Shown here: piece after piece, positions 1 through 64,000 of the stretch
Position numbering within the stretch: position 1 is the first letter of the stretch
Layout: each line of letters begins with the position of its first letter
Notes under the pieces: generated by a model
What the model saw: only the letters and a program-made list of their open reading frames with translations
The model's database searches: none
Told to the model about the DNA's origin: nothing
Program-made: the position numbers and the translations under genes
Virus record (IMG/VR): IMGVR_UViG_3300005002_000001
DNA from: a virus
DNA: 64,000 nt
Strand: one strand, 5' to 3'

Positions 1-4
1 TCAA

Positions 5-241
5 GTGATGAAGGTCGATTGCATCCAGCTGTGTCAGGGTCCGGACGTCATCGCTCAGCTTCAAGATCATAGAGGCGACGGTCGCACCTGGTGCATCCCG
101 CTGCCCAACGGCAACTTCGAACCGGTCGAAGACGAGAAGGAGATCGCTCAGCTGTATCACTGCCTGTCGGGCGACTTCACGGGCTACATGGTCTTCCGAG
201 CCGTCGAGTACGAGGACGTGCAAATCTGCGTGTGCTTCTGA
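5..241 (+). CDS. hypothetical protein (5' end may lie upstream of window)
   Basis: ORF from track; stop TGA overlaps next ATG (ATGA). Confidence 0.4.
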   Translation: MMKVDCIQLCQGPDVIAQLQDHRGDGRTWCIPLPNGNFEPVEDEKEIAQLYHCLSGDFTGYMVFRAVEYEDVQICVCF

Positions 242-405
242 TGATCAAGCTCCGGGACGCCCACCAGTGCTCCGAGGAGACTCTTAGGCGTCTCCTCTCC
301 TTCTGCCTGGAGAGGGATCCCTCGGGTCCGCGCATGCGGCAGGATCCGCCCAAGGACAAGCAGTCCATCATCGTCCAGCTCACCTGGCTCGGAGTCATCC
401 AATGA
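241..405 (+). CDS. hypothetical small protein (54 aa)
   Basis: In-frame ATG at 241 inside track ORF 91-405; ATGA coupling at both ends. Confidence 0.4.
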   Translation: MIKLRDAHQCSEETLRRLLSFCLERDPSGPRMRQDPPKDKQSIIVQLTWLGVIQ

Positions 406-638
406 AGAAGATCACGATCTGCCCCGACACCAGCGGGTCCGTCTCGGAGGAGCAGCTGCGGGAGTGCCTGAAGCAGCTGCGAGAGGCTCCACCGTCCCTT
501 CAGATCACCTGTACAGGCGGGTCCAAGGTATCCAACATCCGGGTCGGGAAGGGCACTCATGTCATCCTGGTGACGGACGGCTACCGAGCTCCCTGGTACC
601 GCCGGCTGTTCGCCTGGGTGAAAGCTCTTTTCAACTAG
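402..638 (+). CDS. hypothetical protein
   Basis: track ORF; ATGA overlap with upstream gene. Confidence 0.5.
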   Translation: MKKITICPDTSGSVSEEQLRECLKQLREAPPSLQITCTGGSKVSNIRVGKGTHVILVTDGYRAPWYRRLFAWVKALFN

Positions 639-645
639 GAATCGT

Positions 646-678
646 GTAATCCTCCGACGATCCTGATACGATGGTATC
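646..678 (+). promoter_or_regulatory. conserved phage promoter TGTAATC-N16-TACGAT, ATG ~6 nt downstream (leaderless)
   Basis: sequence gtgtaatcctccgacgatcctgatacgatggtatcATG; approximate coordinates. Confidence 0.55.
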
Positions 679-954
679 ATGGTGGAGGCAAACATGGTCG
701 GTACCAAGCTCACGATCGGCGCGGCTCGTTTCGACAGGGCTCCCTGGGAGTACAAGGAGTTCGGCTTCTTCGAGGTCACCGTCGACCGCGAGACGGACAA
801 GGCCGTCCGCGTGACCAGCGGCAAGCGCTGGTGCTGGCTCCCGAAGGCCGCCATCCGCAAGCCCGATCAGTGCCGGGCCTTCGTCTACGGGAAGCTGGTC
901 GAGGCCGGCATCCGGGAGAGCTACGCCGTCAATAACATCGGCGGGGTTTTGTAA
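679..954 (+). CDS. hypothetical protein
   Basis: track ORF immediately after promoter motif; internal GGAGG+ATG at 694 is an alternative start. Confidence 0.55.
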   Translation: MVEANMVGTKLTIGAARFDRAPWEYKEFGFFEVTVDRETDKAVRVTSGKRWCWLPKAAIRKPDQCRAFVYGKLVEAGIRESYAVNNIGGVL

Positions 955-983
955 TCGTCCGCGCTTCCTGGTAGAATGGTATC
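950..983 (+). promoter_or_regulatory. conserved promoter TGTAATC-N16-TAGAAT-N6-ATG
   Basis: ttttgtaatcgtccgcgcttcctggtagaatggtatcATG; nearly identical to the motif at 646. Confidence 0.55.
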
Positions 984-1577
984 ATGGTGGAGGCAACGAT
1001 GACCAAGAACGAGATCGTCCAGGGCGCGTACGCGATGGTCAACCAGCTGACGGACGAGCTGTCCCGTCTCCGCACGGCGGAGCGTAAGGCGCAGCACGAG
1101 GTCTGGAAGGCGAAGGGCGGGTGCGAGCGCTGCGGCGGTCGCGGCTGGATCGTCGTCTGGGACACGCTCGACTCCCTGAGCGGCTGCTACGCCGAGTATG
1201 GCTCGTGCCCTGAGGGTGACAAGTGCACCGCCTCGACGGTGGGCGCCGACCCGGGCTACTACGACCACAAGTACGATAACCTCCGCTGGCACAAGGACAC
1301 GTTCGTCCCGTCCGCCCAGATCGCCGCCGCCGAGCGCGAACTCAAGGACTGGCAGGAGACGCTGAAGGCGGCGCAGGACGACGCCAAGATCGCCAAGGGG
1401 AAGATCATCCGGGTCGTCCGCGGGCGCAAGGTGCCGCAGGGCACGACGGGCGAGTGCGTCTGGTTGGGCGCCGGGAAGTCCTACAGCTACTACGACCGCG
1501 GCGCCGACCGGGTCGGCATCAAGGACTCCAACGGGCAGGTCCACTGGACGGCGGCCTCCAACTGCGAGGTTGTGTGA
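984..1577 (+). CDS. zinc-ribbon protein with C-terminal SH3-like (GW/WT) domain
   Basis: CERCGG...C...C cysteine cluster; C-terminus VWLGAGKSYSYY...GQVHWTAAS resembles the paralogous GDL-WTV-GW family. Confidence 0.55.
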   Translation: MVEATMTKNEIVQGAYAMVNQLTDELSRLRTAERKAQHEVWKAKGGCERCGGRGWIVVWDTLDSLSGCYAEYGSCPEGDKCTASTVGADPGYYDHKYDNLRWHKDTFVPSAQIAAAERELKDWQETLKAAQDDAKIAKGKIIRVVRGRKVPQGTTGECVWLGAGKSYSYYDRGADRVGIKDSNGQVHWTAASNCEVV

Positions 1578-1584
1578 GCGTTTG

Positions 1585-1618
1585 TGTAATCTCGCCGACG
1601 AAGTGATAGGATAGATCC
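1585..1618 (+). promoter_or_regulatory. conserved promoter TGTAATC-N15-TAGGAT-N6-ATG
   Basis: tgtgtaatctcgccgacgaagtgataggatagatccATG. Confidence 0.55.
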
Positions 1619-1834
1619 ATGGCAACCAAGAAGGTCCACGTCCTCTCCGTCCAGTCCGAGTCCTGCGACCACTACGGTCCGTTCGTCTTCGCCGTCCGAC
1701 CCAACGTCGCTCAGCTGAAGACCTTCCTCAGGAAGAACACGTCCCCCGACGACGCCGACTTCTCGGCCGACGGTCCGGGCTGGCAGGGATCGTACCTGCA
1801 CCTGACCTGGTCGACCCGGACCGTGCACGAGTGA
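1619..1834 (+). CDS. hypothetical protein
   Basis: track ORF starting at predicted leaderless transcription start site. Confidence 0.55.
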   Translation: MATKKVHVLSVQSESCDHYGPFVFAVRPNVAQLKTFLRKNTSPDDADFSADGPGWQGSYLHLTWSTRTVHE

Positions 1835-1858
1835 GTGTAAAGAAGCGCTGAGCACTTC

Positions 1859-1892
1859 TGTAATCGCGAGCGAGTCCTGATAGGATTAAATC
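1859..1892 (+). promoter_or_regulatory. conserved promoter TGTAATC-N15-TAGGAT-N5-ATG
   Basis: tctgtaatcgcgagcgagtcctgataggattaaatcATG. Confidence 0.55.
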
Positions 1893-2066
1893 ATGGTCAA
1901 GCTGGTCCTCCCGCAGGAAGTCAAGATCGCCGTCCGACCCCTCAAGCTCGTCCCGTCCGAGGACGAGTACGATCGCATGTCCAAGATGGAGTGGCGCTTC
2001 GCCGTCCTGGACGCTCGGACCCAGGTGGGTCGGGCGCTCAACCAGTTCTTCTACGGAGGCAAGTGA
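1893..2066 (+). CDS. hypothetical small protein (57 aa)
   Basis: ATG 6 nt after -10 element; translated by hand MVKLVLPQEVKIAVRPLKLVPSEDEYDRMSKMEWRFAVLDARTQVGRALNQFFYGGK; stop overlaps next ATG. Confidence 0.5.
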   Translation: MVKLVLPQEVKIAVRPLKLVPSEDEYDRMSKMEWRFAVLDARTQVGRALNQFFYGGK

Positions 2067-2524
2067 TGGGCTACTGGATCGTCAAGGGCGGCGCCAAGGT
2101 CAACGGCAAGACCGTCTACCTCCAGGACCAGGGCATGCTCCGGACGGAGGACCAGCCGCGCGGCGGACCCGGGTTCTTCGGTCCCAAGAAGTCGGCCTTC
2201 CGCTTCGCCTCAGGCGAGCAGGCGACGCGAGCGACCCTGGGCATGCTCAACCTGGGACGCGGAGCTCTCCCGGTGGCCGTCGAGACGAAGAAGCCGCATC
2301 GCAGCTTCCTGGTCGATCAGGCCATCGCCGACCTGGAGCGGGACGTGGAGTACGAGTCCGACCTCCCCAAGGCGTACATGCAGCCCGACGACTGCTCCTA
2401 CCGCTGCAAGGCGGCTCTGCTCCGGTACGTCCGAGAGCTGGAAGCGGCCCTCAAGGCGGCGAGCAAGCCCAAGTCCCGGTACGAGACGGCCAACCGGCAC
2501 GAGTACGATTCCTCCAAGGCGTAG
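2066..2524 (+). CDS. hypothetical protein (N-terminal MGYWIVKGG motif)
   Basis: ATGA-coupled start inside track ORF 1991-2524. Confidence 0.5.
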   Translation: MGYWIVKGGAKVNGKTVYLQDQGMLRTEDQPRGGPGFFGPKKSAFRFASGEQATRATLGMLNLGRGALPVAVETKKPHRSFLVDQAIADLERDVEYESDLPKAYMQPDDCSYRCKAALLRYVRELEAALKAASKPKSRYETANRHEYDSSKA

Positions 2525-2558
2525 TGTAATCGTCCGCCCGGCGTGGTAAGATGGATTC
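2525..2558 (+). promoter_or_regulatory. conserved promoter TGTAATC-N16-TAAGAT-N6-ATG
   Basis: gtagtgtaatcgtccgcccggcgtggtaagatggattcATG. Confidence 0.55.
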
Positions 2559-3227
2559 ATGGTGGAGAGCAAGCAGATGCACAAGTCGGAGTTCGCGCGG
2601 ATCAGCAAGGCCGTCATCGCCCGCCTCATCGAGGCCGGACTGCCCCTGCGGCAGGACTCGCACGACGAGCTGGTCGCCCTGGTGGCCAGGCAAGACGATT
2701 ACTTCCACGACGTCCGCGCCGTGCTGAGCGTCGATCCCAAGGCGCGCTGGTCCGAGGACGCCCGGATCGACGTGACGGCCGACCGCAGCTGGGACAAGGA
2801 AGTGGACGAGGAGACGGGCGACGTCCTGGCCACGTCCAAGGTCAAGGTGACACTGCGCCTCAGCAGCTTCGAGGGCCCTCCCTCGGACGAGCTCTACGGT
2901 CGGCTGGACCTGACGCGCCAGGCCGTCGAGGCGTGCGAGAGCCTGCAGAAGGAGTTCGCCAAGGAGTACAAGTACGTCGTCCGCACGGCGGCGGAAGAGG
3001 CCGAGCGTCTGGCCAAGGAGGAGGCCGAGAACCGGCGCCTGAAGGTGCAGCGGATGGCCGAGTACCCGTCCAAGGGACTGCGCGCCGGCGGCAACGCCCG
3101 AACCGTCTCCCGCGAGCTCTTCACGGGCTGCCCGGACGGGACGTACGAGGTGAGCTACGATTCGGGCAAGCGCCAGTGCCGAGTGGTCCTCAGGCCGGGT
3201 AACGCCACCATCAGGAGGCTGGGATGA
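2559..3227 (+). CDS. hypothetical protein with C-terminal coiled coil
   Basis: track ORF; EEAERLAKEEAENRRLK heptad-like segment; alternative start at 2574 after GGAGAG. Confidence 0.55.
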   Translation: MVESKQMHKSEFARISKAVIARLIEAGLPLRQDSHDELVALVARQDDYFHDVRAVLSVDPKARWSEDARIDVTADRSWDKEVDEETGDVLATSKVKVTLRLSSFEGPPSDELYGRLDLTRQAVEACESLQKEFAKEYKYVVRTAAEEAERLAKEEAENRRLKVQRMAEYPSKGLRAGGNARTVSRELFTGCPDGTYEVSYDSGKRQCRVVLRPGNATIRRLG

Positions 3228-3472
3228 AGGTGCTGGAAGAGAAGCCCTGGACGCTGGAAGTGACGTGCGGAGAGTGCGGCTCCAAGCTCCAGGTGGAGAA
3301 GGACGACGTCCGAGCCGTGGAGTACGAGGTGTCGGACTGCGACCACACGGACTACAGCGCCATCTGCCCGGTGTGCAAGAGTCCGGTGGACCTGCCGACC
3401 AAGGACATCGCCGTCGGAGTCCGGGAGGAGGCCGTCAAGCGGTACCGCAAGAGCCGGAAGAGCCGGTGGTAG
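3224..3472 (+). CDS. zinc-ribbon protein
   Basis: CGECG...CPVC two CxxC pairs; ATGA overlap with upstream gene. Confidence 0.55.
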   Translation: MKVLEEKPWTLEVTCGECGSKLQVEKDDVRAVEYEVSDCDHTDYSAICPVCKSPVDLPTKDIAVGVREEAVKRYRKSRKSRW

Positions 3473-3893
3473 CCGCCGCCTGCAACGTTGCGGCAACTGG
3501 GGCCCCTGCAGAGCTGCAACGTCGTTGTAACAAGGGGCCCCTACGGGCCCCCTTCGGAGAGGCGAAAAAGGCCTAGGGGCCCGCCCCATTAAAGGGCCCC
3601 ATTAAAGTGGGGGGGCCGGGGGCAACCTTTGTGGGGCTTTTAACCACCTCCAGCGGGACCTAACCCCCTGCGGAAAATCTGGACCCTCCGCCGACTTTTC
3701 ACTCCACGCAGCGAGCGACCACGTTGATAAGCGTTTATTAGCAGCTCGAAAAAATGTAACCGAGGCCCACGTGCCCAAAAAATCTGGAAAAAAAGTGTCG
3801 GGCTTTTCAAGCCCTGCATCCTTGCATAGCAAGGACCTCGATCGACGAGGCCAATCGGCGCAGCATTCGCGTTTGAAACGCAATCCCACGCTC
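3473..3893. repeat. non-coding island dense in GC-rich palindromes and hairpins
   Basis: gcaacgttgc, ctgcagagctgca, ggggcccc (x2), gggccccc, short direct repeat ccattaaag (x2), hairpins gggcttttcaagccc and gcgtttgaaacgc; no convincing ORF. Confidence 0.5.
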
Positions 3894-4253
3894 ATGGAAG
3901 CGCTGGACGCCAGCATCGCGAAGGAGAAGGCGAAATTCCCGTTGGGCGTCATCGTCGCCCGGAATCACGCCGATCGAGCCGCGCTCAAGCTGGAAAAGAA
4001 TCCGGCCGAGCGGCCTCTGAGTTTTCCTCATGTTGATCAGTTGGACGAATGGCACCGAAACGTCCAAAAAGCTCGGGAAGCGACCTATTTTGTCGTCATC
4101 GATTCCCATTGGGACGCCGATTACTGCTATCTGTGGGTCGAGCTCATGGGACTGGGAGACCCCAGCGTCCGAGGCTGGTTGCGTAACCCGGAGACCAAAC
4201 TGATGCAGGTCGATCTGGAAAAGAAGAGAACGCGCCCGTGTAAAACACGCTGA
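3894..4253 (+). CDS. hypothetical protein (start uncertain)
   Basis: track ORF 3771-4253 trimmed to ATG 3894 because 3771-3890 is hairpin-rich. Confidence 0.35.
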   Translation: MEALDASIAKEKAKFPLGVIVARNHADRAALKLEKNPAERPLSFPHVDQLDEWHRNVQKAREATYFVVIDSHWDADYCYLWVELMGLGDPSVRGWLRNPETKLMQVDLEKKRTRPCKTR

Positions 4254-4278
4254 TCCCTTCAGGTTACTTTGCTTTCAA

Positions 4279-4773
4279 ATGCCGATCATCCTATCCACCC
4301 AACCCCAAGACATCGACATCGCCGAGGCCTACGCCTTGGACGTGTGCCAGTCCGATCCCCGCAAGAACCCCGAGACCTTTTACACCGGAGCTCTAGGCGA
4401 GCTCGCCTTCGCTCGTTGGGACGGGCCCGAGACTTACGACCGCTGCGTCGCGCACCTCCGTCGGGGCGCCGCTCCCGCCGCCGAGGACTGGCGTTACGAC
4501 TTCGTCTCCCGGCGTTCCTATCTGATCGACGTCAAGTCGGTGGGTTACGACAACGTCCGTCGGGGCTTCGGCGATATGCTCATCTCCAAGCCCGATCCCG
4601 ACGTCACCTACGTCCTCCTCTATTCCCTGGGCCCGAGCAATCGAGTCTTCGAATTCTCAGGTTGGGTCCTGGGCTCGCAGATCCACGATATGGCCCTCAA
4701 GCCACTGGCGCGCGACAATCACAAGTTCGTTCGGGTGCGCAAGCGCGATCTCAACCCGATCGACAAATGGTGA
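4279..4773 (+). CDS. hypothetical protein, possible PD-(D/E)xK-type nuclease
   Basis: GALGELAF ... DF ... YLIDVKS pattern resembles a restriction-endonuclease-like D...(D/E)xK core; weak. Confidence 0.3.
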   Translation: MPIILSTQPQDIDIAEAYALDVCQSDPRKNPETFYTGALGELAFARWDGPETYDRCVAHLRRGAAPAAEDWRYDFVSRRSYLIDVKSVGYDNVRRGFGDMLISKPDPDVTYVLLYSLGPSNRVFEFSGWVLGSQIHDMALKPLARDNHKFVRVRKRDLNPIDKW

Positions 4774-5138
4774 GCGCCCCGTCCTGGCGAGAGCTGCTGA
4801 GCGAGGTCTTGATGAATATCGTCCGTTGGATCGACATGAAGCTGGCTCCGGATCCCGGGCAGGTGCTGCGCCTGCGGCCGGGCCATTGGAACCCCGAGCC
4901 CTCCCTCGACATGACGCTGATCGCCCTGCATCGCGAATTTCCTAAGTGGAAGGCGCTCGATCACGCGTCCTACCGCATCTGGAAGAAGGCCGAGCTGCCT
5001 ACCCACTGGGTCGTCGTCGAGAAGCGCTGGCATCCCGAGGCCCAGCAGGTCTTTATCCGGCTGGTGTCGATGGGCGAGCGCGAGGTTCTGGGCTGGTGCC
5101 AGTACTTATACGAGCACTTCGACTGGGTCAAAGTTTAA
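4769..5138 (+). CDS. hypothetical protein
   Basis: ATGgTGA overlap start inside track ORF 4269-5138; the upstream part of that track ORF is Arg/Pro-rich GC artefact. Confidence 0.45.
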
Positions 5139-5163
5139 GGACGCCGACAAGAAATAGCTCTCG

Positions 5164-5197
5164 TGTATTCTCCGCGCCCTGGGTGTAAGATTGGGCT
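5164..5197 (+). promoter_or_regulatory. promoter variant TGTATTC-N15-TAAGAT-N6-ATG
   Basis: tcgtgtattctccgcgccctgggtgtaagattgggctATG. Confidence 0.45.
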
Positions 5198-5491
5198 ATG
5201 AGCCTGCAGTGCGTCGATCGTTCCTTCCCGCCTCGGGGAGCTTTGCTGGCCGGTGCGCGCGCCCAAGTTTTGGGCGACCTGGTCTCCTTCTATCGCACGC
5301 CGGAGTGGTCGAAGCGCGCTGATAACCACATCGGAGATTTTCGGACCGACGGCTTCTGGATCGTCCTGACGAAGCATCGGGATCGGACTCGTCTCATCTC
5401 TTTTCGTCCGGATCGGATCCGCCAGGTGTGCGGCTGGATCGAAAACATCGACCTGCGCTTCAAATTCGACCTCATTCGGAGCCGACCGTGA
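5198..5491 (+). CDS. hypothetical protein
   Basis: track ORF following promoter variant. Confidence 0.5.
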   Translation: MSLQCVDRSFPPRGALLAGARAQVLGDLVSFYRTPEWSKRADNHIGDFRTDGFWIVLTKHRDRTRLISFRPDRIRQVCGWIENIDLRFKFDLIRSRP

Positions 5492-5832
5492 GCATGCTGC
5501 AACGCCGACCGGGCGACGTCCTGCAAGGCGTCCTGCTGACGGGCAAGCTGGCTCCCTGGCCGCCTTACGTCCGGGCCAATCGAGTCCGCGTCTATCGGCG
5601 CATCGATCTCGAGCGTTCCCGAGGGATCGCCCGGGGCGAGCTCTTCCACCTCATCGGTTCTCGGGTCGAATACGACCTGTCGCGCCAGGGTTACTGGACG
5701 GTGCTCGAATACTTCCTGGGCGCCGCCCGCTATCGGGTGCTGCACGTCGATGAGATTCATAAGCTGCACGACGTCTTGATCAACGTCGGTGATATCGAGG
5801 ATACGAAACTCTTTCGCAAGGTGAACAGATGA
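5488..5832 (+). CDS. hypothetical protein with GYWTV motif
   Basis: GTGA overlap start (or ATG 5494); RQGYWTVLEY motif of the paralogous family. Confidence 0.45.
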   Translation: MSMLQRRPGDVLQGVLLTGKLAPWPPYVRANRVRVYRRIDLERSRGIARGELFHLIGSRVEYDLSRQGYWTVLEYFLGAARYRVLHVDEIHKLHDVLINVGDIEDTKLFRKVNR

Positions 5833-6119
5833 GCGACAAGCAGAGCAAGCAATCGGACCAACTGGACAGCTGGATGTCTATGCTGACGGACGACAAGGAG
5901 CGGGCCAGCGTCATCAAAGCCCAGATCGAGGCCAACGCCCAGACGGAGCGCGTGCGGGTCGAGCAGGTCGAGCAGTCCCGCCGGGCCGACATCGCCACCG
6001 ATGGCTTCCAGGGGTTTCGCATCGTCGCCGTCTTCGCCATCATGGCGGCCATCGCCGGTTCGACGTGCGTCGGCTATCACGCCATCGAGCTGAAGGCGGG
6101 CGCCTCCCAGCAGAAGTAG
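5829..6119 (+). CDS. small membrane-anchored protein with coiled coil
   Basis: ATGA overlap; C-terminal hydrophobic stretch FRIVAVFAIMAAIAGSTCVGY. Confidence 0.5.
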   Translation: MSDKQSKQSDQLDSWMSMLTDDKERASVIKAQIEANAQTERVRVEQVEQSRRADIATDGFQGFRIVAVFAIMAAIAGSTCVGYHAIELKAGASQQK

Positions 6120-6128
6120 GAGCTTTTC

Positions 6129-6542
6129 ATGGATCATCGGGAGCAGATCGCTCGACTCGTCGAGCTGCACGCCCAGGGCGTCATCTCTCGCCGGACCCTC
6201 ATCGAGGCGGCCGGTCTGGGCGACGTCATAAAGGACGACGAGGATAACAACGTGGCCGACGAGGTCGAGAATGTCGACGAGGACGACTTCCTGGATCGCA
6301 CCTATCCCCTGGGCGCGTTGATCCGGCCTAGAGTGCCGCTATCGGTCGGCATCAGCCTGTCGACCCGGCCCGGAGGCAAACCGCTGGCCGACGGCGAGCG
6401 CGCTCCCGTCGCCGTCCAAGTGAAGGCCTCGGGCTACTGGACCGTCGTCGCTCATCGCTCGGGGTGGACCAAGGTCGCCTCGGCCGACGGCCGCGGCGCG
6501 GGCTGGACCTTCTACGTCCGGGACTACTTTGAGCGCGTCTAA
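6129..6542 (+). CDS. GDL-WTV-GW family small protein (acidic linker + SH3-like C-terminus)
   Basis: SGYWTVVAHRSGWTKVASADGRGAGWTFYV; RBS aggag upstream. Confidence 0.6.
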   Translation: MDHREQIARLVELHAQGVISRRTLIEAAGLGDVIKDDEDNNVADEVENVDEDDFLDRTYPLGALIRPRVPLSVGISLSTRPGGKPLADGERAPVAVQVKASGYWTVVAHRSGWTKVASADGRGAGWTFYVRDYFERV

Positions 6543-6849
6543 GCGGAGCGATAAGCGGAGCGATTACATCGACTTTCGGCAGGGGGACCTGCTGGTCGGT
6601 CGACCCAACAAGCCCGAAGGCACTCTGCACCTGGAGAGACCTAATCGTTACACCCACACCCCGCAGCGACCCTGTCCCAACTATAGCTTTTCTCTGGACG
6701 AGTGCGTCGTCCTCATCCTGAGCGCCCAACGAGCCGGCAAGGACGCCTTCGCCGACTCCGAGGTCCTGGTCTCCGACTGTCGTCGGCAGAAGCTGATGCG
6801 TGGCTGGATGACCAATTACTACCTGATGAACGATTTTTGGATAGCATGA
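6529..6849 (+). CDS. hypothetical protein (FRQGDLLVGRP motif)
   Basis: track ORF, overlaps neighbours by a few nt. Confidence 0.4.
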   Translation: MSASKRSDKRSDYIDFRQGDLLVGRPNKPEGTLHLERPNRYTHTPQRPCPNYSFSLDECVVLILSAQRAGKDAFADSEVLVSDCRRQKLMRGWMTNYYLMNDFWIA

Positions 6850-7331
6850 GCAAGCGCAAGAAGCGCAACTGGACGGCGGCTCAGCAGGCCGTCTGGAAGG
6901 CGATCCTGGACGATATCAAACGCTGGACCATCCCGAACTGGATCTATGAGATGCAGTCCCTGGGCCTCTCCGTCCGGCGCGAGATGTACGGGGATTATGA
7001 CGAGGAGCATAGAGTCGTGAGCCTGAGCAAGTATCCCTTCGCACTGGGTACCCTGGTGAAGGTGCGACCGCGCAAGCCCTTTAAGGGCTCGATCGACGTC
7101 GTCCTGTCGGATAGGATGCGTTGGCCGCCCAAAGCCCGGGGCAAGAATGCCTACGCCTTCGGTGACAATAGGCGGGTGCCAGGCTGGGGTTACTGGACCG
7201 TCGTCGCTGTCGATCCCGTGCCGGGCGTAGGATTCTGGCACAAGATCGTCCGGGGAGACGGCGAGATGGGCTGGGTCGAGGACCTGCAGAAGGACTTCGT
7301 CGTCGTGAAACCCGAGGAAGAAACCAAGTAA
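6846..7331 (+). CDS. GDL-WTV-GW family protein
   Basis: ATGA start inside track ORF 6702-7331; GWGYWTVVAVDPVPGVGFWHKIVRGDGEMGWVED. Confidence 0.55.
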   Translation: MSKRKKRNWTAAQQAVWKAILDDIKRWTIPNWIYEMQSLGLSVRREMYGDYDEEHRVVSLSKYPFALGTLVKVRPRKPFKGSIDVVLSDRMRWPPKARGKNAYAFGDNRRVPGWGYWTVVAVDPVPGVGFWHKIVRGDGEMGWVEDLQKDFVVVKPEEETK

Positions 7332-7339
7332 TATTTCCG

Positions 7340-7519
7340 ATGGCGAAGCGTTCGAAGTTCGAAGAACAATGGACTCGGGAGCAGCTGCTGAGCGAGGTCC
7401 GAGAGCTCCGGGCGAGGAACGTCCGCCTCGAGCGGCGACTCGCCGAGCTGGAGGCCGCGCAAAAAGATAACTGCCTATCCGACGCTTCGCGTCGCGACAA
7501 CAGATTCGAACTCGCCTGA
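7340..7519 (+). CDS. small coiled-coil (leucine-zipper-like) protein, 59 aa
   Basis: hand translation MAKRSKFEEQWTREQLLSEVRELRARNVRLERRLAELEAAQKDN...; stop overlaps next ATG. Confidence 0.45.
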   Translation: MAKRSKFEEQWTREQLLSEVRELRARNVRLERRLAELEAAQKDNCLSDASRRDNRFELA

Positions 7520-7848
7520 TGTCTCACCGATTCCTCAATCTCATCAGCGATACTTCGCTTCTAAAAGAGGGCGACCTTCTCAAGCTGTACTCCCATCATT
7601 CTCGGAAGCTCAACGGTGAGGAAGAGGAACACGGCCCGTCCATCAAGCTACACCCCGCCGCTAACGAGTATAGCACGCGAGCTACTTACGTTCATGGCGC
7701 CCTCTTCTGGACCGTGCTGAGTACCTGGACTCGAGACTGGGTCTTCGTCGTCAATTCCGACGGCGACAAGGGCTGGGCGAATATTCATTCGAACACGCTG
7801 GAACTATGCGAGTCGCGCGATTCCACTCAATCTACGCCTACGATCTGA
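7519..7848 (+). CDS. GDL-WTV-GW family protein
   Basis: EGDLLKL ... LFWTVLSTWTRDWVFVVNSDGDKGWANI. Confidence 0.55.
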   Translation: MSHRFLNLISDTSLLKEGDLLKLYSHHSRKLNGEEEEHGPSIKLHPAANEYSTRATYVHGALFWTVLSTWTRDWVFVVNSDGDKGWANIHSNTLELCESRDSTQSTPTI

Positions 7849-8093
7849 AGCCAGGAGATTTGCTGCGACAAACGCTCGCCGCCTCCCTGCGCGGGGGCGG
7901 AATGCAGCTTCTAAATGAGAGGACGCCCGAGCCCACCTACAATTTCAAGTACTCGAACCACAATTCCCTCTGGTGGACCGTCCTGGCCGTCTATGACGAC
8001 GAATACATCGAGATCCTCTCCCATTACAATCATGAGCGTGGATTCGTCCATCGCCGCGATTGGGACAACTTCGAACTGGTAGTCGAGCAATGA
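7806..8093 (+). CDS. GDL-WTV-GW family protein
   Basis: PGDLLRQ ... LWWTVLAVYDDEYIEIL. Confidence 0.5.
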   Translation: MRVARFHSIYAYDLKPGDLLRQTLAASLRGGGMQLLNERTPEPTYNFKYSNHNSLWWTVLAVYDDEYIEILSHYNHERGFVHRRDWDNFELVVEQ

Positions 8094-8566
8094 ACATCTT
8101 CGTCCTGGACACCGATCCCGTCCGCGCCGCCCAGATGCAGTGCGACAAGCACGTCGTCAAGATGATCGTCGAGTCGGCGCAGATGCTGTGCAACGCCCTG
8201 CCCCTCCAGTTCGCCTACTACGAACGCACCCATTTCAATCACCCGTGTTCCGTCTGGGTCCGCGCTTCGCGCGAGAACTACCTTTGGCTGTGCGAGCACG
8301 CCCTCGAACTCTGTCACGAGTATACTCGTCGCTACAAGAAGACCCACTCCACCGAATGGGTCATCCTGCTCTGCATATCTCTCGCCGAGCTCGTACCGAG
8401 CTCGCGGCTGACTCCTTTTGTCATCTGCGTGCCCGACGACTGCAAGACTCCCGATCCCGTCGAGTCCTATCGACTGTGCTATCTCAAGCACAAGTCCCGT
8501 TTCGCCAAGTGGAGATTCGCTTGCTCACCCGCGCCCGCTTGGTACCAAACGCTTCAAAACACGTAG
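8090..8566 (+). CDS. hypothetical protein
   Basis: ATGA start; N-terminus MNIFVLDTDPVRAAQMQCDKHVVKMIVESAQML; no function assigned. Confidence 0.5.
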   Translation: MNIFVLDTDPVRAAQMQCDKHVVKMIVESAQMLCNALPLQFAYYERTHFNHPCSVWVRASRENYLWLCEHALELCHEYTRRYKKTHSTEWVILLCISLAELVPSSRLTPFVICVPDDCKTPDPVESYRLCYLKHKSRFAKWRFACSPAPAWYQTLQNT

Positions 8567-8576
8567 GAGATTCCCG

Positions 8577-9497
8577 ATGTATTACGTCGACACCCCGATC
8601 TTTCAGAATGACAAGGCTCGAATCAAAAATCAGATCGACGTCATCTCGGCTCAGCGCGCCAAGATCAAGGAGATCAAGCGGAAATTCCGATCCAAGCAGG
8701 ACCAGCGCCTTTTCGAATCGATACCTCAGCGTCTCAAAACTCTGACAGGCAAGCTCGAGCGACTGTCGAATCTGACGTGCCCGTCATGGGACTTGGTCCA
8801 CTATCTCCAGGCGTGCGACAATTCGCTGTGGGACGACCTACAGATCGACGCCTGGAACAAGACGCTGGCCAACCACGAAGGCAGGGGAGAGGCTTCCCTG
8901 CGACTCTGGTACGGACTCCCGGCCGCGGCAGCCACGACCGAGGACGTCGACCTGCCAGAGATCGACGGTGAAGCCAAGAACGCCCAGGGACGTCGCAAGG
9001 ATGGCAAGTTTCAGTTGCAGACCGTGCAAGCGGGCAAGAGCGGGCGCAAGGCTTACACTCGTTGGATGATGTATTCGGCCGAGCTCGGACTCTTCAAGGA
9101 CCTACCTGAAAATGTGAGGGAGGCTCTCGCCGAAGGAGAGCTGTCCCAAAGCATCATCTACGGCGCGCTCCCCCAAGAACTGAAGGAATCGTTGCTCGGA
9201 GCCGTCCTGCCGTCGATCGTCTTTACGAGATACGAGTTCATCGATTTCACGACTAGGAACGGATTCCTGCACGTCATCAACACTGATTTCGATTCCGCTC
9301 TGAGCTTTCAATGCATCACCAAATGCGGACCCAAGTACGCTCTCAAAAAAGAATACCTCGTCAATCGCCTGCGGCGATCCCGGGCGTTCGTCGCCACGCG
9401 CGAGGCCCTGCATCTGCTTTCTCTCAAGGAACGGGTCTCCTTGATGAAATCGAAAAACTGTAATCCTGCATCGCCGAAGGTACAATCAGCAGCATGA
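8577..9497 (+). CDS. hypothetical protein
   Basis: AGGAG 7 nt upstream of ATG 8577; long ORF (track 8418-9497 trimmed). Confidence 0.5.
   Translation: MYYVDTPIFQNDKARIKNQIDVISAQRAKIKEIKRKFRSKQDQRLFESIPQRLKTLTGKLERLSNLTCPSWDLVHYLQACDNSLWDDLQIDAWNKTLANHEGRGEASLRLWYGLPAAAATTEDVDLPEIDGEAKNAQGRRKDGKFQLQTVQAGKSGRKAYTRWMMYSAELGLFKDLPENVREALAEGELSQSIIYGALPQELKESLLGAVLPSIVFTRYEFIDFTTRNGFLHVINTDFDSALSFQCITKCGPKYALKKEYLVNRLRRSRAFVATREALHLLSLKERVSLMKSKNCNPASPKVQSAA
9458..9493 (+). promoter_or_regulatory. conserved promoter TGTAATC-N16-TACAAT-N8-ATG
   Basis: ctgtaatcctgcatcgccgaaggtacaatcagcagcATG, embedded in 3' end of upstream gene. Confidence 0.5.
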
Positions 9498-9757
9498 GAT
9501 CCATCAAACACATCGGTCTAGGAATTCTAACCTTCGCCCTGGGCCTCGCCGTCTGTCGAGTCCTGGGCATCTTCTGGCGCATCGTTCTGACGATGATCGA
9601 TCCCGCCAAGCCGCCAAAAGCCAACATCGTCGGCGACATCTTTCTAGGCCTGGCATGCACCGCCATGGTCGTCATCATCGTCGGTATGCTGGGTTGGGCC
9701 GCCAAGTCCATCGGCGAGGAGCTCGAATTTCGCTATCACAACTGGAAGAACAAATGA
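9494..9757 (+). CDS. small membrane protein (2 predicted TM helices)
   Basis: hydrophobic segments ILTFALGLAVCRVLGIFW and LGLACTAMVVIIVGMLGWAA. Confidence 0.55.
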   Translation: MRSIKHIGLGILTFALGLAVCRVLGIFWRIVLTMIDPAKPPKANIVGDIFLGLACTAMVVIIVGMLGWAAKSIGEELEFRYHNWKNK

Positions 9758-9990
9758 ACTGGGAACACGCCATCAACGCTGCCGAGCGTCTCGGCTTTTC
9801 TGTCCTCCTTCGCAACATGGACGTCGAGGCCATCTCGCTGCCCATCTTCAATCGGGTCATCACGATCGAGTCTCCCGAGCAGGCAGCTAGCGTCGTCGAA
9901 TCGATGGCCCAGGGCCGCAACGCCATTTATTACGATCCGCAGAACCTTCTCGATCCCGCTCTCGTCAATCAGATGGTCGTCCTCGGGTGA
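9754..9990 (+). CDS. hypothetical protein
   Basis: ATGA-coupled start inside track ORF 9655-9990. Confidence 0.45.
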   Translation: MNWEHAINAAERLGFSVLLRNMDVEAISLPIFNRVITIESPEQAASVVESMAQGRNAIYYDPQNLLDPALVNQMVVLG

Positions 9991-10226
9991 TCTATCGGGC
10001 CGGGCAGCTTTGGGAGTATCGACCCGGAGACACTTTCGAATGGCGACTCATCGTCATTCTGAAGTCCGAGTGGGGACCTGACGTCGCCGATTACGTGGGA
10101 GCTCAGGTCTTTCACATCGCCATGTATGTCAAAGAGATGCTTCGGACCGACCTGATAGAAAATCTTGAGCCCCCTCGTCCTGGTCGATGGGAGGACATGC
10201 CCGGCAGCTTTCGGAGGATCGCTTGA
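9987..10226 (+). CDS. hypothetical protein
   Basis: track ORF, GTG start overlapping upstream stop. Confidence 0.4.
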   Translation: MIYRAGQLWEYRPGDTFEWRLIVILKSEWGPDVADYVGAQVFHIAMYVKEMLRTDLIENLEPPRPGRWEDMPGSFRRIA

Positions 10227-10531
10227 AGGAGTTTCATAAATTCATCGATCGTTCGGGCGAGTGCTGGCTCTGGAATTTTCGATCCACCACTCCTAGGACG
10301 TGGATGAAAACTTTTTCAGGCCCGGCCATGTACCGCCGTCCAAAGGTCATCGACGATTGGCAGCTCGTCATCGTCCTCTCCTCGTATTGGAGCATCTCCG
10401 ATCGGGGAGATTGCATCGGGCATCGCTGCCTCGAGATCAAAAAGGATGGCTCGCCTCACATCATACGGCTCAAAGAGTCGACGACGAGGCCTTGGGACAG
10501 CCGATCCGATCTCTTCAAACGAGTGAGTTGA
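10187..10531 (+). CDS. hypothetical protein (start uncertain)
   Basis: track ORF; overlaps previous ORF by 40 nt; later in-frame ATG at ~10303 is possible. Confidence 0.3.
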   Translation: MGGHARQLSEDRLKEFHKFIDRSGECWLWNFRSTTPRTWMKTFSGPAMYRRPKVIDDWQLVIVLSSYWSISDRGDCIGHRCLEIKKDGSPHIIRLKESTTRPWDSRSDLFKRVS

Positions 10532-10583
10532 CGAATGATCGTGCCTGTCATGCACTGCATCCTCGCTCGCCTGGGGAAGGCCG

Positions 10584-10617
10584 TGTATTCCCCCGCCGCT
10601 CCTGGTATGATAAGGCT
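10584..10617 (+). promoter_or_regulatory. promoter variant TGTATTC-N16-TATGAT-N6-ATG
   Basis: ccgtgtattcccccgccgctcctggtatgataaggctATG. Confidence 0.45.
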
Positions 10618-11124
10618 ATGGGAGGAATCATCGTGTGCGAACGATACTGCTCGCGGCAGGATTACGATAAGGATCTGCTTGCTCGAGCCAAGTTCTCGAT
10701 GGCCGTCCTCAATCGAGCTCCCGACGAGGACGAGGATCCCACTCTCCAAGGCGAGCTCATCACGATGGATCGTCTCGACTGTTGGGACCTTCTGAAGCGT
10801 GCCAAACTCGCTCTCGAATTCTTCTATCCGCACTTTCGAATCCACGACGAGATCATCGCCCGAGCCCGAGAGGACTGGGACTGGCGCTTCAAGGAGTTCT
10901 TCTCTCGGCTCTTCCGTTGGGATTGGAAGGATCGCGACGGGCATGCGCTCGTCGTGAAGCATGAGAAGATGATCGCCGGCTTCGAGCGCATGCTCGGGCA
11001 GGTCTCCTCCACTCAGCACAATCGCATCGAGATCGAGACGAAGGTCGTCCGCGCGGCACGCAACTGGATCAAATGGCACGATTCCGAATTGGGTCGCTGC
11101 AACTTCCGAGGAGCATATCGATGA
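10618..11124 (+). CDS. hypothetical protein
   Basis: ATG at predicted leaderless start; the 5' part of track ORF 10300-11124 is artefact. Confidence 0.5.
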   Translation: MGGIIVCERYCSRQDYDKDLLARAKFSMAVLNRAPDEDEDPTLQGELITMDRLDCWDLLKRAKLALEFFYPHFRIHDEIIARAREDWDWRFKEFFSRLFRWDWKDRDGHALVVKHEKMIAGFERMLGQVSSTQHNRIEIETKVVRAARNWIKWHDSELGRCNFRGAYR

Positions 11125-11321
11125 ACAAGCAGCTCGAAAACAAGATCGACGAATTGGCTCGCGACTGGACTGGCAAGGTGCGCGATCGGGCCTTCGAGGT
11201 CGATCCGGGCAACGAGCACGAATGGTACTCGCTCTCCATCGGCTTCTTTCTAGGTCGTGGCTTCTCGGCCGACGAGTCCCACGAGATCACTCTCGAACTC
11301 AATCGAAGGAACCTCCTATGA
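11121..11321 (+). CDS. hypothetical small protein
   Basis: ATGA coupling chain 11121 > 11318 > 11554 > 11793. Confidence 0.45.
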   Translation: MNKQLENKIDELARDWTGKVRDRAFEVDPGNEHEWYSLSIGFFLGRGFSADESHEITLELNRRNLL

Positions 11322-11557
11322 GCTTTCGCTTCACTCCCGAGACGGGCGTCCACGGCGTCGCCCTCGTCTCTCAGATCGCCCGGTTCGCGGATATCATTTG
11401 GGTCTCCCTGGTCTGCGTCTACGTGGGTCGCGATCCCAACGTCTTCTGGAAATGGGCCGTCGTCTTCCTCTTTTTGCTTTCCTTTTTCAATCACGCCCGG
11501 CGCTGGTCGGGCTGGAAAGAGCGCGACTCTTACCTACGTTCCCGGAGGAAACCATGA
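11318..11557 (+). CDS. small membrane protein
   Basis: ATGA start; hydrophobic IIWVSLVCVYVG and WAVVFLFLLSFF. Confidence 0.45.
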   Translation: MSFRFTPETGVHGVALVSQIARFADIIWVSLVCVYVGRDPNVFWKWAVVFLFLLSFFNHARRWSGWKERDSYLRSRRKP

Positions 11558-11796
11558 GAAGGATCGTTACGATGACGTCAAACACCAAGAAAGAGACGAA
11601 GGAGATCAAACCTCTGCCGCCCATCGACGTCTCCTCGTCCAAGGCGGCGCTCGCCGATCTCAAGAAGCGAGAGTATTCCGACACCGCTGCTCTGAGCTAC
11701 GCTAAGGCGGCGCGTTCTTGGACGCAGAAGGACTCCAAGGAGTGGAAGGTCTGGAAAGAGGTCGAGGCTTTTCTCTCCGAAAAGTGCGGGGGATGA
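11554..11796 (+). CDS. hypothetical small basic protein
   Basis: ATGA start inside track ORF 11257-11796. Confidence 0.45.
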   Translation: MRRIVTMTSNTKKETKEIKPLPPIDVSSSKAALADLKKREYSDTAALSYAKAARSWTQKDSKEWKVWKEVEAFLSEKCGG

Positions 11797-12092
11797 GCCA
11801 GAAGCGACTGCTGAAAGTAGTCGGTCGGGACAGCACGGGCAAGACGCTCTATCGCGGCGTGTTCGCTTTCTACGAGACTCATGGTCTTCCCCTGAGCGAT
11901 ATGCTCTTTCACATGTGGGAGCGCGATGCTTTGCCCGATTTTGTCCAACTCGTGCGAGACATGCACGCCGCCGGTCGACCTTGGAATCGCTGCCTAGAAT
12001 CGATCGAAGCCGCAGTGCATGATGCCTGCTATCCGCTCGAAATTCGAGACGCCATCATCGCGCGTCTCAAGCTCCTAAGGAAAGACGAATAA
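11793..12092 (+). CDS. hypothetical protein
   Basis: ATGA start inside track ORF 11718-12092. Confidence 0.45.
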   Translation: MSQKRLLKVVGRDSTGKTLYRGVFAFYETHGLPLSDMLFHMWERDALPDFVQLVRDMHAAGRPWNRCLESIEAAVHDACYPLEIRDAIIARLKLLRKDE

Positions 12093-12101
12093 TTATCATG
12101 G

Positions 12102-12842
12102 ATGAGAGTGGCCGTCGTATTACCCAGTCACGTCCGGACTTTCGAGCGGTGCTGGCCGAATTGGCTCAAGCACGTCGTCGAGCCCAACGGTTGGAAGTGC
12201 CGATACTTCATTCACACGTACGACCTGGCGGAGATGACGCAGGAGACGAGCCGGAAGCTCGACAAGGTCGTCCGACCCCCGGAAGCGGAGTCACGCGCTC
12301 TCGTTGAAAAAGCTCTAGCGACTCTGGCTCCGCACACCGAGTTCGTTGCTGTCGATTCGAACCCGCCCAATGTCGCTCGTACCCTCAGAGAATTGAGAGG
12401 CTGCGGCATCTACCAAGGCCGCGGCGGCAACGCGGAGGCACAGTGCCTGCAGACGAAGAAGCTGCAGATGGCCTACGAACCGCTCAGGACTCGTTTGAAC
12501 GAGTTCGACCTGGTGGTGCGCTGGCGCTTCGACATGGAATTCGCCTCTCCCATCGAGGTTCCCACGCTGCGCGACGACCAGATCGTCACCATCGCTCGCC
12601 TCAGCATGCCGCACGATTGCATGTGCGATTGCTTCGCCGTCATGCGTCCCATCCAGCGAGTGTGCGATGCCTATTTCGACGTTTACGACAGCCTCCTGCC
12701 CAGGGCCCAGAGAAAGAACTATCTGAAGCGCTACACCCTCGAAAATCATTTCGGTCTCAATATGATCGAGCACGGCATCGAGCGCCTCGTCCTTCCCAAC
12801 CCGGACAATACGATCAAGTGCGTCCGCTTCGACGATCCCTGA
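12102..12842 (+). CDS. hypothetical protein, paralogue of 28381-29184 (possible glycosyltransferase-like)
   Basis: N-terminus MRVAVVLPSHVRTFERCWPN matches MRIAAIWVGHVRTFHRIWPEN in the other copy; shared RxxDxEF block; function inferred weakly. Confidence 0.5.
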   Translation: MRVAVVLPSHVRTFERCWPNWLKHVVEPNGWKCRYFIHTYDLAEMTQETSRKLDKVVRPPEAESRALVEKALATLAPHTEFVAVDSNPPNVARTLRELRGCGIYQGRGGNAEAQCLQTKKLQMAYEPLRTRLNEFDLVVRWRFDMEFASPIEVPTLRDDQIVTIARLSMPHDCMCDCFAVMRPIQRVCDAYFDVYDSLLPRAQRKNYLKRYTLENHFGLNMIEHGIERLVLPNPDNTIKCVRFDDP

Positions 12843-12846
12843 CCGT

Positions 12847-12881
12847 TGTAATCTCGGCTTCTCGGGGCTTATGATGGTCCC
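12847..12881 (+). promoter_or_regulatory. conserved promoter TGTAATC-N16-TATGAT-N5-ATG
   Basis: gttgtaatctcggcttctcggggcttatgatggtcccATG. Confidence 0.5.
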
Positions 12882-13067
12882 ATGCTAGCGGCAATTGCGT
12901 GGGCCTATGAGACTCTCGAAGCCAACGATCAGATGACGGCGGCCGAGCTCAAGGAGCAGTATCGCTGGTTCATGAAGACGTACCACCCGGACAATCCGGA
13001 GACAGGCGACGTCCAGATCTATCGCAACGCCATCGAGGCGTGGAAGATCCTCAGCAGGGAGATTTGA
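12882..13067 (+). CDS. J-domain mini-protein (DnaJ-like, HPD motif)
   Basis: ELKEQYRWFMKTYHPDNPETGD...IYRNAIEAWKIL matches the J-domain helix II-HPD loop-helix III pattern. Confidence 0.55.
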   Translation: MLAAIAWAYETLEANDQMTAAELKEQYRWFMKTYHPDNPETGDVQIYRNAIEAWKILSREI

Positions 13068-13068
13068 C

Positions 13069-13194
13069 ATGTCTCAAGAAGATGAAGATTGGGATCGCTT
13101 TCGGACCAAGTTGAGCGGCTGCTTCGACGCGTCTATCGTTGCCGTCGGGCTGGGGATCATCGTCTCCTGTTTCGTCGAGTGGTGCGGTCGATGA
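13069..13194 (+). CDS. tiny membrane protein (41 aa)
   Basis: hand translation MSQEDEDWDRFRTKLSGCFDASIVAVGLGIIVSCFVEWCGR. Confidence 0.3.
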   Translation: MSQEDEDWDRFRTKLSGCFDASIVAVGLGIIVSCFVEWCGR

Positions 13195-13364
13195 CGTCTT
13201 GCGGTTGGCAAGACAAGCGTCCCGTGACACGGAAGCACCACCAGAAATCTTTTCTGTGGGAGGGTGAAAGAGTCTGGGTCGACGAGAAGCTGATTAATCT
13301 GATCCCAAATCTGTTCAAGCTCGTGATCATCACGTCTACGGCAAGCGATGACAGCTTTATCTGA
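13191..13364 (+). CDS. hypothetical small protein
   Basis: ATGA start inside track ORF 13089-13364. Confidence 0.3.
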   Translation: MTSCGWQDKRPVTRKHHQKSFLWEGERVWVDEKLINLIPNLFKLVIITSTASDDSFI

Positions 13365-13776
13365 ATATACGACCCACAAGCTGGGCGACATCAAGCAATT
13401 GATCTCGAACTGCGTCCAGATCGCGCTAGAAGACGAGGATTCCCAGTTCTTCAAGACGTGCGAGGAGTTGCGTCGTTTGAGAAACGCGTTGGATCCGCGC
13501 GAGCTGCGGACCGACCACGTCAAGTGGCATCGCAAGGACAATTGGCGACTCGTGGGAAAGGAAATCATCGATAATCCGTACGCCTCGGCCCCTGATGAAA
13601 AACGTCTTCCGTACCAGCTCAGGTTGGAATTCGACGCCGGTCTTTACCGAGCGTGGGTGACGGTGTGCAATTTCCCGGCTCCTGAGGGAGACATTCGTGA
13701 CATCGACGTCCTCATCGGAGCCTTCTGGTCGCCCGAGCACCAGCCGCCGACGGGACCCATTCGAGTCCGCGGATGA
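13348..13776 (+). CDS. hypothetical protein
   Basis: track ORF; ATGA overlap with next gene. Confidence 0.5.
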   Translation: MTALSEYTTHKLGDIKQLISNCVQIALEDEDSQFFKTCEELRRLRNALDPRELRTDHVKWHRKDNWRLVGKEIIDNPYASAPDEKRLPYQLRLEFDAGLYRAWVTVCNFPAPEGDIRDIDVLIGAFWSPEHQPPTGPIRVRG

Positions 13777-14198
13777 AAAAGCAGCTCGAAGAACTCCTCT
13801 TGACGGAGGAGGGTGCTATCGTCCTTTTGGGCGAGGAGAAAGTCATGTCCAAAACGGGAGATTGGTCCGGGCTCGTGGGTCGCATGATTCGTGGCCGTGG
13901 CTATTCTCATTCCGAAGGTTACGAGACGATCGACCTGTATCCCAGCGTCCAATCTTACGACAAGAAGATGGACGAAAAAGCGGGGACGCACGAGTCAGGA
14001 GCATCTTGGCAAATGTGGCGTCTCTTGACGAAAGAAGAGCGCGGGCAACCCGTCCAGCTCTATAAGAAAGATATCTGGACCGTTGTGGGAGTCGAGGTCG
14101 ACAAGGAAGGCGCTCTACGTCTCGTCAAGATCGCTTCGCCCGCCGGACAGACGGGTTGGACTCCTCACTTCTATCGCCTCGAGGTCGTCGACGGATGA
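13773..14198 (+). CDS. GDL-WTV-GW family protein
   Basis: KKDIWTVVGVEVDKEGALRLVKIASPAGQTGWTPHF. Confidence 0.55.
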   Translation: MKKQLEELLLTEEGAIVLLGEEKVMSKTGDWSGLVGRMIRGRGYSHSEGYETIDLYPSVQSYDKKMDEKAGTHESGASWQMWRLLTKEERGQPVQLYKKDIWTVVGVEVDKEGALRLVKIASPAGQTGWTPHFYRLEVVDG

Positions 14199-14548
14199 TC
14201 ACTCTTTTCGAAAGCATGACGATCAAGCAGGGGGACTTGCTGCGTTTCGAACCCGACGGTCGGTGCCAGCTCTTCGACCTGTATCAGCGCCTCGAACGCG
14301 GCGTCATGCAGAGCTACACGCCGCTCGATCCCGTCCAGACGTGGGATCAGGTGTGGACCGTGCTCGACGTCGTCATCGATCGAGACAAGCTACTATGCAT
14401 CGTGCAGATGTGCAGCGCCCAGGGAGCCAAAGGCTGGGTCGTCATGGTCGCTGACGGCCAGCATCCCGCGCGCGGATCCAACCTTCTGCGTCACAACTTC
14501 GAGATCATCGAAGACTACGGCGAATTCAACTGCGATAAATGCCTTTGA
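14195..14548 (+). CDS. GDL-WTV-GW family protein
   Basis: ATGA start; QGDLLRF ... VWTVLDVVIDRDKLLCIVQMCSAQGAKGWVV. Confidence 0.55.
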   Translation: MITLFESMTIKQGDLLRFEPDGRCQLFDLYQRLERGVMQSYTPLDPVQTWDQVWTVLDVVIDRDKLLCIVQMCSAQGAKGWVVMVADGQHPARGSNLLRHNFEIIEDYGEFNCDKCL

Positions 14549-14847
14549 CTCCCCAGCAGATCCATCGGCGCATGACGGAGTTCCGAATCGGCACGCTCAT
14601 CAAGCCGAATCGAGAGATCAAACTGTGCGAACTCATCGTCCAAAAGGACGGCCGAGCCTGGCTCGATTGGGACAACACGAGGCTCATCACAGAGTTTGAA
14701 AATAAGAAGCGACTGTGGCTCATCGTCGACGCGCACGTGACGCCCGGCTTCGATCAGCACTATTACGTCAAGATCTTCGAATTCCAAAGCGGACGCGTCG
14801 GATGGACCGAATCGCTGGCCCTCTACGAACCGGTATTGTATAAATGA
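14539..14847 (+). CDS. GDL-WTV-GW family protein (divergent)
   Basis: RLWLIVDAHVTPGFDQHYYVKIFEFQSGRVGWTE. Confidence 0.5.
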   Translation: MPLTPQQIHRRMTEFRIGTLIKPNREIKLCELIVQKDGRAWLDWDNTRLITEFENKKRLWLIVDAHVTPGFDQHYYVKIFEFQSGRVGWTESLALYEPVLYK

Positions 14848-15242
14848 GACACGCTCGCCTCTACATTCTAGCTCATCCTTCGGATTGCGACCCGCCCCAC
14901 GGGCTCGATCTGACTCCCGGCAGTCGAGATTCTCTCAAGGTCGAGATGCTGGAGGAGGCCTTTCGGACGAAGGGTTTCGATCCCGACGAGCCCGCCCTCG
15001 TCGGCTATCCCATCGACGGTCGCATCCAACTCCTGAGCGGCACTCATCGTCACGAAGCAGCGCGCCGCGCCGACATGTTTCTACCCGTCACCCTCAAGCT
15101 GAGGAGTGTCGTCGAAGGTTCCTGGGGCACCGATCGGTGGGAGGCCCTCATCGAGGATATTCCCGTTAGAGATTTGGAATGGGCTCCCGTTCGGGAGAGC
15201 GATTGGATTCCCGGGCTGGACGAGAGAGTGAGCTTTCGATGA
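14844..15242 (+). CDS. possible ParB/sulfiredoxin-like nuclease domain protein
   Basis: PALVGYPIDGRIQLLSGTHRHEAARRA resembles the ParB N-terminal GxxR/H-R-x-x-A motif; weak. Confidence 0.35.
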   Translation: MRHARLYILAHPSDCDPPHGLDLTPGSRDSLKVEMLEEAFRTKGFDPDEPALVGYPIDGRIQLLSGTHRHEAARRADMFLPVTLKLRSVVEGSWGTDRWEALIEDIPVRDLEWAPVRESDWIPGLDERVSFR

Positions 15243-15856
15243 AAGGCCCGCAGGACGAATACGACATTCTCGCCCGTCAACTGGATGACCTCGTCTATTA
15301 TCGGAAGAACCTTCGTTCTGGGCCCTCCTTTAACATGTGGGAGCAGGACTTCTCCGGCAAGGTCAAGTACCGAGACTTCGAATACGAAGAGTCTCGCCTG
15401 ATGGACAAAGAGGTCGACATTCGAGTGCGAATGGAAGAGCTCCGGCGCCGACAGCGCGGGCTCAACGAGCAGCGTCTCAATCCAGCTTCGGGTTGTCGAC
15501 TCGACGAGCTCTACCCAACTCTACCCGCTCCGGGAGCGTTGCTTCGATTCGATCTGACCAATAAAAGCGAGGGTCGTTGGCGTTACAAGCCCGATAAGCA
15601 GCAGGTGGGAGAGGGTGATCCGGGTTATCGAAATCTCGCCATCGGCGTCAAATCGTTCAGAACCTCGACGGGGGAGATGTCCTGGTCGCTCGAGAGCCCG
15701 TTCGTATTGGCGCATCCCGACGCGGCAATCATTCTTCTCCCGTGCGAGCCCGTTCTGATCGGCGATCATACGCCCTTTGTCAAGATCATGGTCAATACGG
15801 TTCGTCGTGATTCCGAAATTCTTTGGTCACCGGTTTCCGACCTGGTGATCGTGTAA
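15239..15856 (+). CDS. hypothetical protein
   Basis: ATGA start inside track ORF 15179-15856. Confidence 0.5.
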   Translation: MKGPQDEYDILARQLDDLVYYRKNLRSGPSFNMWEQDFSGKVKYRDFEYEESRLMDKEVDIRVRMEELRRRQRGLNEQRLNPASGCRLDELYPTLPAPGALLRFDLTNKSEGRWRYKPDKQQVGEGDPGYRNLAIGVKSFRTSTGEMSWSLESPFVLAHPDAAIILLPCEPVLIGDHTPFVKIMVNTVRRDSEILWSPVSDLVIV

Positions 15857-15936
15857 TCCTTAGGCTGTCTATTATAGAGTAGGACTACGTTAACCAACCG
15901 GCCCCGAAAGGGCCAAACGAAAAGAGAACAGAACAC
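15853..15936 (+). promoter_or_regulatory. TGTAATC promoter plus ~50-nt leader with hairpin and purine-rich RBS upstream of the vault-protein gene
   Basis: cgtgtaatcctt...; leader hairpin ggccccgaaagggcc (~15899-15913); aaaagagaacagaacacATG. Confidence 0.45.
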
Positions 15937-24367: not shown

Positions 24368-24898
24368 CGTCGGATCGTCGCTCTCTTTCTATTTGTGGTG
24401 GCGTTCATCGCGTGCTCTCCTAGTTGGCGTAAGCCGCCGGCTTCTTTGGCAAATTTGGATCGAGCAACGACCGTTTACGTCTGTCTCGATCTGCCCGATT
24501 CTCAGCAAAAATCGGCGGTCGAAGCCGTCGAGATGTGGGACAAGGCTGTCGGCAGCTGGAAGCATCTCGTGCCTGTCAAATCGCACGACGACTCCTTCTG
24601 CGGATTTTGGGTGCACGAGACGTCAGAGGATCATCCCAAAGATCCATCAGCGTTGGCTTGGGCCTCGATGATCGGCGGGCGAGAGATCTACATGAAGATC
24701 GGTCGCTACGAAAAGGATACGAAAGGCATCCTGACGCACGAACTGGGTCACGCCTTCGGGGCTCAGCACATCAAAGGTACGCTAATGAATAAGAACTGGG
24801 AGCCCGGCATGTTCGTTTGCCCGGACAATCCGACGGTAGCCCAGGTCGCCGCCTTTCACAACATCAACCTCGAACTGCTTAGCTGGTGCACTCCATGA
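24356..24898 (+). CDS. secreted zinc metalloprotease, metzincin type
   Basis: N-terminal signal peptide IVALFLFVVAFIACS; HELGHAFGAQH (HExxHxxGxxH) and downstream Met (TLMNK). Confidence 0.65.
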   Translation: MIMHRRIVALFLFVVAFIACSPSWRKPPASLANLDRATTVYVCLDLPDSQQKSAVEAVEMWDKAVGSWKHLVPVKSHDDSFCGFWVHETSEDHPKDPSALAWASMIGGREIYMKIGRYEKDTKGILTHELGHAFGAQHIKGTLMNKNWEPGMFVCPDNPTVAQVAAFHNINLELLSWCTP

Positions 24899-25404
24899 TC
24901 TTTTCGATCGTCTTTTTCGCGGCTTACATCGTCCTGATCACTCTCTTCGGTCACGTGGCCCATTGGGCGATGCACAAGCCGTGGATGAAGGCACTCTATC
25001 GAGCTCATATGGTGCATCACTTCAAGCTGTATCCCATTGATGATTTCGAGTCCGACAGCTATCGATCGGCCGGCAAAGATAGCGGCACGATCTTTTTCAC
25101 AGTGCTAGCGATTCCCTTGCTAGCGATTCCTATCGTCGCTTGCTTGCTGACTCCCCTCTCTCTTTTTTGGGCCATCGGTTCGATCGTCGGTGGCATCGTT
25201 TTCGGGCTGCTCAATGACTGGGTGCACGCGTCGTTCCACGTTCGTAAAAATCTTCTGCGATACATTCCCGGTTGGCAAAAGATGAGAGACCGTCATTATC
25301 AGCACCATGTCGACGTGACGGCTAACTACGGGATTTGGCTCTTTAGCTGGGATCGAGTCTTCGGCACGCTTCGCGACCAAGTACAAAAGAGCGATCCGAA
25401 GTAA
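24886..25404 (+). CDS. fatty-acid hydroxylase / sterol desaturase superfamily membrane protein
   Basis: His boxes HKPWMKALYRAHMVHH and HYQHHVD between hydrophobic segments. Confidence 0.5.
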   Translation: MHSMIFSIVFFAAYIVLITLFGHVAHWAMHKPWMKALYRAHMVHHFKLYPIDDFESDSYRSAGKDSGTIFFTVLAIPLLAIPIVACLLTPLSLFWAIGSIVGGIVFGLLNDWVHASFHVRKNLLRYIPGWQKMRDRHYQHHVDVTANYGIWLFSWDRVFGTLRDQVQKSDPK

Positions 25405-25433
25405 TATCAACCATCCCGGAAGGAGATGGTCTG

Positions 25434-25679
25434 ATGGGATACCATACCCGAGAATTCGATAAGGGCGTCTACGGAGAAGTCAGCAAAATCCAGGAGGAGT
25501 ACGAAGAGTTCCTGGACGCTGTCAAGCAGAACGCCAAGGTTTTGGAACTGTGCGAGCTAGCCGATCTTTACGGCGCCATCGCTGGATACGTCGAGCAGAA
25601 TTTTCCAGGACTCAACATGGATGACATCAAACAGATGTCGGACATGACTCGCTCGGCCTTCGAGGAAGGCAAAAGATGA
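25434..25679 (+). CDS. small MazG-like nucleotide pyrophosphohydrolase domain protein (tentative)
   Basis: 81 aa all-helical; EEYEEF / ELADLYGAIAGYVEQ acidic motifs; GGAGATGG RBS. Confidence 0.35.
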   Translation: MGYHTREFDKGVYGEVSKIQEEYEEFLDAVKQNAKVLELCELADLYGAIAGYVEQNFPGLNMDDIKQMSDMTRSAFEEGKR

Positions 25680-26281
25680 ACCAAGAGATCAGGTGGGACC
25701 TCGTCGCTGCCGCTCGATCCTGGTACACTCGGTGGGGTTACACGTACGTCGAAACGCCTTGGTACGTGGCGGGAAGGGCGCTTAGAGCGACATTACCCGA
25801 AGGCAAACACGGATTTCAGCTTTGCCATCCCGAATTATTCAAAGGGTGGCTGGTGGGATCGGCCGAGCAGGGATTCCTGCAGATGATGCTCGACGGAGAT
25901 CTCAAACCGGGCAAATACTTTTCAGCTACTCCCTGCTTTCGCGATGATCCCGAGGACGAGCTGCACAACACTTACTTCTTCAAGGTCGAGCTCATCGAGA
26001 TCGAAGATCGCCTTCAGGTGCTGGACGACGGGAATGTCTATCGACTCATGAGCGCCTGCAAGAAGTTTTTCGAGGAATACTCTCACCAAGAGGTCAAAGT
26101 GAGACCCACTCCCGAAAATGGGCCATCGACTTACGATCTAGAACTCAACGACATCGAGATCGGATCTTACGGACTTCGAAAGCACGAGAATCACAGATGG
26201 GTATATGGGACAGGGTTAGCCCTTCCGAGATTCAATTTCGCAGCAGCGAGTCGAGGTACTCCCATCTGGGATCCGAAATAG
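25676..26281 (+). CDS. minimal class-II aminoacyl-tRNA-synthetase-like catalytic core (201 aa)
   Basis: motif 1-like WGYTYVETPW, motif 2-like TPCFRDDPEDELHNTYFFKVELIEI (fRdE), motif 3-like GSYGLRKHENHRWVYGTGLALPR; no anticodon-binding domain. Confidence 0.5.
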   Translation: MNQEIRWDLVAAARSWYTRWGYTYVETPWYVAGRALRATLPEGKHGFQLCHPELFKGWLVGSAEQGFLQMMLDGDLKPGKYFSATPCFRDDPEDELHNTYFFKVELIEIEDRLQVLDDGNVYRLMSACKKFFEEYSHQEVKVRPTPENGPSTYDLELNDIEIGSYGLRKHENHRWVYGTGLALPRFNFAAASRGTPIWDPK

Positions 26282-26310
26282 TCCTTGTCGATCACGAGGT
26301 CGACGATCTT

Positions 26311-26544
26311 ATGGAAGGCGACTTGTTGATCAAACTAAACGAGGAAGTCGATGAAGACATCGTTTATAAGGGTCGTTACTACGTGGTCATCGACATCGAA
26401 AAAGATGATGACTACGTTTTGACATCGGTGGCTAGCACGAGAGTGTTGGGCGGAGTCGAATTTGAAGAACGACTTGATGGTCATCGCGGTGACGCGCTTG
26501 GTGACTTCGGCTTTCGAAGAGTGTGTAATGGAAAGTCTCGTTAG
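26311..26544 (+). CDS. small acidic SH3-like protein (GDL family)
   Basis: MEGDLLIKLN...GRYYVVIDIEKDDDYVLTSVAS; start ATG 26311 inside track ORF 26197-26544. Confidence 0.4.
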   Translation: MEGDLLIKLNEEVDEDIVYKGRYYVVIDIEKDDDYVLTSVASTRVLGGVEFEERLDGHRGDALGDFGFRRVCNGKSR

Positions 26545-26559
26545 TCTATAATCATACCA
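26524..26559 (+). promoter_or_regulatory. promoter variant TGTAATG-N15-TATAAT-N8-ATG
   Basis: gtgtgtaatggaaagtctcgttagtctataatcataccaATG. Confidence 0.45.
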
Positions 26560-26814
26560 ATGGCGGCCGTGACCGTCGTATGGTCGAAGGGCTGGTTTTT
26601 AGCAGGCTCGCTAACGAAACCGATAGAGCCCGATGCAGATCTAAAAGACCCGGACGAGGTGGAGACCGCGTGGGGTTACGACAGCTACAGTATTCGCCGG
26701 CTTTCTAGCTTACCCGACCTCAAGTACGAGGTCCTCCTTAAAGACGAGGACGACGAGTCAGTCGCGCAGCAATTGCTCGACGACTTACTAGACTCCCTGG
26801 AGACACAAAGATGA
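26560..26814 (+). CDS. hypothetical acidic protein
   Basis: track ORF; ATGA overlap with next. Confidence 0.5.
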   Translation: MAAVTVVWSKGWFLAGSLTKPIEPDADLKDPDEVETAWGYDSYSIRRLSSLPDLKYEVLLKDEDDESVAQQLLDDLLDSLETQR

Positions 26815-27140
26815 GCAGGAGCGTGCAACGTTCTCATTGTAAGCATTCGTGTTGGATGTGTGATCCCGGTAAACAGGAGCCCGGGGTCCCCAAACCGAGC
26901 GACCGACGACGTATGCAAGACGACATGAAAGAATGGGAACGAGAACCCAAGGACGTGCCTCGTTGCGCCTGCGGCGCTCCTGCCGACTGGTATTACGCTC
27001 CGACAAACGGCGGAGACTACTGCGACGCGTGCGTCCCTCGAGGATGCTCGTGCAATGTCGATTGCGACGGCAACGAGATTCTAGACGAAGGCGGCCGGCA
27101 ATTGCCGTGCTGCGAATATATGGAGTACGCTGACAAATGA
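26811..27140 (+). CDS. cysteine-rich (zinc-finger-like) protein
   Basis: 16 Cys including CKHSCWMCDPG, CACGAP, CDACVPRGCSCNVDCDG, CCEY. Confidence 0.5.
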   Translation: MSRSVQRSHCKHSCWMCDPGKQEPGVPKPSDRRRMQDDMKEWEREPKDVPRCACGAPADWYYAPTNGGDYCDACVPRGCSCNVDCDGNEILDEGGRQLPCCEYMEYADK

Positions 27141-27961
27141 AGATCTGGATTCCCAAATGCGGCGACGAAGTCAAACTCGATCAGGACTGGACGTTCACTC
27201 TCCATCCCGAATACCGGAACGCTGACTTTTGCGGCGCCGTCGCCGGCGGAGCCAAACCCGGTCCGCGATATCACGCGACCAAGAATTACCAGCAGCAGGA
27301 GGTCACGTTTCCTGCTGGGTGCCGCCTCGTCTTCGATCGGATCTACATCCGGCAGGACAGCGGCGACTACACGTCCGTCACCTTCATGATCAAACAGCAT
27401 CCCAAGCACGAGTACATCGGGGAGCGTTTTTGGGTCAAGTTGCCCGACGCCAACAAGATCGAAGCGACGTTCCTGTCGGAAAACAACCCGGTGGGCGGAT
27501 TCGCCAAAGCGAAGTACAAGGCCGAAGCCAAAGCTGCGATCGATCCGGCGTTCGCGCAAGCCGCCATCGATCGCAAACGAGCCAAAGAAGAGCTCGAGGC
27601 GGCGCGCGGAGCGTGCTCGGAAGAAGTCGAGTCGAACAATGCCGGACCGGTAGCGGCGCACGTCGACAAGATCATTCGAGATGCCGTGAATCACATCAAC
27701 GGCAGCAAGACGTCTTATTTTTGGGGCGGGGGCGGCGCCTCGGCATCGCAGGTGCGATCGATCATGATTCAAGGAACGTACTGGCGCCGGGGAGGTAAGG
27801 ATGCTCCCGCGTGGGTCATCGATTCCACCAAGAAAAACGATCAAGGTCAGACGATCCGAAACATTCGCTTTTGGCACAAAGGTCGAAAGTTCGACGGCTT
27901 CACCGTGACATCAAAAGGCACGGAGATCTGCGGTATCATTCCGCTCGTCTATCCTACTTAA
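27137..27961 (+). CDS. hypothetical protein
   Basis: track ORF; ATGA overlap. Confidence 0.5.
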   Translation: MKIWIPKCGDEVKLDQDWTFTLHPEYRNADFCGAVAGGAKPGPRYHATKNYQQQEVTFPAGCRLVFDRIYIRQDSGDYTSVTFMIKQHPKHEYIGERFWVKLPDANKIEATFLSENNPVGGFAKAKYKAEAKAAIDPAFAQAAIDRKRAKEELEAARGACSEEVESNNAGPVAAHVDKIIRDAVNHINGSKTSYFWGGGGASASQVRSIMIQGTYWRRGGKDAPAWVIDSTKKNDQGQTIRNIRFWHKGRKFDGFTVTSKGTEICGIIPLVYPT

Positions 27962-27965
27962 AGGG

Positions 27966-28409
27966 ATGAAGACGTTTCGTATCAAGCTGGGAGACCTCCG
28001 AAAGTTCATTCGAGAAGTCTACGAATGCGGCGACATGATGCCTGAGGCCGGAGGAGACATCTACGGCGCGGGATCGGCTGGCCCGGGAGAATCGTCCGGA
28101 AAAACGATGGCTGAAACCGATTCAGGACCGTCTTGGCCGCATCCGTGGCCCAAACCCAAAAATTCAGAAATGATAAAGGCTCATCGAGCTGTGATGGATT
28201 ATCTGGGTCCTGAGCATGTCGGAGACCTGGTCAACGCAAAATACGTCCTGGACCCTCGAGTCAAGGGAGTCGTCGGTATCCGTCTCGAAGACGGCGGGCA
28301 GCACGCCGGCACGACGATAGATTTTGTCGTCTACAACTGCGACAGAGGTTGCAGCGCCGACGATGTCGATGAAGTTCAGTTCACATCTTGGCCCCCGACC
28401 GTGTACTGA
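27966..28409 (+). CDS. protein with shared N-terminal leader MKTFRIKLGDLRKFIREVY
   Basis: fourth member of the N-terminal leader family; upstream acttaaagggATG resembles the ATATTTAAAGCC motif. Confidence 0.5.
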   Translation: MKTFRIKLGDLRKFIREVYECGDMMPEAGGDIYGAGSAGPGESSGKTMAETDSGPSWPHPWPKPKNSEMIKAHRAVMDYLGPEHVGDLVNAKYVLDPRVKGVVGIRLEDGGQHAGTTIDFVVYNCDRGCSADDVDEVQFTSWPPTVY

Positions 28410-29184
28410 TCAGCTTTTGAGCTAGCGTCTTTCCGTCTTCCTTGCTGAAGCGGACGATTTCCAACAAGTGCTTCCCGTTGACGGGCTCGACATATCGAGC
28501 CTCGAGACGTTTAATACCCGAGCGCTTGCAATGCAATGCGTAATTCTGTTCGGGCCACCAATCTCGTTTTTCTTCGAGCAGCATCTTGGGCACGCTCTCT
28601 CCCATTCTCATGTAGCGATCGATCGCTTTGGGATGGCCGATGGCGAATCGATCGTCCATACCGTCGTGGAAAAAGGGCGGACCAAGACTGTCGAACGTGT
28701 AGAGCTCGTCCTCCGTCAAGCCGGCTAGCTTGATGTCGACAAGACCTTGAAATTCAACATCAGGTCGATGGAAAACGATGGCATCGAACTCTTCCCAGTC
28801 AGGGAGATGAGTTTTGAAAGAGTTCCACGCTTCGAGCCGTTTGGTGAATTGGTGGACGACGGTCCCAACGTGGCCCGTATTCATGTCGGGTCGCTTCTTG
28901 CAGATCTCGTTATAAAGATCGATCGAAGCCTGTGACATATCTCTTATGTCTAAGACTTCAGGGTCGAGGGCTAACTTGACGTATTCGAGGGCGTCTTCCG
29001 CCGAATAATCAGCGGGTGGATCATCCGGTCGGTTGCGTCGGCATTGCCCGGCGGGATACGTATAGAAAAAGTTGCGAACGGGTTCCGTCAGACCCAATCG
29101 ATTCCAGCATCTTTCTGTCACGTTTTCGGGCCAGATCCGATGAAAAGTTCTGACATGTCCCACCCAGATTGCTGCAATCCTCAT
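28381..29184 (-). CDS. hypothetical protein, paralogue of 12102-12842 (possible glycosyltransferase-like)
   Basis: shared N-terminus MRxAxxxxxHVRTFxRxWPxN and HRPDVEF / DDRFAIG blocks. Confidence 0.5.
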   Translation of the reverse strand: MRIAAIWVGHVRTFHRIWPENVTERCWNRLGLTEPVRNFFYTYPAGQCRRNRPDDPPADYSAEDALEYVKLALDPEVLDIRDMSQASIDLYNEICKKRPDMNTGHVGTVVHQFTKRLEAWNSFKTHLPDWEEFDAIVFHRPDVEFQGLVDIKLAGLTEDELYTFDSLGPPFFHDGMDDRFAIGHPKAIDRYMRMGESVPKMLLEEKRDWWPEQNYALHCKRSGIKRLEARYVEPVNGKHLLEIVRFSKEDGKTLAQKLISTRSGAKM

Positions 29185-29210
29185 CTTCTGATTATAATAC
29201 TTATCGTAAG

Positions 29211-29738
29211 ATGAGGATCATCTCCCACCGCGCCAACTTAAATGGCCCTAGCGAAAACTATAGCGAGTTCAAAATCATCAGAGCGCTTAGGATGGGATTC
29301 GATATCGAGATCGATATCAGATGCGATTCGAATCGCCTATGGGTCGGACACGATCAGCCCGATTTTCTCTTGCCCAGAGACGTGACGACTAATGATATGA
29401 TCTCGAGGATTTGGTTTCATGCCAAAGACCTCGCGTCGGTCGAGATGCTGCCCGAACACGCTTTGGTCTTTTGTCATGCCGACGACGATTTTGTCATCGT
29501 TTCCGGAGATAAGCGGATCGTCTGGTTGCATCCCAGGTTGAATCCGCAGATCGACGACCTGGTCGCTTCCGGTTCGATCACACCCGCTCGGACCATCGTA
29601 TTAGATGTCGCTGGTCACACCAGGATCGATCCAGAATATTTCGTCAAAAAGGGTTATGGGTTCATGGGTGTCTGCACCGATTGGCCCATTGATTGGTTGC
29701 AGTTCTTCGTCTCAAACCTACAGAAAAACTTCAAATGA
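29211..29738 (+). CDS. glycerophosphodiester phosphodiesterase (GDPD)-like protein
   Basis: IISHRANLNGPSENYSEF...GFDIEIDIRCDSNRLWVGHD matches GDPD HR..PEN...E.D...DG..VV.HD. Confidence 0.6.
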   Translation: MRIISHRANLNGPSENYSEFKIIRALRMGFDIEIDIRCDSNRLWVGHDQPDFLLPRDVTTNDMISRIWFHAKDLASVEMLPEHALVFCHADDDFVIVSGDKRIVWLHPRLNPQIDDLVASGSITPARTIVLDVAGHTRIDPEYFVKKGYGFMGVCTDWPIDWLQFFVSNLQKNFK

Positions 29739-30367
29739 ATCAGACAGTCGTCGTTTTTGATCTGGACGGCGTCGTCCTGGATGCAAAAGAATTACATCGA
29801 GAGTGCTTCATCGAGGCTTGCAAGATGGGAGCCGGTTTGATTATCGATGTCGAGTTTCACGAGAATCATCTCGAGGCTCTGAGCACCAAACAGAAGGTCT
29901 CCAAGCTGATGGACATGAAACTTTTGAAGGACGAAAATGAAGCTTTCGAAGTCGCCTGGCGCAAACAGGAACTGACGACGGCGCGCATACCGACCGCGCC
30001 GCTGACTGTTCCTTGGATGCAAAGCATCTTTGCTCACATCAAAGAGCGAGGATTCAGCTTGGCGCTTTGCAGCAATTCAGTCAGAGCGACATGCACGACG
30101 GCTCTCGAAAGCTACGATCTCCTCAAGTATTTCGATCTGATCGTTTCGAACGAGGACGCGCCGCACCAGAAGCCTTCTCCGGCACCCTATCTGTCGGTGG
30201 CGGCGACGCTAAACACTGTCCCATCGAAGCTTATTGTTTTTGAAGACTCGGCCGTCGGCATCGCTTCGGCCCACGCGGCGGGATGCATCGTGACTCCCGT
30301 CTTCGATCCCAAGCACGATCTCGATCTCGAAAGGATTCAAAGATGGCTGAAGTACATTGTCGGTTGA
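29735..30367 (+). CDS. HAD-superfamily hydrolase (beta-phosphoglucomutase-like)
   Basis: VVVFDLDGVVLD motif I, LALCSNS motif II, LIVFEDSAVGIASAHAAG motif IV; ATGA start. Confidence 0.65.
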   Translation: MNQTVVVFDLDGVVLDAKELHRECFIEACKMGAGLIIDVEFHENHLEALSTKQKVSKLMDMKLLKDENEAFEVAWRKQELTTARIPTAPLTVPWMQSIFAHIKERGFSLALCSNSVRATCTTALESYDLLKYFDLIVSNEDAPHQKPSPAPYLSVAATLNTVPSKLIVFEDSAVGIASAHAAGCIVTPVFDPKHDLDLERIQRWLKYIVG

Positions 30368-31107
30368 TCGTTCTTGCGGCAGGAGAGGGCAAGAGATTTC
30401 AAGAAGTGGGTTATAAGGAGCCCAAACCCTTCATCGAAATCCTGGGAGTTCGAATGATCGAGCTCGTCATCGCTAATATGAGATCCCAGTTGGGTGTTGA
30501 CTGTCCCGTCACGATTATCACACAAGATAAGTTTGGACGGATCTTCGGGCAAACTGAATTCTATCTCGACAAGACGAGCGTCATCAGGCTAGGCTCTTTG
30601 ACAGGAGGCGCCGCCGAGACGGCGCTCTGGGGTTTGAAACACGGGCCCGACATGGGAGAGAAGATCGTCATCGCTAACTGCGATCAGCTCGTCCTCTTCG
30701 ACGGCAAGAAGATGCTCAAATCGCTCGATAAACACGCCGGATCGATCCTAACGTTTGATGAGCCCGGACGCAATCCCAAATGGTCGTATGCCGAGATCAA
30801 CAAGAAGGGTCTCATCACGCGCGTCGCCGAAAAGAATCCCATCAGCGATCACGCGACGGTGGGCGTGTACGGTTATGCGAATCGTAACGTCGCTATCGAT
30901 GCCATCTCTAAAATGATGGCGGCCAACGATCGATTCAACAACGAATTCTACTTGTGCCCGGCTTACAACTACATCGACGGGACAATTTCTAACGTTTCTT
31001 CGACTCGCATGTGGGGTCTCGGCACTCCGGAAGATGTCCAGACAGCGATTGCCGACAAGGACTTTGCCACCGAAATCGAGACGATCCGCCGTATTGTAAT
31101 GCCATAG
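30343..31107 (+). CDS. sugar-/alcohol-phosphate nucleotidyltransferase (cytidylyl/NTP-transferase fold)
   Basis: LIVLAAGEGKRF...PKPFIEI G-rich signature; start chosen at internal ATG of track ORF 30283-31107. Confidence 0.55.
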   Translation: MAEVHCRLIVLAAGEGKRFQEVGYKEPKPFIEILGVRMIELVIANMRSQLGVDCPVTIITQDKFGRIFGQTEFYLDKTSVIRLGSLTGGAAETALWGLKHGPDMGEKIVIANCDQLVLFDGKKMLKSLDKHAGSILTFDEPGRNPKWSYAEINKKGLITRVAEKNPISDHATVGVYGYANRNVAIDAISKMMAANDRFNNEFYLCPAYNYIDGTISNVSSTRMWGLGTPEDVQTAIADKDFATEIETIRRIVMP

Positions 31108-31166
31108 CTCCCTGTGTTATTGTTAGGGTTGCAGGATAGGACTGTAACCCACACGGAGCATGAAAT

Positions 31167-32102
31167 ATGTATCGTAGGATCGCGCTTGCTTTAGCGGCGC
31201 TCTCTCTCATCGGATGCGGCAGCCAAGACGTTCCTCCGGCCCACAAGGGTCGTAAATTCGACAAGACGGGAGCCGCGGCTCTCTGGGCCGGCGGAGCCGG
31301 CTTCGAGGGTCCGATCCTCGGGCCCGGCACGTACTACACGGGCATCTACCCCGAGATTCGCATGGTAGAATGCGGACAGCGCACCGTCAAAGAGTCGCTG
31401 ACGGCTCTCACCAAGGACGGCGTCCAGTTCTCTCTCGATGTCTACGTCTCGTACAGCGCGGCCTGCGACGAAGAAAAGACCGTCCAGACGCTGCTCGAAA
31501 AGCTTTCTCCCGAGGGCAAGCAGCCGGTGCCCGAAAAGGGCAAGGAAGACGCGTCGCAGCACGCTAGCGCCGCCGCCGATCCGACGCTGACGATCACAGC
31601 CGATCAGGTTTATCGGGTCTTCATCCGCCCGGCGATGGGCGAGGCCGTTCGCGAAAGCGTCTCTCCTTACATCGCCAACGATGTCAACGAGAAGCGCGAA
31701 GAGATCTTCGACAAGGTCAAGAAGTCCTTCGAGGAGAACCTCAAGAAGCAGCAGCAGAAACTCGTCACCATCTACACGATGAACCTCTCCAACCTCGACT
31801 TCCCGGATGCGATGGACGCGGCCAACGCGGCCCGCGCTGTCCAAGCCATCGAAAAGGACAAGGCGATCGCCGCCCGAGCGAAGGTCGAAGCCGAGATCGA
31901 GACGGCCAAGCTCGAAGTGACGAAGCGCGAGGTCGAGGCGCAGGCCGAGGCCAAAAAGATCGACGTCATCGGCGCGGCCCTTCACCGCAATCCCGAGTAC
32001 TACATCCGCGATGTATACTTCTACGCCGCCGACAAGGGTGGGTCGGTCATGGTCCCGTCGAATCCCAACGTCATCCTCCAGATGACGCCCAAGAAGCCCT
32101 AA
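31167..32102 (+). CDS. SPFH/band-7 domain lipoprotein
   Basis: lipobox signal MYRRIALALAALSLIGCGS; SPFH-like core followed by Ala/Glu-rich coiled coil AARAKVEAEIETAKLEVTKREVEAQAEAKK. Confidence 0.5.
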   Translation: MYRRIALALAALSLIGCGSQDVPPAHKGRKFDKTGAAALWAGGAGFEGPILGPGTYYTGIYPEIRMVECGQRTVKESLTALTKDGVQFSLDVYVSYSAACDEEKTVQTLLEKLSPEGKQPVPEKGKEDASQHASAAADPTLTITADQVYRVFIRPAMGEAVRESVSPYIANDVNEKREEIFDKVKKSFEENLKKQQQKLVTIYTMNLSNLDFPDAMDAANAARAVQAIEKDKAIAARAKVEAEIETAKLEVTKREVEAQAEAKKIDVIGAALHRNPEYYIRDVYFYAADKGGSVMVPSNPNVILQMTPKKP

Positions 32103-32115
32103 CAAGGAGAAGACC

Positions 32116-32595
32116 ATGAAAGACATTGCCAACGTCACCGTCCTGAAGTCCGCAGCCACGATCGACGAAGAGAAGGTACGCGAGCTTTTCGAGGAGCACG
32201 ACTACGATCTGCCCGCGGAGTGCTGGCTCAGAAACTTCTACGAGTCCCTCGACGAGGCTGAGGATGTCGAGAAGCACTGCGAGCCCTGCGACATCTATCT
32301 GGACGACGACTCCAAGTTCTGCAAGAACTGCGGTCAGGCCGTCACCGATCCTGTCCTCGAAAACGACAAGATCGGCTTCGATCTCCTGTGGTGTGGTGAG
32401 GACTCGGGAGCTTCGTTCCAGAGCATCTTCGTCAAGCAGATCGTGCCGCACATCAAGGGTCGGATCGAGGCCTTGCTCTTTCTCGAAACGTCGGATGACG
32501 AGCCCTACAAGCTGATGGGCGTCGTCGTCGAGGACGGGCAGTACAAGAGCTACGACGTCGACGTCGAATTCAAACCCTGGCCCTCCAGGAGCTGA
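32116..32595 (+). CDS. zinc-ribbon acidic protein
   Basis: CEPC...CKNCG; AGGAGAAG RBS. Confidence 0.5.
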   Translation: MKDIANVTVLKSAATIDEEKVRELFEEHDYDLPAECWLRNFYESLDEAEDVEKHCEPCDIYLDDDSKFCKNCGQAVTDPVLENDKIGFDLLWCGEDSGASFQSIFVKQIVPHIKGRIEALLFLETSDDEPYKLMGVVVEDGQYKSYDVDVEFKPWPSRS

Positions 32596-32608
32596 TAGGA
32601 GAAGCATC

Positions 32609-32830
32609 ATGATGACGAAAGAAGAGTTTCAGGCCGGCATTCAGGAGATCCTCGATGACGTCGAGGATCCCAACTCGGAGTTCAACACTGTCTTCCTCAA
32701 GGAGGGCAAGGAGTACGCCGAAGAGGTGAAGGCCTTCGATCCCATCCTCGCGGAGAAGGTCGTCACCCTCATCAAGGGCTTCGAGGACCTCGCCTCGTAC
32801 GTCCGCAGCCGTTCGGAACGGAAAGACTAA
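32609..32830 (+). CDS. small helical protein, paralogue of 33098-33307
   Basis: MMTKEEFQAGIQEIL...FDPILAEKV vs MNKKEFQELVGTMY...FDPELGRRF. Confidence 0.5.
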   Translation: MMTKEEFQAGIQEILDDVEDPNSEFNTVFLKEGKEYAEEVKAFDPILAEKVVTLIKGFEDLASYVRSRSERKD

Positions 32831-33084
32831 TGCTGTTCGGCGAGTTTCTTGTCCTCCTGGGAATCCTCAGCGGCTCGGGCTTGGGATTCGCCTACATCGT
32901 CACTCGCTATAAGCTACGCAGAGAGCGTCAAAAGAAGTTTTACGATGACCTCTCTGCGGCTCTAGCGACTCACAAATACCAAGCTATCGACGATCTCATG
33001 GTCATGCATCCCGACATGCCCGCGACAGCTCTTCGATGGTTGCAAGCTCGTCGGGACCAACTTTTCATCGAGAACAATCCGTAA
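32830..33084 (+). CDS. small membrane protein
   Basis: N-terminal TM FGEFLVLLGILSGSGLGFAYIV. Confidence 0.45.
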   Translation: MLFGEFLVLLGILSGSGLGFAYIVTRYKLRRERQKKFYDDLSAALATHKYQAIDDLMVMHPDMPATALRWLQARRDQLFIENNP

Positions 33085-33097
33085 CAAAGAGAAGACA

Positions 33098-33307
33098 ATG
33101 AACAAGAAAGAATTTCAGGAACTCGTCGGCACCATGTACATCCACTTCAATGGAGACATGAAGTTCTACTACGGTGGAGCTTATCACACACGCGACCAGG
33201 CCGTCCAGGACCTCGCCAAGTTCGACCCCGAGCTCGGGCGGCGCTTCAAGAACATCGTCGACTCTCACGAAGAGTTCGCGGCTCACATCCGCCACAAGCT
33301 GGGCTGA
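33098..33307 (+). CDS. small helical protein, paralogue of 32609-32830
   Basis: see 32609. Confidence 0.5.
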   Translation: MNKKEFQELVGTMYIHFNGDMKFYYGGAYHTRDQAVQDLAKFDPELGRRFKNIVDSHEEFAAHIRHKLG

Positions 33308-33308
33308 G

Positions 33309-33629
33309 ATGGAACGGTACACGGCCGACAGCATACGGGAAAAGGTGAGCGCCGAATTTGATAGGCTGTTCTCATCGTATGCTGTCGGCCGGAGTCCCAA
33401 TTGGATCTGCGATCAACAGACAAAAGACATCGTCACGATCTCGGTCTGGATGCGCGAGGAGCTGACCCGCATCGGCCTAGACGATCTAGGACGACGAACG
33501 CAGGAAAACGCGTTCAATAGATTTTCGAGGTCGGACAAGGACCTCTTCGAGTTGGCGGCTCAGTTGATGAACGACGCCCTCGACGACAACATAGACAGGT
33601 TCAGACGACCGCATAGGAGATGGGGATGA
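33309..33629 (+). CDS. hypothetical protein
   Basis: ATG inside track ORF 33174-33629. Confidence 0.4.
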   Translation: MERYTADSIREKVSAEFDRLFSSYAVGRSPNWICDQQTKDIVTISVWMREELTRIGLDDLGRRTQENAFNRFSRSDKDLFELAAQLMNDALDDNIDRFRRPHRRWG

Positions 33630-33793
33630 CTAAGGTAGGAGCCCGACAAGTGATCGATGCTCTGGCGCTCAGAGTCTTCGAAATCGAAGAGATCGAAACA
33701 CGGCTTTCGATCGAAAAGCAGCAGCTAAGGGAGCGGATCCACGAGCTCGAGTGGTTCGAAGACAGTGACGTGGTGGAGTTCAATGGCGAATGA
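33626..33793 (+). CDS. small coiled-coil protein (55 aa)
   Basis: hand translation MTKVGARQVIDALALRVFEIEEIETRLSIEKQQLRERIHELEW...; ATGA at both ends. Confidence 0.4.
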   Translation: MTKVGARQVIDALALRVFEIEEIETRLSIEKQQLRERIHELEWFEDSDVVEFNGE

Positions 33794-34728
33794 AAAATCG
33801 AAACGACAAGATCCTCCTGCGAATCGCCCAGGGCGACGCCTACGCCATGGCCGTCGAGTACTGCAAGCGTACCGAGCATCCGGAACTCTTCGACGAGGTC
33901 CTCAAGTTCGAGCGCTTTCACAAGCATCCGACGCATCACAAGCTCAATCCGGGCATGTATACTGACGACACTCAGATGTCTGTTGCCGTGACGGAAGCCC
34001 TGCTGGCCGACGCGTCGGGCCTCTACTGGGACAACTACCTGACGACTGATATGTTCGCCTGGCACTTCTTCGAAGCCTTCAAGCGGGATCCCCGGGACGG
34101 CTACTCTAGAAAGTTTCAGGAGATCCTCGAGCGGTCGCGAACAGTCAACGAGCTCAAGCTCAATCTAGTGCCCGATTCGAATAAGAACGGGGCCTGCATG
34201 CGGGCCGTTCCGATCGGCGTGCTTCTCACCCCCGAGGAAGTGATCAAAGTTTGCGAGACGCAAGCCAAAGTCACTCATGATACGTTCGGAGGGATCCGGT
34301 CGGCGCAAGTCGTCGGACTCATGTCTCACTTTGCACTCTACGAATCGGCTCCTTTTTCGGATCTGCCGGGCTATGTTGCCCGTTACTTGCCGGATCTGAA
34401 TTTTCTGAGCGAACCCTGGAGGGGTGGAGTGGGTCTGCAGCATAGCGACCCGCACGGTCGCGGGATCGGTATCAACACGGCTCACGCCGTCATGACTTTG
34501 CTCATCGAGCAACCATCGTTGATGGATATCCTGCGGCAAACCATCGAATGGCGCGGCGATACCGATTCGGTGGCCGCCGTCGCTTGGGGCATCGCCTCGA
34601 CTCGGTATCCCAACGAAATCATACCCGATTTTCTCGAGCATGCGCTCGAAGCGACAGGCAATCTGAAGTACGGCCCGGACTTCCTGTTGAAATTGGGCAA
34701 GCGGTTGATGAACGAATACGACGTGTGA
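33790..34728 (+). CDS. ADP-ribosylglycohydrolase (ARH/DraG family)
   Basis: RIAQGDAYAMAVEY, MYTDDTQMSVAVTEALL, C-terminal WRGDTDSVAAVAWGIAS - both metal-binding signature regions. Confidence 0.75.
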   Translation: MKNRNDKILLRIAQGDAYAMAVEYCKRTEHPELFDEVLKFERFHKHPTHHKLNPGMYTDDTQMSVAVTEALLADASGLYWDNYLTTDMFAWHFFEAFKRDPRDGYSRKFQEILERSRTVNELKLNLVPDSNKNGACMRAVPIGVLLTPEEVIKVCETQAKVTHDTFGGIRSAQVVGLMSHFALYESAPFSDLPGYVARYLPDLNFLSEPWRGGVGLQHSDPHGRGIGINTAHAVMTLLIEQPSLMDILRQTIEWRGDTDSVAAVAWGIASTRYPNEIIPDFLEHALEATGNLKYGPDFLLKLGKRLMNEYDV

Positions 34729-34735
34729 GGGAACT

Positions 34736-35503
34736 ATGGACCTCTCTGACAGAATGAAGCAGTACGAGGGAACCTACCGAGGTTACCTGAAGATCGAAAA
34801 CGAGCATGACGTAGTCGTCATTCGTGTCGACGGTCGGGCATTTCACACCTACACTCGAGGGGCTAAAGAGCCGTTCGACGAGATGCTGCAATCTTCGATG
34901 AACGAGGTAGCTCGCGAACTGTGCGAGAACATTCAGGGAGCGCAGCTGGCCTATGTCCAATCGGACGAGGTGTCCGTCATCGTCTCTGCGGGCAACGGAG
35001 CCAACATCTGGTTCGATGGAAACATCCAAAAGATGTGCTCCATCTCGGCAGCGATCGCTTCGACCCGCATGACTTTGGAGTCTCCAAGAGTCTTCGGCAA
35101 GATGAGAGTCGCTCAGTTCGATTCTCGAGTCTTCGTCCTGCCCAAGGAAGAAGTCATCAACTACCTCATCTGGAGGCAATCGGACGCCACTCGAAACTCT
35201 GTTCAAATGCTAGCTCGATCCCTCTTTTCCCACAAGCAGTTGCTGGGAAAGTCGTGCGACGTCATGAAGCAGATGGTGAGAGAAGCCGGGAGACCTTGGG
35301 AGAACGAAGCCATCGGCTCGACCCGGGGTCGCTGCATCATCAAGCAATCCTTTCAAGAGAACGTCGAATACGTCGACAAGCGTACCAAGCAAATCAAAAA
35401 CGCCGTCGCCGAACGAACTCGCTGGATCCCCATCTGGGATATCCCGTGCTTCGTGCAAGACAGGACTTTCGTCGCGCAGCAGCTCAAAAAGGAACAGCAA
35501 TGA
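34736..35503 (+). CDS. thg1: Thg1-like tRNA 3'-5' nucleotidyltransferase (tRNA-His guanylyltransferase family)
   Basis: VVIRVDGRAFHTYTRGAKEPFDEML...AYVQSDEVSVIV aligns with the Thg1 core RLDGRNFHRF...AYGQSDEYSFVF. Confidence 0.75.
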   Translation: MDLSDRMKQYEGTYRGYLKIENEHDVVVIRVDGRAFHTYTRGAKEPFDEMLQSSMNEVARELCENIQGAQLAYVQSDEVSVIVSAGNGANIWFDGNIQKMCSISAAIASTRMTLESPRVFGKMRVAQFDSRVFVLPKEEVINYLIWRQSDATRNSVQMLARSLFSHKQLLGKSCDVMKQMVREAGRPWENEAIGSTRGRCIIKQSFQENVEYVDKRTKQIKNAVAERTRWIPIWDIPCFVQDRTFVAQQLKKEQQ

Positions 35504-35988
35504 AAAACAGAAGACCGGTCACGAAGGGCAAAGCGGCCAGGGGTTGGAACGATCGCCACACTTACAGCCCGCCTCCCAATCCTTTTGTCACCAAGACGAA
35601 GGTAGAAGCGGGCACGTACATGATGGCTCCCGATTCGGCCGACAAGGCGACGGAACTCTATGCGAGTCGAGGCATCTGGGGCGGGATCCCGCTCAATATG
35701 CAGATTCGAGAACTCAAGCCCGATGGCACGACGCGATTGGATTCGAATCGCCAGATCCAATCAAACGAACCATTCTTCGTGACCGGTCAGTCTTACGTGT
35801 CAAAGCAAGGAAACGTCGTCCTTGTCGAAATTATCCCTCCCGATGGATATCCCGGATGGATCGAGATTCGTCGAGCAGACGACGTGATACACGGTCACCA
35901 GTCATTCAACGATATCGCTAATGAGACTGTCAAGTATTGGTTTACTCAGACGTTCTCGGGCAAAAAGCGACGACAGAGCGATCGATAG
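35500..35988 (+). CDS. hypothetical protein
   Basis: ATGA start inside track ORF 34921-35988. Confidence 0.45.
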   Translation: MKNRRPVTKGKAARGWNDRHTYSPPPNPFVTKTKVEAGTYMMAPDSADKATELYASRGIWGGIPLNMQIRELKPDGTTRLDSNRQIQSNEPFFVTGQSYVSKQGNVVLVEIIPPDGYPGWIEIRRADDVIHGHQSFNDIANETVKYWFTQTFSGKKRRQSDR

Positions 35989-36319
35989 GAACCAGTTCGA
36001 AACCGAACGGTTTCTTTGACGCGTCTCGAGATTGATCGGTGTCGACTAAAAACCAAACAATCCTGTCCTTGTAGAGACAATTAATACCAACGAAGGTAGG
36101 AGAATTCATCCACGGCCTGATGTCGTCACCGATGCATGTGATGTAACTCTCGTCGGGAAAGTGATCGAGTCCTCTGAGGCCACCCGTCGATGGGTTGAAT
36201 TCTAGAGGATTGGGTTGGCCGTCCCAGAAAGCCGGAGCGCAATTTCTATCATGCTCGTTTCTGATGATCAAAAAGCTCTGTCCCGGAGTCCAAGCTGCTA
36301 TGTCGCGACGCGGATCCAC
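35942..36319 (-). CDS. hypothetical protein (only plausible ORF in 36.0-36.3 kb gap)
   Basis: track ORF on minus strand filling an otherwise empty 350-bp gap; no motif support. Confidence 0.3.
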   Translation of the reverse strand: MDPRRDIAAWTPGQSFLIIRNEHDRNCAPAFWDGQPNPLEFNPSTGGLRGLDHFPDESYITCIGDDIRPWMNSPTFVGINCLYKDRIVWFLVDTDQSRDASKKPFGFELVPIDRSVVAFCPRTSE

Positions 36320-36342
36320 TTACTTACATTATAGGACATTTG

Positions 36343-36708
36343 ATGAGGCAATACGATAGCAAGATCCTTCGAAACAGAATTGTGAGCGATCCCATCAAAC
36401 TAGAGGCTCTGGCTGTCAAGTTTGGTTATCACATCGGAGACCTGGTAAAACCCATTCCGAGGGATAAGTGGCAGAATGCGTATTCGGGACGTGACAGCGG
36501 AATTCGATGCTGCTGGTCTTGCAATAGAGAGCGACCGATCTATCGTGGAAAAGGAAAGTATCTCGAACCCAACGAGGGCGTCATCGTCCTCGATATGATC
36601 GATTCGCCCAATGGCCGTCTGACCGTCGTCATGACGTCGGAGGGAAAACCCGGATTCGTGCGCTCTAGCGAATTGGAAATGATCCAACCCAATCCCGATC
36701 GGAAGTGA
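36343..36708 (+). CDS. SH3-like small protein (GDL family, divergent)
   Basis: IGDLVKPIP...NEGVIVLDMIDSPNGRLTVVMTSEGKPGFV; upstream TATAGGAC -10-like element. Confidence 0.5.
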   Translation: MRQYDSKILRNRIVSDPIKLEALAVKFGYHIGDLVKPIPRDKWQNAYSGRDSGIRCCWSCNRERPIYRGKGKYLEPNEGVIVLDMIDSPNGRLTVVMTSEGKPGFVRSSELEMIQPNPDRK

Positions 36709-36736
36709 TCGAAAACTCGGCACGTGAGTAATTCTT

Positions 36737-36997
36737 ATGAACATGGAAGACGCGTTCACGCCCTCCTACGAGGATCTAGCCTCGGCTTGGTGGGCCATTT
36801 CTGAGGCTCTCGAGATCAAGGAACATCCTTGGAAAAGCGATCAACAAAATCGTATCTTTTGTGAGGTCCTCAAACAGTGCGGCTGGACGATCGAAGCGTG
36901 GAACGATGAGGTCGCGTTTCAAAAAATGATCTCCGAAGAGACGGCTTCTCCCTCGTCAAATGACGAAGAGAAAGGGACCGGGTCCCAGGAGAAGTGA
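36737..36997 (+). CDS. hypothetical protein
   Basis: track ORF. Confidence 0.45.
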   Translation: MNMEDAFTPSYEDLASAWWAISEALEIKEHPWKSDQQNRIFCEVLKQCGWTIEAWNDEVAFQKMISEETASPSSNDEEKGTGSQEK

Positions 36998-37001
36998 TGC
37001 G

Positions 37002-37223
37002 ATGCTTCTCAAATGGGAAGACGTCCGACGAGGGGATCTTATCGCTCTGAGCGGGCAGCATTACTTTGTCTTCAAGGTCAAAGAGCACGACATCGACGGC
37101 CCGCCTCCGGGTCCCGAACGTTTTTGGTCCGTCTATTACATCGACTCGTTTGACGAAAAGCACCCGATGAAGACGTTGCGAACCTTCGAACCCGAAGCGA
37201 TGCTGCTTCAAAGAAAAAGATGA
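37002..37223 (+). CDS. SH3-like small protein (GDL family)
   Basis: RRGDLIALSGQHYFVFKVKEHDIDG; start inside track ORF 36960-37223. Confidence 0.4.
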   Translation: MLLKWEDVRRGDLIALSGQHYFVFKVKEHDIDGPPPGPERFWSVYYIDSFDEKHPMKTLRTFEPEAMLLQRKR

Positions 37224-37636
37224 GAAGTCGACGTCGCAATCGTGGCCAGGCAAAGAAGGCGAGGCTCAATCGAGTCCGCCAGGTGGGAGAGCTTGTCATT
37301 CTGACGAACGATTCGTGGGCCTTCAACGGCGGGAAAGTGCCAGTTACTCGGTTTTCTGATTACATCGCATTCGCAGGCGAGGACAAAAAGGCCCGACGAG
37401 CTGATGGGACGCCCATGCCTGATCGTAATGGTGACAGCATCCGGATGAGTTTGCCCAACAAATGTCTGGGCGTCTTTTTGGGTCACGAACGGGTCAGAAT
37501 CGGAGAGCACTGGGGTCTGATGGGAGGGTATCGAATCCTCGTAGAGAACACCGAATATATTGTTCCTCCCGGTTACGTTCATTTCGTTTTGGACGGTAGC
37601 TATAGAACGATGTACGGCGAAATCGTTGCCGTGTAA
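37220..37636 (+). CDS. hypothetical basic protein
   Basis: ATGA start; track ORF. Confidence 0.5.
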   Translation: MRSRRRNRGQAKKARLNRVRQVGELVILTNDSWAFNGGKVPVTRFSDYIAFAGEDKKARRADGTPMPDRNGDSIRMSLPNKCLGVFLGHERVRIGEHWGLMGGYRILVENTEYIVPPGYVHFVLDGSYRTMYGEIVAV

Positions 37637-37690
37637 TCATCTACCATCGTGTGTTAGATAGATACTAAGGTCCGACCAAGGAGCCGACAC
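37633..37690 (+). promoter_or_regulatory. TGTAATC promoter with longer leader
   Basis: ccgtgtaatcatctaccatcgtgtgttagatagatactaaggtcc... Confidence 0.35.
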
Positions 37691-37858
37691 ATGAAGTTTC
37701 AAGATGTCAAGGATTCGCTGGGGCGAGTAGCCAAGAAGCTTTTCTCACCCAAGACCGTCGCCGTGCTAGGAGCAGCCGTCGCGCTCTTTCAGTTCGCCAT
37801 GGCCATCGAGGAGATGCGCAACTCTCTGAGCGACGATGAGGGGGACGACGACCGCTAG
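37691..37858 (+). CDS. small membrane protein (55 aa)
   Basis: hand translation MKFQDVKDSLGRVAKKLFSPKTVAVLGAAVALFQFAMAIEEMRNSLSDDEGDDDR. Confidence 0.4.
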   Translation: MKFQDVKDSLGRVAKKLFSPKTVAVLGAAVALFQFAMAIEEMRNSLSDDEGDDDR

Positions 37859-37877
37859 GCCGCCGTAAGGGTGTGCC

Positions 37878-38063
37878 ATGGGATACGTCGTCAAGGAATG
37901 GACCTGCGTGTCAGGTACATACCAAGAACCTCAAATTGTCGAGGAATCGTCTACCGAAGTCGAAGCGACGAAAGTCATCTTTCGACGAAAGTGCCAAGCT
38001 GACAACGCCGGCGAGCAGAGATGCTGGTCGATCACTCCTCCAGAAGAGAATGAAAAAAGATGA
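37878..38063 (+). CDS. hypothetical small protein
   Basis: track ORF; TAAGGGTG RBS. Confidence 0.45.
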   Translation: MGYVVKEWTCVSGTYQEPQIVEESSTEVEATKVIFRRKCQADNAGEQRCWSITPPEENEKR

Positions 38064-38272
38064 AAGCGACACCGGATCAGATCAACGGTCTGTTAGAAAC
38101 GATGGACGACTGGATCGCTGCCTGGCACGACGGCCCCGAAACGGGTCGGACGTTGCATCAGTATCTGCAGATGAGTTGGACCGAGTACCAGGAGTTCGTC
38201 CAGCGGCCCCAGACTTGGGCCCAGAATATTCTGGACAAGCGATCCAAGGACCATTCAAGGTCGGAGACCTAA
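38060..38272 (+). CDS. hypothetical small protein
   Basis: ATGA start; track ORF. Confidence 0.45.
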   Translation: MKATPDQINGLLETMDDWIAAWHDGPETGRTLHQYLQMSWTEYQEFVQRPQTWAQNILDKRSKDHSRSET

Positions 38273-38505
38273 TATTCAATAGGCATTCTGGAGGCTGGGG
38301 CGTCATCATGCGTATTCAGCCCTGGAATGACCCGGTATACGAAGGCGGCTACTTTGGCACGCTTTACTTTGCCAATCCCGCATATCAAATGCTACATCCC
38401 GCTTTTTTACGGGATCCCAAAATTCTCAAGGACGATTCCGATGATCCAGCGGGTTATATTCCTCTCGACATTGTCGATTCTCATTATGATTCTAAGCGGG
38501 CTTGA
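38215..38505 (+). CDS. SH3-like small protein (GDL family); start uncertain (TTG 38215 or ATG 38298)
   Basis: VGDLIFNRHSGGWGVIMRIQ domain is upstream of the first ATG, so a non-ATG start is inferred. Confidence 0.3.
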   Translation: MGPEYSGQAIQGPFKVGDLIFNRHSGGWGVIMRIQPWNDPVYEGGYFGTLYFANPAYQMLHPAFLRDPKILKDDSDDPAGYIPLDIVDSHYDSKRA

Positions 38506-38686
38506 TCGACCGTCGGCGGCGCAGGACGCCTGCCGCCTCAACGAAGCGCGACAGATCGCATGCGCCGCGGCCAATAAATCGTGGGAGATCGATCACAACT
38601 GGCCTCGGGCTCAGGGAGTCTTTGCGACGAACATGTCACACCTCGGCTGCGGAGAATCTAGAAAGTGGGACGGTGTCTGCCGCTAA
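38441..38686 (+). CDS. small secreted Cys-containing protein
   Basis: signal peptide MIQRVIFLSTLSILIMILSGLDRPSAAQDA; start inside track ORF 38327-38686. Confidence 0.45.
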   Translation: MIQRVIFLSTLSILIMILSGLDRPSAAQDACRLNEARQIACAAANKSWEIDHNWPRAQGVFATNMSHLGCGESRKWDGVCR

Positions 38687-38855
38687 AGCACGGGTCGGGG
38701 ATCTTGTCCTTTCGAAGACTCACTGCTACGGGATCGTACTTCTCTATCTCCCGGAGTCAGAGCACTACATCGTCCTTTGGACGATCATCAAAAATGGCGT
38801 CACCCGATTCAACGAACAATTGAGAGAACCCGAATCTTTTAGTAAGATCTCGTAA
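38662..38855 (+). CDS. SH3-like small protein (GDL family); putative GTG start
   Basis: RVGDLVLSKTHCYGIVLLYLPESEHYIVLWTII in track ORF 38502-38855. Confidence 0.3.
38819..38854 (+). promoter_or_regulatory. sigma70-like promoter TTGAGA-N18-TAAGAT-N6-ATG (leaderless)
   Basis: caattgagagaacccgaatcttttagtaagatctcgtaATG. Confidence 0.45.
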
Positions 38856-39322
38856 TGGCATTCATTCCTCCCATCGCAAAAGACAAGCTAGCGACCACCT
38901 CCGATGACGATCTACGTCAGATCGATGGCAAGGCTTTGGCTGGTCCTGAGCGCGATGAAGAGTGGGACAAGGCCTTCGAAGCGCGGGTTTCGACCATCCC
39001 GGCGGTAGCGAGCATCGTCAATGATCTAAAGAATCCCGGGATCGCGACTGACCGTTCCAAGGATTCCGATATCTTGAATCGATTCAACGCATTGATTTCT
39101 GATGTCGAACGTATCGGCGCTTTCAACGCCGGCACTCGTGTGGAGCAAAGTCAGATCGAACCTAACAAGCCGCGGCTCAAGGCGATCTTTCTGTTCCTCG
39201 GACCCGAATTTCAGAAATCGCACAAACGAGCTAAAGACGGCCAGGCGATCAAACCTTTCAAGTCGTCGGCTCTTCTGCGCGCCGATCGCCCCGTGACGTT
39301 TGTCAAGACGATAAAACGCTAA
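38855..39322 (+). CDS. hypothetical protein
   Basis: track ORF at predicted leaderless start. Confidence 0.5.
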   Translation: MAFIPPIAKDKLATTSDDDLRQIDGKALAGPERDEEWDKAFEARVSTIPAVASIVNDLKNPGIATDRSKDSDILNRFNALISDVERIGAFNAGTRVEQSQIEPNKPRLKAIFLFLGPEFQKSHKRAKDGQAIKPFKSSALLRADRPVTFVKTIKR

Positions 39323-39636
39323 TGCATCTCAATTTCCTTTCCATCGATCGCCGCACCGCCTGGGATATCTTTTCTCTCAATCCACCCGATGGTTATGAGA
39401 TCATCGATCGGGAAGAGGGTTGGGAAGAACGCAAAGGCATCAAGATCGATTATCGCAAGCTCATTTTCCGTGTCGACGGTCGAGTTTGGCTCCTAACGGG
39501 AGCCGCCTGGGACGCCGATCACATCAATCGCATGTTTTCCTTTTTCCTTTACGCCGAAGCGAGATGGTCCGATGACGAATCGGAACCCGTCTCTTGCCCC
39601 GAGGTCCAGAATGACTCAGACGTCCTCCGAAAATAA
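39322..39636 (+). CDS. hypothetical protein
   Basis: track ORF; TAATG overlap. Confidence 0.5.
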   Translation: MHLNFLSIDRRTAWDIFSLNPPDGYEIIDREEGWEERKGIKIDYRKLIFRVDGRVWLLTGAAWDADHINRMFSFFLYAEARWSDDESEPVSCPEVQNDSDVLRK

Positions 39637-40777
39637 CTTGCAATCGTTCATCGATGCGAGAGCCATCAAACCCATCGAATTCGAAACGGTCGACGACGGC
39701 TGCGCCGATCGATTCTTGACGAGCCTGCGACCGGTCGAAAGGAAGGTCGTCGAGGCAGCGCTCGACGCTGGAGGCTTCGTGGCAGGCGGTTGCCCTCGGT
39801 ATGTGACCGAGACGATCGATCACATGGGCGGTTACGACGAGATCGATGCCAATGCGTACCGTCAATTCGGTGATTGCGATCTCTTCTTCCCCAATGAGGA
39901 GTCGTATCGAGTCGCCCATCAGGACCTGCTGAGTCGTCGTGGGAGGGTCCAGCTGTCTCTAAAGGCGGACGCTCAGAATCGGGAAGAATCCATCACGACC
40001 AACGAACGTGGCATCTTTGCAATCAATTTGCAAGCGAACGAGATCGATTTGAAGGGAAAGACCTTGCCCTTCCAGCTCATCAAGTGCGCTTTCGGCGACC
40101 TGCAATCGACGTTGGCACGGTTTGATATCCTCAATTCGATGATTGGATTCTTTCGGGAAAACGGCAAGATGAGGACGTTGAGGGCTCGAGGATGGTTGGA
40201 AAACGAACGCAGCAATACGCTCAACGTTCTGGTCTGGGACTCTCCTCTCAGCTTTTATCGCATCCAGAAGTACATCCAAAAGTACGGATACGAGCGCCTC
40301 GCTCACATGGGAATCTCGCATGATCGTCTCATGAAAGACATGGCGAAGACGATGGAGGCTCTGCCTTTCGATCCCGAACCGGCACGCAGGCGACCGATGG
40401 CCTGGCAAAATGTGCGTTCTTCGGGAGAGAAGATCATCTTCACTCAGCAAAATTACGCTGTGCACATCATCAATACGCTGGCCGCAGTGGGGCACAACTT
40501 CCCAGAGGAAGTGGTCGTCTTCATGCTTTCTCTTTGCATGGCGACGGGGGTCGTCAATGACAAGGGAGCCAGCGATTTGATGATCAAAACCAGCGAGATG
40601 CGGCGGGTCTGGGACCCTAAGGTGATGAAGGCGAGGGTCGAGTCGTGGAAAGAAAGCCAGAGGAAAATGCTGGCCGAGAAGGCGGACAGGCAAGCTCGGA
40701 TCGCAGCGGGGGAAGACGTCTATGGCCTTGGCCTGAGACACACGATCCCGATCCCTGGATTCAAGGGTCGCCCCTAG
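39611..40777 (+). CDS. hypothetical protein (388 aa)
   Basis: ATG 39611 inside track ORF 39572-40777, overlapping upstream stop. Confidence 0.5.
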   Translation: MTQTSSENNLQSFIDARAIKPIEFETVDDGCADRFLTSLRPVERKVVEAALDAGGFVAGGCPRYVTETIDHMGGYDEIDANAYRQFGDCDLFFPNEESYRVAHQDLLSRRGRVQLSLKADAQNREESITTNERGIFAINLQANEIDLKGKTLPFQLIKCAFGDLQSTLARFDILNSMIGFFRENGKMRTLRARGWLENERSNTLNVLVWDSPLSFYRIQKYIQKYGYERLAHMGISHDRLMKDMAKTMEALPFDPEPARRRPMAWQNVRSSGEKIIFTQQNYAVHIINTLAAVGHNFPEEVVVFMLSLCMATGVVNDKGASDLMIKTSEMRRVWDPKVMKARVESWKESQRKMLAEKADRQARIAAGEDVYGLGLRHTIPIPGFKGRP

Positions 40778-40893
40778 AAGAAGATTCCCTCTTCGTCAAA
40801 TCGATCTGGTGGTTTCTGATCTATATCGTCCTCATCGGAACGATATTGCTAGCGACTCCATTAGGAATGGCTCTCATATTTTCGAGATAATCG

Positions 40894-41208
40894 ATGTCGA
40901 ACGTCGAATTGCCCACCAGCAACAGCATCTATCCCGGTTGTCTCGTCGCCCTCAACGACAAGAATAGCTACTACGCCAACCGAGTCATTTTGCTCGAAAA
41001 GCACCCAAGAGAAGTCAAAACTTCCGACGCAACCCGTGTCTTGCCCCTCGAGCAGAATTCAATCGGAGTCGCGATCGAAATCTTTCCAAACGCTCTCGTC
41101 AGAAAATCAGAAAGGACCTGGCTCGTCTATTTCCATCCGAAGATGGCGGTCGTCGAGCAGTCAAGGTTACGTAGGGTATCGTTCTCCTGGAGGGAAATCA
41201 ACAAATGA
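40894..41208 (+). CDS. hypothetical protein
   Basis: track ORF. Confidence 0.45.
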   Translation: MSNVELPTSNSIYPGCLVALNDKNSYYANRVILLEKHPREVKTSDATRVLPLEQNSIGVAIEIFPNALVRKSERTWLVYFHPKMAVVEQSRLRRVSFSWREINK

Positions 41209-41269
41209 TCCTTCAGGGCCTTACAACGTACGATACTTATGATTACCTTGTTTGATTGAGGAGAAAGAC

Positions 41270-41575
41270 ATGTCGAACCTTTTCAAGGCCCCGAGCGTCA
41301 GTGCGGCTGTTTTCAGCGATACCGATCTCAAAAAGATGTCGACCTTGTGGTATGGAAACACCGACCTCAAGGGGGAAGCCGTCAAAGAAAAGTGGAAAGA
41401 CGTGATCGGAGAAGAGAACGCTTATCTCTTCGTCAAGAGGCTGCGTCAGACGGTTCTCTCTTACAAGGAACACATCAAGAAGCTCTACAAGATCGATCCT
41501 GATGAGCGCGAAAAGTTCGAACAGGACATGGTCAATACGATCGTGGCCCTGGAGTCGGCTTTCACACTCAATTGA
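41270..41575 (+). CDS. hypothetical protein
   Basis: AGGAGAAAG RBS 5 nt before ATG 41270 (track ORF 41252-41575 uses TTG). Confidence 0.5.
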   Translation: MSNLFKAPSVSAAVFSDTDLKKMSTLWYGNTDLKGEAVKEKWKDVIGEENAYLFVKRLRQTVLSYKEHIKKLYKIDPDEREKFEQDMVNTIVALESAFTLN

Positions 41576-41582
41576 AAGTTCG

Positions 41583-41617
41583 TGTATTGACCATCCCAGC
41601 CAGGATAGGATGATACT
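41583..41617 (+). promoter_or_regulatory. promoter variant TGTATTG-N16-TAGGAT-N6-ATG
   Basis: cgtgtattgaccatcccagccaggataggatgatactATG. Confidence 0.45.
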
Positions 41618-41869
41618 ATGATAGAGCTTGGTGATCTAGTCGTCTTCACACCCTGTCAACGAAATTGCTCTCAGTTATTAAAGCTAGCGGGCAAAGTAGC
41701 TTTCAGAAATCTAAGAGAGCAAGTATCATGCGGCGTAGTCATCGATCGCTTTAGCAAAAGCGAAGGTACAACTCTTAGAGTCATTTTTCCGGAAGGCTCT
41801 TACAGCATGGATATCAATCAAGTGACTACCGTTAGCAAGTGGTACGTCGGTTCGCTAAATAAACTGTAA
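41618..41869 (+). CDS. SH3-like small protein (GDL family)
   Basis: MIELGDLVVFTPCQ...CGVVIDRFSKSEGTTLRVIF. Confidence 0.5.
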   Translation: MIELGDLVVFTPCQRNCSQLLKLAGKVAFRNLREQVSCGVVIDRFSKSEGTTLRVIFPEGSYSMDINQVTTVSKWYVGSLNKL

Positions 41870-41913
41870 TCGACGGATCACGGAGCCATTATTATAGGAA
41901 GTAGGTGCGTCAT
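41865..41913 (+). promoter_or_regulatory. TGTAATC promoter upstream of second metzincin
   Basis: aaactgtaatcgacggatcacggagccattattataggaagtaggtgcgtcatATG. Confidence 0.4.
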
Positions 41914-42738
41914 ATGGCTTCAAAATTTTTCGGTTCCGTCCTTCGTACTCTTTCGAAGGCGAGTTTGCTTCTCCTCTTTCCGGTAGCCCTCGTTAGTACA
42001 TGCAACGGTTGCCATCCGACAAAAACGGCAGAGTCGCTCGGAAAGGCGCAGCAGGCAGCCCAGGTCGAACCGATCATCAAAGGTCGAGTACTCATTGATC
42101 CCGAGTTCAGCGGACCGGAACGAGAGTTGATCCTGAAGGGGATTCGTATGTGGACGAATCCCCTTTCTGACGTTTTGAAGATGGAGGTCTCGGATAATCC
42201 GGGACGAGAAGCCTTTGAGAACGACATGCAGCAGCGAATGATTTTGGCTCAGGAACGGGCAGCATCCGGCTTGCCCGAACCCGAAGAGGACGAGGAGGAT
42301 ACGTGGGTCGATCCCCATAGCAAGTGGAACTCCTTCGATCCCCGGGCTCCTTTCTGGAGCATGTCCGAAGGTTGCAGCAGCGCTGTTCTCATCCTTCGAT
42401 TTACCAGTGACAGTCCTGTCGTCAAAGCCGTCGAAAAGGCAGTCTCAGGCAACGGTCACGGCGTGCTCTACGGTCATACCAACAACAGCTGCCATAGAAA
42501 AGCCATCATGCTGGTCGCCGATCGTCTCAAGACGGCCGACGAGTTTACCGAGGTCTTCGCCCACGAATTCGGACACGTCCTGGGACTCAGGCACGATTTC
42601 GAGAGCGACGTCAGCATCATGCATCCCGAGGACAAGTCAACGCGCTGCGTCACTCGTCGAGATGTCAGTTCTTTCTGCGCGCGTTGGAACTGTCCCAAGC
42701 ACCGCCCCTATATGTCGGAATCACGATCCTGCGGTTGA
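41914..42738 (+). CDS. secreted zinc metalloprotease, metzincin type
   Basis: signal peptide; HEFGHVLGLRH (HExxHxxGxxH) followed by SIMHP Met-turn; track ORF 41905 trimmed to ATG. Confidence 0.65.
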   Translation: MASKFFGSVLRTLSKASLLLLFPVALVSTCNGCHPTKTAESLGKAQQAAQVEPIIKGRVLIDPEFSGPERELILKGIRMWTNPLSDVLKMEVSDNPGREAFENDMQQRMILAQERAASGLPEPEEDEEDTWVDPHSKWNSFDPRAPFWSMSEGCSSAVLILRFTSDSPVVKAVEKAVSGNGHGVLYGHTNNSCHRKAIMLVADRLKTADEFTEVFAHEFGHVLGLRHDFESDVSIMHPEDKSTRCVTRRDVSSFCARWNCPKHRPYMSESRSCG

Positions 42739-42773
42739 TGTAAACGATCTGCTACCCATGGTATGATAGTGCC
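42738..42773 (+). promoter_or_regulatory. promoter variant TGTAAAC-N16-TATGAT-N8-ATG
   Basis: gatgtaaacgatctgctacccatggtatgatagtgccATG. Confidence 0.45.
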
Positions 42774-44027
42774 ATGGGACTGAAGCAGACTTTCAAACTC
42801 GCCGTTCAGGAATATCTCGAGACCCATTCCCTCGCCGATCTGGAGAGGGAATTCGGCGTCTCGGCGCGCCTCTCGTCGAGCGGCACCAAACTGTCTCTCA
42901 ACTACGATCAGGTGGCTTCGAAGCCGGGAACGATCGTCAACCAGTGCCGCGGTCTCATCATCAGGCCGCAGACTCCTCGAGTCTTGAGCGATGATCCGGA
43001 TTACGCTTCTAAGATCTTTGGCAAGTCCAAGGTCGTGGCGTATCCCTTTAATCGTTTCTACAACTATGGTGATCACAGCGTCGAAGTGGCTGTCGATCTC
43101 AATGACGTCGAACTCCGAGTCGAGGAAAAGATCGACGGCACCCTCATCATCGTTTACCTCGATGACGTCACCAAAGAATGGTGTGTCGCGACGCGCTCGG
43201 TGGCTGAGGCCGATGTTCCTATCTCGGCGGGCGCCGTCACTCACGGCGATCTGACTTTTCGAAAGCTCTTCGATCGAGCCGTCAAGGCGACGACGGGCGT
43301 CAGCTTCAAGCAGCTGTCGGAAATGCTCGATTCGAACTTCACCTGGATGTTCGAGCTCGTCTCTAACGTCAACAAGGTCGTCGTCTCGTACGACGAGGGT
43401 ATCGTCCTTCTGGGTTGTCGTTCGATCTGGACGGGCAAGGAACAGGTCGATCCGTCCCAGTATTTCGGCATCACCGTGCCGTCGATCGCTGATATCATTC
43501 CGCGTCCCAAGGTGCACTCGTTGTCTTCTATCGAGGATATCGTCAAGTTCGTCAACGAACGCAAAGGCACGGAAGCCGAAGGCGTCGTCCTGCGCGATTC
43601 CAAATTCAATCGCGTCAAGATCAAGAATCCAGAATACGTTCTGGCTTCGAAGTCACGCGATATGCTACTGTCGTCTCGACGAAACATGATCCACTACATC
43701 CTCGCCGAGAAGATCGACGATGTCATGCCTCTTCTTGACAAAGAGACGGCGAGCGCCGTCGAAAAGGCTCGAATCGATCTGATGCACATCTTCGATTCGA
43801 TGGATCGTAACTACGATATCGCTTACAACTGTTCCGATCAGGGACGAGATCGTAAGGCCTTCGCGGGGCAGGTGATGATGCTCAAATACAATAGCAAGTG
43901 CTTTTTCGATCGGCTGATCGGGAAGTGTACTTCGGCGAAAGACTTTTACATGACGCTCGCCAAGTCCGATAAGATCAGCACGAGCAATCTCGATCACCTG
44001 GACAAGCTCATCAAGGATCTTCCTTGA
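42774..44027 (+). CDS. ATP-dependent polynucleotide (RNA) ligase, covalent nucleotidyltransferase superfamily
   Basis: motif I EEKIDGTLIIVY (KxDG), motif IV/V EAEGVVLRDSKFNRVKIKNPEY; size and architecture similar to Rnl2-type RNA ligases. Confidence 0.6.
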   Translation: MGLKQTFKLAVQEYLETHSLADLEREFGVSARLSSSGTKLSLNYDQVASKPGTIVNQCRGLIIRPQTPRVLSDDPDYASKIFGKSKVVAYPFNRFYNYGDHSVEVAVDLNDVELRVEEKIDGTLIIVYLDDVTKEWCVATRSVAEADVPISAGAVTHGDLTFRKLFDRAVKATTGVSFKQLSEMLDSNFTWMFELVSNVNKVVVSYDEGIVLLGCRSIWTGKEQVDPSQYFGITVPSIADIIPRPKVHSLSSIEDIVKFVNERKGTEAEGVVLRDSKFNRVKIKNPEYVLASKSRDMLLSSRRNMIHYILAEKIDDVMPLLDKETASAVEKARIDLMHIFDSMDRNYDIAYNCSDQGRDRKAFAGQVMMLKYNSKCFFDRLIGKCTSAKDFYMTLAKSDKISTSNLDHLDKLIKDLP

Positions 44028-44446
44028 GGGCCGAAAAGCTCTTGGCGCAGGCCGTAGCCAAACTGCGGGCCGAACACGAGGAGCTCCTGAAAACGGAGCT
44101 CACGGCTTTTCACTGCGCGATTCTCGTGTCGGGCGGAGCGATCCTGTCCGTCGGTTTCAACAAGCCGAAGGTCAATTCCTTCGTCGCGGTCTACGCTCAT
44201 CATCCTGATGTGCAGACTATCCATGCCGAGATCGACGCAATCCTTCAAGTTCGCCGCAAGACCGATCTGACGGGTTGCAAGATCTACGTTGCCAAACTGG
44301 GACGCAACGGAGAAGTGGGAAACTCCTGCCCGTGCGCCATGTGTCACGAGGCTCTTCACAACTACGGTATCAAGCGAGCGTATTACACCGTCAACGAGAC
44401 TACTTATGCTGTAGAGCGCCTTAGCGGCGAGGAGTGGCCCAAATGA
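44024..44446 (+). CDS. CDA-fold zinc-dependent deaminase (TadA/dCMP-deaminase-like)
   Basis: HAEIDAI ... SCPCAMCHEAL (H-A-E and PCxxC zinc ligands); TTGA overlap start. Confidence 0.6.
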   Translation: MRAEKLLAQAVAKLRAEHEELLKTELTAFHCAILVSGGAILSVGFNKPKVNSFVAVYAHHPDVQTIHAEIDAILQVRRKTDLTGCKIYVAKLGRNGEVGNSCPCAMCHEALHNYGIKRAYYTVNETTYAVERLSGEEWPK

Positions 44447-44607
44447 TCGTGATCGATTTGGTCAATGGTGATGACGTCATTACCATCCCACCAGAAGATT
44501 CTCCGGAAGAGAAGGCGCGCAAGGAAAAGATGCGCCAGGAAGCCCTCAGAAAAATCTTCGAACGAGCGCCTAGGCCTCAACTAGAGATCGTCGAAATTAA
44601 GCGGTAG
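44443..44607 (+). CDS. hypothetical small protein (54 aa)
   Basis: ATGA start; MIVIDLVNGDDVITIPPEDSPEEKARKEKMRQEALRKIFERAPRPQLEIVEIKR. Confidence 0.35.
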   Translation: MIVIDLVNGDDVITIPPEDSPEEKARKEKMRQEALRKIFERAPRPQLEIVEIKR

Positions 44608-44941
44608 AGGGCAATCTAGCCTCGATGACGATGGCCACCAGCGTATTCCCGCTGGGAGGAGCCGCGGTCGGATCGGTCGTCACCCAGTGCTCGTATTGGC
44701 TGGTCGCGACTCGATAGCCACGCATGCGATATTTCTGCGCCACGGCCGCGACAGCTACGCTCGTCGCGGGGAGCGTTTTGATGTCGAAACCGCTAAAATC
44801 CGCCAGCGTATTGCCTTCTCGGATATCGAGATTGCTGACAGGCAAAATGTTTCGACCATCAAAGGAAGCAGGAGTCGGTCCCACTAAGTCGAAAGCACCC
44901 AGTCCGACGAAATTTAAATCAGCGAATTCGTTACCCGCCAT
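44597..44941 (-). CDS. hypothetical protein (last gene of minus-strand structural operon)
   Basis: track ORF. Confidence 0.5.
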   Translation of the reverse strand: MAGNEFADLNFVGLGAFDLVGPTPASFDGRNILPVSNLDIREGNTLADFSGFDIKTLPATSVAVAAVAQKYRMRGYRVATSQYEHWVTTDPTAAPPSGNTLVAIVIEARLPSTA

Positions 44942-44958
44942 GGCTTTAAATATCGAAG
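44942..44958 (-). promoter_or_regulatory. ATATTTAAAGCC motif immediately 5' of ATG (minus strand), overlapping upstream stop codon
   Basis: 17-mer ATATTTAAAGCCATGGC identical to the one at ~22534. Confidence 0.35.
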
Positions 44959-46124
44959 CTCATCGTTCGACCGGTACGAATTCCGTTTTGAAATCCAGGC
45001 TGGCTGCCTGACCAAGGGATCAGAATCTTTCCGGCCGTAGCAGTCGACGTACCAAACGCAGCCGAGGACGAAGTAGGAGTGACGGTATGAGTCGCCATAC
45101 CGATTCCGTAATTGAGATGATTGATCGTGCCCAGGATTCCGTTATCGATGCCCTCTGATAGCACTACCCACATCGGAAATCGCTCATATGATCCGCTGTT
45201 GACGAAGTTGTTATAGCCGATCGTGCTGTTGACCAGCACTTGAGCCACCCCGTAAAGCCTCGACCCGCTTGTCAGCGTAGGATGAGCTATAGCTCCATCA
45301 ATCGTATCGACGCTGGGGCTAGTAGCTAAGCCATTAGTAGTCGTCCATGTATTTCCCCAAGGACTGTTGCCGGCGCCGCCGTTGCTGATCATGACGTACG
45401 GACTCTCAGGATAAGGCGTGATGCCGGGCCGAGGAGCGTATGATCCGAAGTGGATCACTCGATAGTTGCCGTCGGCTAGTGAATCTGTCAATACTGTCAG
45501 ACTATCTTCGCTGGCGATAACATGATATCTCAATGGTACGATAGTAGTCGAGTTATCATTTACGATCGACATGTAATTTCGACTGCCCGAATACGTGCCA
45601 CCGTGGCTAAGTGATCTAGGGAAAAATGATCCCTTACCATCGGGCGTCAGTTTCCAAACCGGATCTCCGATAGATGCTGAAGTGAGGCTGTACGTACCGT
45701 TCCACGGGCCGTCAGCCGAACCGGTGTTCGAGCCCGAGGGATGACTAGCAAAAGAGAAACCGAGATTTCCCCTCGCAGTCGACGTATTTGTCGTCGCCCA
45801 GCCGGCCGGACGCATAGGTCCATTGGAGACGACCGACCCGGTGGCAACAAACACCATGCAGTCGAACTTGCCCATCGAAGCAGAGTGGAATCGAAAGATA
45901 GCAAAAGCTCGATGCCCGGCGCCGATCGTTCCCTGATCCCAGAACGTAAATCCTGTACCGGCGACTCCGTAATTGGCAGCGATCATTTCGATGCCAAGAT
46001 CCGAGCAGCTCGAAAGATGCTGCACGGTATTGACGAACATTTCGCCGACCGTTCGACTGTCCGTTCCCGTGGAATCGGATGTCGGGTTCATATAGCAATC
46101 TACTCGTCCTCTATATTTGGGCAT
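44946..46124 (-). CDS. virion/tail-fibre-associated protein, paralogue of 46133-47389
   Basis: shared N-terminus MPKYRGRVDC and many conserved blocks (FHSASMGKFD, HPSGSNTGSADGPWNG, TPYPESPY). Confidence 0.55.
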   Translation of the reverse strand: MPKYRGRVDCYMNPTSDSTGTDSRTVGEMFVNTVQHLSSCSDLGIEMIAANYGVAGTGFTFWDQGTIGAGHRAFAIFRFHSASMGKFDCMVFVATGSVVSNGPMRPAGWATTNTSTARGNLGFSFASHPSGSNTGSADGPWNGTYSLTSASIGDPVWKLTPDGKGSFFPRSLSHGGTYSGSRNYMSIVNDNSTTIVPLRYHVIASEDSLTVLTDSLADGNYRVIHFGSYAPRPGITPYPESPYVMISNGGAGNSPWGNTWTTTNGLATSPSVDTIDGAIAHPTLTSGSRLYGVAQVLVNSTIGYNNFVNSGSYERFPMWVVLSEGIDNGILGTINHLNYGIGMATHTVTPTSSSAAFGTSTATAGKILIPWSGSQPGFQNGIRTGRTMSFDI

Positions 46125-46132
46125 CTAAAACC

Positions 46133-47389
46133 TCAGACATCGAAATTCATGGTTCGGCCTGTTCTGTGTTGCCAATTGGTGCCCGGGGCCGAACCGGACC
46201 ACGGCACAATAATCTTGACGCTCTGAGCTCCTGCCAATCCCATAGCGGCCGAGCCTGATGCGTAACTGACGGAATTCGGATTCATCCCGTACCCCCATGC
46301 TACGTGTTTGGCCAGGCCCAGAATGCCATTGTTAGTTCCTTCGGAGATAGCTACCCACATGGGTATTTTTTCAAAAGATCCGCTATTGACGAAATTCGTG
46401 TATCCAGCGATCGAAGCCAATCCACCGATGGTAACATGCCCAAAGATCAAAGCTCCCGATAACAAGCTGGGATGCGCAACAGCACCGTCGGGAGTTCCTG
46501 TTCCTCCGGCGACGCCGGCCGTCTGACCGATGTTTGCCTGTGTATAAAAAGCACCGACAGGGTTGACAGTCGATACAGTGTTTGTAAACATGTAATACGG
46601 GCTTTCGGGATAAGGAGTCGATCCCGAGCGCGGGAAATACGGCCCGAAATGTGTCACCTTATACGAGGCATCGTTAGCGTGATCGACCAAGAATGTGAAG
46701 GAATCCTCGCTCAACAAAATGTGATAACGAGCAGGCAAAAATGTAGCTTCGGAGCTTACTTGAGAGCCGTCTTCATTAAGAGTCGCTAGATAATTGCGGC
46801 TAGCCGAGTATGTGCCGGCGATGCCGTTGGCGCGTGGAAAAAACGCGCCTTTGCTGTCAGCGGTCGTCTTCCACAACGGATTGTTAGCAGACAGTCCCGA
46901 GTTTCCGATGCCCAGGGTGGCGGACGTCAAGCTATAGCTTCCATTCCACGGACCGTCGGCTGAGCCGGTGTTCGAACCCGAGGGATGGCATGCAAAAGAC
47001 ACGCCGAAATCTCCATAGAGATAATTCGAACCGACAAATGAGGTTGTCTGCTGGGACATGACAACTCCGCCGAAAGTCTGACCGCTGCTAGCTGAGACTT
47101 GATAGAGTAACATGTCGAATTTACCCATCGAAGCTGAGTGAAATCGAGCGACTATCCAAGTTCGGGGCCCAGTAGGAGTGCCTTGATCCCAGAATTGGAA
47201 TCCCGTCCCACCGGCGCCGTAATTAGCAGCAATGATTTCGATGCCAAGTTCGGGTCCGTACTGCTGTATGTGTTGCACAGTGTTGATGAACATTTCACTG
47301 TGTGCACGAGGACCTCTCCAGTTGCCGGCATTGGGATCTACCTGCAATGGAAACGAAAAGCAATCTACTCGTCCTCTATATTTGGGCAT
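46133..47389 (-). CDS. virion/tail-fibre-associated protein, paralogue of 44946-46124
   Basis: see 44946. Confidence 0.55.
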   Translation of the reverse strand: MPKYRGRVDCFSFPLQVDPNAGNWRGPRAHSEMFINTVQHIQQYGPELGIEIIAANYGAGGTGFQFWDQGTPTGPRTWIVARFHSASMGKFDMLLYQVSASSGQTFGGVVMSQQTTSFVGSNYLYGDFGVSFACHPSGSNTGSADGPWNGSYSLTSATLGIGNSGLSANNPLWKTTADSKGAFFPRANGIAGTYSASRNYLATLNEDGSQVSSEATFLPARYHILLSEDSFTFLVDHANDASYKVTHFGPYFPRSGSTPYPESPYYMFTNTVSTVNPVGAFYTQANIGQTAGVAGGTGTPDGAVAHPSLLSGALIFGHVTIGGLASIAGYTNFVNSGSFEKIPMWVAISEGTNNGILGLAKHVAWGYGMNPNSVSYASGSAAMGLAGAQSVKIIVPWSGSAPGTNWQHRTGRTMNFDV

Positions 47390-47401
47390 GCGTTACCTTA
47401 A

Positions 47402-50386
47402 TTAGGTCGTTTCTACTTCAAGCATCGCGCTCTTGACTATAGCGGCTCTATTAGAACCGGTGGGTGTACACCAGAATCTAGCTTCGATGATGCCGGATCC
47501 TGTCACCGAGCTCAGAGCGGCGGTGATCTCTCTAGAGAAATAAGTAAATGTCGTCGATGATCCCGTGACGACGGAACCTGAGATGGGCTGCGGAATTCCG
47601 TTGATGATTCCGTTGTAATCATACAGATCGGCATACGCTACTGTCGTACCCGAGACAGGAGCCAAGATCGTTCTGAAATAGAACTTCTTAGTACCAGCAG
47701 GCAATTGCGTCTGATCGAGATATGCCATTCCTAGAGATTCATTCGACCCCGATCCCTGATCTGTCGTGGCGATACCATTCATCAGATTGAATTTGTTGGA
47801 CTGAGTGACGGGTGTGCCCGAGAATTGGACTTCGAGCCAGGCACTCTTGCAGATAGCAGCGAGATCCGATCCGGTCGGCGTGCACCATAGACGAGCTTCA
47901 AAAATTCCGGAGCCCGTGACGCTCGTCAGGACGCTCGTCAGGTCCTTAGAAAAATAAGTGAATGAGGTGGAGGAACCGGTAACGATCGAGCCCTGAATTA
48001 TCTGAGGGACCCCTGAGATGATTCCGTTGTAGTCGTAGAGCTCTAGGTAAGCGACGGTCGATCCTGTCGATGGCGCCAATATCGATTTGAAATAGTAGCT
48101 TTTGGTACCGATCGGTAGCGTCGATTGATCGAAGTACGTCATACCGATAGATTCGACGGACGACGATGGCTGGGTCGTTGTGACGGTCTCGTGAGTAATT
48201 CCGTATCTCATGATACGGTTTGAACTGCCGTTGGTCGAGATGACGACGCTGCTGTTGGGACCGTTATCGACGATGGAGATGCCCGTGCCGGCCGTCAACA
48301 CTCTTTCGTTGGGCAGAGAAGACGTAGTCCCTAGAACGACGTAGGAGGCAGAAACATCGGCTCCTCCGCCCGATCCTCCGAACGATCCGGATCCGATCGT
48401 TATGGGATCGGCGATTCGAAACACAGTGACGCGACCGGTCACCATATTTTCTCCGTCTATTGGATTCGAAACGTTCCACGTGCCGGCTGTGCCGGTGTTT
48501 CTGACATATTGCAGTCTGAAGCTGCTGCCCGATATCAGAGAAATGATGCCATCTAGGCGGGCGTTGCCTGCAGCGTCTGACGCGTTGTCATATGACGTCT
48601 GCTGGATTATCGAGCCGTCCGAACCGCTGAGCCTAAAGGCGAGATATCCGGTCGACATGGCATAGTTGAAGTCCGAATGCCAGGCGTAATATCCGTCTTT
48701 GCTAACGAACCACGTCGATGCGCTTCTAGAAATACCGTTGCGAATTCGATCTTGGAATCCCGATGCGATGTTTGTGAAATCGGTCCAGGTGGTATTGTTA
48801 CCCCAGTTCAAAGACTGAGTCGTAAAACCGTCGTATATGTCAGCTGATTGAGATGATGCTCCCGTCAGACCGATAGTGACGCTGCCGCCCGGACCGCCGT
48901 CCGTGATCGCGATGCCCGTGCCAGCCGCTAGCACTCTTTCATTAGGCAGAGATGCCGTCAACGCCATGACGACGTAAGACGCGTCTCCATCTCCCGTTCC
49001 GGAGCCGCCGCCCGAACCTGAGAACGTTCCGGAAGCCGTCGAACTGATCGTGATCTGTCCGTTGGAAGCCGAAGTGATGATGATATTCGATCCGGCGACA
49101 AGATACGACTGGCCGTTCGTCAACCTCGTTAGAGATCCCGAAAGACCGGCCGTGTGATTCGTCACGCCCGAGAATGTTGAACCCGAAATAGTGGCGACGA
49201 TTCGATCGTCGATGAAGATGTTATAAGTGCCGCCGGCACCGCCATCGGTGAATTTGATGCCATTGATGGGAGCAAAGACACGTTCTGCCGTCAGCGTACC
49301 GTCAGCTGTCAATACGAGATAGGTCGCATTGATCGGTGCATCGATAGAAGAGGATGCAGCCAGGCCTGTAATCGTCACCTGTCCGTTGGAGGCCGACGTG
49401 ACCGTGATGCCGGTACCTCCGACGATGTAGGATCGACCGTCCGTCAAGCGTGTCAACGATCCTGAGAGACCCGCGGTATGAAGCGTCGCTCCAGTGAAAG
49501 TGGATCCCGAAATAGTGGCAACGACGCTGTTATTGATGGCCCACGTGACAGGACCGTTCGCGCCGCCATCGGTGACTCGAATTCCCAGGCCACCGCTGAC
49601 GAAACGCTCGTTAGTCAGCGATGCCGTCAAAGCCATGACGACGTATGACGCGCCTGGATCGGCATTCGCGCCCGAGCCTGTTGTTTGCGTGATCGACGTT
49701 ACTCGTCCTTGAGAATCGACCGTGATTTCGCTGGGATATGTGTAAGTTCCAGGAGTTCCCGTATTAGCCAGTCCTAGATTGGCGTTGGGAGACGTCGTAT
49801 CGAGCGTCAGATGTCCCGGGGTGACGGACAACACTCGAGAGTTAGAAAGACCGATTTCAGTTCCCCAAACGACATAACGAGAATTATTCGGAGCTCCGCC
49901 GCCGGCCCCTGAGGCACCGAGAGCCAGCGAGACCCAGCCTTGTCCCGTCCAAACGAACATGATTGCGCCGAAAGCGACAACGATGTTCTGAGCCGTCTGG
50001 CCGTCGATAGTCGATCCATCGGTCGTCTGAATTCGAATGGGCGTTGCGTTGCTAGCAGTTCCTCGATAATCTTTGATGATATGGGTCTGACCAGCATTAG
50101 CGGGCGGCGTGGGCAAATTGACCGTGACTTGCACTCCCGAATCATTCAGGATGAAGTACGCGATCTTGTCGTTGGTTACTCTGACATTAGCCGCATCAGC
50201 CGGACTACTGATCTGAAGAACGAACGCGTTGATATCTAGAGCGCCTCTTAGAATGAGCGCGCCTGGACTGCCTTCAAATCCGACCTGCAGATCTTTGGGC
50301 GTGACGACAGTGACAACGTCACCCTTACCGTCACGAATGACGATCTGCGGAGTCCTCTTAGCTTCTGCTACGTTGAAACTAGGCAT
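47402..50386 (-). CDS. repeat-rich fibre protein (tail-fibre-like), 994 aa
   Basis: internal ~90-aa tandem repeats (VATISGSTF(T/S)G(A/V)T(L/N)HTAGLSGSLTRLT(D/N)G...), three ASYVV(M/L)...NERV blocks, duplicated ~130-aa C-terminal domain (…YFDQSTLPIGTKSYYF… / …YLDQTQLPAGTKKFYF…). Confidence 0.6.
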   Translation of the reverse strand: MPSFNVAEAKRTPQIVIRDGKGDVVTVVTPKDLQVGFEGSPGALILRGALDINAFVLQISSPADAANVRVTNDKIAYFILNDSGVQVTVNLPTPPANAGQTHIIKDYRGTASNATPIRIQTTDGSTIDGQTAQNIVVAFGAIMFVWTGQGWVSLALGASGAGGGAPNNSRYVVWGTEIGLSNSRVLSVTPGHLTLDTTSPNANLGLANTGTPGTYTYPSEITVDSQGRVTSITQTTGSGANADPGASYVVMALTASLTNERFVSGGLGIRVTDGGANGPVTWAINNSVVATISGSTFTGATLHTAGLSGSLTRLTDGRSYIVGGTGITVTSASNGQVTITGLAASSSIDAPINATYLVLTADGTLTAERVFAPINGIKFTDGGAGGTYNIFIDDRIVATISGSTFSGVTNHTAGLSGSLTRLTNGQSYLVAGSNIIITSASNGQITISSTASGTFSGSGGGSGTGDGDASYVVMALTASLPNERVLAAGTGIAITDGGPGGSVTIGLTGASSQSADIYDGFTTQSLNWGNNTTWTDFTNIASGFQDRIRNGISRSASTWFVSKDGYYAWHSDFNYAMSTGYLAFRLSGSDGSIIQQTSYDNASDAAGNARLDGIISLISGSSFRLQYVRNTGTAGTWNVSNPIDGENMVTGRVTVFRIADPITIGSGSFGGSGGGADVSASYVVLGTTSSLPNERVLTAGTGISIVDNGPNSSVVISTNGSSNRIMRYGITHETVTTTQPSSSVESIGMTYFDQSTLPIGTKSYYFKSILAPSTGSTVAYLELYDYNGIISGVPQIIQGSIVTGSSTSFTYFSKDLTSVLTSVTGSGIFEARLWCTPTGSDLAAICKSAWLEVQFSGTPVTQSNKFNLMNGIATTDQGSGSNESLGMAYLDQTQLPAGTKKFYFRTILAPVSGTTVAYADLYDYNGIINGIPQPISGSVVTGSSTTFTYFSREITAALSSVTGSGIIEARFWCTPTGSNRAAIVKSAMLEVETT

Positions 50387-50400
50387 TTAGTCGAAGCCCG

Positions 50401-53310
50401 TTACCGGGTAAATCTCATCGAATAAATACTCGGAACGTACAGAGGCTCTTCCCTATTGCGAACAGTTCCGTCAAAGTACGGCAAAGAAGAAGTTGCCTCG
50501 AAGCTTAGGTTTGAAGAAAAAGTGTTTTCGGGTTTGATTGTAGATCCGTTGGGTCCGATGAATTTGACATTGACGGGAGCCGCCAGAACAGTGACTCCAT
50601 TGTGAAATTTGCCGTCCGGGCGCTGTTCTAGCATATCTCTGAACTGACCGTAACGATCTCGTCGGAAGACGGCCTTTGTCTGAGTTTCAAACCCATTCAA
50701 CATTCCGTATTTCCAGCCTCGAGCTATGGCTCCTCGGCTAGTTCTGTTGCTATAGCCGTAGGGCGGAGCGCCTGCATCCGAAGTTTTTGTCCTGTAAAAC
50801 GGTCGACACGTCGACCCATAGAACCCGCCAGACTGCTCTTCGCTAAAAATGTTTCGTCGGCAATTATTCCAATCTCCAGATCCGTAGAGGATTTTGATGA
50901 TGTCTTCGTACCGCAATCCAGAAAAGTTACCATTGATCGAATCGGCATGGATTCGATAGTTCTGAGCAATTCCTAGCTCAGTGTTGCCGGGTGGATACAT
51001 CTCGATAGCGATTTTCGTATCGACTGGAGAAAGCGTACTCAATCGAGTCGATCCTCCGAAGAATCCGCTAGTGTTGTATCGAGATGTCACCTTGTCTACA
51101 AGTTTAGTACGAATCAGATTAGAGTATTTGGGTTCGAATGGGAATGAACGAGTCCAATCAGTGACCGTGAAACCGATGGTGACAAAGTCAATAAAATCTA
51201 GACTGATCAACATGTCTCCGGATCCGACCACGGCGTTGTAAGGAGCACCCGAACCTTCTTTTCGAAAGATCTCATCGAATCGAGGAATCATGCTATCATA
51301 GAATTGCTCGTTATCGCTAGTGATCTGCGAGTTTCTGAAGAACTGCACGCGTTCCCAGTACTTGACTTCTTGCTCGGACAAGAAGATAGAAGGCATCGTA
51401 TTTTGAGGATCAAAATTCGTCGCGTCGGCAAGAAGCTGTCGCGACCACTGATATTCTAGACGATTTAGAAACGGAGTCGTCGTGCCCGACATGAACTGCG
51501 CTCTGGTCGATCCCGTAAACTCTTGCTGAGACCCGATGTCCCATTCATCGACTATTACATTGTGAATCGATTCATGAACTGCGTTGGTATCGAGTCGAGA
51601 ATTGAGAGTGTCATGATATTCGACTCCCTCTCTTACCATGCTACCGTACATCGTGATCTTGACAGATCCCGTATCCATCCAGATATCATGAGCCTGATTG
51701 AGGTTCATGCTTCCGTTGAAATTGAATGGAACTGTTCCGTTGACGGCGCTCTGTGAGACGCACGCTCGATACTTCGAAACAGAAAGAACGAGCTTATCAG
51801 AAGGAAACAGGATGTACGGAGATATCGCTGTCTGCTCGTAGTTGTAGAGATAGACATCGCAGTACGAACCAATTCCCTCAGGAAAGAAACGAGCAAGGGC
51901 CGAAATGCCATCACCATCGGGAACGGAAAATTCCTTGCCAAAGACGCTACGGCCAGCGGCGACTCCTCTCATCGATCGTCCGAAAGGGTTGACAGAGATA
52001 GCAAAAGAATTTCGTAACTTGTCACCTCGATTTTGGCCGTAGAGACCGTACGATCCAGGAACGCAGAAGAATCCAAGAGAGGTGACTCCGTTAGAAATTC
52101 TAGGCTCAAGTTGAAATTTCAGAGTGCCAGTGAATGTCTGATCTGACCCGGAAGATACGACGATGGCCGGTTGACCGTATGACTTGAATCCCGAAGCGAA
52201 GCGCTCGTTATAGAGAGGGCTGATGTCCTGTCCGATGAAATTGTCGTTTTCTGGGATGATGGTGGCCGATAGGATCAGATCTCTGTTGTTTCGATTGATC
52301 TGATTGATCAGACCAAAAGTGACGGCCGGACCGCCAGTGTCAAACGGATCGCCACGGTAACCGTTGATAGCGTTTAGTCTGACAAATCTCGTGTAATCTC
52401 TGAGCCATCCAGGGCCCGCCTTGATGGGCACTTCCATGATGATCTTCTCGACCATGAACGGTTGAGAGATGTAACGATTCATCTGGATGTACTGGGAAGA
52501 TGTCGCTTCGAAATTCGAATCGATCAAAGCTGACTGCGTATTGACGAGACTCAGTAGCCTTCCCATGTTGGAAAAAGCCGTGGGAATATTGTCCTGTAGA
52601 TACGAACGAGGCAGGGTCTGGTCTTCGGTCGGAGTATTCAGAATGTGACCCAACTGCAGCACATCCTGTTTAGAACTCGATAGAATGTTCGAACCCAAAT
52701 GGTTGAAAAGTCTGGTCTCCCAGAAATTCATGTTGGCCCAGGGACGGTGCCTGATGCCTGCGGCAATCTCTTCGAATCGACCTCGTTCGTTGTTCAGATA
52801 ATAGATGCTCGCAGACGAGGGCTGCATCTGCACCGCCGTCGCGACTGGAATGTCGATAGAAATTTTGGTCTTGCTATCCAGCTTCGACAAAAATCCGAGG
52901 CCGAATTCGGATAGAGAGGATCCCGTCTTGAAAAATTCTGTCGTCTTGAGATCTTGATCGTAAAGCTTGCTTTCGACGTATGGCTTGATGGCCTCAAACT
53001 GTCGAGTCGGAGTCAGCCACTGTTCGACGTCTCGAATAGCGTTGCCTGAAACGAAGATGGACGATGTCAGATTGCCGATCAGATACTTCGATCCGGACGG
53101 GATGGATGTCGGTAGAGAGACGAATTGCGGTCCCTCGGACGCGGTGCCGACCAGCTGTGTATAGACAAATGTGTCAGTGTCATCGAAGAAGATCGAGCCA
53201 GCACCCGTGCGATTCGAATCTCCCGTGCGCGCGACGGTCGGATATCGGCTGATCTGGTTATCCAGAATCCGAACTTCGAGTCGTGGGGATCTTTTCTTCT
53301 TAGAGGGCAT
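50401..53310 (-). CDS. large virion structural protein, paralogue of 53314-56193
   Basis: conserved N-terminus (...RILDNQISRYPTVARTGDSNRTGAGSIFFDDT) and C-terminus (YSSNLSFEATSSLPYFDG(T/Q)VRNREEPL). Confidence 0.55.
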   Translation of the reverse strand: MPSKKKRSPRLEVRILDNQISRYPTVARTGDSNRTGAGSIFFDDTDTFVYTQLVGTASEGPQFVSLPTSIPSGSKYLIGNLTSSIFVSGNAIRDVEQWLTPTRQFEAIKPYVESKLYDQDLKTTEFFKTGSSLSEFGLGFLSKLDSKTKISIDIPVATAVQMQPSSASIYYLNNERGRFEEIAAGIRHRPWANMNFWETRLFNHLGSNILSSSKQDVLQLGHILNTPTEDQTLPRSYLQDNIPTAFSNMGRLLSLVNTQSALIDSNFEATSSQYIQMNRYISQPFMVEKIIMEVPIKAGPGWLRDYTRFVRLNAINGYRGDPFDTGGPAVTFGLINQINRNNRDLILSATIIPENDNFIGQDISPLYNERFASGFKSYGQPAIVVSSGSDQTFTGTLKFQLEPRISNGVTSLGFFCVPGSYGLYGQNRGDKLRNSFAISVNPFGRSMRGVAAGRSVFGKEFSVPDGDGISALARFFPEGIGSYCDVYLYNYEQTAISPYILFPSDKLVLSVSKYRACVSQSAVNGTVPFNFNGSMNLNQAHDIWMDTGSVKITMYGSMVREGVEYHDTLNSRLDTNAVHESIHNVIVDEWDIGSQQEFTGSTRAQFMSGTTTPFLNRLEYQWSRQLLADATNFDPQNTMPSIFLSEQEVKYWERVQFFRNSQITSDNEQFYDSMIPRFDEIFRKEGSGAPYNAVVGSGDMLISLDFIDFVTIGFTVTDWTRSFPFEPKYSNLIRTKLVDKVTSRYNTSGFFGGSTRLSTLSPVDTKIAIEMYPPGNTELGIAQNYRIHADSINGNFSGLRYEDIIKILYGSGDWNNCRRNIFSEEQSGGFYGSTCRPFYRTKTSDAGAPPYGYSNRTSRGAIARGWKYGMLNGFETQTKAVFRRDRYGQFRDMLEQRPDGKFHNGVTVLAAPVNVKFIGPNGSTIKPENTFSSNLSFEATSSLPYFDGTVRNREEPLYVPSIYSMRFTR

Positions 53311-53313
53311 CTG

Positions 53314-56193
53314 TCATCCCATGTACTGGAATTGCTGAATATTCGTGAAGCTGAGAGGTTCTTCTCTATTTCTAACCTGTCCGTCGAAAAACGGCAAGGA
53401 AGATGTGGCTTCGAAGCTCAAATTGGAAGAGTACGTCTCTTCGGGACGGACTCGACTACCTGATGAATTGAGGAATTTTACGTTGACGACGGCCGAGCCG
53501 GCGAATGATAGATTCTTTTTTGTCGACAGGAGTCGACGACCGATTCTCTCTGCTTCATCGACCGTTTGAAAGAATTTCGTATCTTGTCGCTGCTCGAGCA
53601 TGTCTCGATACTGCCCGTATTTATCTCTTCGGTAGATTCCTTTGGAGTACTGGGGCAGTGCGTTGACGAGTCCGTATTTCCATCCTCTGATCTCGGCGCC
53701 TGCGTAGCTGTTCGTGAAAACATTTTCGATCATCAAGGGCCGATCGGTCGCGCCGAACGTCTTGGATCCCGCTCGATAGCAATTATTAAATTGACCGATG
53801 CCATAAAGAAGCTTCAGGGCTACTTCGTTTCGAAGTCCGACTCTCTGAGCTCCTGGATCGACCTGGTCGATACCGATGTTGTGAATGTTGTTTCCAACTC
53901 CTACTTTGATGACCATGTTGTCATTCATGTCGAAATAACGACCGTAGTAGGAAAAGAAGGAAAAGAAGTTCAATAGAAAGCGAGCAAAAAACTTCTGTGT
54001 CGTAGCTCGTAGGACAGTGCCGTATCTAGGTTCGAACGGGAAGGATCGGCTCCAATCGTTAGAAGAGTGATCTAGATAGATGCTCGAATACTGATTTGAG
54101 TCGAGGTTGACAGTGATGACGTTTCGAGGACCGGTACCGAACAAAAGCCAGGCGTAAAGACGTGTGAAATATCGACCCCTTCGTAAGATTTCGTCGAGCG
54201 GCGGAACGAGACTGTCATAGAATCTTTCTGTAACGGAATTAGCTTCAGCATATCTCCTGAATGACACGAGATGATAGATAAAGCGTCGGCGATCGCTGAC
54301 TCGATCGGCAAACGTCAGACGAGCATTAGCATTGCTATCCAGAGATGACCTCCAACGCGCTCGGCCCGCATTGTTATTGGCAAAGATGCTACCAGAGACG
54401 TAATCGGTGATGTATGTATCGCGAAGCTCGTCTTTGTAGAAGACGTCATATTCATCGTAAATCGGATCGCCTCCGATGATTTCGTGAACAGCAGCCGATG
54501 TACCGTTCGGATTGTGACCGTCGTTGCTTTCGATGCCCTCACGAAGAAGAGAACCGAAGAGTGTGATGTTGATCTTTCCCTCGAGGACCACGAAATCGTG
54601 AGATCCGGTCGGAGCTCCGAGCGAAGTATACGTGCCGTTGACGGAAATCATCGGACGATGCTTAGAAAGAGTCAACATCAAGCTATCTTTGGGATAGATG
54701 ATGTACGGGCTCGGCACATTAGAATCGAAGGACCAGATTTCGGGATAATCTCCAGCGATGCCGGTGCCGGGCGTACCAAAAAGCTTTTTGTTGTTGGATT
54801 CGATGTTGAATGTCGAAATTTGTGGCGTCGTAAATTCCTTGCCGAAGATCGATCGTCCGCAAGGATCGATCGTCGAACCTCGTCCGTAAGGATCGACAGA
54901 TCCGATGTAGCTCTCTTTGAATTCGGTCGCTGTCCACTGACGGCCGGCGGCCGGCGGAGCGCCGTAGCTGATTAGGCTATTTCTGACGTTAGCCGTGCCG
55001 GGAACGACGATGGTTCCCGTAAACTTTCCATCCGCATTGGGCTCGATCGCGGTCGAGGCTCTTCCAAAACTTCGGAAGCCGTACATAGCTCTGTATGTGT
55101 TGCCTCCCGAAATGAAATTCATCGTACCCGAGATGTCGTCGCCGGCTGGGATGACAGTGGCAGACATGATCAGATCTCGCTTGCCGCTATTGTTTGTACC
55201 GAGCAAAGCAAACGTGACACATGGACCGCCTGCATCAGGCACATTATCAAACGGACCGTTGGGCATCATTTGAGTGCGATCGTTGAACCAACCGGTACCC
55301 GCCCTCAGAGGAAATTCGATGACAGCCTTTTCGATGACAAATGGATGGTTGATGTAACGATCCATTCGAATCAGATTATTGGGAGTCGGGGCGTAACGTG
55401 GATCTGTCAAAACAGAAGCGGTATTGTTTTGCCACTGAAATGCGTCGTTTAAAGACGTTTTGACTTTCGATACGTCTTTGACTCCGTAGAAAGGGACGTT
55501 GGCAGCGCCGGACAGCAAAAAGTTGCCAAACGGTCCGAACATCTTAGCGTCCATGTTGGGATATGTCGTCGCCAGGCTGGCGTTATCGGTCGCCGGTCCT
55601 TCGGCGGTCGTAGCTACTCCTTGAAGGATTCCGTTGTCTCCGTCGACAACATTGCTACGCCAATAGTAAACGCTAGCTCGATTGCCAGGAATCGTCTGGG
55701 GTCCGACGTTGTTTAGCCTGATTCGAACAGCAATTTTGGATTTGAGCTTAGATTGCAGACCAAAACCGACATGCTCAACAGCTGTGCCCGTCAAGAAAAA
55801 ATCCGAATTGTCTTCGATCTGTTCGTGCAGACCGTCTTCTCTAAAGGGTCCCGGAGCTTCAGAAAAGATGGGAAGATTGTTGATCGTCCCGACCGAGCTT
55901 TTGACAGTCTTGCCAAAAGTAACGATAGAGCTTGTGAAGTCAGTGGCTTGATGCAGCTTAGATCCGACTGTCAGCGTCGAGGGCCAGGAGATGCTAGAAG
56001 ACGCCTGCGAACCGCTCGAACCCGACGGGACGTAATACGATGGATCGTAGAGGACAGTCGTCGTATCGTCGAAGAAGATCGATTGATTGCCCTTCCTCGT
56101 CGGGTCTCCCGTTCTCAGGATGCTCGGATATGTTCCGGGACGATCGTCCTGGCGGCGTATCTCGATTCTGGGTAATTGCTTCCTTTGAGACAT
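53314..56193 (-). CDS. large virion structural protein, paralogue of 50401-53310
   Basis: see 50401. Confidence 0.55.
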   Translation of the reverse strand: MSQRKQLPRIEIRRQDDRPGTYPSILRTGDPTRKGNQSIFFDDTTTVLYDPSYYVPSGSSGSQASSSISWPSTLTVGSKLHQATDFTSSIVTFGKTVKSSVGTINNLPIFSEAPGPFREDGLHEQIEDNSDFFLTGTAVEHVGFGLQSKLKSKIAVRIRLNNVGPQTIPGNRASVYYWRSNVVDGDNGILQGVATTAEGPATDNASLATTYPNMDAKMFGPFGNFLLSGAANVPFYGVKDVSKVKTSLNDAFQWQNNTASVLTDPRYAPTPNNLIRMDRYINHPFVIEKAVIEFPLRAGTGWFNDRTQMMPNGPFDNVPDAGGPCVTFALLGTNNSGKRDLIMSATVIPAGDDISGTMNFISGGNTYRAMYGFRSFGRASTAIEPNADGKFTGTIVVPGTANVRNSLISYGAPPAAGRQWTATEFKESYIGSVDPYGRGSTIDPCGRSIFGKEFTTPQISTFNIESNNKKLFGTPGTGIAGDYPEIWSFDSNVPSPYIIYPKDSLMLTLSKHRPMISVNGTYTSLGAPTGSHDFVVLEGKINITLFGSLLREGIESNDGHNPNGTSAAVHEIIGGDPIYDEYDVFYKDELRDTYITDYVSGSIFANNNAGRARWRSSLDSNANARLTFADRVSDRRRFIYHLVSFRRYAEANSVTERFYDSLVPPLDEILRRGRYFTRLYAWLLFGTGPRNVITVNLDSNQYSSIYLDHSSNDWSRSFPFEPRYGTVLRATTQKFFARFLLNFFSFFSYYGRYFDMNDNMVIKVGVGNNIHNIGIDQVDPGAQRVGLRNEVALKLLYGIGQFNNCYRAGSKTFGATDRPLMIENVFTNSYAGAEIRGWKYGLVNALPQYSKGIYRRDKYGQYRDMLEQRQDTKFFQTVDEAERIGRRLLSTKKNLSFAGSAVVNVKFLNSSGSRVRPEETYSSNLSFEATSSLPFFDGQVRNREEPLSFTNIQQFQYMG

Positions 56194-56238
56194 CTCTGAC
56201 GGATATAATCTACACTAAGTACGCCATCATGAAAGCTC

Positions 56239-57090
56239 TCAGTCAGCAGGAGGACGAGATACGCTGCTAGAAATGTAGTAATAGCCTCCGAAGGCGATCG
56301 AGTCAGTACCTTCGGAAGTGTCAAACGAGAAACCAGACGGCATCGATTTCTTATTTGTGGGAACGTAATTGTCCTGGCGGGATCCCAAAGACAACACTTT
56401 GGATCGAAAATCGGAGTCCATGTTGGTCGATGCGAGACTGCCCGAAGCTATCGGATTGTCAGACCACGGGACGATTCGGTTGGGCGTCAGATCGACGACG
56501 CCCGGAAGAGTCACGTTTCCGATCGAGCCGACTTGATCGAGAAACGCGGCTTCGTTGGGTCGAGAGTTCAATTCATAAACGGAGACGATTTGGTCGTTTC
56601 GGCCGTCGGTGATATCATTGCCATCGGCCAGACGAACGAATATATTCCTCGATTCTTTGAAATCCTCTGTTTCGTAGAGGCTAGCTCTAGCCTTGATAAC
56701 GATAGGTTCCAATACTCCGTCCATGGCGAAAGCAAAGGATGTCGGAGGATTTCGATTGACTCTAAGAAACGTCGATTCGCATGATCGAAGAGCGCCGTCT
56801 GTGACGGGATTCGATCGAAGATAGGTGTCAGGCCCGTAGGTATCGAGGTCATAATACCAGTTCTCGTCGACTAGCGGCGCGCGGGACTGACCAAATTTGT
56901 TTTGAATGAGCTGATGCTCTGGGAAGCCCGAATGAATCTTGACGGCTCCCATAAAATAGAAATTGCCTCTGAGTTCGACTCCTTGTCGAAATTGATCGGT
57001 CAACTGCAGATCGCTGCCCGATACGACATGGGCTTGTCGATAGTTGATCTGCACGACAGACGAGTCATTGAAGGGAGGAACGGAAGGCAT
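56239..57090 (-). CDS. structural protein, paralogue of 57090-57977
   Basis: shared blocks (TFGQS, FRQG(V/I)EL, DSIAFGG). Confidence 0.5.
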   Translation of the reverse strand: MPSVPPFNDSSVVQINYRQAHVVSGSDLQLTDQFRQGVELRGNFYFMGAVKIHSGFPEHQLIQNKFGQSRAPLVDENWYYDLDTYGPDTYLRSNPVTDGALRSCESTFLRVNRNPPTSFAFAMDGVLEPIVIKARASLYETEDFKESRNIFVRLADGNDITDGRNDQIVSVYELNSRPNEAAFLDQVGSIGNVTLPGVVDLTPNRIVPWSDNPIASGSLASTNMDSDFRSKVLSLGSRQDNYVPTNKKSMPSGFSFDTSEGTDSIAFGGYYYISSSVSRPPAD

Positions 57091-57977
57091 CAGACTTCGA
57101 TCTCCTCAGCGATTTGGATCGGAGACGCCGACATACCACCGAAGGCGATCGAATCGGTGCCAAACCTGCTAAAATCGTGGACAAATCCCGAAGTCATGAC
57201 GATCTGATCGGACGACGCATAACTGTCTTCTGGAGGAGACATGCTACGTAACGCGTCTATCATCTGACCGCTCATATTCACACTCAGTTTAATTCCCGTC
57301 GACAGCTTATTGTCTCTTACCGGTCCGGTGAAAGCAATTTCTGGGCTAACGTAGCCTTCGATGACGGCGCCTCCGCCTTCGGCTGTGTCGACCGAGTCGA
57401 AGTAATTGATGGCCGAATGTTCGTCAGCCGGTGTGTATTTGTTGACGATCTGATCGTGAGCCAGCAAGTAGTTGACGTTACCTTCTAAAAAGGCCGCTTT
57501 GATATCGTGAGCGAAGAAAGGAATATCGATAGAGTAATTGTTGGATTTCTCTCTGAGGGCGAACGGCTCTAGAGCTCCATCTCCATTTAGAAACTCATAT
57601 CGATCGATGTCTCCGACAATGACGGGAAACGTATTTTCGTACGTTCGAAGCAGCGTTTCCTGCGAAATGTGGTGATCCCACTGGACGTAAGTGACAGGAT
57701 TCCAGTTGTCGACTTCTTCGAAACGAGGATAGGGAGACACTCTGATCTTGGATTGACCGAAAGTGCACTGCTTGACTTCGTGTTCGTCTTCCCCCGAATG
57801 AATCTTGACAGTGCCCTCGTAGTAATAACGAGGCATGGTCAGCTCTATGCCTTGCCTAAAGCGGTCGAAGGACGTAGTGTCGGTACCGTCAGCGTAAGAA
57901 ATTTCGACGTCAGTCCAATGCGTTTTATTGGGCTTCGTATCGTTGAATGGCTTGACGGAGTTGGGGTTTAGAGACAT
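57090..57977 (-). CDS. structural protein, paralogue of 56239-57090
   Basis: see 56239. Confidence 0.5.
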   Translation of the reverse strand: MSLNPNSVKPFNDTKPNKTHWTDVEISYADGTDTTSFDRFRQGIELTMPRYYYEGTVKIHSGEDEHEVKQCTFGQSKIRVSPYPRFEEVDNWNPVTYVQWDHHISQETLLRTYENTFPVIVGDIDRYEFLNGDGALEPFALREKSNNYSIDIPFFAHDIKAAFLEGNVNYLLAHDQIVNKYTPADEHSAINYFDSVDTAEGGGAVIEGYVSPEIAFTGPVRDNKLSTGIKLSVNMSGQMIDALRSMSPPEDSYASSDQIVMTSGFVHDFSRFGTDSIAFGGMSASPIQIAEEIEV

Positions 57978-57980
57978 CGA

Positions 57981-60900
57981 TTAATATTTCTTGATGATGC
58001 CCGCGATCTGCTGCAGCAGCAATGTATCTCTGAATCGGTATCTGTCATTTTCTCCCAAATAAATGTCGTTACCCAGCAATTCGAACTTGGGTCGTTCGAG
58101 CATGTGAGATTCGATAACAAAATTCGTTCCGAAGTACTTCGTTTTTCTGGGAATGAGCTGATCGATGAACATGCCAATCGACTGCTCGAACCATCGGAAG
58201 AATTCGAAGAACGATTTGAAATTGAGCTTGTCAGTCAGACGATTGAAATAGATGTCTCTCAGATATTCGAGACCGGGATAATCGGGAGAGAAGATCAGTT
58301 CGGGATTGCCGATGACATTGTCCAACGAATCCAATGTAGCAAAGATATTGATCATGTCCCGATTGAGAGCGTCGACCAACGAGAATTCGATAGAGAATCT
58401 CGTATTGTCGGTCGGACGCTCACTGGGATTGATTCGATAGACAGGCGCGACCTCGGCCCAGGGAGTCTCTTGTACCTTGTCGAAGTCCTGGTAGCTTCTG
58501 ATTCGAATTTTTTCGTTGGTCGACGCCTCGTCGAAGTATGGAGAGATGGTGGAAAATCGGAAAATGTCGACCGCAAACGGGTTCGTCGACGAACCCCAAT
58601 TGGATCCGGTAGCGTGCAAATTATGCTGTGAGAAATCGAAGAAGATGATTCGGCCATCCGGATCGGTAGTCTTCGTCGGCTGCCGCATCGAAATATCCAT
58701 TCTGAGCTTGCCGAAAGAACCTGAGTTGGCGTTAGAGAAATTGAAGTTCGTCAGCGGATCTTCGACTCCGATCGATTTGTAGTTCTTAGTGTGTTCCTTC
58801 CACTCGGCATTACTCAGAGCCTTGGACCAGAATCTGATCTGATTGATATGACCTTCGAAGATCGTTCGGTGAGCCGCCGACTCAGTGACAGCGGTCGTAT
58901 TATTGAGATACAAATAGCCCGCATCGGCTCCTGTAATGACGGATCCCGTGCCGATCTTGATGCAAGTGCCGCTAGCATTCAGAATGGTGTCGATTTCTCC
59001 ATCTAGAGAATTATTGACGCCCGGCTCTCCACCGGCATACGATCCGATTTCTCGGAACCATGCAGTAGATTCGTGATATTCTGTTCCCAGAGAATCTTTG
59101 CCGGCCCGTAAGAAGTAAGAAGAGGAAGCGTATACTTTAGACTCGAACTCATCGCCCCGCTTTCGTCCGAAAGAAATATTCCAACGATCTCCGTCGAAGA
59201 CGTCGGCCGGGACGGTGAGCTTCAAAACGGGAGAATTCGGACCGGCCGAAGGTCGACCGTACAACACGACTGAGTGAGGCTCAAAGATACCCGATCCGCT
59301 GATGGCGATCAGATTGAATGTGATTCCTCCCGAGCTTGAGAGAGCTCCCGTGACTTCCATTCTTCCCAGGCTCTGAGTGTTGGAAGTCAGCTTGATGTTG
59401 AGGGGATACTTGTATGTCGCCTCGTATGTCCAGGATCCGGACGTGAGCGCTCCGTCCTGTACGTCATCAGAGATTCCGTGCGGATGATACAGTTCCTTAT
59501 CGCGGAAGATTCCTCGAGGCTCGGGAAAACCCGGCTCGAAACGACTCGAAGAAAGAAAAGGCGTGACTAGATAAGCGTGCGTCGTACCGCTGAGCCAAAT
59601 TCCGGGTTCGATCTTTTCTTCGCGAGCATAAGTCAATGATCGCGCTGTCGGGCCTCCGAATTCTCTGATCCTGAATGAGTTGTCGGGATCGATTCCCACG
59701 GCTCGCATGAACGATTTGATGCTTCTTTGAGTTCCTTTAGAACGGATGATGCTACCCATCGAAACAAGGATTCGACGAAGGATCTGATTCTGGACGGACT
59801 TTAGCGGTTCGGCTCCGCGCGAGATATTGAATTCGACATTTTCTGGGCTAACGTACTGTTCGATGCTAGCATCCAAAAACAGCGGTGGCATGTTGAATCC
59901 CAGGGACTTATACATCTGCGGGATAAATTGATCGGGCGATGTATCGTCTGTCGAATAATCAACGAAATGTAGCTTGCTGAATGCATCGACAAAGATTTTC
60001 AATTCATCGAAGAACTTAGCCCAGATATAAAGGAATGTCAGCATGAGCTGGACATTGCCCAGCTTTCCCGAACCTGGAATCGAATTAGACTCGTATTCTT
60101 CTCCGATTAGGCCTTGCTGAGTTTCAAATCCGTCAAACGCCTGACCGTCGACCAGATAATGTTTGGGTACGAGACGTGTGATTAGATTGGGATTATCAGC
60201 GTCATACTGCGTCGCGCTGCTTAGCAGTTCAACATTTAGTTCTGCAACATCTCCGTATGAAGTGAAAAGGATGGGCGAAAGATCAGCTCTTTCCAATGTC
60301 ATCGGATTCGGAATCGATCCGGTCGAACGAAGCGAAAAGCTGAATCCATTGTCGATGTGAGAATGTAAGGAATGTCCCGAGCTGTCTAGAACGATTCGAT
60401 TGACAGAATCATTGGTGTCATCAGACAGAGCTCCTGAGGGTTCGTTAAACTTGAAGTAGAGTTTCAGATCATCGCTAGCATAGATCGTTTTCTGAGCGTA
60501 TGCAGCTTGCTTAGATTCGCTTCGAGTCGAATGGAAAAATCTAAACTCGTCGAGCGCGCCCGAGAACGTCTGATCAGGAGAAACAGAAGCTACGCCGATA
60601 TTGAATGTTGAGCCCGAACCGATAGTCAACATCGTGCCGACTGTCGTCAGCGGACCCATGACGACGCTTGTCGTCGAATCCATGGAGCCTTCGGATTCCA
60701 GGAACGTGCGTAGTCGGTGGAATCGACCGTCTTTATCGTATGTTAGAGCGACATGATTGAATCGACCCTTCGTCAATGGAACGGAGGCCGACATAAAGTA
60801 GCTGCCGCTTTGAACCACAAACGTAGAATTAGTAACAGTCGATGAACCTGTCGAATTCAAGAAATACGTGTAGCCGACATTGGTTCCCGAAATTCTCTGA

Positions 60901-61460
60901 AAGACGACTTGATCGCCGTTGCCCTGCGGCGGGACATAGATCTGCATTTCGATCGTCCAGGAAAGATCCCCAGGATCGATGACGGGTGTACCTGATTTGA
61001 CTTTCGACAGTTCAGGATAAACTCCACCGGCGTAATCACGAACAGAGATGCTTGTTCCGTTGGCACCGTTTTCTCCTGTCGCTGTGCCCGAGAAAAAGAG
61101 GTAACCTGTGTTCTTCGGGAAACGATCAAAGACCCACTTTTCGAACCCAGATAGGCCCTCAAAAAATTTTTCGTATTCCCGTCTGGTACCATCAAACGGA
61201 AAGCCGTTGATTATTCTGTCAAAGGCTACGTTGACATTTACTTCGGCCGAGTTGAAGAATGTGTGATTTTCGAACCTAGACCAATCGAGATTGACCTGCT
61301 GAGTCGATTTGAGTCCGACTCCTGGGACATCGTAAAAGAACGAACTCGTACTTTCAAAGTTGGAGTCAGAAGTCTGCTCGAGATTCGAGCGGATCGATCT
61401 AGCACCATCGATAATGGTTTGGATGAAGCTAGGAGTGAATCTCGAAGGCGTGTCTGCCAT
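57981..61460 (-). CDS. very large virion structural protein (1159 aa; baseplate/tail candidate)
   Basis: track ORF in structural operon; no assignable motif. Confidence 0.5.
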   Translation of the reverse strand: MADTPSRFTPSFIQTIIDGARSIRSNLEQTSDSNFESTSSFFYDVPGVGLKSTQQVNLDWSRFENHTFFNSAEVNVNVAFDRIINGFPFDGTRREYEKFFEGLSGFEKWVFDRFPKNTGYLFFSGTATGENGANGTSISVRDYAGGVYPELSKVKSGTPVIDPGDLSWTIEMQIYVPPQGNGDQVVFQRISGTNVGYTYFLNSTGSSTVTNSTFVVQSGSYFMSASVPLTKGRFNHVALTYDKDGRFHRLRTFLESEGSMDSTTSVVMGPLTTVGTMLTIGSGSTFNIGVASVSPDQTFSGALDEFRFFHSTRSESKQAAYAQKTIYASDDLKLYFKFNEPSGALSDDTNDSVNRIVLDSSGHSLHSHIDNGFSFSLRSTGSIPNPMTLERADLSPILFTSYGDVAELNVELLSSATQYDADNPNLITRLVPKHYLVDGQAFDGFETQQGLIGEEYESNSIPGSGKLGNVQLMLTFLYIWAKFFDELKIFVDAFSKLHFVDYSTDDTSPDQFIPQMYKSLGFNMPPLFLDASIEQYVSPENVEFNISRGAEPLKSVQNQILRRILVSMGSIIRSKGTQRSIKSFMRAVGIDPDNSFRIREFGGPTARSLTYAREEKIEPGIWLSGTTHAYLVTPFLSSSRFEPGFPEPRGIFRDKELYHPHGISDDVQDGALTSGSWTYEATYKYPLNIKLTSNTQSLGRMEVTGALSSSGGITFNLIAISGSGIFEPHSVVLYGRPSAGPNSPVLKLTVPADVFDGDRWNISFGRKRGDEFESKVYASSSYFLRAGKDSLGTEYHESTAWFREIGSYAGGEPGVNNSLDGEIDTILNASGTCIKIGTGSVITGADAGYLYLNNTTAVTESAAHRTIFEGHINQIRFWSKALSNAEWKEHTKNYKSIGVEDPLTNFNFSNANSGSFGKLRMDISMRQPTKTTDPDGRIIFFDFSQHNLHATGSNWGSSTNPFAVDIFRFSTISPYFDEASTNEKIRIRSYQDFDKVQETPWAEVAPVYRINPSERPTDNTRFSIEFSLVDALNRDMINIFATLDSLDNVIGNPELIFSPDYPGLEYLRDIYFNRLTDKLNFKSFFEFFRWFEQSIGMFIDQLIPRKTKYFGTNFVIESHMLERPKFELLGNDIYLGENDRYRFRDTLLLQQIAGIIKKY

Positions 61461-61481
61461 TGCTAGTCCTTAAAATACAAC

Positions 61482-64000: not shown

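Follow-up and report, generated by a model that had tools for sequence, protein, structure and literature searches.

A candidate four-gene phage cassette for making and transferring a nucleotide-activated donor

In a 64,000-nucleotide stretch of viral DNA (the window), four genes at 28381-31107 encode a glycosyltransferase-like protein (ORF A), a glycerophosphodiester phosphodiesterase-like (GDPD-like) protein (ORF B), a HAD enzyme (ORF C), and a nucleotidyltransferase, or NTase (ORF D). Sequence comparisons indicate that this grouping is not chance and that the four genes are a real but uncharacterised unit, found again in hundreds of phages from the sea and in ocean bacteria. We lean, with modest confidence, towards regarding them as one cassette whose products would, in the infected cell's cytoplasm, synthesize a nucleotide-activated donor (NDP-X) and pass X on to an acceptor; the folds, the motifs, the fusion of HAD and NTase in relatives, and the linkage of the genes and its breadth are direct observations. 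The initial annotation had seen in the locus the ingredients for the synthesis and transfer of such a donor, which is still the best reading, and each of its four enzyme assignments was upheld by profile or fold tests.

Organization and linkage of the four genes

All four open reading frames are present, and all four products are soluble. ORF A (28381..29184, 267 aa) lies on the minus strand; ORF B (29211..29738, 175 aa), ORF C (29735..30367, 210 aa), and ORF D (30343..31107, 254 aa) follow on the plus strand as a translationally coupled operon, with an ATGA overlap at the B/C junction and a 25-nt overlap between C and D. The 26-bp spacer separating the divergent ORFs A and B (29185..29210) holds the palindromic ATTATAAT, which gives TATAAT on both strands and is kept among close relatives only. 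The spacer is possibly a shared bidirectional promoter with near-leaderless starts; a scan of 27.8-31.4 kb for sigma-70 promoters and terminators returned the same counts as shuffled sequence, i.e., chance level. An SPFH lipoprotein gene (31167-32102) was considered as a fifth member and rejected, as it lies downstream of the NTase in close relatives only and not in contig L005 or in cyanophages. PADLOC defence models matched no protein of the four-gene module.

The source is probably a large phage. The phage setting that had been assumed for this DNA is plausible: one relative is filed in IMG/VR as a viral contig, and the window also encodes an endonuclease VII, a T4-type RNA ligase, and a DenV-like glycosylase. 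With a GC content of ~55%, it represents a phage lineage unrelated to cyanomyoviruses, and when 27-33 kb was compared by megablast with 50,697 phage records, nothing matched.

The arrangement of ORF A divergent from B-C-D is kept in six related contigs at identities down to 43%, and was seen in L004, L012, L013, L014, and L005. In S-CAM9 and other cyanophages, HAD and NTase are a single 461-aa protein, which in cyanomyoviruses is flanked by ORF B-like and ORF A-like genes (the latter stand beside the fusion in S-CAM9, DSL-LC03, S-SM2, and S-SKS1). Every isolate phage record with an ORF B-like gene also has the NTase (17/17). Among 80 IMG/VR loci with an NTase of the ORF D clade, a HAD is found in 79 (fused in 75), a mini-GDPD in 65, and an ORF A-like gene in 54, and among 61 cellular mini-GDPD loci (SAR11, SAR86, Prochlorococcus, and others) the NTase is found in 56, the HAD in 44, and an ORF A-like gene in 13. 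The linkage recurs in phages, bacteria, and archaea. In hundreds of viral contigs, as well as in the dominant heterotrophs and cyanobacteria of the sea, the mini-GDPD forms a near-obligate pair with the HAD-NTase. Neighbors in related loci include NDP-sugar dehydratases, epimerases, RmlC/RmlD, WavE, and glycosyltransferases of families GT1/2/4/6/11/25/61. RuBisCO-like proteins and PfkB/GHMP kinases now and then flank the pair.

The four predicted enzymes

ORF D is a 4EVW-type NTP_transferase with AAGEGKRF and PKPF motifs, matched by the Pfam model (PF00483) at E=1.3e-10 (41.7 bits against a cut-off of 21.2). It aligns with PDB 4evw at 4e-11 as a single sequence and at 1.2e-33, over its full length, with the family profile. 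The same profile finds other sugar-1-phosphate NTases (GlmU, 1e-13; HddC, 1.6e-11; ManC, 1e-10), whereas IspD and LicC align across the N-terminal nucleotide loop only. ORF D is the orthologue of the NTase domain in the phrog_3980 fusion proteins (1.2e-41). Because none of the NCBIfam equivalogs RmlA, GlmU, HddC, ManC, GalU, and MurU reaches its cut-off, the substrate specificity of ORF D is not readable; nor is it revealed by its closest solved relative, the Vibrio cholerae protein 4EVW, which is named generically in the PDB search ("nucleoside-diphosphate-sugar pyrophosphorylase") with the substrate unstated. In phage S-SKS1, an NTase of the ORF D clade is fused to a genuine RibB (E=1e-47).

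ORF C is a HAD-IA hydrolase with a C1 cap. Profile searches matched it to HAD_2 (2.9e-22) and Hydrolase (2.8e-19), TIGR01509 scores it at 49.9 bits against a cut-off of 29.4, and HAD motifs I-IV are legible as FDLDGV, CSNS, KPSP, and FEDS. Its orthologue is the HAD domain of the cyanophage HAD-NTase fusion, which it resembles more closely (32% identity, 2e-29) than it does the free HAD (24%, 5e-15). Its nearest functional kin are sugar-phosphate phosphatases and beta-phosphoglucomutase (beta-PGM). A beta-PGM identity was rejected: TIGR01990 gives 71 bits against a cut-off of 189, and in an alignment with Lactococcus lactis beta-PGM the residues R49, K117, and N118 correspond to T, V, and R in ORF C and the two-residue deletion is absent. 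Every NCBIfam equivalog cut-off lies above the score of ORF C. A mutase role is doubtful because the beta-PGM-specific residues are missing and the scores fall under the equivalog cut-offs. Were ORF C purely a phosphatase, the origin of a sugar-1-phosphate would be unexplained, since the module has no kinase.

ORF B has the TIM-barrel of the PLC-like phosphodiesterase type, with the motifs H6-R7, E15-N16, E33-x-D35, and H47-D48. Of these residues, H6, R7, E33, D35, H47, and D48 show no variation across 50 family members, and at least 90% of the members keep E15 and N16; H70, K72, H89, D92, and D157 are also invariant, and the catalytic motifs align with the same motifs of the GDPD 3i10. The barrel and the HR/EN/ExD/HD constellation are thus common to ORF B and the GDPDs (GlpQ/UgpQ, PF03009, including the C-terminal domain of phage K gp155). 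Fold and catalytic motifs support the GDPD-like assignment, but curated GDPD models miss the protein: Pfam gave no GDPD match when searched up to E<=1, nor did NCBIfam; its sole family match is phrog_34507, to which no function is assigned (6.9e-16). Proteins of the ORF B type are ~150-175 aa long, compared with ~240 in GlpQ/UgpQ-type GDPDs, and ~150 residues superpose. In contrast to canonical GDPDs, a histidine (H70-x-K72) appears to occupy the position of the third metal-binding Glu. The genomic contexts also differ: ORF B is tied to the NTase, and GlpQ/UgpQ-type GDPDs to Pho, Ugp, and glycerol genes. Mentions of a prasinovirus GDPD in the literature proved unrelated, and a literature search on clusters of GDPD, NTase, and HAD genes found nothing relevant.

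ORF A, predicted to be a soluble transferase, is a single Rossmann-like alpha/beta/alpha domain with GT-A topology, and its best structural matches are retaining hexosyltransferases. At the usual position of the DxD motif, strand 135-139 (AIVFH) is followed by an invariant R140-P-D142 with one Asp only; the counterparts are R-F-D in the paralogue and R-T/L/S-D in cyanophage relatives. H10, R12, D134, D178, and E212 are likewise invariant. By analogy with metal-independent GT-A enzymes, the Arg of this motif could stand in for the metal. The family of ORF A is uncharacterised, virus-enriched, and distantly related to DUF7796, a Pfam model reached by remote ORF A relatives only and on which a literature search found nothing. 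Pfam, NCBIfam, and PHROG gave ORF A no match and hence no curated glycosyltransferase family, and when its superfamily was compared by hhalign with single WavE, HtrL, Fringe, GT6, and GT25 neighbors, the best result (WavE, P=0.003, probability 11%) was not significant. A tblastn search of phages with ORF A gave no match, and a degenerate-pattern scan of IMG/VR for its family confirmed nothing; the NTase scan of IMG/VR showed the lineage to be present there (L076). The family HMM matches S-CAM9 gp068 at 4.8e-10, and the superfamily HMM matches the cyanophage paralogues at 1e-44 to 2e-22. The supposed second copy within the window (12102..12842, plus strand, 246 aa) is a true paralogue sharing the N-terminal HVRTF motif; it is surrounded by unannotated genes, with no sugar genes nearby. 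ORF A-like domains are also found fused to methyltransferases and in tandem arrays with two or three copies.

Proposed function and alternatives

In the cassette that we favor, ORFs C and D, which are one polypeptide in most relatives, would work jointly: the HAD would trim or rearrange a phosphorylated precursor, and the NTase would then couple the product to NMP. For X, a hexose-type sugar is the most likely identity, ahead of a polyol or ketol phosphate. ORF B, with its intact GDPD-type catalytic set and as an almost obligatory partner of the HAD-NTase, would be a metal-dependent phosphodiesterase; by hydrolysing a phosphodiester it probably provides or recovers the phosphomonoester that serves as precursor. 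The role of a soluble GT-A-fold transferase using the NDP-X donor would fall to ORF A and probably also to its paralogue at 12102, and the candidate acceptor in this phage is either a glycan of the host envelope or a protein of the virion. From the observed folds and linkage we infer what X is, what ORF B acts on, what accepts X, and in which order the steps run. To our knowledge, no NDP-sugar pathway requires a phosphodiesterase, and the place of ORF B in the scheme is therefore conjecture. Besides the doubtful mutase role of the HAD, further observations count against the cassette model: ORF A lies outside the curated glycosyltransferase families and carries RxD instead of the canonical DxD; the RibB-fused NTase points to a non-sugar phosphate ester, at least in S-SKS1; and NDP-sugar-modifying neighbors elsewhere could serve donors from other NTases.

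Alternatively, one could envision a route of the kind named in the initial annotation, in which ORF B frees sn-glycerol-3-phosphate or a similar compound, ORF D converts it to a CDP-alcohol, and ORF A decorates a surface polymer such as teichoic acid or LPS with the alcohol-phosphate or alcohol. In favor of this route, the GDPD catalytic motifs are complete in ORF B and its fold is that of a GDPD, and in a module lacking kinase and mutase a phosphodiesterase yielding a ready phosphomonoester would be economical; the product of RibB, fused to the NTase in S-SKS1, is a non-anomeric phosphate ester, and the occasional RuBisCO-like and PfkB/GHMP kinase neighbors point the same way. However, sugar-1-phosphate NTases are the nearest kin of the NTase profile, which matches IspD and LicC in the N-terminal nucleotide loop only, searches of Pfam and NCBIfam with the four ORFs and the paralogue gave no match of the TagD, TagF, TagB, or LicD type, and the fold of ORF A is GT-A, with retaining hexosyltransferases as best matches, rather than TagF- or LicD-like. 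Such a route would also give the HAD no role, yet HAD and NTase are fused in 75 of the 80 viral loci. We thus consider it unlikely: the glycerol-phosphate/teichoic-acid label draws on the GDPD-like enzyme, the absent kinase and mutase, and the RibB fusion, and is at odds with the sugar-1-phosphate-like NTase, the lack of TagD/TagF/LicD, and the NDP-sugar neighbors.

Considerably less probable is that ORF A uses an NDP-sugar made by the cassette to glycosylate modified bases of the phage DNA against restriction or CRISPR. Phages that arabinosylate or pentosylate hydroxymethyl-cytosine do carry genes for an NTP-transferase and for GT-fold proteins of their own (PMC12838424), and in Ralstonia phage RSL1 an NTase homologue adjoins annotated HMC glucosyltransferases and a gene of the thymidylate-synthase family. 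The RSL1 locus, however, lacks ORF A-like and ORF B-like genes, the larger ORFs of the window that were scanned gave no thymidylate-synthase- or hydroxymethylase-like Pfam match, known DNA glucosyltransferases fall in other families, and the mini-GDPD/HAD/NTase unit is common in cellular genomes, in glycan-type neighborhoods.

Even more improbable is a small-molecule product such as a glycosyl-glycerol compatible solute, for which ORF B would provide glycerol-3-phosphate and ORF D an NDP-sugar, ORF A would join them, and ORF C would dephosphorylate the product, like GgpS/GgpP or GpgS/GpgP. Relatives embed the unit in clusters with multiple glycosyltransferases, dehydratases, aminotransferases, and methyltransferases, typical of complex glycans, and the tandem arrays of ORF A-like domains likewise argue against a solute. 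The solute-synthase families are not the nearest structural matches of ORF A, and the HAD-NTase fusion would link the first and last steps of the pathway. Finally, the chance adjacency of unrelated genes, or decaying "stuffer" DNA, a possibility raised for cyanophage LPS clusters (PMC3037559), has hardly any likelihood and is contradicted by comparative data: catalytic residues are invariant across protein families with thousands of members, the genes overlap at their start and stop codons, relatives carry a HAD-NTase fusion, and the linkage recurs in phages, bacteria, and archaea.

Relation to known clusters and significance

The closest parallel to the cassette is found in the "LPS-like" or cell-wall-modification clusters of T4-like cyanomyoviruses (S-SM2, P-SSM2, S-SSM7, S-CAM9, and S-SCSM2R), where homologues of all four proteins are co-located: the HAD-NTase fusion (phrog_3980), a 152-aa GDPD-like protein (phrog_34507), and one to three ORF A-like "hypothetical" proteins. 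The function of those proteins is likewise not established (PMC3037559, PMC12801897). The window differs in having the four-gene core only, with separate HAD and NTase in the order B-C-D and a divergent ORF A, and it lacks the epimerases, heptose genes, and other glycosyltransferase families of the cyanomyovirus clusters. On the available sequence evidence, the best reading is that the cassette would be the minimal core of these clusters and of the surface-glycan islands of SAR11, SAR86, and Prochlorococcus.

Other systems are more distant. In the heptose pathway, GmhB (heptose-1,7-bisphosphate phosphatase) and HddC (heptose-1-phosphate guanylyltransferase) set a HAD phosphatase directly before an NTP_transferase-family enzyme, as would ORFs C and D; the NTase profile has HddC structures among its better PDB matches (1.6e-11), and some cyanophage clusters with the HAD-NTase fusion also carry GmhA and heptose kinase genes. 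However, GmhB belongs to the capless HAD-IIIA enzymes and ORF C to the capped HAD-IA group, neither GmhA nor a kinase is encoded in the window, and the HddC equivalog model scores ORF D at E=0.043, far under its cut-off. Cytoplasmic glycosylation in chloroviruses and giant viruses (e.g., PBCV-1 A064R) has no detectable sequence family in common with the cassette. The best-matching giant-virus proteins are themselves uncharacterised.

A broader and tentative possibility, which we hold with less confidence than the cassette itself, is that the mini-GDPD, the HAD, and the 4EVW-type NTase form an undescribed, very widespread route from a phosphodiester to an NDP donor without a kinase or classical mutase. 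The donor might be non-canonical (the phosphate of a polyol, a ketol, or an unusual sugar), and abundant ocean bacteria (SAR11, SAR86, and Prochlorococcus), their phages, and the unrelated jumbo-type phage studied here might rely on it for decorating the surfaces of cells or virions, with a new R-x-D family of metal-independent GT-A enzymes as the transferases.

Known since 2010, the carbohydrate clusters of phages have stayed unexplained, and the authors who described them posed the question whether they are functional or "stuffer DNA" (PMC3037559). The window presents what appears to be the irreducible core of such clusters in a wholly different phage lineage, and its three or four soluble proteins of 150-270 aa make a small and tractable biochemical target. 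Identification of the donor would annotate several thousand "hypothetical" protein clusters and would inform how phages use sugars in infection, be it for receptor masking, virion camouflage, or DNA protection.

Gene content of the cassette

The four ORFs predicted at 28381-31107 in the initial annotation are all present exactly as given. ORF A (28381-29184, minus strand, 267 aa) diverges from ORFs B (29211-29738, 175 aa), C (29735-30367, 210 aa) and D (30343-31107, 254 aa), which form a tight operon on the plus strand: the stop of ORF B overlaps the start of ORF C as ATGA, and 25 nt are common to the end of ORF C and the start of ORF D. The start codons of ORFs A and B lie 26 bp apart, and the spacer (29185-29210) contains the palindromic ATTATAAT, kept in close relatives only, which supplies an exact -10 hexamer on either strand, ∼7 nt from the respective ATG. 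Neither the four proteins nor the ORF A paralogue at 12102-12842 (plus strand, 246 aa) contain a hydrophobic segment that could span a membrane.

Although ORF B, proposed as a GDPD-like enzyme, is undetected by the Pfam GDPD model, it belongs to phrog_34507, a PHROG of no assigned function, and its family comprises more than 7,800 clusters of ∼152-aa proteins. Twelve residues are invariant across 50 family members (H6, R7, N9, E33, D35, H47, D48, H70, K72, H89, D92 and D157), and the family profile matches the solved GDPD 3i10 (E = 2.4e-5), with HR, ENS, ExD and HD aligning motif for motif. Family size, invariant residues and this match argue that ORF B is a minimal GDPD-like barrel with its catalytic set intact (mini-GDPD). 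In the cyanophage S-CAM9, the full mini-GDPD ORF (locus L001, 6001-6459; NC_031922.1, 152549-153007) encodes 152 aa and overlaps the end of the HAD gene; the deposited start is an internal codon (locus 6172-6459, 95 aa) that drops the catalytic HR/EN/ExD/HD half.

A capped HAD-IA hydrolase is encoded by ORF C (HAD_2, 2.9e-22). Among solved structures it is nearest to the sugar-phosphate phosphatase TM_1254 (4e-18), followed by beta-phosphoglucomutases (about 1e-14). Because it falls below every NCBIfam equivalog cut-off and lacks the residues by which beta-PGM holds the distal phosphate, it does not look like a true beta-PGM; of the phosphatase/mutase originally suggested, we therefore retain a phosphatase-type HAD, mutase activity being doubtful. 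The nucleotidyltransferase (NTase) call for ORF D holds (NTP_transferase, 1.3e-10). The profile built from ORF D together with seven relatives matches 4EVW of Vibrio cholerae, the closest solved relative of ORF D (1.2e-33; entered in the PDB search only as ‘nucleoside-diphosphate-sugar pyrophosphorylase’), followed by GlmU (1e-13), HddC (1.6e-11), ManC (1e-10) and RmlA (about 1e-6), while IspD and LicC match over the N-terminal loop only.

ORF A has no match in Pfam, NCBIfam, PHROGs or PADLOC. Only nine close homologues were found in a word-indexed search of 5.8 billion proteins, and an exhaustive HMM search, covering 1.8 billion cluster representatives, gave 475 relatives, of which only five had E-values below 1e-30; remote relatives include fusions to SAM methyltransferases, reaching Pfam DUF7796, and proteins with two or three ORF A-like domains in tandem. 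The AlphaFold model is confident (pLDDT 87.3, pTM 0.87), though built on a shallow alignment, and in it strand 135-139 leads to R140-P-D142, an invariant motif located where DxD is found in GT-A enzymes. Compared with a viral structure library, it came closest to uncharacterised proteins from two cyanophages (S-SKS1 and S-PRM1) and from giant viruses (Tupanvirus, Catovirus and a Sylvanvirus DUF7796 protein), with the GT6 and GT8 families ranking after these. The model and its structural neighbours uphold the description ‘glycosyltransferase-like’ at the level of fold, but ORF A lies outside every described family and is a putative transferase. The second copy at 12102 is a true paralogue (26% identity end to end, E = 6e-11), sharing invariant H10, R12, D134, R140, D142, D178 and E212.

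Conservation in phages and cellular genomes

The grouping of the four genes is real. The arrangement of ORF A divergent from B-C-D recurs, at 60-100% identity, on five further contigs of this lineage (L004, L012, L013 and L014 among them), and also in the forest-soil contig L005, where ORF A is only 43% identical and the other neighbours differ. By tblastn, ORFs B and D were matched only in Synechococcus myoviruses, the NTase also in RSL1 and S-SKS1, and all 17 ORF B-bearing records contain the NTase. HAD and NTase are fused into a single 461-aa protein in S-CAM9, DSL-LC03 and others. The window's HAD resembles this fused domain (32%, 2e-29) more than it does the free HAD beside the fusion (24%, 5e-15), so ORFs C and D are a split version of a natural fusion. 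The genes flanking the fusion, annotated ‘hypothetical’, are ORF A relatives: the family HMM matches S-CAM9 gp068 (4.8e-10), and a superfamily HMM finds three ORF A-like paralogues each in S-CAM9, DSL-LC03 and S-SKS1, as well as S-SM2 gp209, directly after the mini-GDPD. The function of the cyanophage clusters is regarded as unassigned in the literature (PMC3037559, PMC12801897).

Scanning IMG/VR with the NTase gave at least 582 loci, and in the best 80 of these a HAD is present in 79 (same ORF in 75), an ORF B-like gene in 65 (64 within 3 kb) and an ORF A-like gene in 54. On metagenomic cyanophage-type contigs the unit stands beside RmlB/C/D-like genes, DegT, UDP-galactopyranose mutase, methyltransferases and GT4/6/11/25. 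Across 185,579 species genomes the ORF B family occurs at 61 loci, in SAR11 (including HTCC9565 and a complete genome), SAR86, Prochlorococcus, Bacteroidia, CPR bacteria and archaea; the NTase clade adjoins it in 56, usually abutting and usually as a HAD fusion (44), and 13 of the loci carry an ORF A-like gene. The commonest Pfam families among 107 non-redundant flanking proteins are NDP-sugar dehydratases/epimerases (9), WavE (6), RmlD (5), GT1/4 (4), GT61 (4), GT2 (3) and GT17 (2). In the complete SAR11 genome, a four-gene islet (a double GT4 protein, mini-GDPD, HAD-NTase and a 239-aa protein without assignment) lies between housekeeping genes, next to an integrase.

Genomic setting

The window is probably a phage. 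Its DNA has no match to deposited phages; IMG/VR includes a contig (L076) whose NTase is 85% identical, and related contigs reach 162 and 240 kb. It encodes a T4-type RNA ligase and four proteins of 960-1160 aa without family assignment, one with a concanavalin-like lectin domain. A DenV-like pyrimidine-dimer glycosylase (8060-8566, plus), an endonuclease VII (62999-63604, minus) and an AlkB-like 2OG-Fe(II) oxygenase (22595-23227, plus), all of DNA repair or processing, add to this phage-like character. The run of large minus-strand ORFs at 44946-62999 (392, 418, 994, 969, 959, 283, 295, 1159 and 505 aa) has no PHROG match. Pfam recognises in it only a Laminin_G_3/ConA-like lectin domain (1159-aa protein) and, weakly, CBM_X2, and its only phage match is a 115-residue stretch in Microcystis phage Mel-JY01; the genes may encode tail fibres or baseplate proteins in a lineage without described relatives. 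The 882-aa protein at 15937-18585 (plus), matching MVP_shoulder (7.9e-30), Vault_3 (4e-8), Vault repeat and Band_7 with no PHROG or PADLOC match, is a major-vault-protein homologue.

Directly after the NTase, 31167-32102 (plus) encodes an SPFH/Band_7 protein (phrog_200, ‘lipoprotein’) with the lipoprotein signal MYRRIALALAALSLIGC; its position is kept in L004, L012 and L014, not in L005 or cyanophages, and its lipobox suggests a Gram-negative host. With a half-size EamA/DMT transporter (20533-20973, plus, 146 aa), of the same family and size class as ArnE/F-type flippase subunits, and an FA_hydroxylase-family membrane enzyme (24886-25404, plus, 172 aa), both kept in relatives, it gives the region an envelope-related flavour. 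The order around the cassette of a class-II aminoacyl-tRNA-synthetase core-like protein (25676-26281, plus, 201 aa), an ADP-ribosylglycohydrolase (33790-34728, plus) and a Thg1-family tRNA-His guanylyltransferase (34736-35503, plus) is likewise kept in L004, L012 and L014.

Donor, acceptor and function

Fusion and gene linkage place HAD and NTase on the same metabolite and make the mini-GDPD their near-obligate third partner, with the variable glycosyltransferases (ORF A-like GT-A, GT4 and others) as putative users of the donor. A donor-synthesis unit plus a transferase is the simplest and most likely model: ORFs B and C would prepare a phosphomonoester, ORF D would turn it into NDP-X, and ORF A would transfer X. 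A hexose-type sugar is the favoured X, both from how the relatives of the NTase rank by similarity and from the NDP-sugar-modifying enzymes encoded nearby. The cassette contains no kinase or classical mutase, and we know of no NDP-sugar route that uses a phosphodiesterase.

The initial annotation had read the cluster as CDP-alcohol or NDP-sugar synthesis and transfer of a glycerol-phosphate type, as in teichoic-acid or LPS decoration; its observation is confirmed and its interpretation partly supported. The same ranking and neighbours favour the NDP-sugar side, searches of the cassette with Pfam and NCBIfam found no TagD, TagF or LicD-type protein, and we consider a CDP-alcohol route unlikely. 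What speaks for it is S-SKS1 SWZG_00042 (locus L007, 5007-6434), with three flanking ORF A-like genes; this protein joins a 4EVW-type NTase to a RibB domain that is genuine (3,4-dihydroxy-2-butanone-4-phosphate synthase, E = 1e-47). RibB makes a non-anomeric phosphate ester, so some members of the NTase clade may activate polyol or ketol phosphates, and this fusion hints at a nucleotide-activated C4 ketol.

As to the acceptor of the sugar favoured here, all proteins of the module are soluble and it lacks a flippase and an initiating transferase, so cytoplasmic protein glycosylation, a scheme they would share with chloroviruses, and modification of lipid-linked host intermediates appear to fit equally well. 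DNA glycosylation has a precedent in phages carrying their own NTase (PMC12838424) and a suggestive gene context in RSL1, but is unlikely as a general function because the unit is frequent in cellular glycan loci, and no hydroxymethylase-like gene was found among the window ORFs scanned.

As a viral carbohydrate cassette the cluster is nothing out of the ordinary; the families that make it up are uncharacterised. What it isolates is a compact mini-GDPD/HAD/NTase(+GT-A) unit, very widespread and with a chemistry that is readily testable.

What the first reader, a model, noticed from the sequence alone, without database searches (positions are those of the whole stretch)
42774..44446. RNA ligase and CDA-fold deaminase gene pair
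The KxDG (KIDGT) nucleotidyltransferase-ligase gene is followed, with a TTGA overlap, by an HAE/PCxxC deaminase that resembles tRNA adenosine or cytidine deaminases. Tight coupling suggests one functional unit acting on (t)RNA: ligation plus base editing or modification restoration. This would complement the Thg1/ARH pair 8 kb upstream.
Basis: partly seen in the sequence, partly recalled or inferred. Interest (0 to 1): 0.6.

Follow-up and report, generated by a model that had tools for sequence, protein, structure and literature searches.

The report
Phage RNA ligase beside mini-deaminase
An uncultivated phage carries a T4-type RNA repair ligase gene followed directly by a small zinc deaminase from a virus-only, unstudied family; related phages keep either gene without the other, so the two look like neighbours, not a proven two-part machine.

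Summary
ORF 42774..44027 (417 aa) is an Rnl1-type RNA ligase, supported by Pfam, PHROG, T4 Rnl1 sequence matches and the best fold match. ORF 44024..44446 (140 aa) is a CDA-fold zinc deaminase with HAE and PCxxC motifs. Its TTG start overlaps the ligase stop (TTGA). A conserved 54-aa ORF follows through an ATGA overlap.

The ligase is an RNA ligase, not a DNA ligase. The deaminase belongs to a large, basic, virus-specific family of 100-165 aa proteins. Its best profile matches are dCMP deaminases, ahead of TadA, yet it lacks the C-terminal elements of both and has its own insertion before PCxxC.

The ligase-then-deaminase order persists in one uncultivated phage lineage down to about 32% identity, always abutting the same convergent block of large ORFs. 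Five lineage members have the ligase and block without the deaminase. One syntenic relative has the deaminase without the ligase. More widely, 2 of 49 ligase loci carry the deaminase and 4 of 75 deaminase loci carry the ligase.

Most likely these are two co-expressed but independent auxiliary enzymes: tRNA repair and pyrimidine-nucleotide deamination. A tRNA- or nucleic-acid-directed deaminase is not excluded. Interest is moderate to low.

The parts
42774..44027 (+). Rnl1-type ATP-dependent RNA ligase gene (417 aa)
   Evidence: Pfam PF09511 63.8 bits against cutoff 28.3. phrog_562 E 4e-39. T4 Rnl1 chains 2c5u, 9do4 and 5tt6 at E 6e-9 to 4e-8. AF2 model pLDDT 89.8, with T4 Rnl1 as the best Foldseek hit at E 1.4e-15.
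43128..43142 (+). Ligase motif I, KIDGT; K119 is the predicted adenylylation lysine
   Evidence: Motif scan. K119, D121, G122 and T123 are invariant in the 25-sequence alignment A1.
43578..43625 (+). Ligase motifs IV (E269-G-V-V) and V (K282-I-K284)
   Evidence: Motif scan. E269, G270, K282 and K284 are invariant in A1.
44013..44027 (+). Junction: AAGGA Shine-Dalgarno-like site (44013-44017), then TTG start (44024-44026) overlapping the TGA stop (44025-44027)
   Evidence: Read from the sequence. The same tight junction, from a 17-nt overlap to a 2-nt gap, occurs in L001, L002, L062, L083, L086 and L093.
44024..44446 (+). Mini CDA-fold zinc deaminase gene (140 aa), from a virus-specific family
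   Evidence: Pfam PF00383 46.8 bits against cutoff 25. 2,294 cluster representatives at E<=1e-3. AF2 model pLDDT 84.9. Profile against PDB ranks dCMP deaminases first.
44222..44230 (+). HAE: zinc ligand H67 and catalytic E69
   Evidence: H67 is invariant and A68 and E69 are at least 90% conserved across 149 family members.
44330..44344 (+). PCAMC: zinc ligands C104 and C107. It is preceded by the family-specific insertion at residues ~91-102
   Evidence: C107 is invariant and P103 and C104 are at least 90% conserved. The insertion relative to T4 Cd and TadA is visible.
44443..44607 (+). Conserved 54-aa ORF. Its ATG overlaps the deaminase TGA (ATGA at 44443-44446), with GAGGAG 8 nt upstream
   Evidence: Read from the sequence. 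Homologues at 96% (L062), 76% (L001), 46% (L002) and 68% (L028) identity. In L028 it directly follows Rnl1 with no deaminase between.
41905..42738 (+). Upstream neighbour: zincin-type metallopeptidase (HEFGHVLGLRHD), a recurrent neighbour of Rnl1 in large phages
   Evidence: Pfam Reprolysin_5 and Peptidase_M10. Homologues lie near Rnl1 in 8 of 24 ligase lineages.
44597..61460 (-). Convergent block of large ORFs of unknown function (probably virion or fibre-like). The pair abuts this block in every lineage member
   Evidence: Homologues at 27-49% identity in L024-L028, L083, L086 and L093. The only Pfam hit is Laminin_G_3 in 57981..61460. No PHROG hit.
33790..35503 (+). Context: ADP-ribosylglycohydrolase (33790..34728) and Thg1-like 3'-5' polymerase (34736..35503)
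   Evidence: Pfam PF03747 101.5 bits and PF04446 87.2 bits. phrog_4717 E 1e-71.

Best explanation
The region is a three-gene chain: Rnl1, a mini-deaminase and a 54-aa ORF. The genes are linked by 4-nt stop/start overlaps and lie at the end of the rightward accessory-gene block of an uncultivated large phage. They are therefore very likely co-transcribed and translationally coupled (inferred from the sequence).

The ligase is an Rnl1-family enzyme. By analogy with T4 Rnl1, K119 would be adenylylated by ATP, AMP would pass to a 5'-phosphate RNA end, and the 3'-OH would attack to reseal the break. The expected substrates are tRNA anticodon loops cut by host anticodon nucleases, after end-healing by a Pnkp that this window does not encode. 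The classification is shown; the mechanism is inferred.

The deaminase is a zinc-dependent hydrolytic deaminase, with H67, C104 and C107 as zinc ligands and E69 as proton shuttle. It belongs to a virus-specific family of 100-165 aa proteins. Its most likely substrate is a free pyrimidine nucleotide, for example dCMP converted to dUMP to feed thymidylate synthesis. That is inferred from its nearest characterised relatives and from the replication, RNR and ThyX neighbourhoods of other family members.

The two enzymes are co-inherited within one phage lineage, but each is dispensable without the other. The slot after Rnl1 is a variable accessory position, not half of an obligate ligation-plus-editing machine.
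For: Ligase class.

Deaminase class:
- A family profile hits the dCMP deaminases 2hvv (7e-14), 1vq2, 4p9c and 2w4l ahead of TadA 1wwr (2e-10).
- phrog_174 'dCMP deaminase' scores 1.5e-12, and ComEB is the top NCBIfam hit.
- Across 36 deaminase lineages the recurrent neighbours are RecA/UvsX-like, SbcCD-like, terminase, DnaB, SSB-like, RNR, FEN and a 403-aa ORF read by eye as a family-A polymerase. A ThyX motif lies within 10 kb in 3 lineages.
- Streptomyces phage EGole has ThyX and RNR in the first 50 kb of the genome and a family member at ~110 kb as the one annotated deoxycytidylate deaminase in the 60 kb of the 135.7-kb genome read here.

Separability:
- L024-L028 keep Rnl1 (35-38% identity) next to the same block with no deaminase. 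L027 and L028 have no room for one. L024 has a DNA-ligase-like ORF in the slot.
- L060/L061 keep the order Thg1-like, w39572 homologue, w41252 homologue, two zincins, then the deaminase (52% identity), with no Rnl1.
- Only 2 of 49 Rnl1 loci and 4 of 75 deaminase loci carry the partner.

Co-inheritance: paired ligase/deaminase identities fall together: 76/94, 69/84, 61/74, 39/47, 32/38 and 33/31%.
Against: - The adjacency survives to about 32% identity while every upstream gene has been replaced. That is more persistence than a neutral neighbour would usually show.
- Ralstonia phage RsoM2USA carries both a canonical dCMP deaminase (E 6e-30 to 4p9c) and a member of this family, so the family is not simply 'the' phage dCMP deaminase.
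- The family is strongly basic: median pI 9.57, and 143 of 149 members above 8.5.
- In the closer subfamily, 11 of 16 lineages have tRNA or tmRNA genes within 10 kb.
- No ThyX, ThyA, RNR or dUTPase motif was found in the 64-kb window.
Confidence: 0.5

Rival explanations
1. One reading: Rnl1 and the deaminase form one tRNA-directed unit. The ligase reseals cleaved tRNA. The deaminase edits or restores a base (A-to-I or C-to-U) in the same tRNAs, for example to rebuild or alter the anticodon loop so that host anticodon nucleases no longer recognise it.
For: - The genes are immediately adjacent in the same order, with overlapping or nearly touching stop and start codons, in six further contigs spanning 32-76% ligase identity.
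- In the distant lineage members L083 and L093, a 10-16 gene tRNA array lies directly upstream of the pair.
- The window also carries a Thg1-like gene and ARH.
- The family is basic.
- It coexists with a canonical dCMP deaminase in RsoM2USA.
Against: - Each gene occurs without the other in syntenic relatives.
- Linkage is absent outside one lineage.
- The profile matches dCMP deaminases before TadA.
- The protein has no TadA-type C-terminal helix.
- tRNA arrays with an A34 anticodon occur in relatives that lack the deaminase (L025, L027). The arrays next to the pair (L083, L093) show no A34 tRNA.
- The window has no tRNA gene at all.
Confidence: 0.13
2. The deaminase acts on nucleic acid (RNA, tRNA/tmRNA or ssDNA) but independently of the ligase, for example in host takeover or counter-defence. 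Its position next to Rnl1 only reflects a shared 'RNA/translation accessory' neighbourhood.
For: - Family median pI is 9.57.
- Within the closer subfamily, tRNA or tmRNA genes lie 0.25-5 kb from the gene in 11 of 16 lineages, against 9 of 39 control Rnl1 loci (p=0.002, post hoc).
- The EGole copy sits inside a tRNA array 5 kb from a polynucleotide kinase.
- The family is virus-specific: 75 IMG/VR loci against 2 MAG contigs among 185,579 species genomes.
- It is non-redundant with a canonical dCMP deaminase in RsoM2USA.
Against: - Family-wide, the tRNA association is not significant at lineage level (13 of 36 against 9 of 39, p=0.31).
- Many family members sit in replication and nucleotide-metabolism modules with RNR and ThyX.
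- No member carries a recognisable nucleic-acid-binding extension.
Confidence: 0.2
3. The Rnl1 homologue is kept next to the convergent block of large ORFs because, like T4 gp63 (Rnl1), it also helps tail-fibre attachment. On this view the ligase's position reflects virion assembly, and the deaminase is an unrelated insert.
For: - Rnl1 abuts the same block of large ORFs in at least 11 contigs of the lineage: the window's group, L024-L028, L083, L086 and L093.
- phrog_562 is named 'RNA ligase and tail fiber protein attachment catalyst'.
- One block protein has a ConA-like lectin domain typical of fibres and baseplates.
Against: - The block is on the opposite strand, so it is not co-transcribed with the ligase.
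- The block's virion role is itself unproven: no PHROG hit and no cultured relative.
- All ligase catalytic residues are invariant, which argues for a retained enzymatic role.
- In other large phages this ligase family sits with Pnkp and a second RNA ligase, not with structural genes.
Confidence: 0.1

Closest known systems
T4 RNA ligase 1 (RnlA, gp63) and the T4 Pnkp-Rnl1 tRNA repair pathway
   Same: It has the same nucleotidyltransferase motifs: KxDG at K119, EGxx at 269 and KxK at 282-284. The overall architecture matches, with an N-terminal adenylyltransferase domain and an all-helical C-terminal domain. T4 Rnl1 is the best sequence hit and the best fold hit. Related large-phage ligases of this subfamily sit near Pnkp in 10 of 24 lineages.
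   Different: Identity to T4 Rnl1 is only 18-28% by the Foldseek and tblastn alignments. The score is far below the NCBIfam equivalog cutoff (58.7 against 242). The protein is about 40 aa longer. No Pnkp is encoded in this 64-kb window. The neighbours here are a zincin peptidase and a deaminase.
dCMP deaminases (T4 Cd, S. mutans ComEB-type, cyanophage S-TIM5, human DCTD, PBCV-1 bi-DCD)
   Same: It has the HAE and PCxxC zinc site. It shares the 'GIK(K/R)vyY' strand after the zinc helix. These are the best profile-to-PDB matches. Some family members lie near RNR and ThyX.
   Different: A family-specific insertion of about 10 residues lies between strand 3 and PCxxC (YVA(R/K)...G...PC). The C-terminus is truncated, modelled as a beta4-beta5 hairpin with no helix 4. 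The family has its own conserved 'VRxKxDLxG' segment. It is strongly basic. It coexists with a canonical dCMP deaminase in RsoM2USA.
TadA / ADAT2 tRNA adenosine deaminases
   Different: It has no C-terminal RNA-binding helix. Profile E-values are weaker than for dCMP deaminases. No TadA model appears among NCBIfam hits at E<=1. No A34 tRNA gene accompanies the gene here.
Sphingobium phage Lacusarx 'tadA'-rtcB pair in its tRNA region (PMC5648845)
   Same: A CDA-fold deaminase gene lies immediately next to an RNA repair ligase gene, downstream of a tRNA array and a tmRNA.
   Different: The ligase there is RtcB, a different ligase family and chemistry, and the gene order is reversed. The 'tadA' is in fact a canonical dCMP-deaminase-like protein (E 3e-14 to human DCTD), not a member of this mini-deaminase family. 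This case came from a keyword search, so it is an anecdote and says nothing about frequency.

Membership tests
Rnl1 (T4 RnlA-type RNA ligase) | Covalent nucleotidyltransferase motifs I (KxDG), IV (EGxx) and V (KxK) are intact | tested here: met
   KIDGT at 119, EGVV at 269 and KIK at 282. K119, D121, G122, E194, E269, G270, K282 and K284 are invariant in 25 homologues.
Rnl1 (T4 RnlA-type RNA ligase) | Matches the curated family model PF09511 above the gathering score | tested here: met
   63.8 bits against 28.3, covering all 227 profile positions.
Rnl1 (T4 RnlA-type RNA ligase) | Equivalog-level match to T4 RnlA (NCBIfam TIGR02308) | tested here: not met
   58.7 bits against a cutoff of 242.25. 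It is a distant subfamily, not an equivalog.
Rnl1 (T4 RnlA-type RNA ligase) | Two-domain fold closest to Rnl1, not to Rnl2, Rnl3, Rnl5 or DNA ligases | tested here: met
   Foldseek gives T4 Rnl1 at E 1.4e-15 over 423 columns, fungal Trl1 ligase domain at 3e-10, Rnl3 at 2e-8, Rnl5 at 6e-6, and DNA ligases and Rnl2 at 5e-5 or weaker. The model has an all-helical C-terminal domain at residues 286-414.
Rnl1 (T4 RnlA-type RNA ligase) | Works with an end-healing polynucleotide kinase-phosphatase | tested here: inconclusive
   No Pnkp homologue or P-loop plus HAD protein is present in the 64-kb window. The rest of the genome was not seen. Pnkp lies near this ligase subfamily in 10 of 24 lineages elsewhere.
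Rnl1 (T4 RnlA-type RNA ligase) | Seals 3'-OH/5'-phosphate breaks in tRNA anticodon loops | not testable with these tools
   Needs biochemistry.
dCMP deaminase (ComEB / T4 Cd / DCTD) | Zinc and catalytic signature HAE ... PCxxC | tested here: met
   H67-A-E69 and P103-C-A-M-C107. This feature is shared by the whole superfamily.
dCMP deaminase (ComEB / T4 Cd / DCTD) | Match to a curated dCMP-deaminase equivalog model | tested here: not met
   TIGR02571 ComEB scores 25.1 bits against a cutoff of 219.45.
dCMP deaminase (ComEB / T4 Cd / DCTD) | Closest solved relatives by sequence profile are dCMP deaminases | tested here: met
   2hvv 7e-14, 1vq2 1e-13, 4p9c 8e-13 and 2w4l 2e-11, ahead of TadA 1wwr at 2e-10.
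dCMP deaminase (ComEB / T4 Cd / DCTD) | C-terminal helix 4 followed by strand 5, as recalled from published fold classifications of this clade | tested here: not met
   The AF2 model (pLDDT 84.9) shows strand 116-122 followed directly by strand 128-132 and then the end of the protein. The alignment shows the family ending where T4 Cd continues. This result is model-based.
dCMP deaminase (ComEB / T4 Cd / DCTD) | Serves as the genome's dCMP-to-dUMP step alongside a thymidylate synthase | tested here: inconclusive
   No ThyX or ThyA motif in the window. A ThyX motif lies within 10 kb in 3 family lineages. EGole has ThyX. RsoM2USA has a separate canonical dCMP deaminase as well.
TadA / ADAT2 tRNA adenosine deaminase | C-terminal helix that docks the anticodon stem-loop | tested here: not met
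   The protein ends 18 residues after strand 4.
TadA / ADAT2 tRNA adenosine deaminase | Match to curated TadA models, or TadA as the best relative | tested here: not met
   No TadA model appears among NCBIfam hits at E<=1. TadA chains rank below four dCMP deaminases.
TadA / ADAT2 tRNA adenosine deaminase | Deaminates A34 of tRNA | not testable with these tools
   Needs biochemistry. No tRNA genes in the window.
Obligate two-gene system (ligase plus deaminase) | Partners co-occur whenever either is present in related genomes | tested here: not met
   Rnl1 occurs without the deaminase in L024-L028. The deaminase occurs without Rnl1 in L060/L061. Overall, 2 of 49 and 4 of 75 loci carry the partner.

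The most novel reading that the evidence does not exclude
The mini-deaminase is the founding example of a virus-specific family of polynucleotide deaminases. In this lineage it is translationally coupled to Rnl1 as part of a tRNA counter-defence toolkit that also includes a Thg1-like gene, ARH and, in relatives, tRNA arrays. It would edit bases in tRNA or tmRNA, for instance in the anticodon loop, to rebuild repaired tRNAs or make them unrecognisable to host anticodon nucleases.
Probability: 0.12. Interest if true: 0.75.

Novelty: new variant of a known kind. Interest (0 to 1): 0.33.

Why it matters
If the ordinary reading is right, this adds one more Rnl1 and one more nucleotide deaminase to the list of phage auxiliary genes. 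The main benefit is correcting automatic labels, because sources call homologues of the same protein either 'TadA' or 'deoxycytidylate deaminase'.

The more useful by-product is the deaminase family itself. It has about 2,300 cluster representatives. It is almost confined to viruses, very small, strongly basic and structurally distinct at the substrate-facing C-terminus. No experimental work on it was found in the papers searched. Compact deaminases are sought as base-editor parts, and phage tRNA repair and evasion is an active counter-defence topic. A simple substrate screen would settle whether this family is a minimal dCMP deaminase or something new.

Tried and rejected
- **Single-sequence PDB search with the deaminase.** Only noise-level hits were returned, including antibody CH3 domains that share 'HEALHN'. 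Discarded.
- **tRNA-array association as evidence for a tRNA substrate.** It looked striking locus by locus. After collapsing to 36 lineages it was not significant family-wide (p=0.31). It was significant only in a post-hoc subfamily. Kept as a lead only.
- **A34 tRNA genes as possible substrates.** tRNA-Arg(ACG) and tRNA-Leu(AAG) occur in some arrays. They do not track the deaminase (L025 and L027 lack it), and the arrays next to the pair have none.
- **Lacusarx 'tadA-rtcB' as an independent replicate of the pair.** That deaminase is a canonical dCMP-deaminase type and not this family.
- **Pnkp, a second ligase or a metallophosphatase in the window.** None found.
- **Annotating the convergent block.** No PHROG hit, almost no Pfam hit and no INPHARED match.
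- **Promoter and terminator scan around the pair.** Counts did not exceed shuffled controls.
- **Rfam scan of the window.** No hits.
- **The search for related loci with the 149-sequence alignment.** It failed because no stretch was conserved enough. A 23-sequence alignment was used instead.
Full report
**1. What is in the sequence**

ORF A (42774..44027, +, 417 aa) carries KIDGT at residues 119-123. ORF B (44024..44446, +, 140 aa) carries HAE at 67-69 and PCAMC at 103-107. ORF B starts at a TTG whose last two bases belong to ORF A's TGA stop. An AAGGA lies six bases upstream.

An ATG at 44443 overlaps the deaminase TGA (ATGA), is preceded by GAGGAG, and opens a conserved 54-aa ORF ending at 44607. 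The long ORFs on the opposite strand are shadow frames of a sequence rich in third-position GC. ORF B holds the only HAE...PCxxC motif in any frame of the window. The window has no tRNA gene and no Rfam match.

**2. The ligase is an Rnl1-type RNA ligase**

- Pfam RNA_lig_T4_1 scores 63.8 bits against a cutoff of 28.3 and covers the whole model.
- phrog_562 scores E 4e-39.
- The only meaningful PDB sequence hits are three T4 Rnl1 entries.
- In 25 homologues, the motif I lysine and the motif III, IV and V residues are invariant.
- An AlphaFold model (pLDDT 89.8) matches T4 Rnl1 best (E 1.4e-15). Next come the fungal Trl1 ligase domain, archaeal Rnl3 and Naegleria Rnl5. DNA ligases and Rnl2 are far behind.

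It is not an equivalog of T4 RnlA: TIGR02308 scores 58.7 bits against a cutoff of 242. It belongs to a subfamily of about 410 aa that is common on very large viral contigs. Across 24 lineages of that subfamily, the recurrent neighbours are:

- a Pnkp-like kinase-phosphatase (10 lineages);
- a zincin peptidase like the window's 41905..42738 (8 lineages);
- a metallophosphatase (8 lineages);
- a second small RNA ligase (7 lineages).

The window has the zincin but no Pnkp.

**3. The deaminase belongs to a distinct, virus-specific mini-deaminase family**

An exhaustive HMMER search found 2,294 cluster representatives at E<=1e-3, nearly all 100-165 aa. The family shares these features:

- G-x-N, HAE and PCxxC motifs;
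- a conserved 'VRxKxDLxG' segment;
- an insertion of about 10 residues between strand 3 and PCxxC;
- a short 'GIKRAYYT' C-terminus.

A family profile hits four dCMP deaminases first (7e-14 to 2e-11) and TadA next (2e-10 and weaker). PHROG and NCBIfam also rank dCMP deaminase or ComEB first, but far below equivalog cutoffs.

The family is strongly basic, with median pI 9.57. It is almost absent from cellular genomes. A motif scan found 75 loci in IMG/VR but only two MAG contigs among 185,579 species genomes.

**4. Is the pair a unit?**

Evidence for linkage. The order ligase-then-deaminase, with overlapping or nearly touching stop and start codons, recurs on six other contigs:

| Contig | Ligase identity | Deaminase identity |
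|---|---|---|
| L009/L062 | 76% | 94% |
| L001 | 69% | 84% |
| L002 | 61% | 74% |
| L031/L083 | 39% | 47% |
| L086 | 32% | 38% |
| L093 | 33% | 31% |

On every one the pair abuts a convergent block of large ORFs homologous to window 47402..61460. Upstream genes are completely different in the three distant contigs. The two identities fall together, as expected for vertical co-inheritance.

Evidence against linkage:

- Five contigs of the same lineage (L024-L028) have Rnl1 at 35-38% identity next to the same block but no deaminase. L027 has only a 274-bp gap. In L028 the ligase is followed directly by the homologue of the 54-aa ORF. L024 has a DNA-ligase-like ORF in the slot.
- In the other direction, L060/L061 keep the window's gene order of Thg1-like, 39572 homologue, 41252 homologue, zincin and then the deaminase (52% identity), with no Rnl1.
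- Outside the lineage the genes are unlinked. Only 2 of 49 Rnl1 loci have the deaminase, and only 4 of 75 deaminase loci have Rnl1. All of these belong to this lineage.

I conclude that the adjacency is a lineage-level synteny. It marks a variable accessory slot, not an obligate two-part system.

**5. What does the deaminase act on?**

Contexts across 36 family lineages point two ways.

Many members, mostly the more distant ones, sit in replication and nucleotide-metabolism modules. Their neighbours include RecA/UvsX-like, DnaB, SSB-like, a 403-aa ORF that I read by eye as a family-A polymerase, FEN and RNR genes. A ThyX motif lies within 10 kb in three lineages. Streptomyces phage EGole has ThyX and RNR in its first 50 kb. 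In the 60 kb of that 135.7-kb genome that I read, a family member is the only annotated deoxycytidylate deaminase. This fits a minimal dCMP deaminase.

Against that reading:

- In the closer subfamily the gene often lies 0.25-5 kb from tRNA or tmRNA arrays: 11 of 16 lineages against 9 of 39 control loci (p=0.002). The split was made post hoc, and family-wide the association is not significant (p=0.31).
- The EGole copy sits inside a tRNA array, 5 kb from a polynucleotide kinase.
- Ralstonia phage RsoM2USA encodes both a canonical dCMP deaminase (E 6e-30 to the S-TIM5 enzyme) and a member of this family. The two are 25% identical.

I put about 50% on a free-nucleotide substrate. I put about 30-35% on a polynucleotide substrate, split between action with the ligase and action independent of it. 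The remainder goes to other small molecules.

**6. A published look-alike**

The Lacusarx genome paper (PMC5648845) notes a 'tadA' next to rtcB in its tRNA region, and the record confirms the adjacency. That 'tadA' is really a canonical dCMP-deaminase-type protein (E 3e-14 to human DCTD) and is not a member of this family. It shows that deaminase genes next to RNA ligase genes near tRNA arrays have been noticed before. It also shows that automatic TadA labels are unreliable. It was found by keyword, so it says nothing about frequency.

**7. Verdict**

The deaminase is not TadA-like by any test run here. The 'single functional unit' reading is weakened by the separate presence and absence of each gene in relatives.

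The components are known kinds. The deaminase is an undescribed variant within the CDA superfamily, which is the only part worth a bench follow-up. Interest is 0.33.

Noticed in passing
window 15937..18585 (+): An 882-aa ORF matches eukaryotic Major Vault Protein domains (MVP_shoulder 103.7 bits, Vault_3, Band_7). An MVP-like protein on a phage contig is unusual. A separate SPFH/Band-7 gene lies at 31167..32102.
   Followed up: no
window 33790..35503 (+): An ADP-ribosylglycohydrolase gene is followed 7 nt later by a Thg1-like 3'-5' polymerase gene. Thg1-like homologues also lie within 10 kb of Rnl1 in L022 and L030, and upstream of the deaminase in L061.
   Followed up: partly
window 41905..42738 (+); L010, L011, L016, L017, L019, L032, L033, L035, L039, L042: A secreted-looking zincin metallopeptidase (HEFGHxxGxxHD) lies directly upstream of Rnl1. 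Its homologues recur within a few kb of Rnl1 in 8 of 24 ligase lineages. That makes it a more frequent Rnl1 neighbour than the deaminase.
   Followed up: partly
window 44597..63994 (-): A convergent block of about 19 kb holds large ORFs, including three of 959-994 aa, one of 1159 aa and two paralogous ORFs of 392 and 418 aa that both start MPKYRGRVDC. It has no PHROG hit, only a Laminin_G_3 domain in Pfam, and no match in 50,697 deposited phage genomes. It is probably a virion or fibre module of an uncultured lineage.
   Followed up: partly
window 22595..23227, 24886..25404, 25676..26281, 29693..31107 (+): Other accessory genes are present: an AlkB-like 2OG-Fe(II) oxygenase, a fatty-acid-hydroxylase-family protein, a 201-aa fragment-sized class II aminoacyl-tRNA-synthetase core (tRNA-synt_2/2d), a HAD hydrolase and a sugar-nucleotidyltransferase-like protein.
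   Followed up: no
L025, L027, L028, L083, L093 (upstream of Rnl1): Distant members of the window's lineage carry arrays of 10-27 tRNA genes immediately upstream of Rnl1. The window and its close relative L062 have none in the same position. In these two, the array position is occupied by the block that runs from Thg1/ARH to the zincin.
   Followed up: partly
L064, L067, L077, L078, L081, L087, L088, L006: Phage-encoded tmRNA genes with differing tag peptides lie 0.9-3 kb downstream of the mini-deaminase gene in several lineages, often ahead of a tRNA array.
   Followed up: partly
L024 11179..12486 (+): In one lineage member the slot after Rnl1 holds a 435-aa ORF with an ATP-dependent DNA-ligase-like KWDGFR motif in place of the deaminase. 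It was identified by eye only.
   Followed up: no
L136 14935..15459 (Sphingobium phage Lacusarx LAV_00113): The gene annotated and published as tRNA-specific adenosine deaminase 'tadA' matches dCMP deaminases best (human DCTD 3e-14, PBCV-1 bi-DCD 2e-13). It is likely misannotated.
   Followed up: yes
window 39572..40777 (+): A 401-aa ORF is conserved in L009 (81% identity) and in L060/L061 (25-31% identity). It has only a weak phrog_1614 'nucleotidyltransferase' hit (E 4e-4), no Pfam hit and no PDB hit. A tRNA nucleotidyltransferase-like role was considered but could not be shown.
   Followed up: partly
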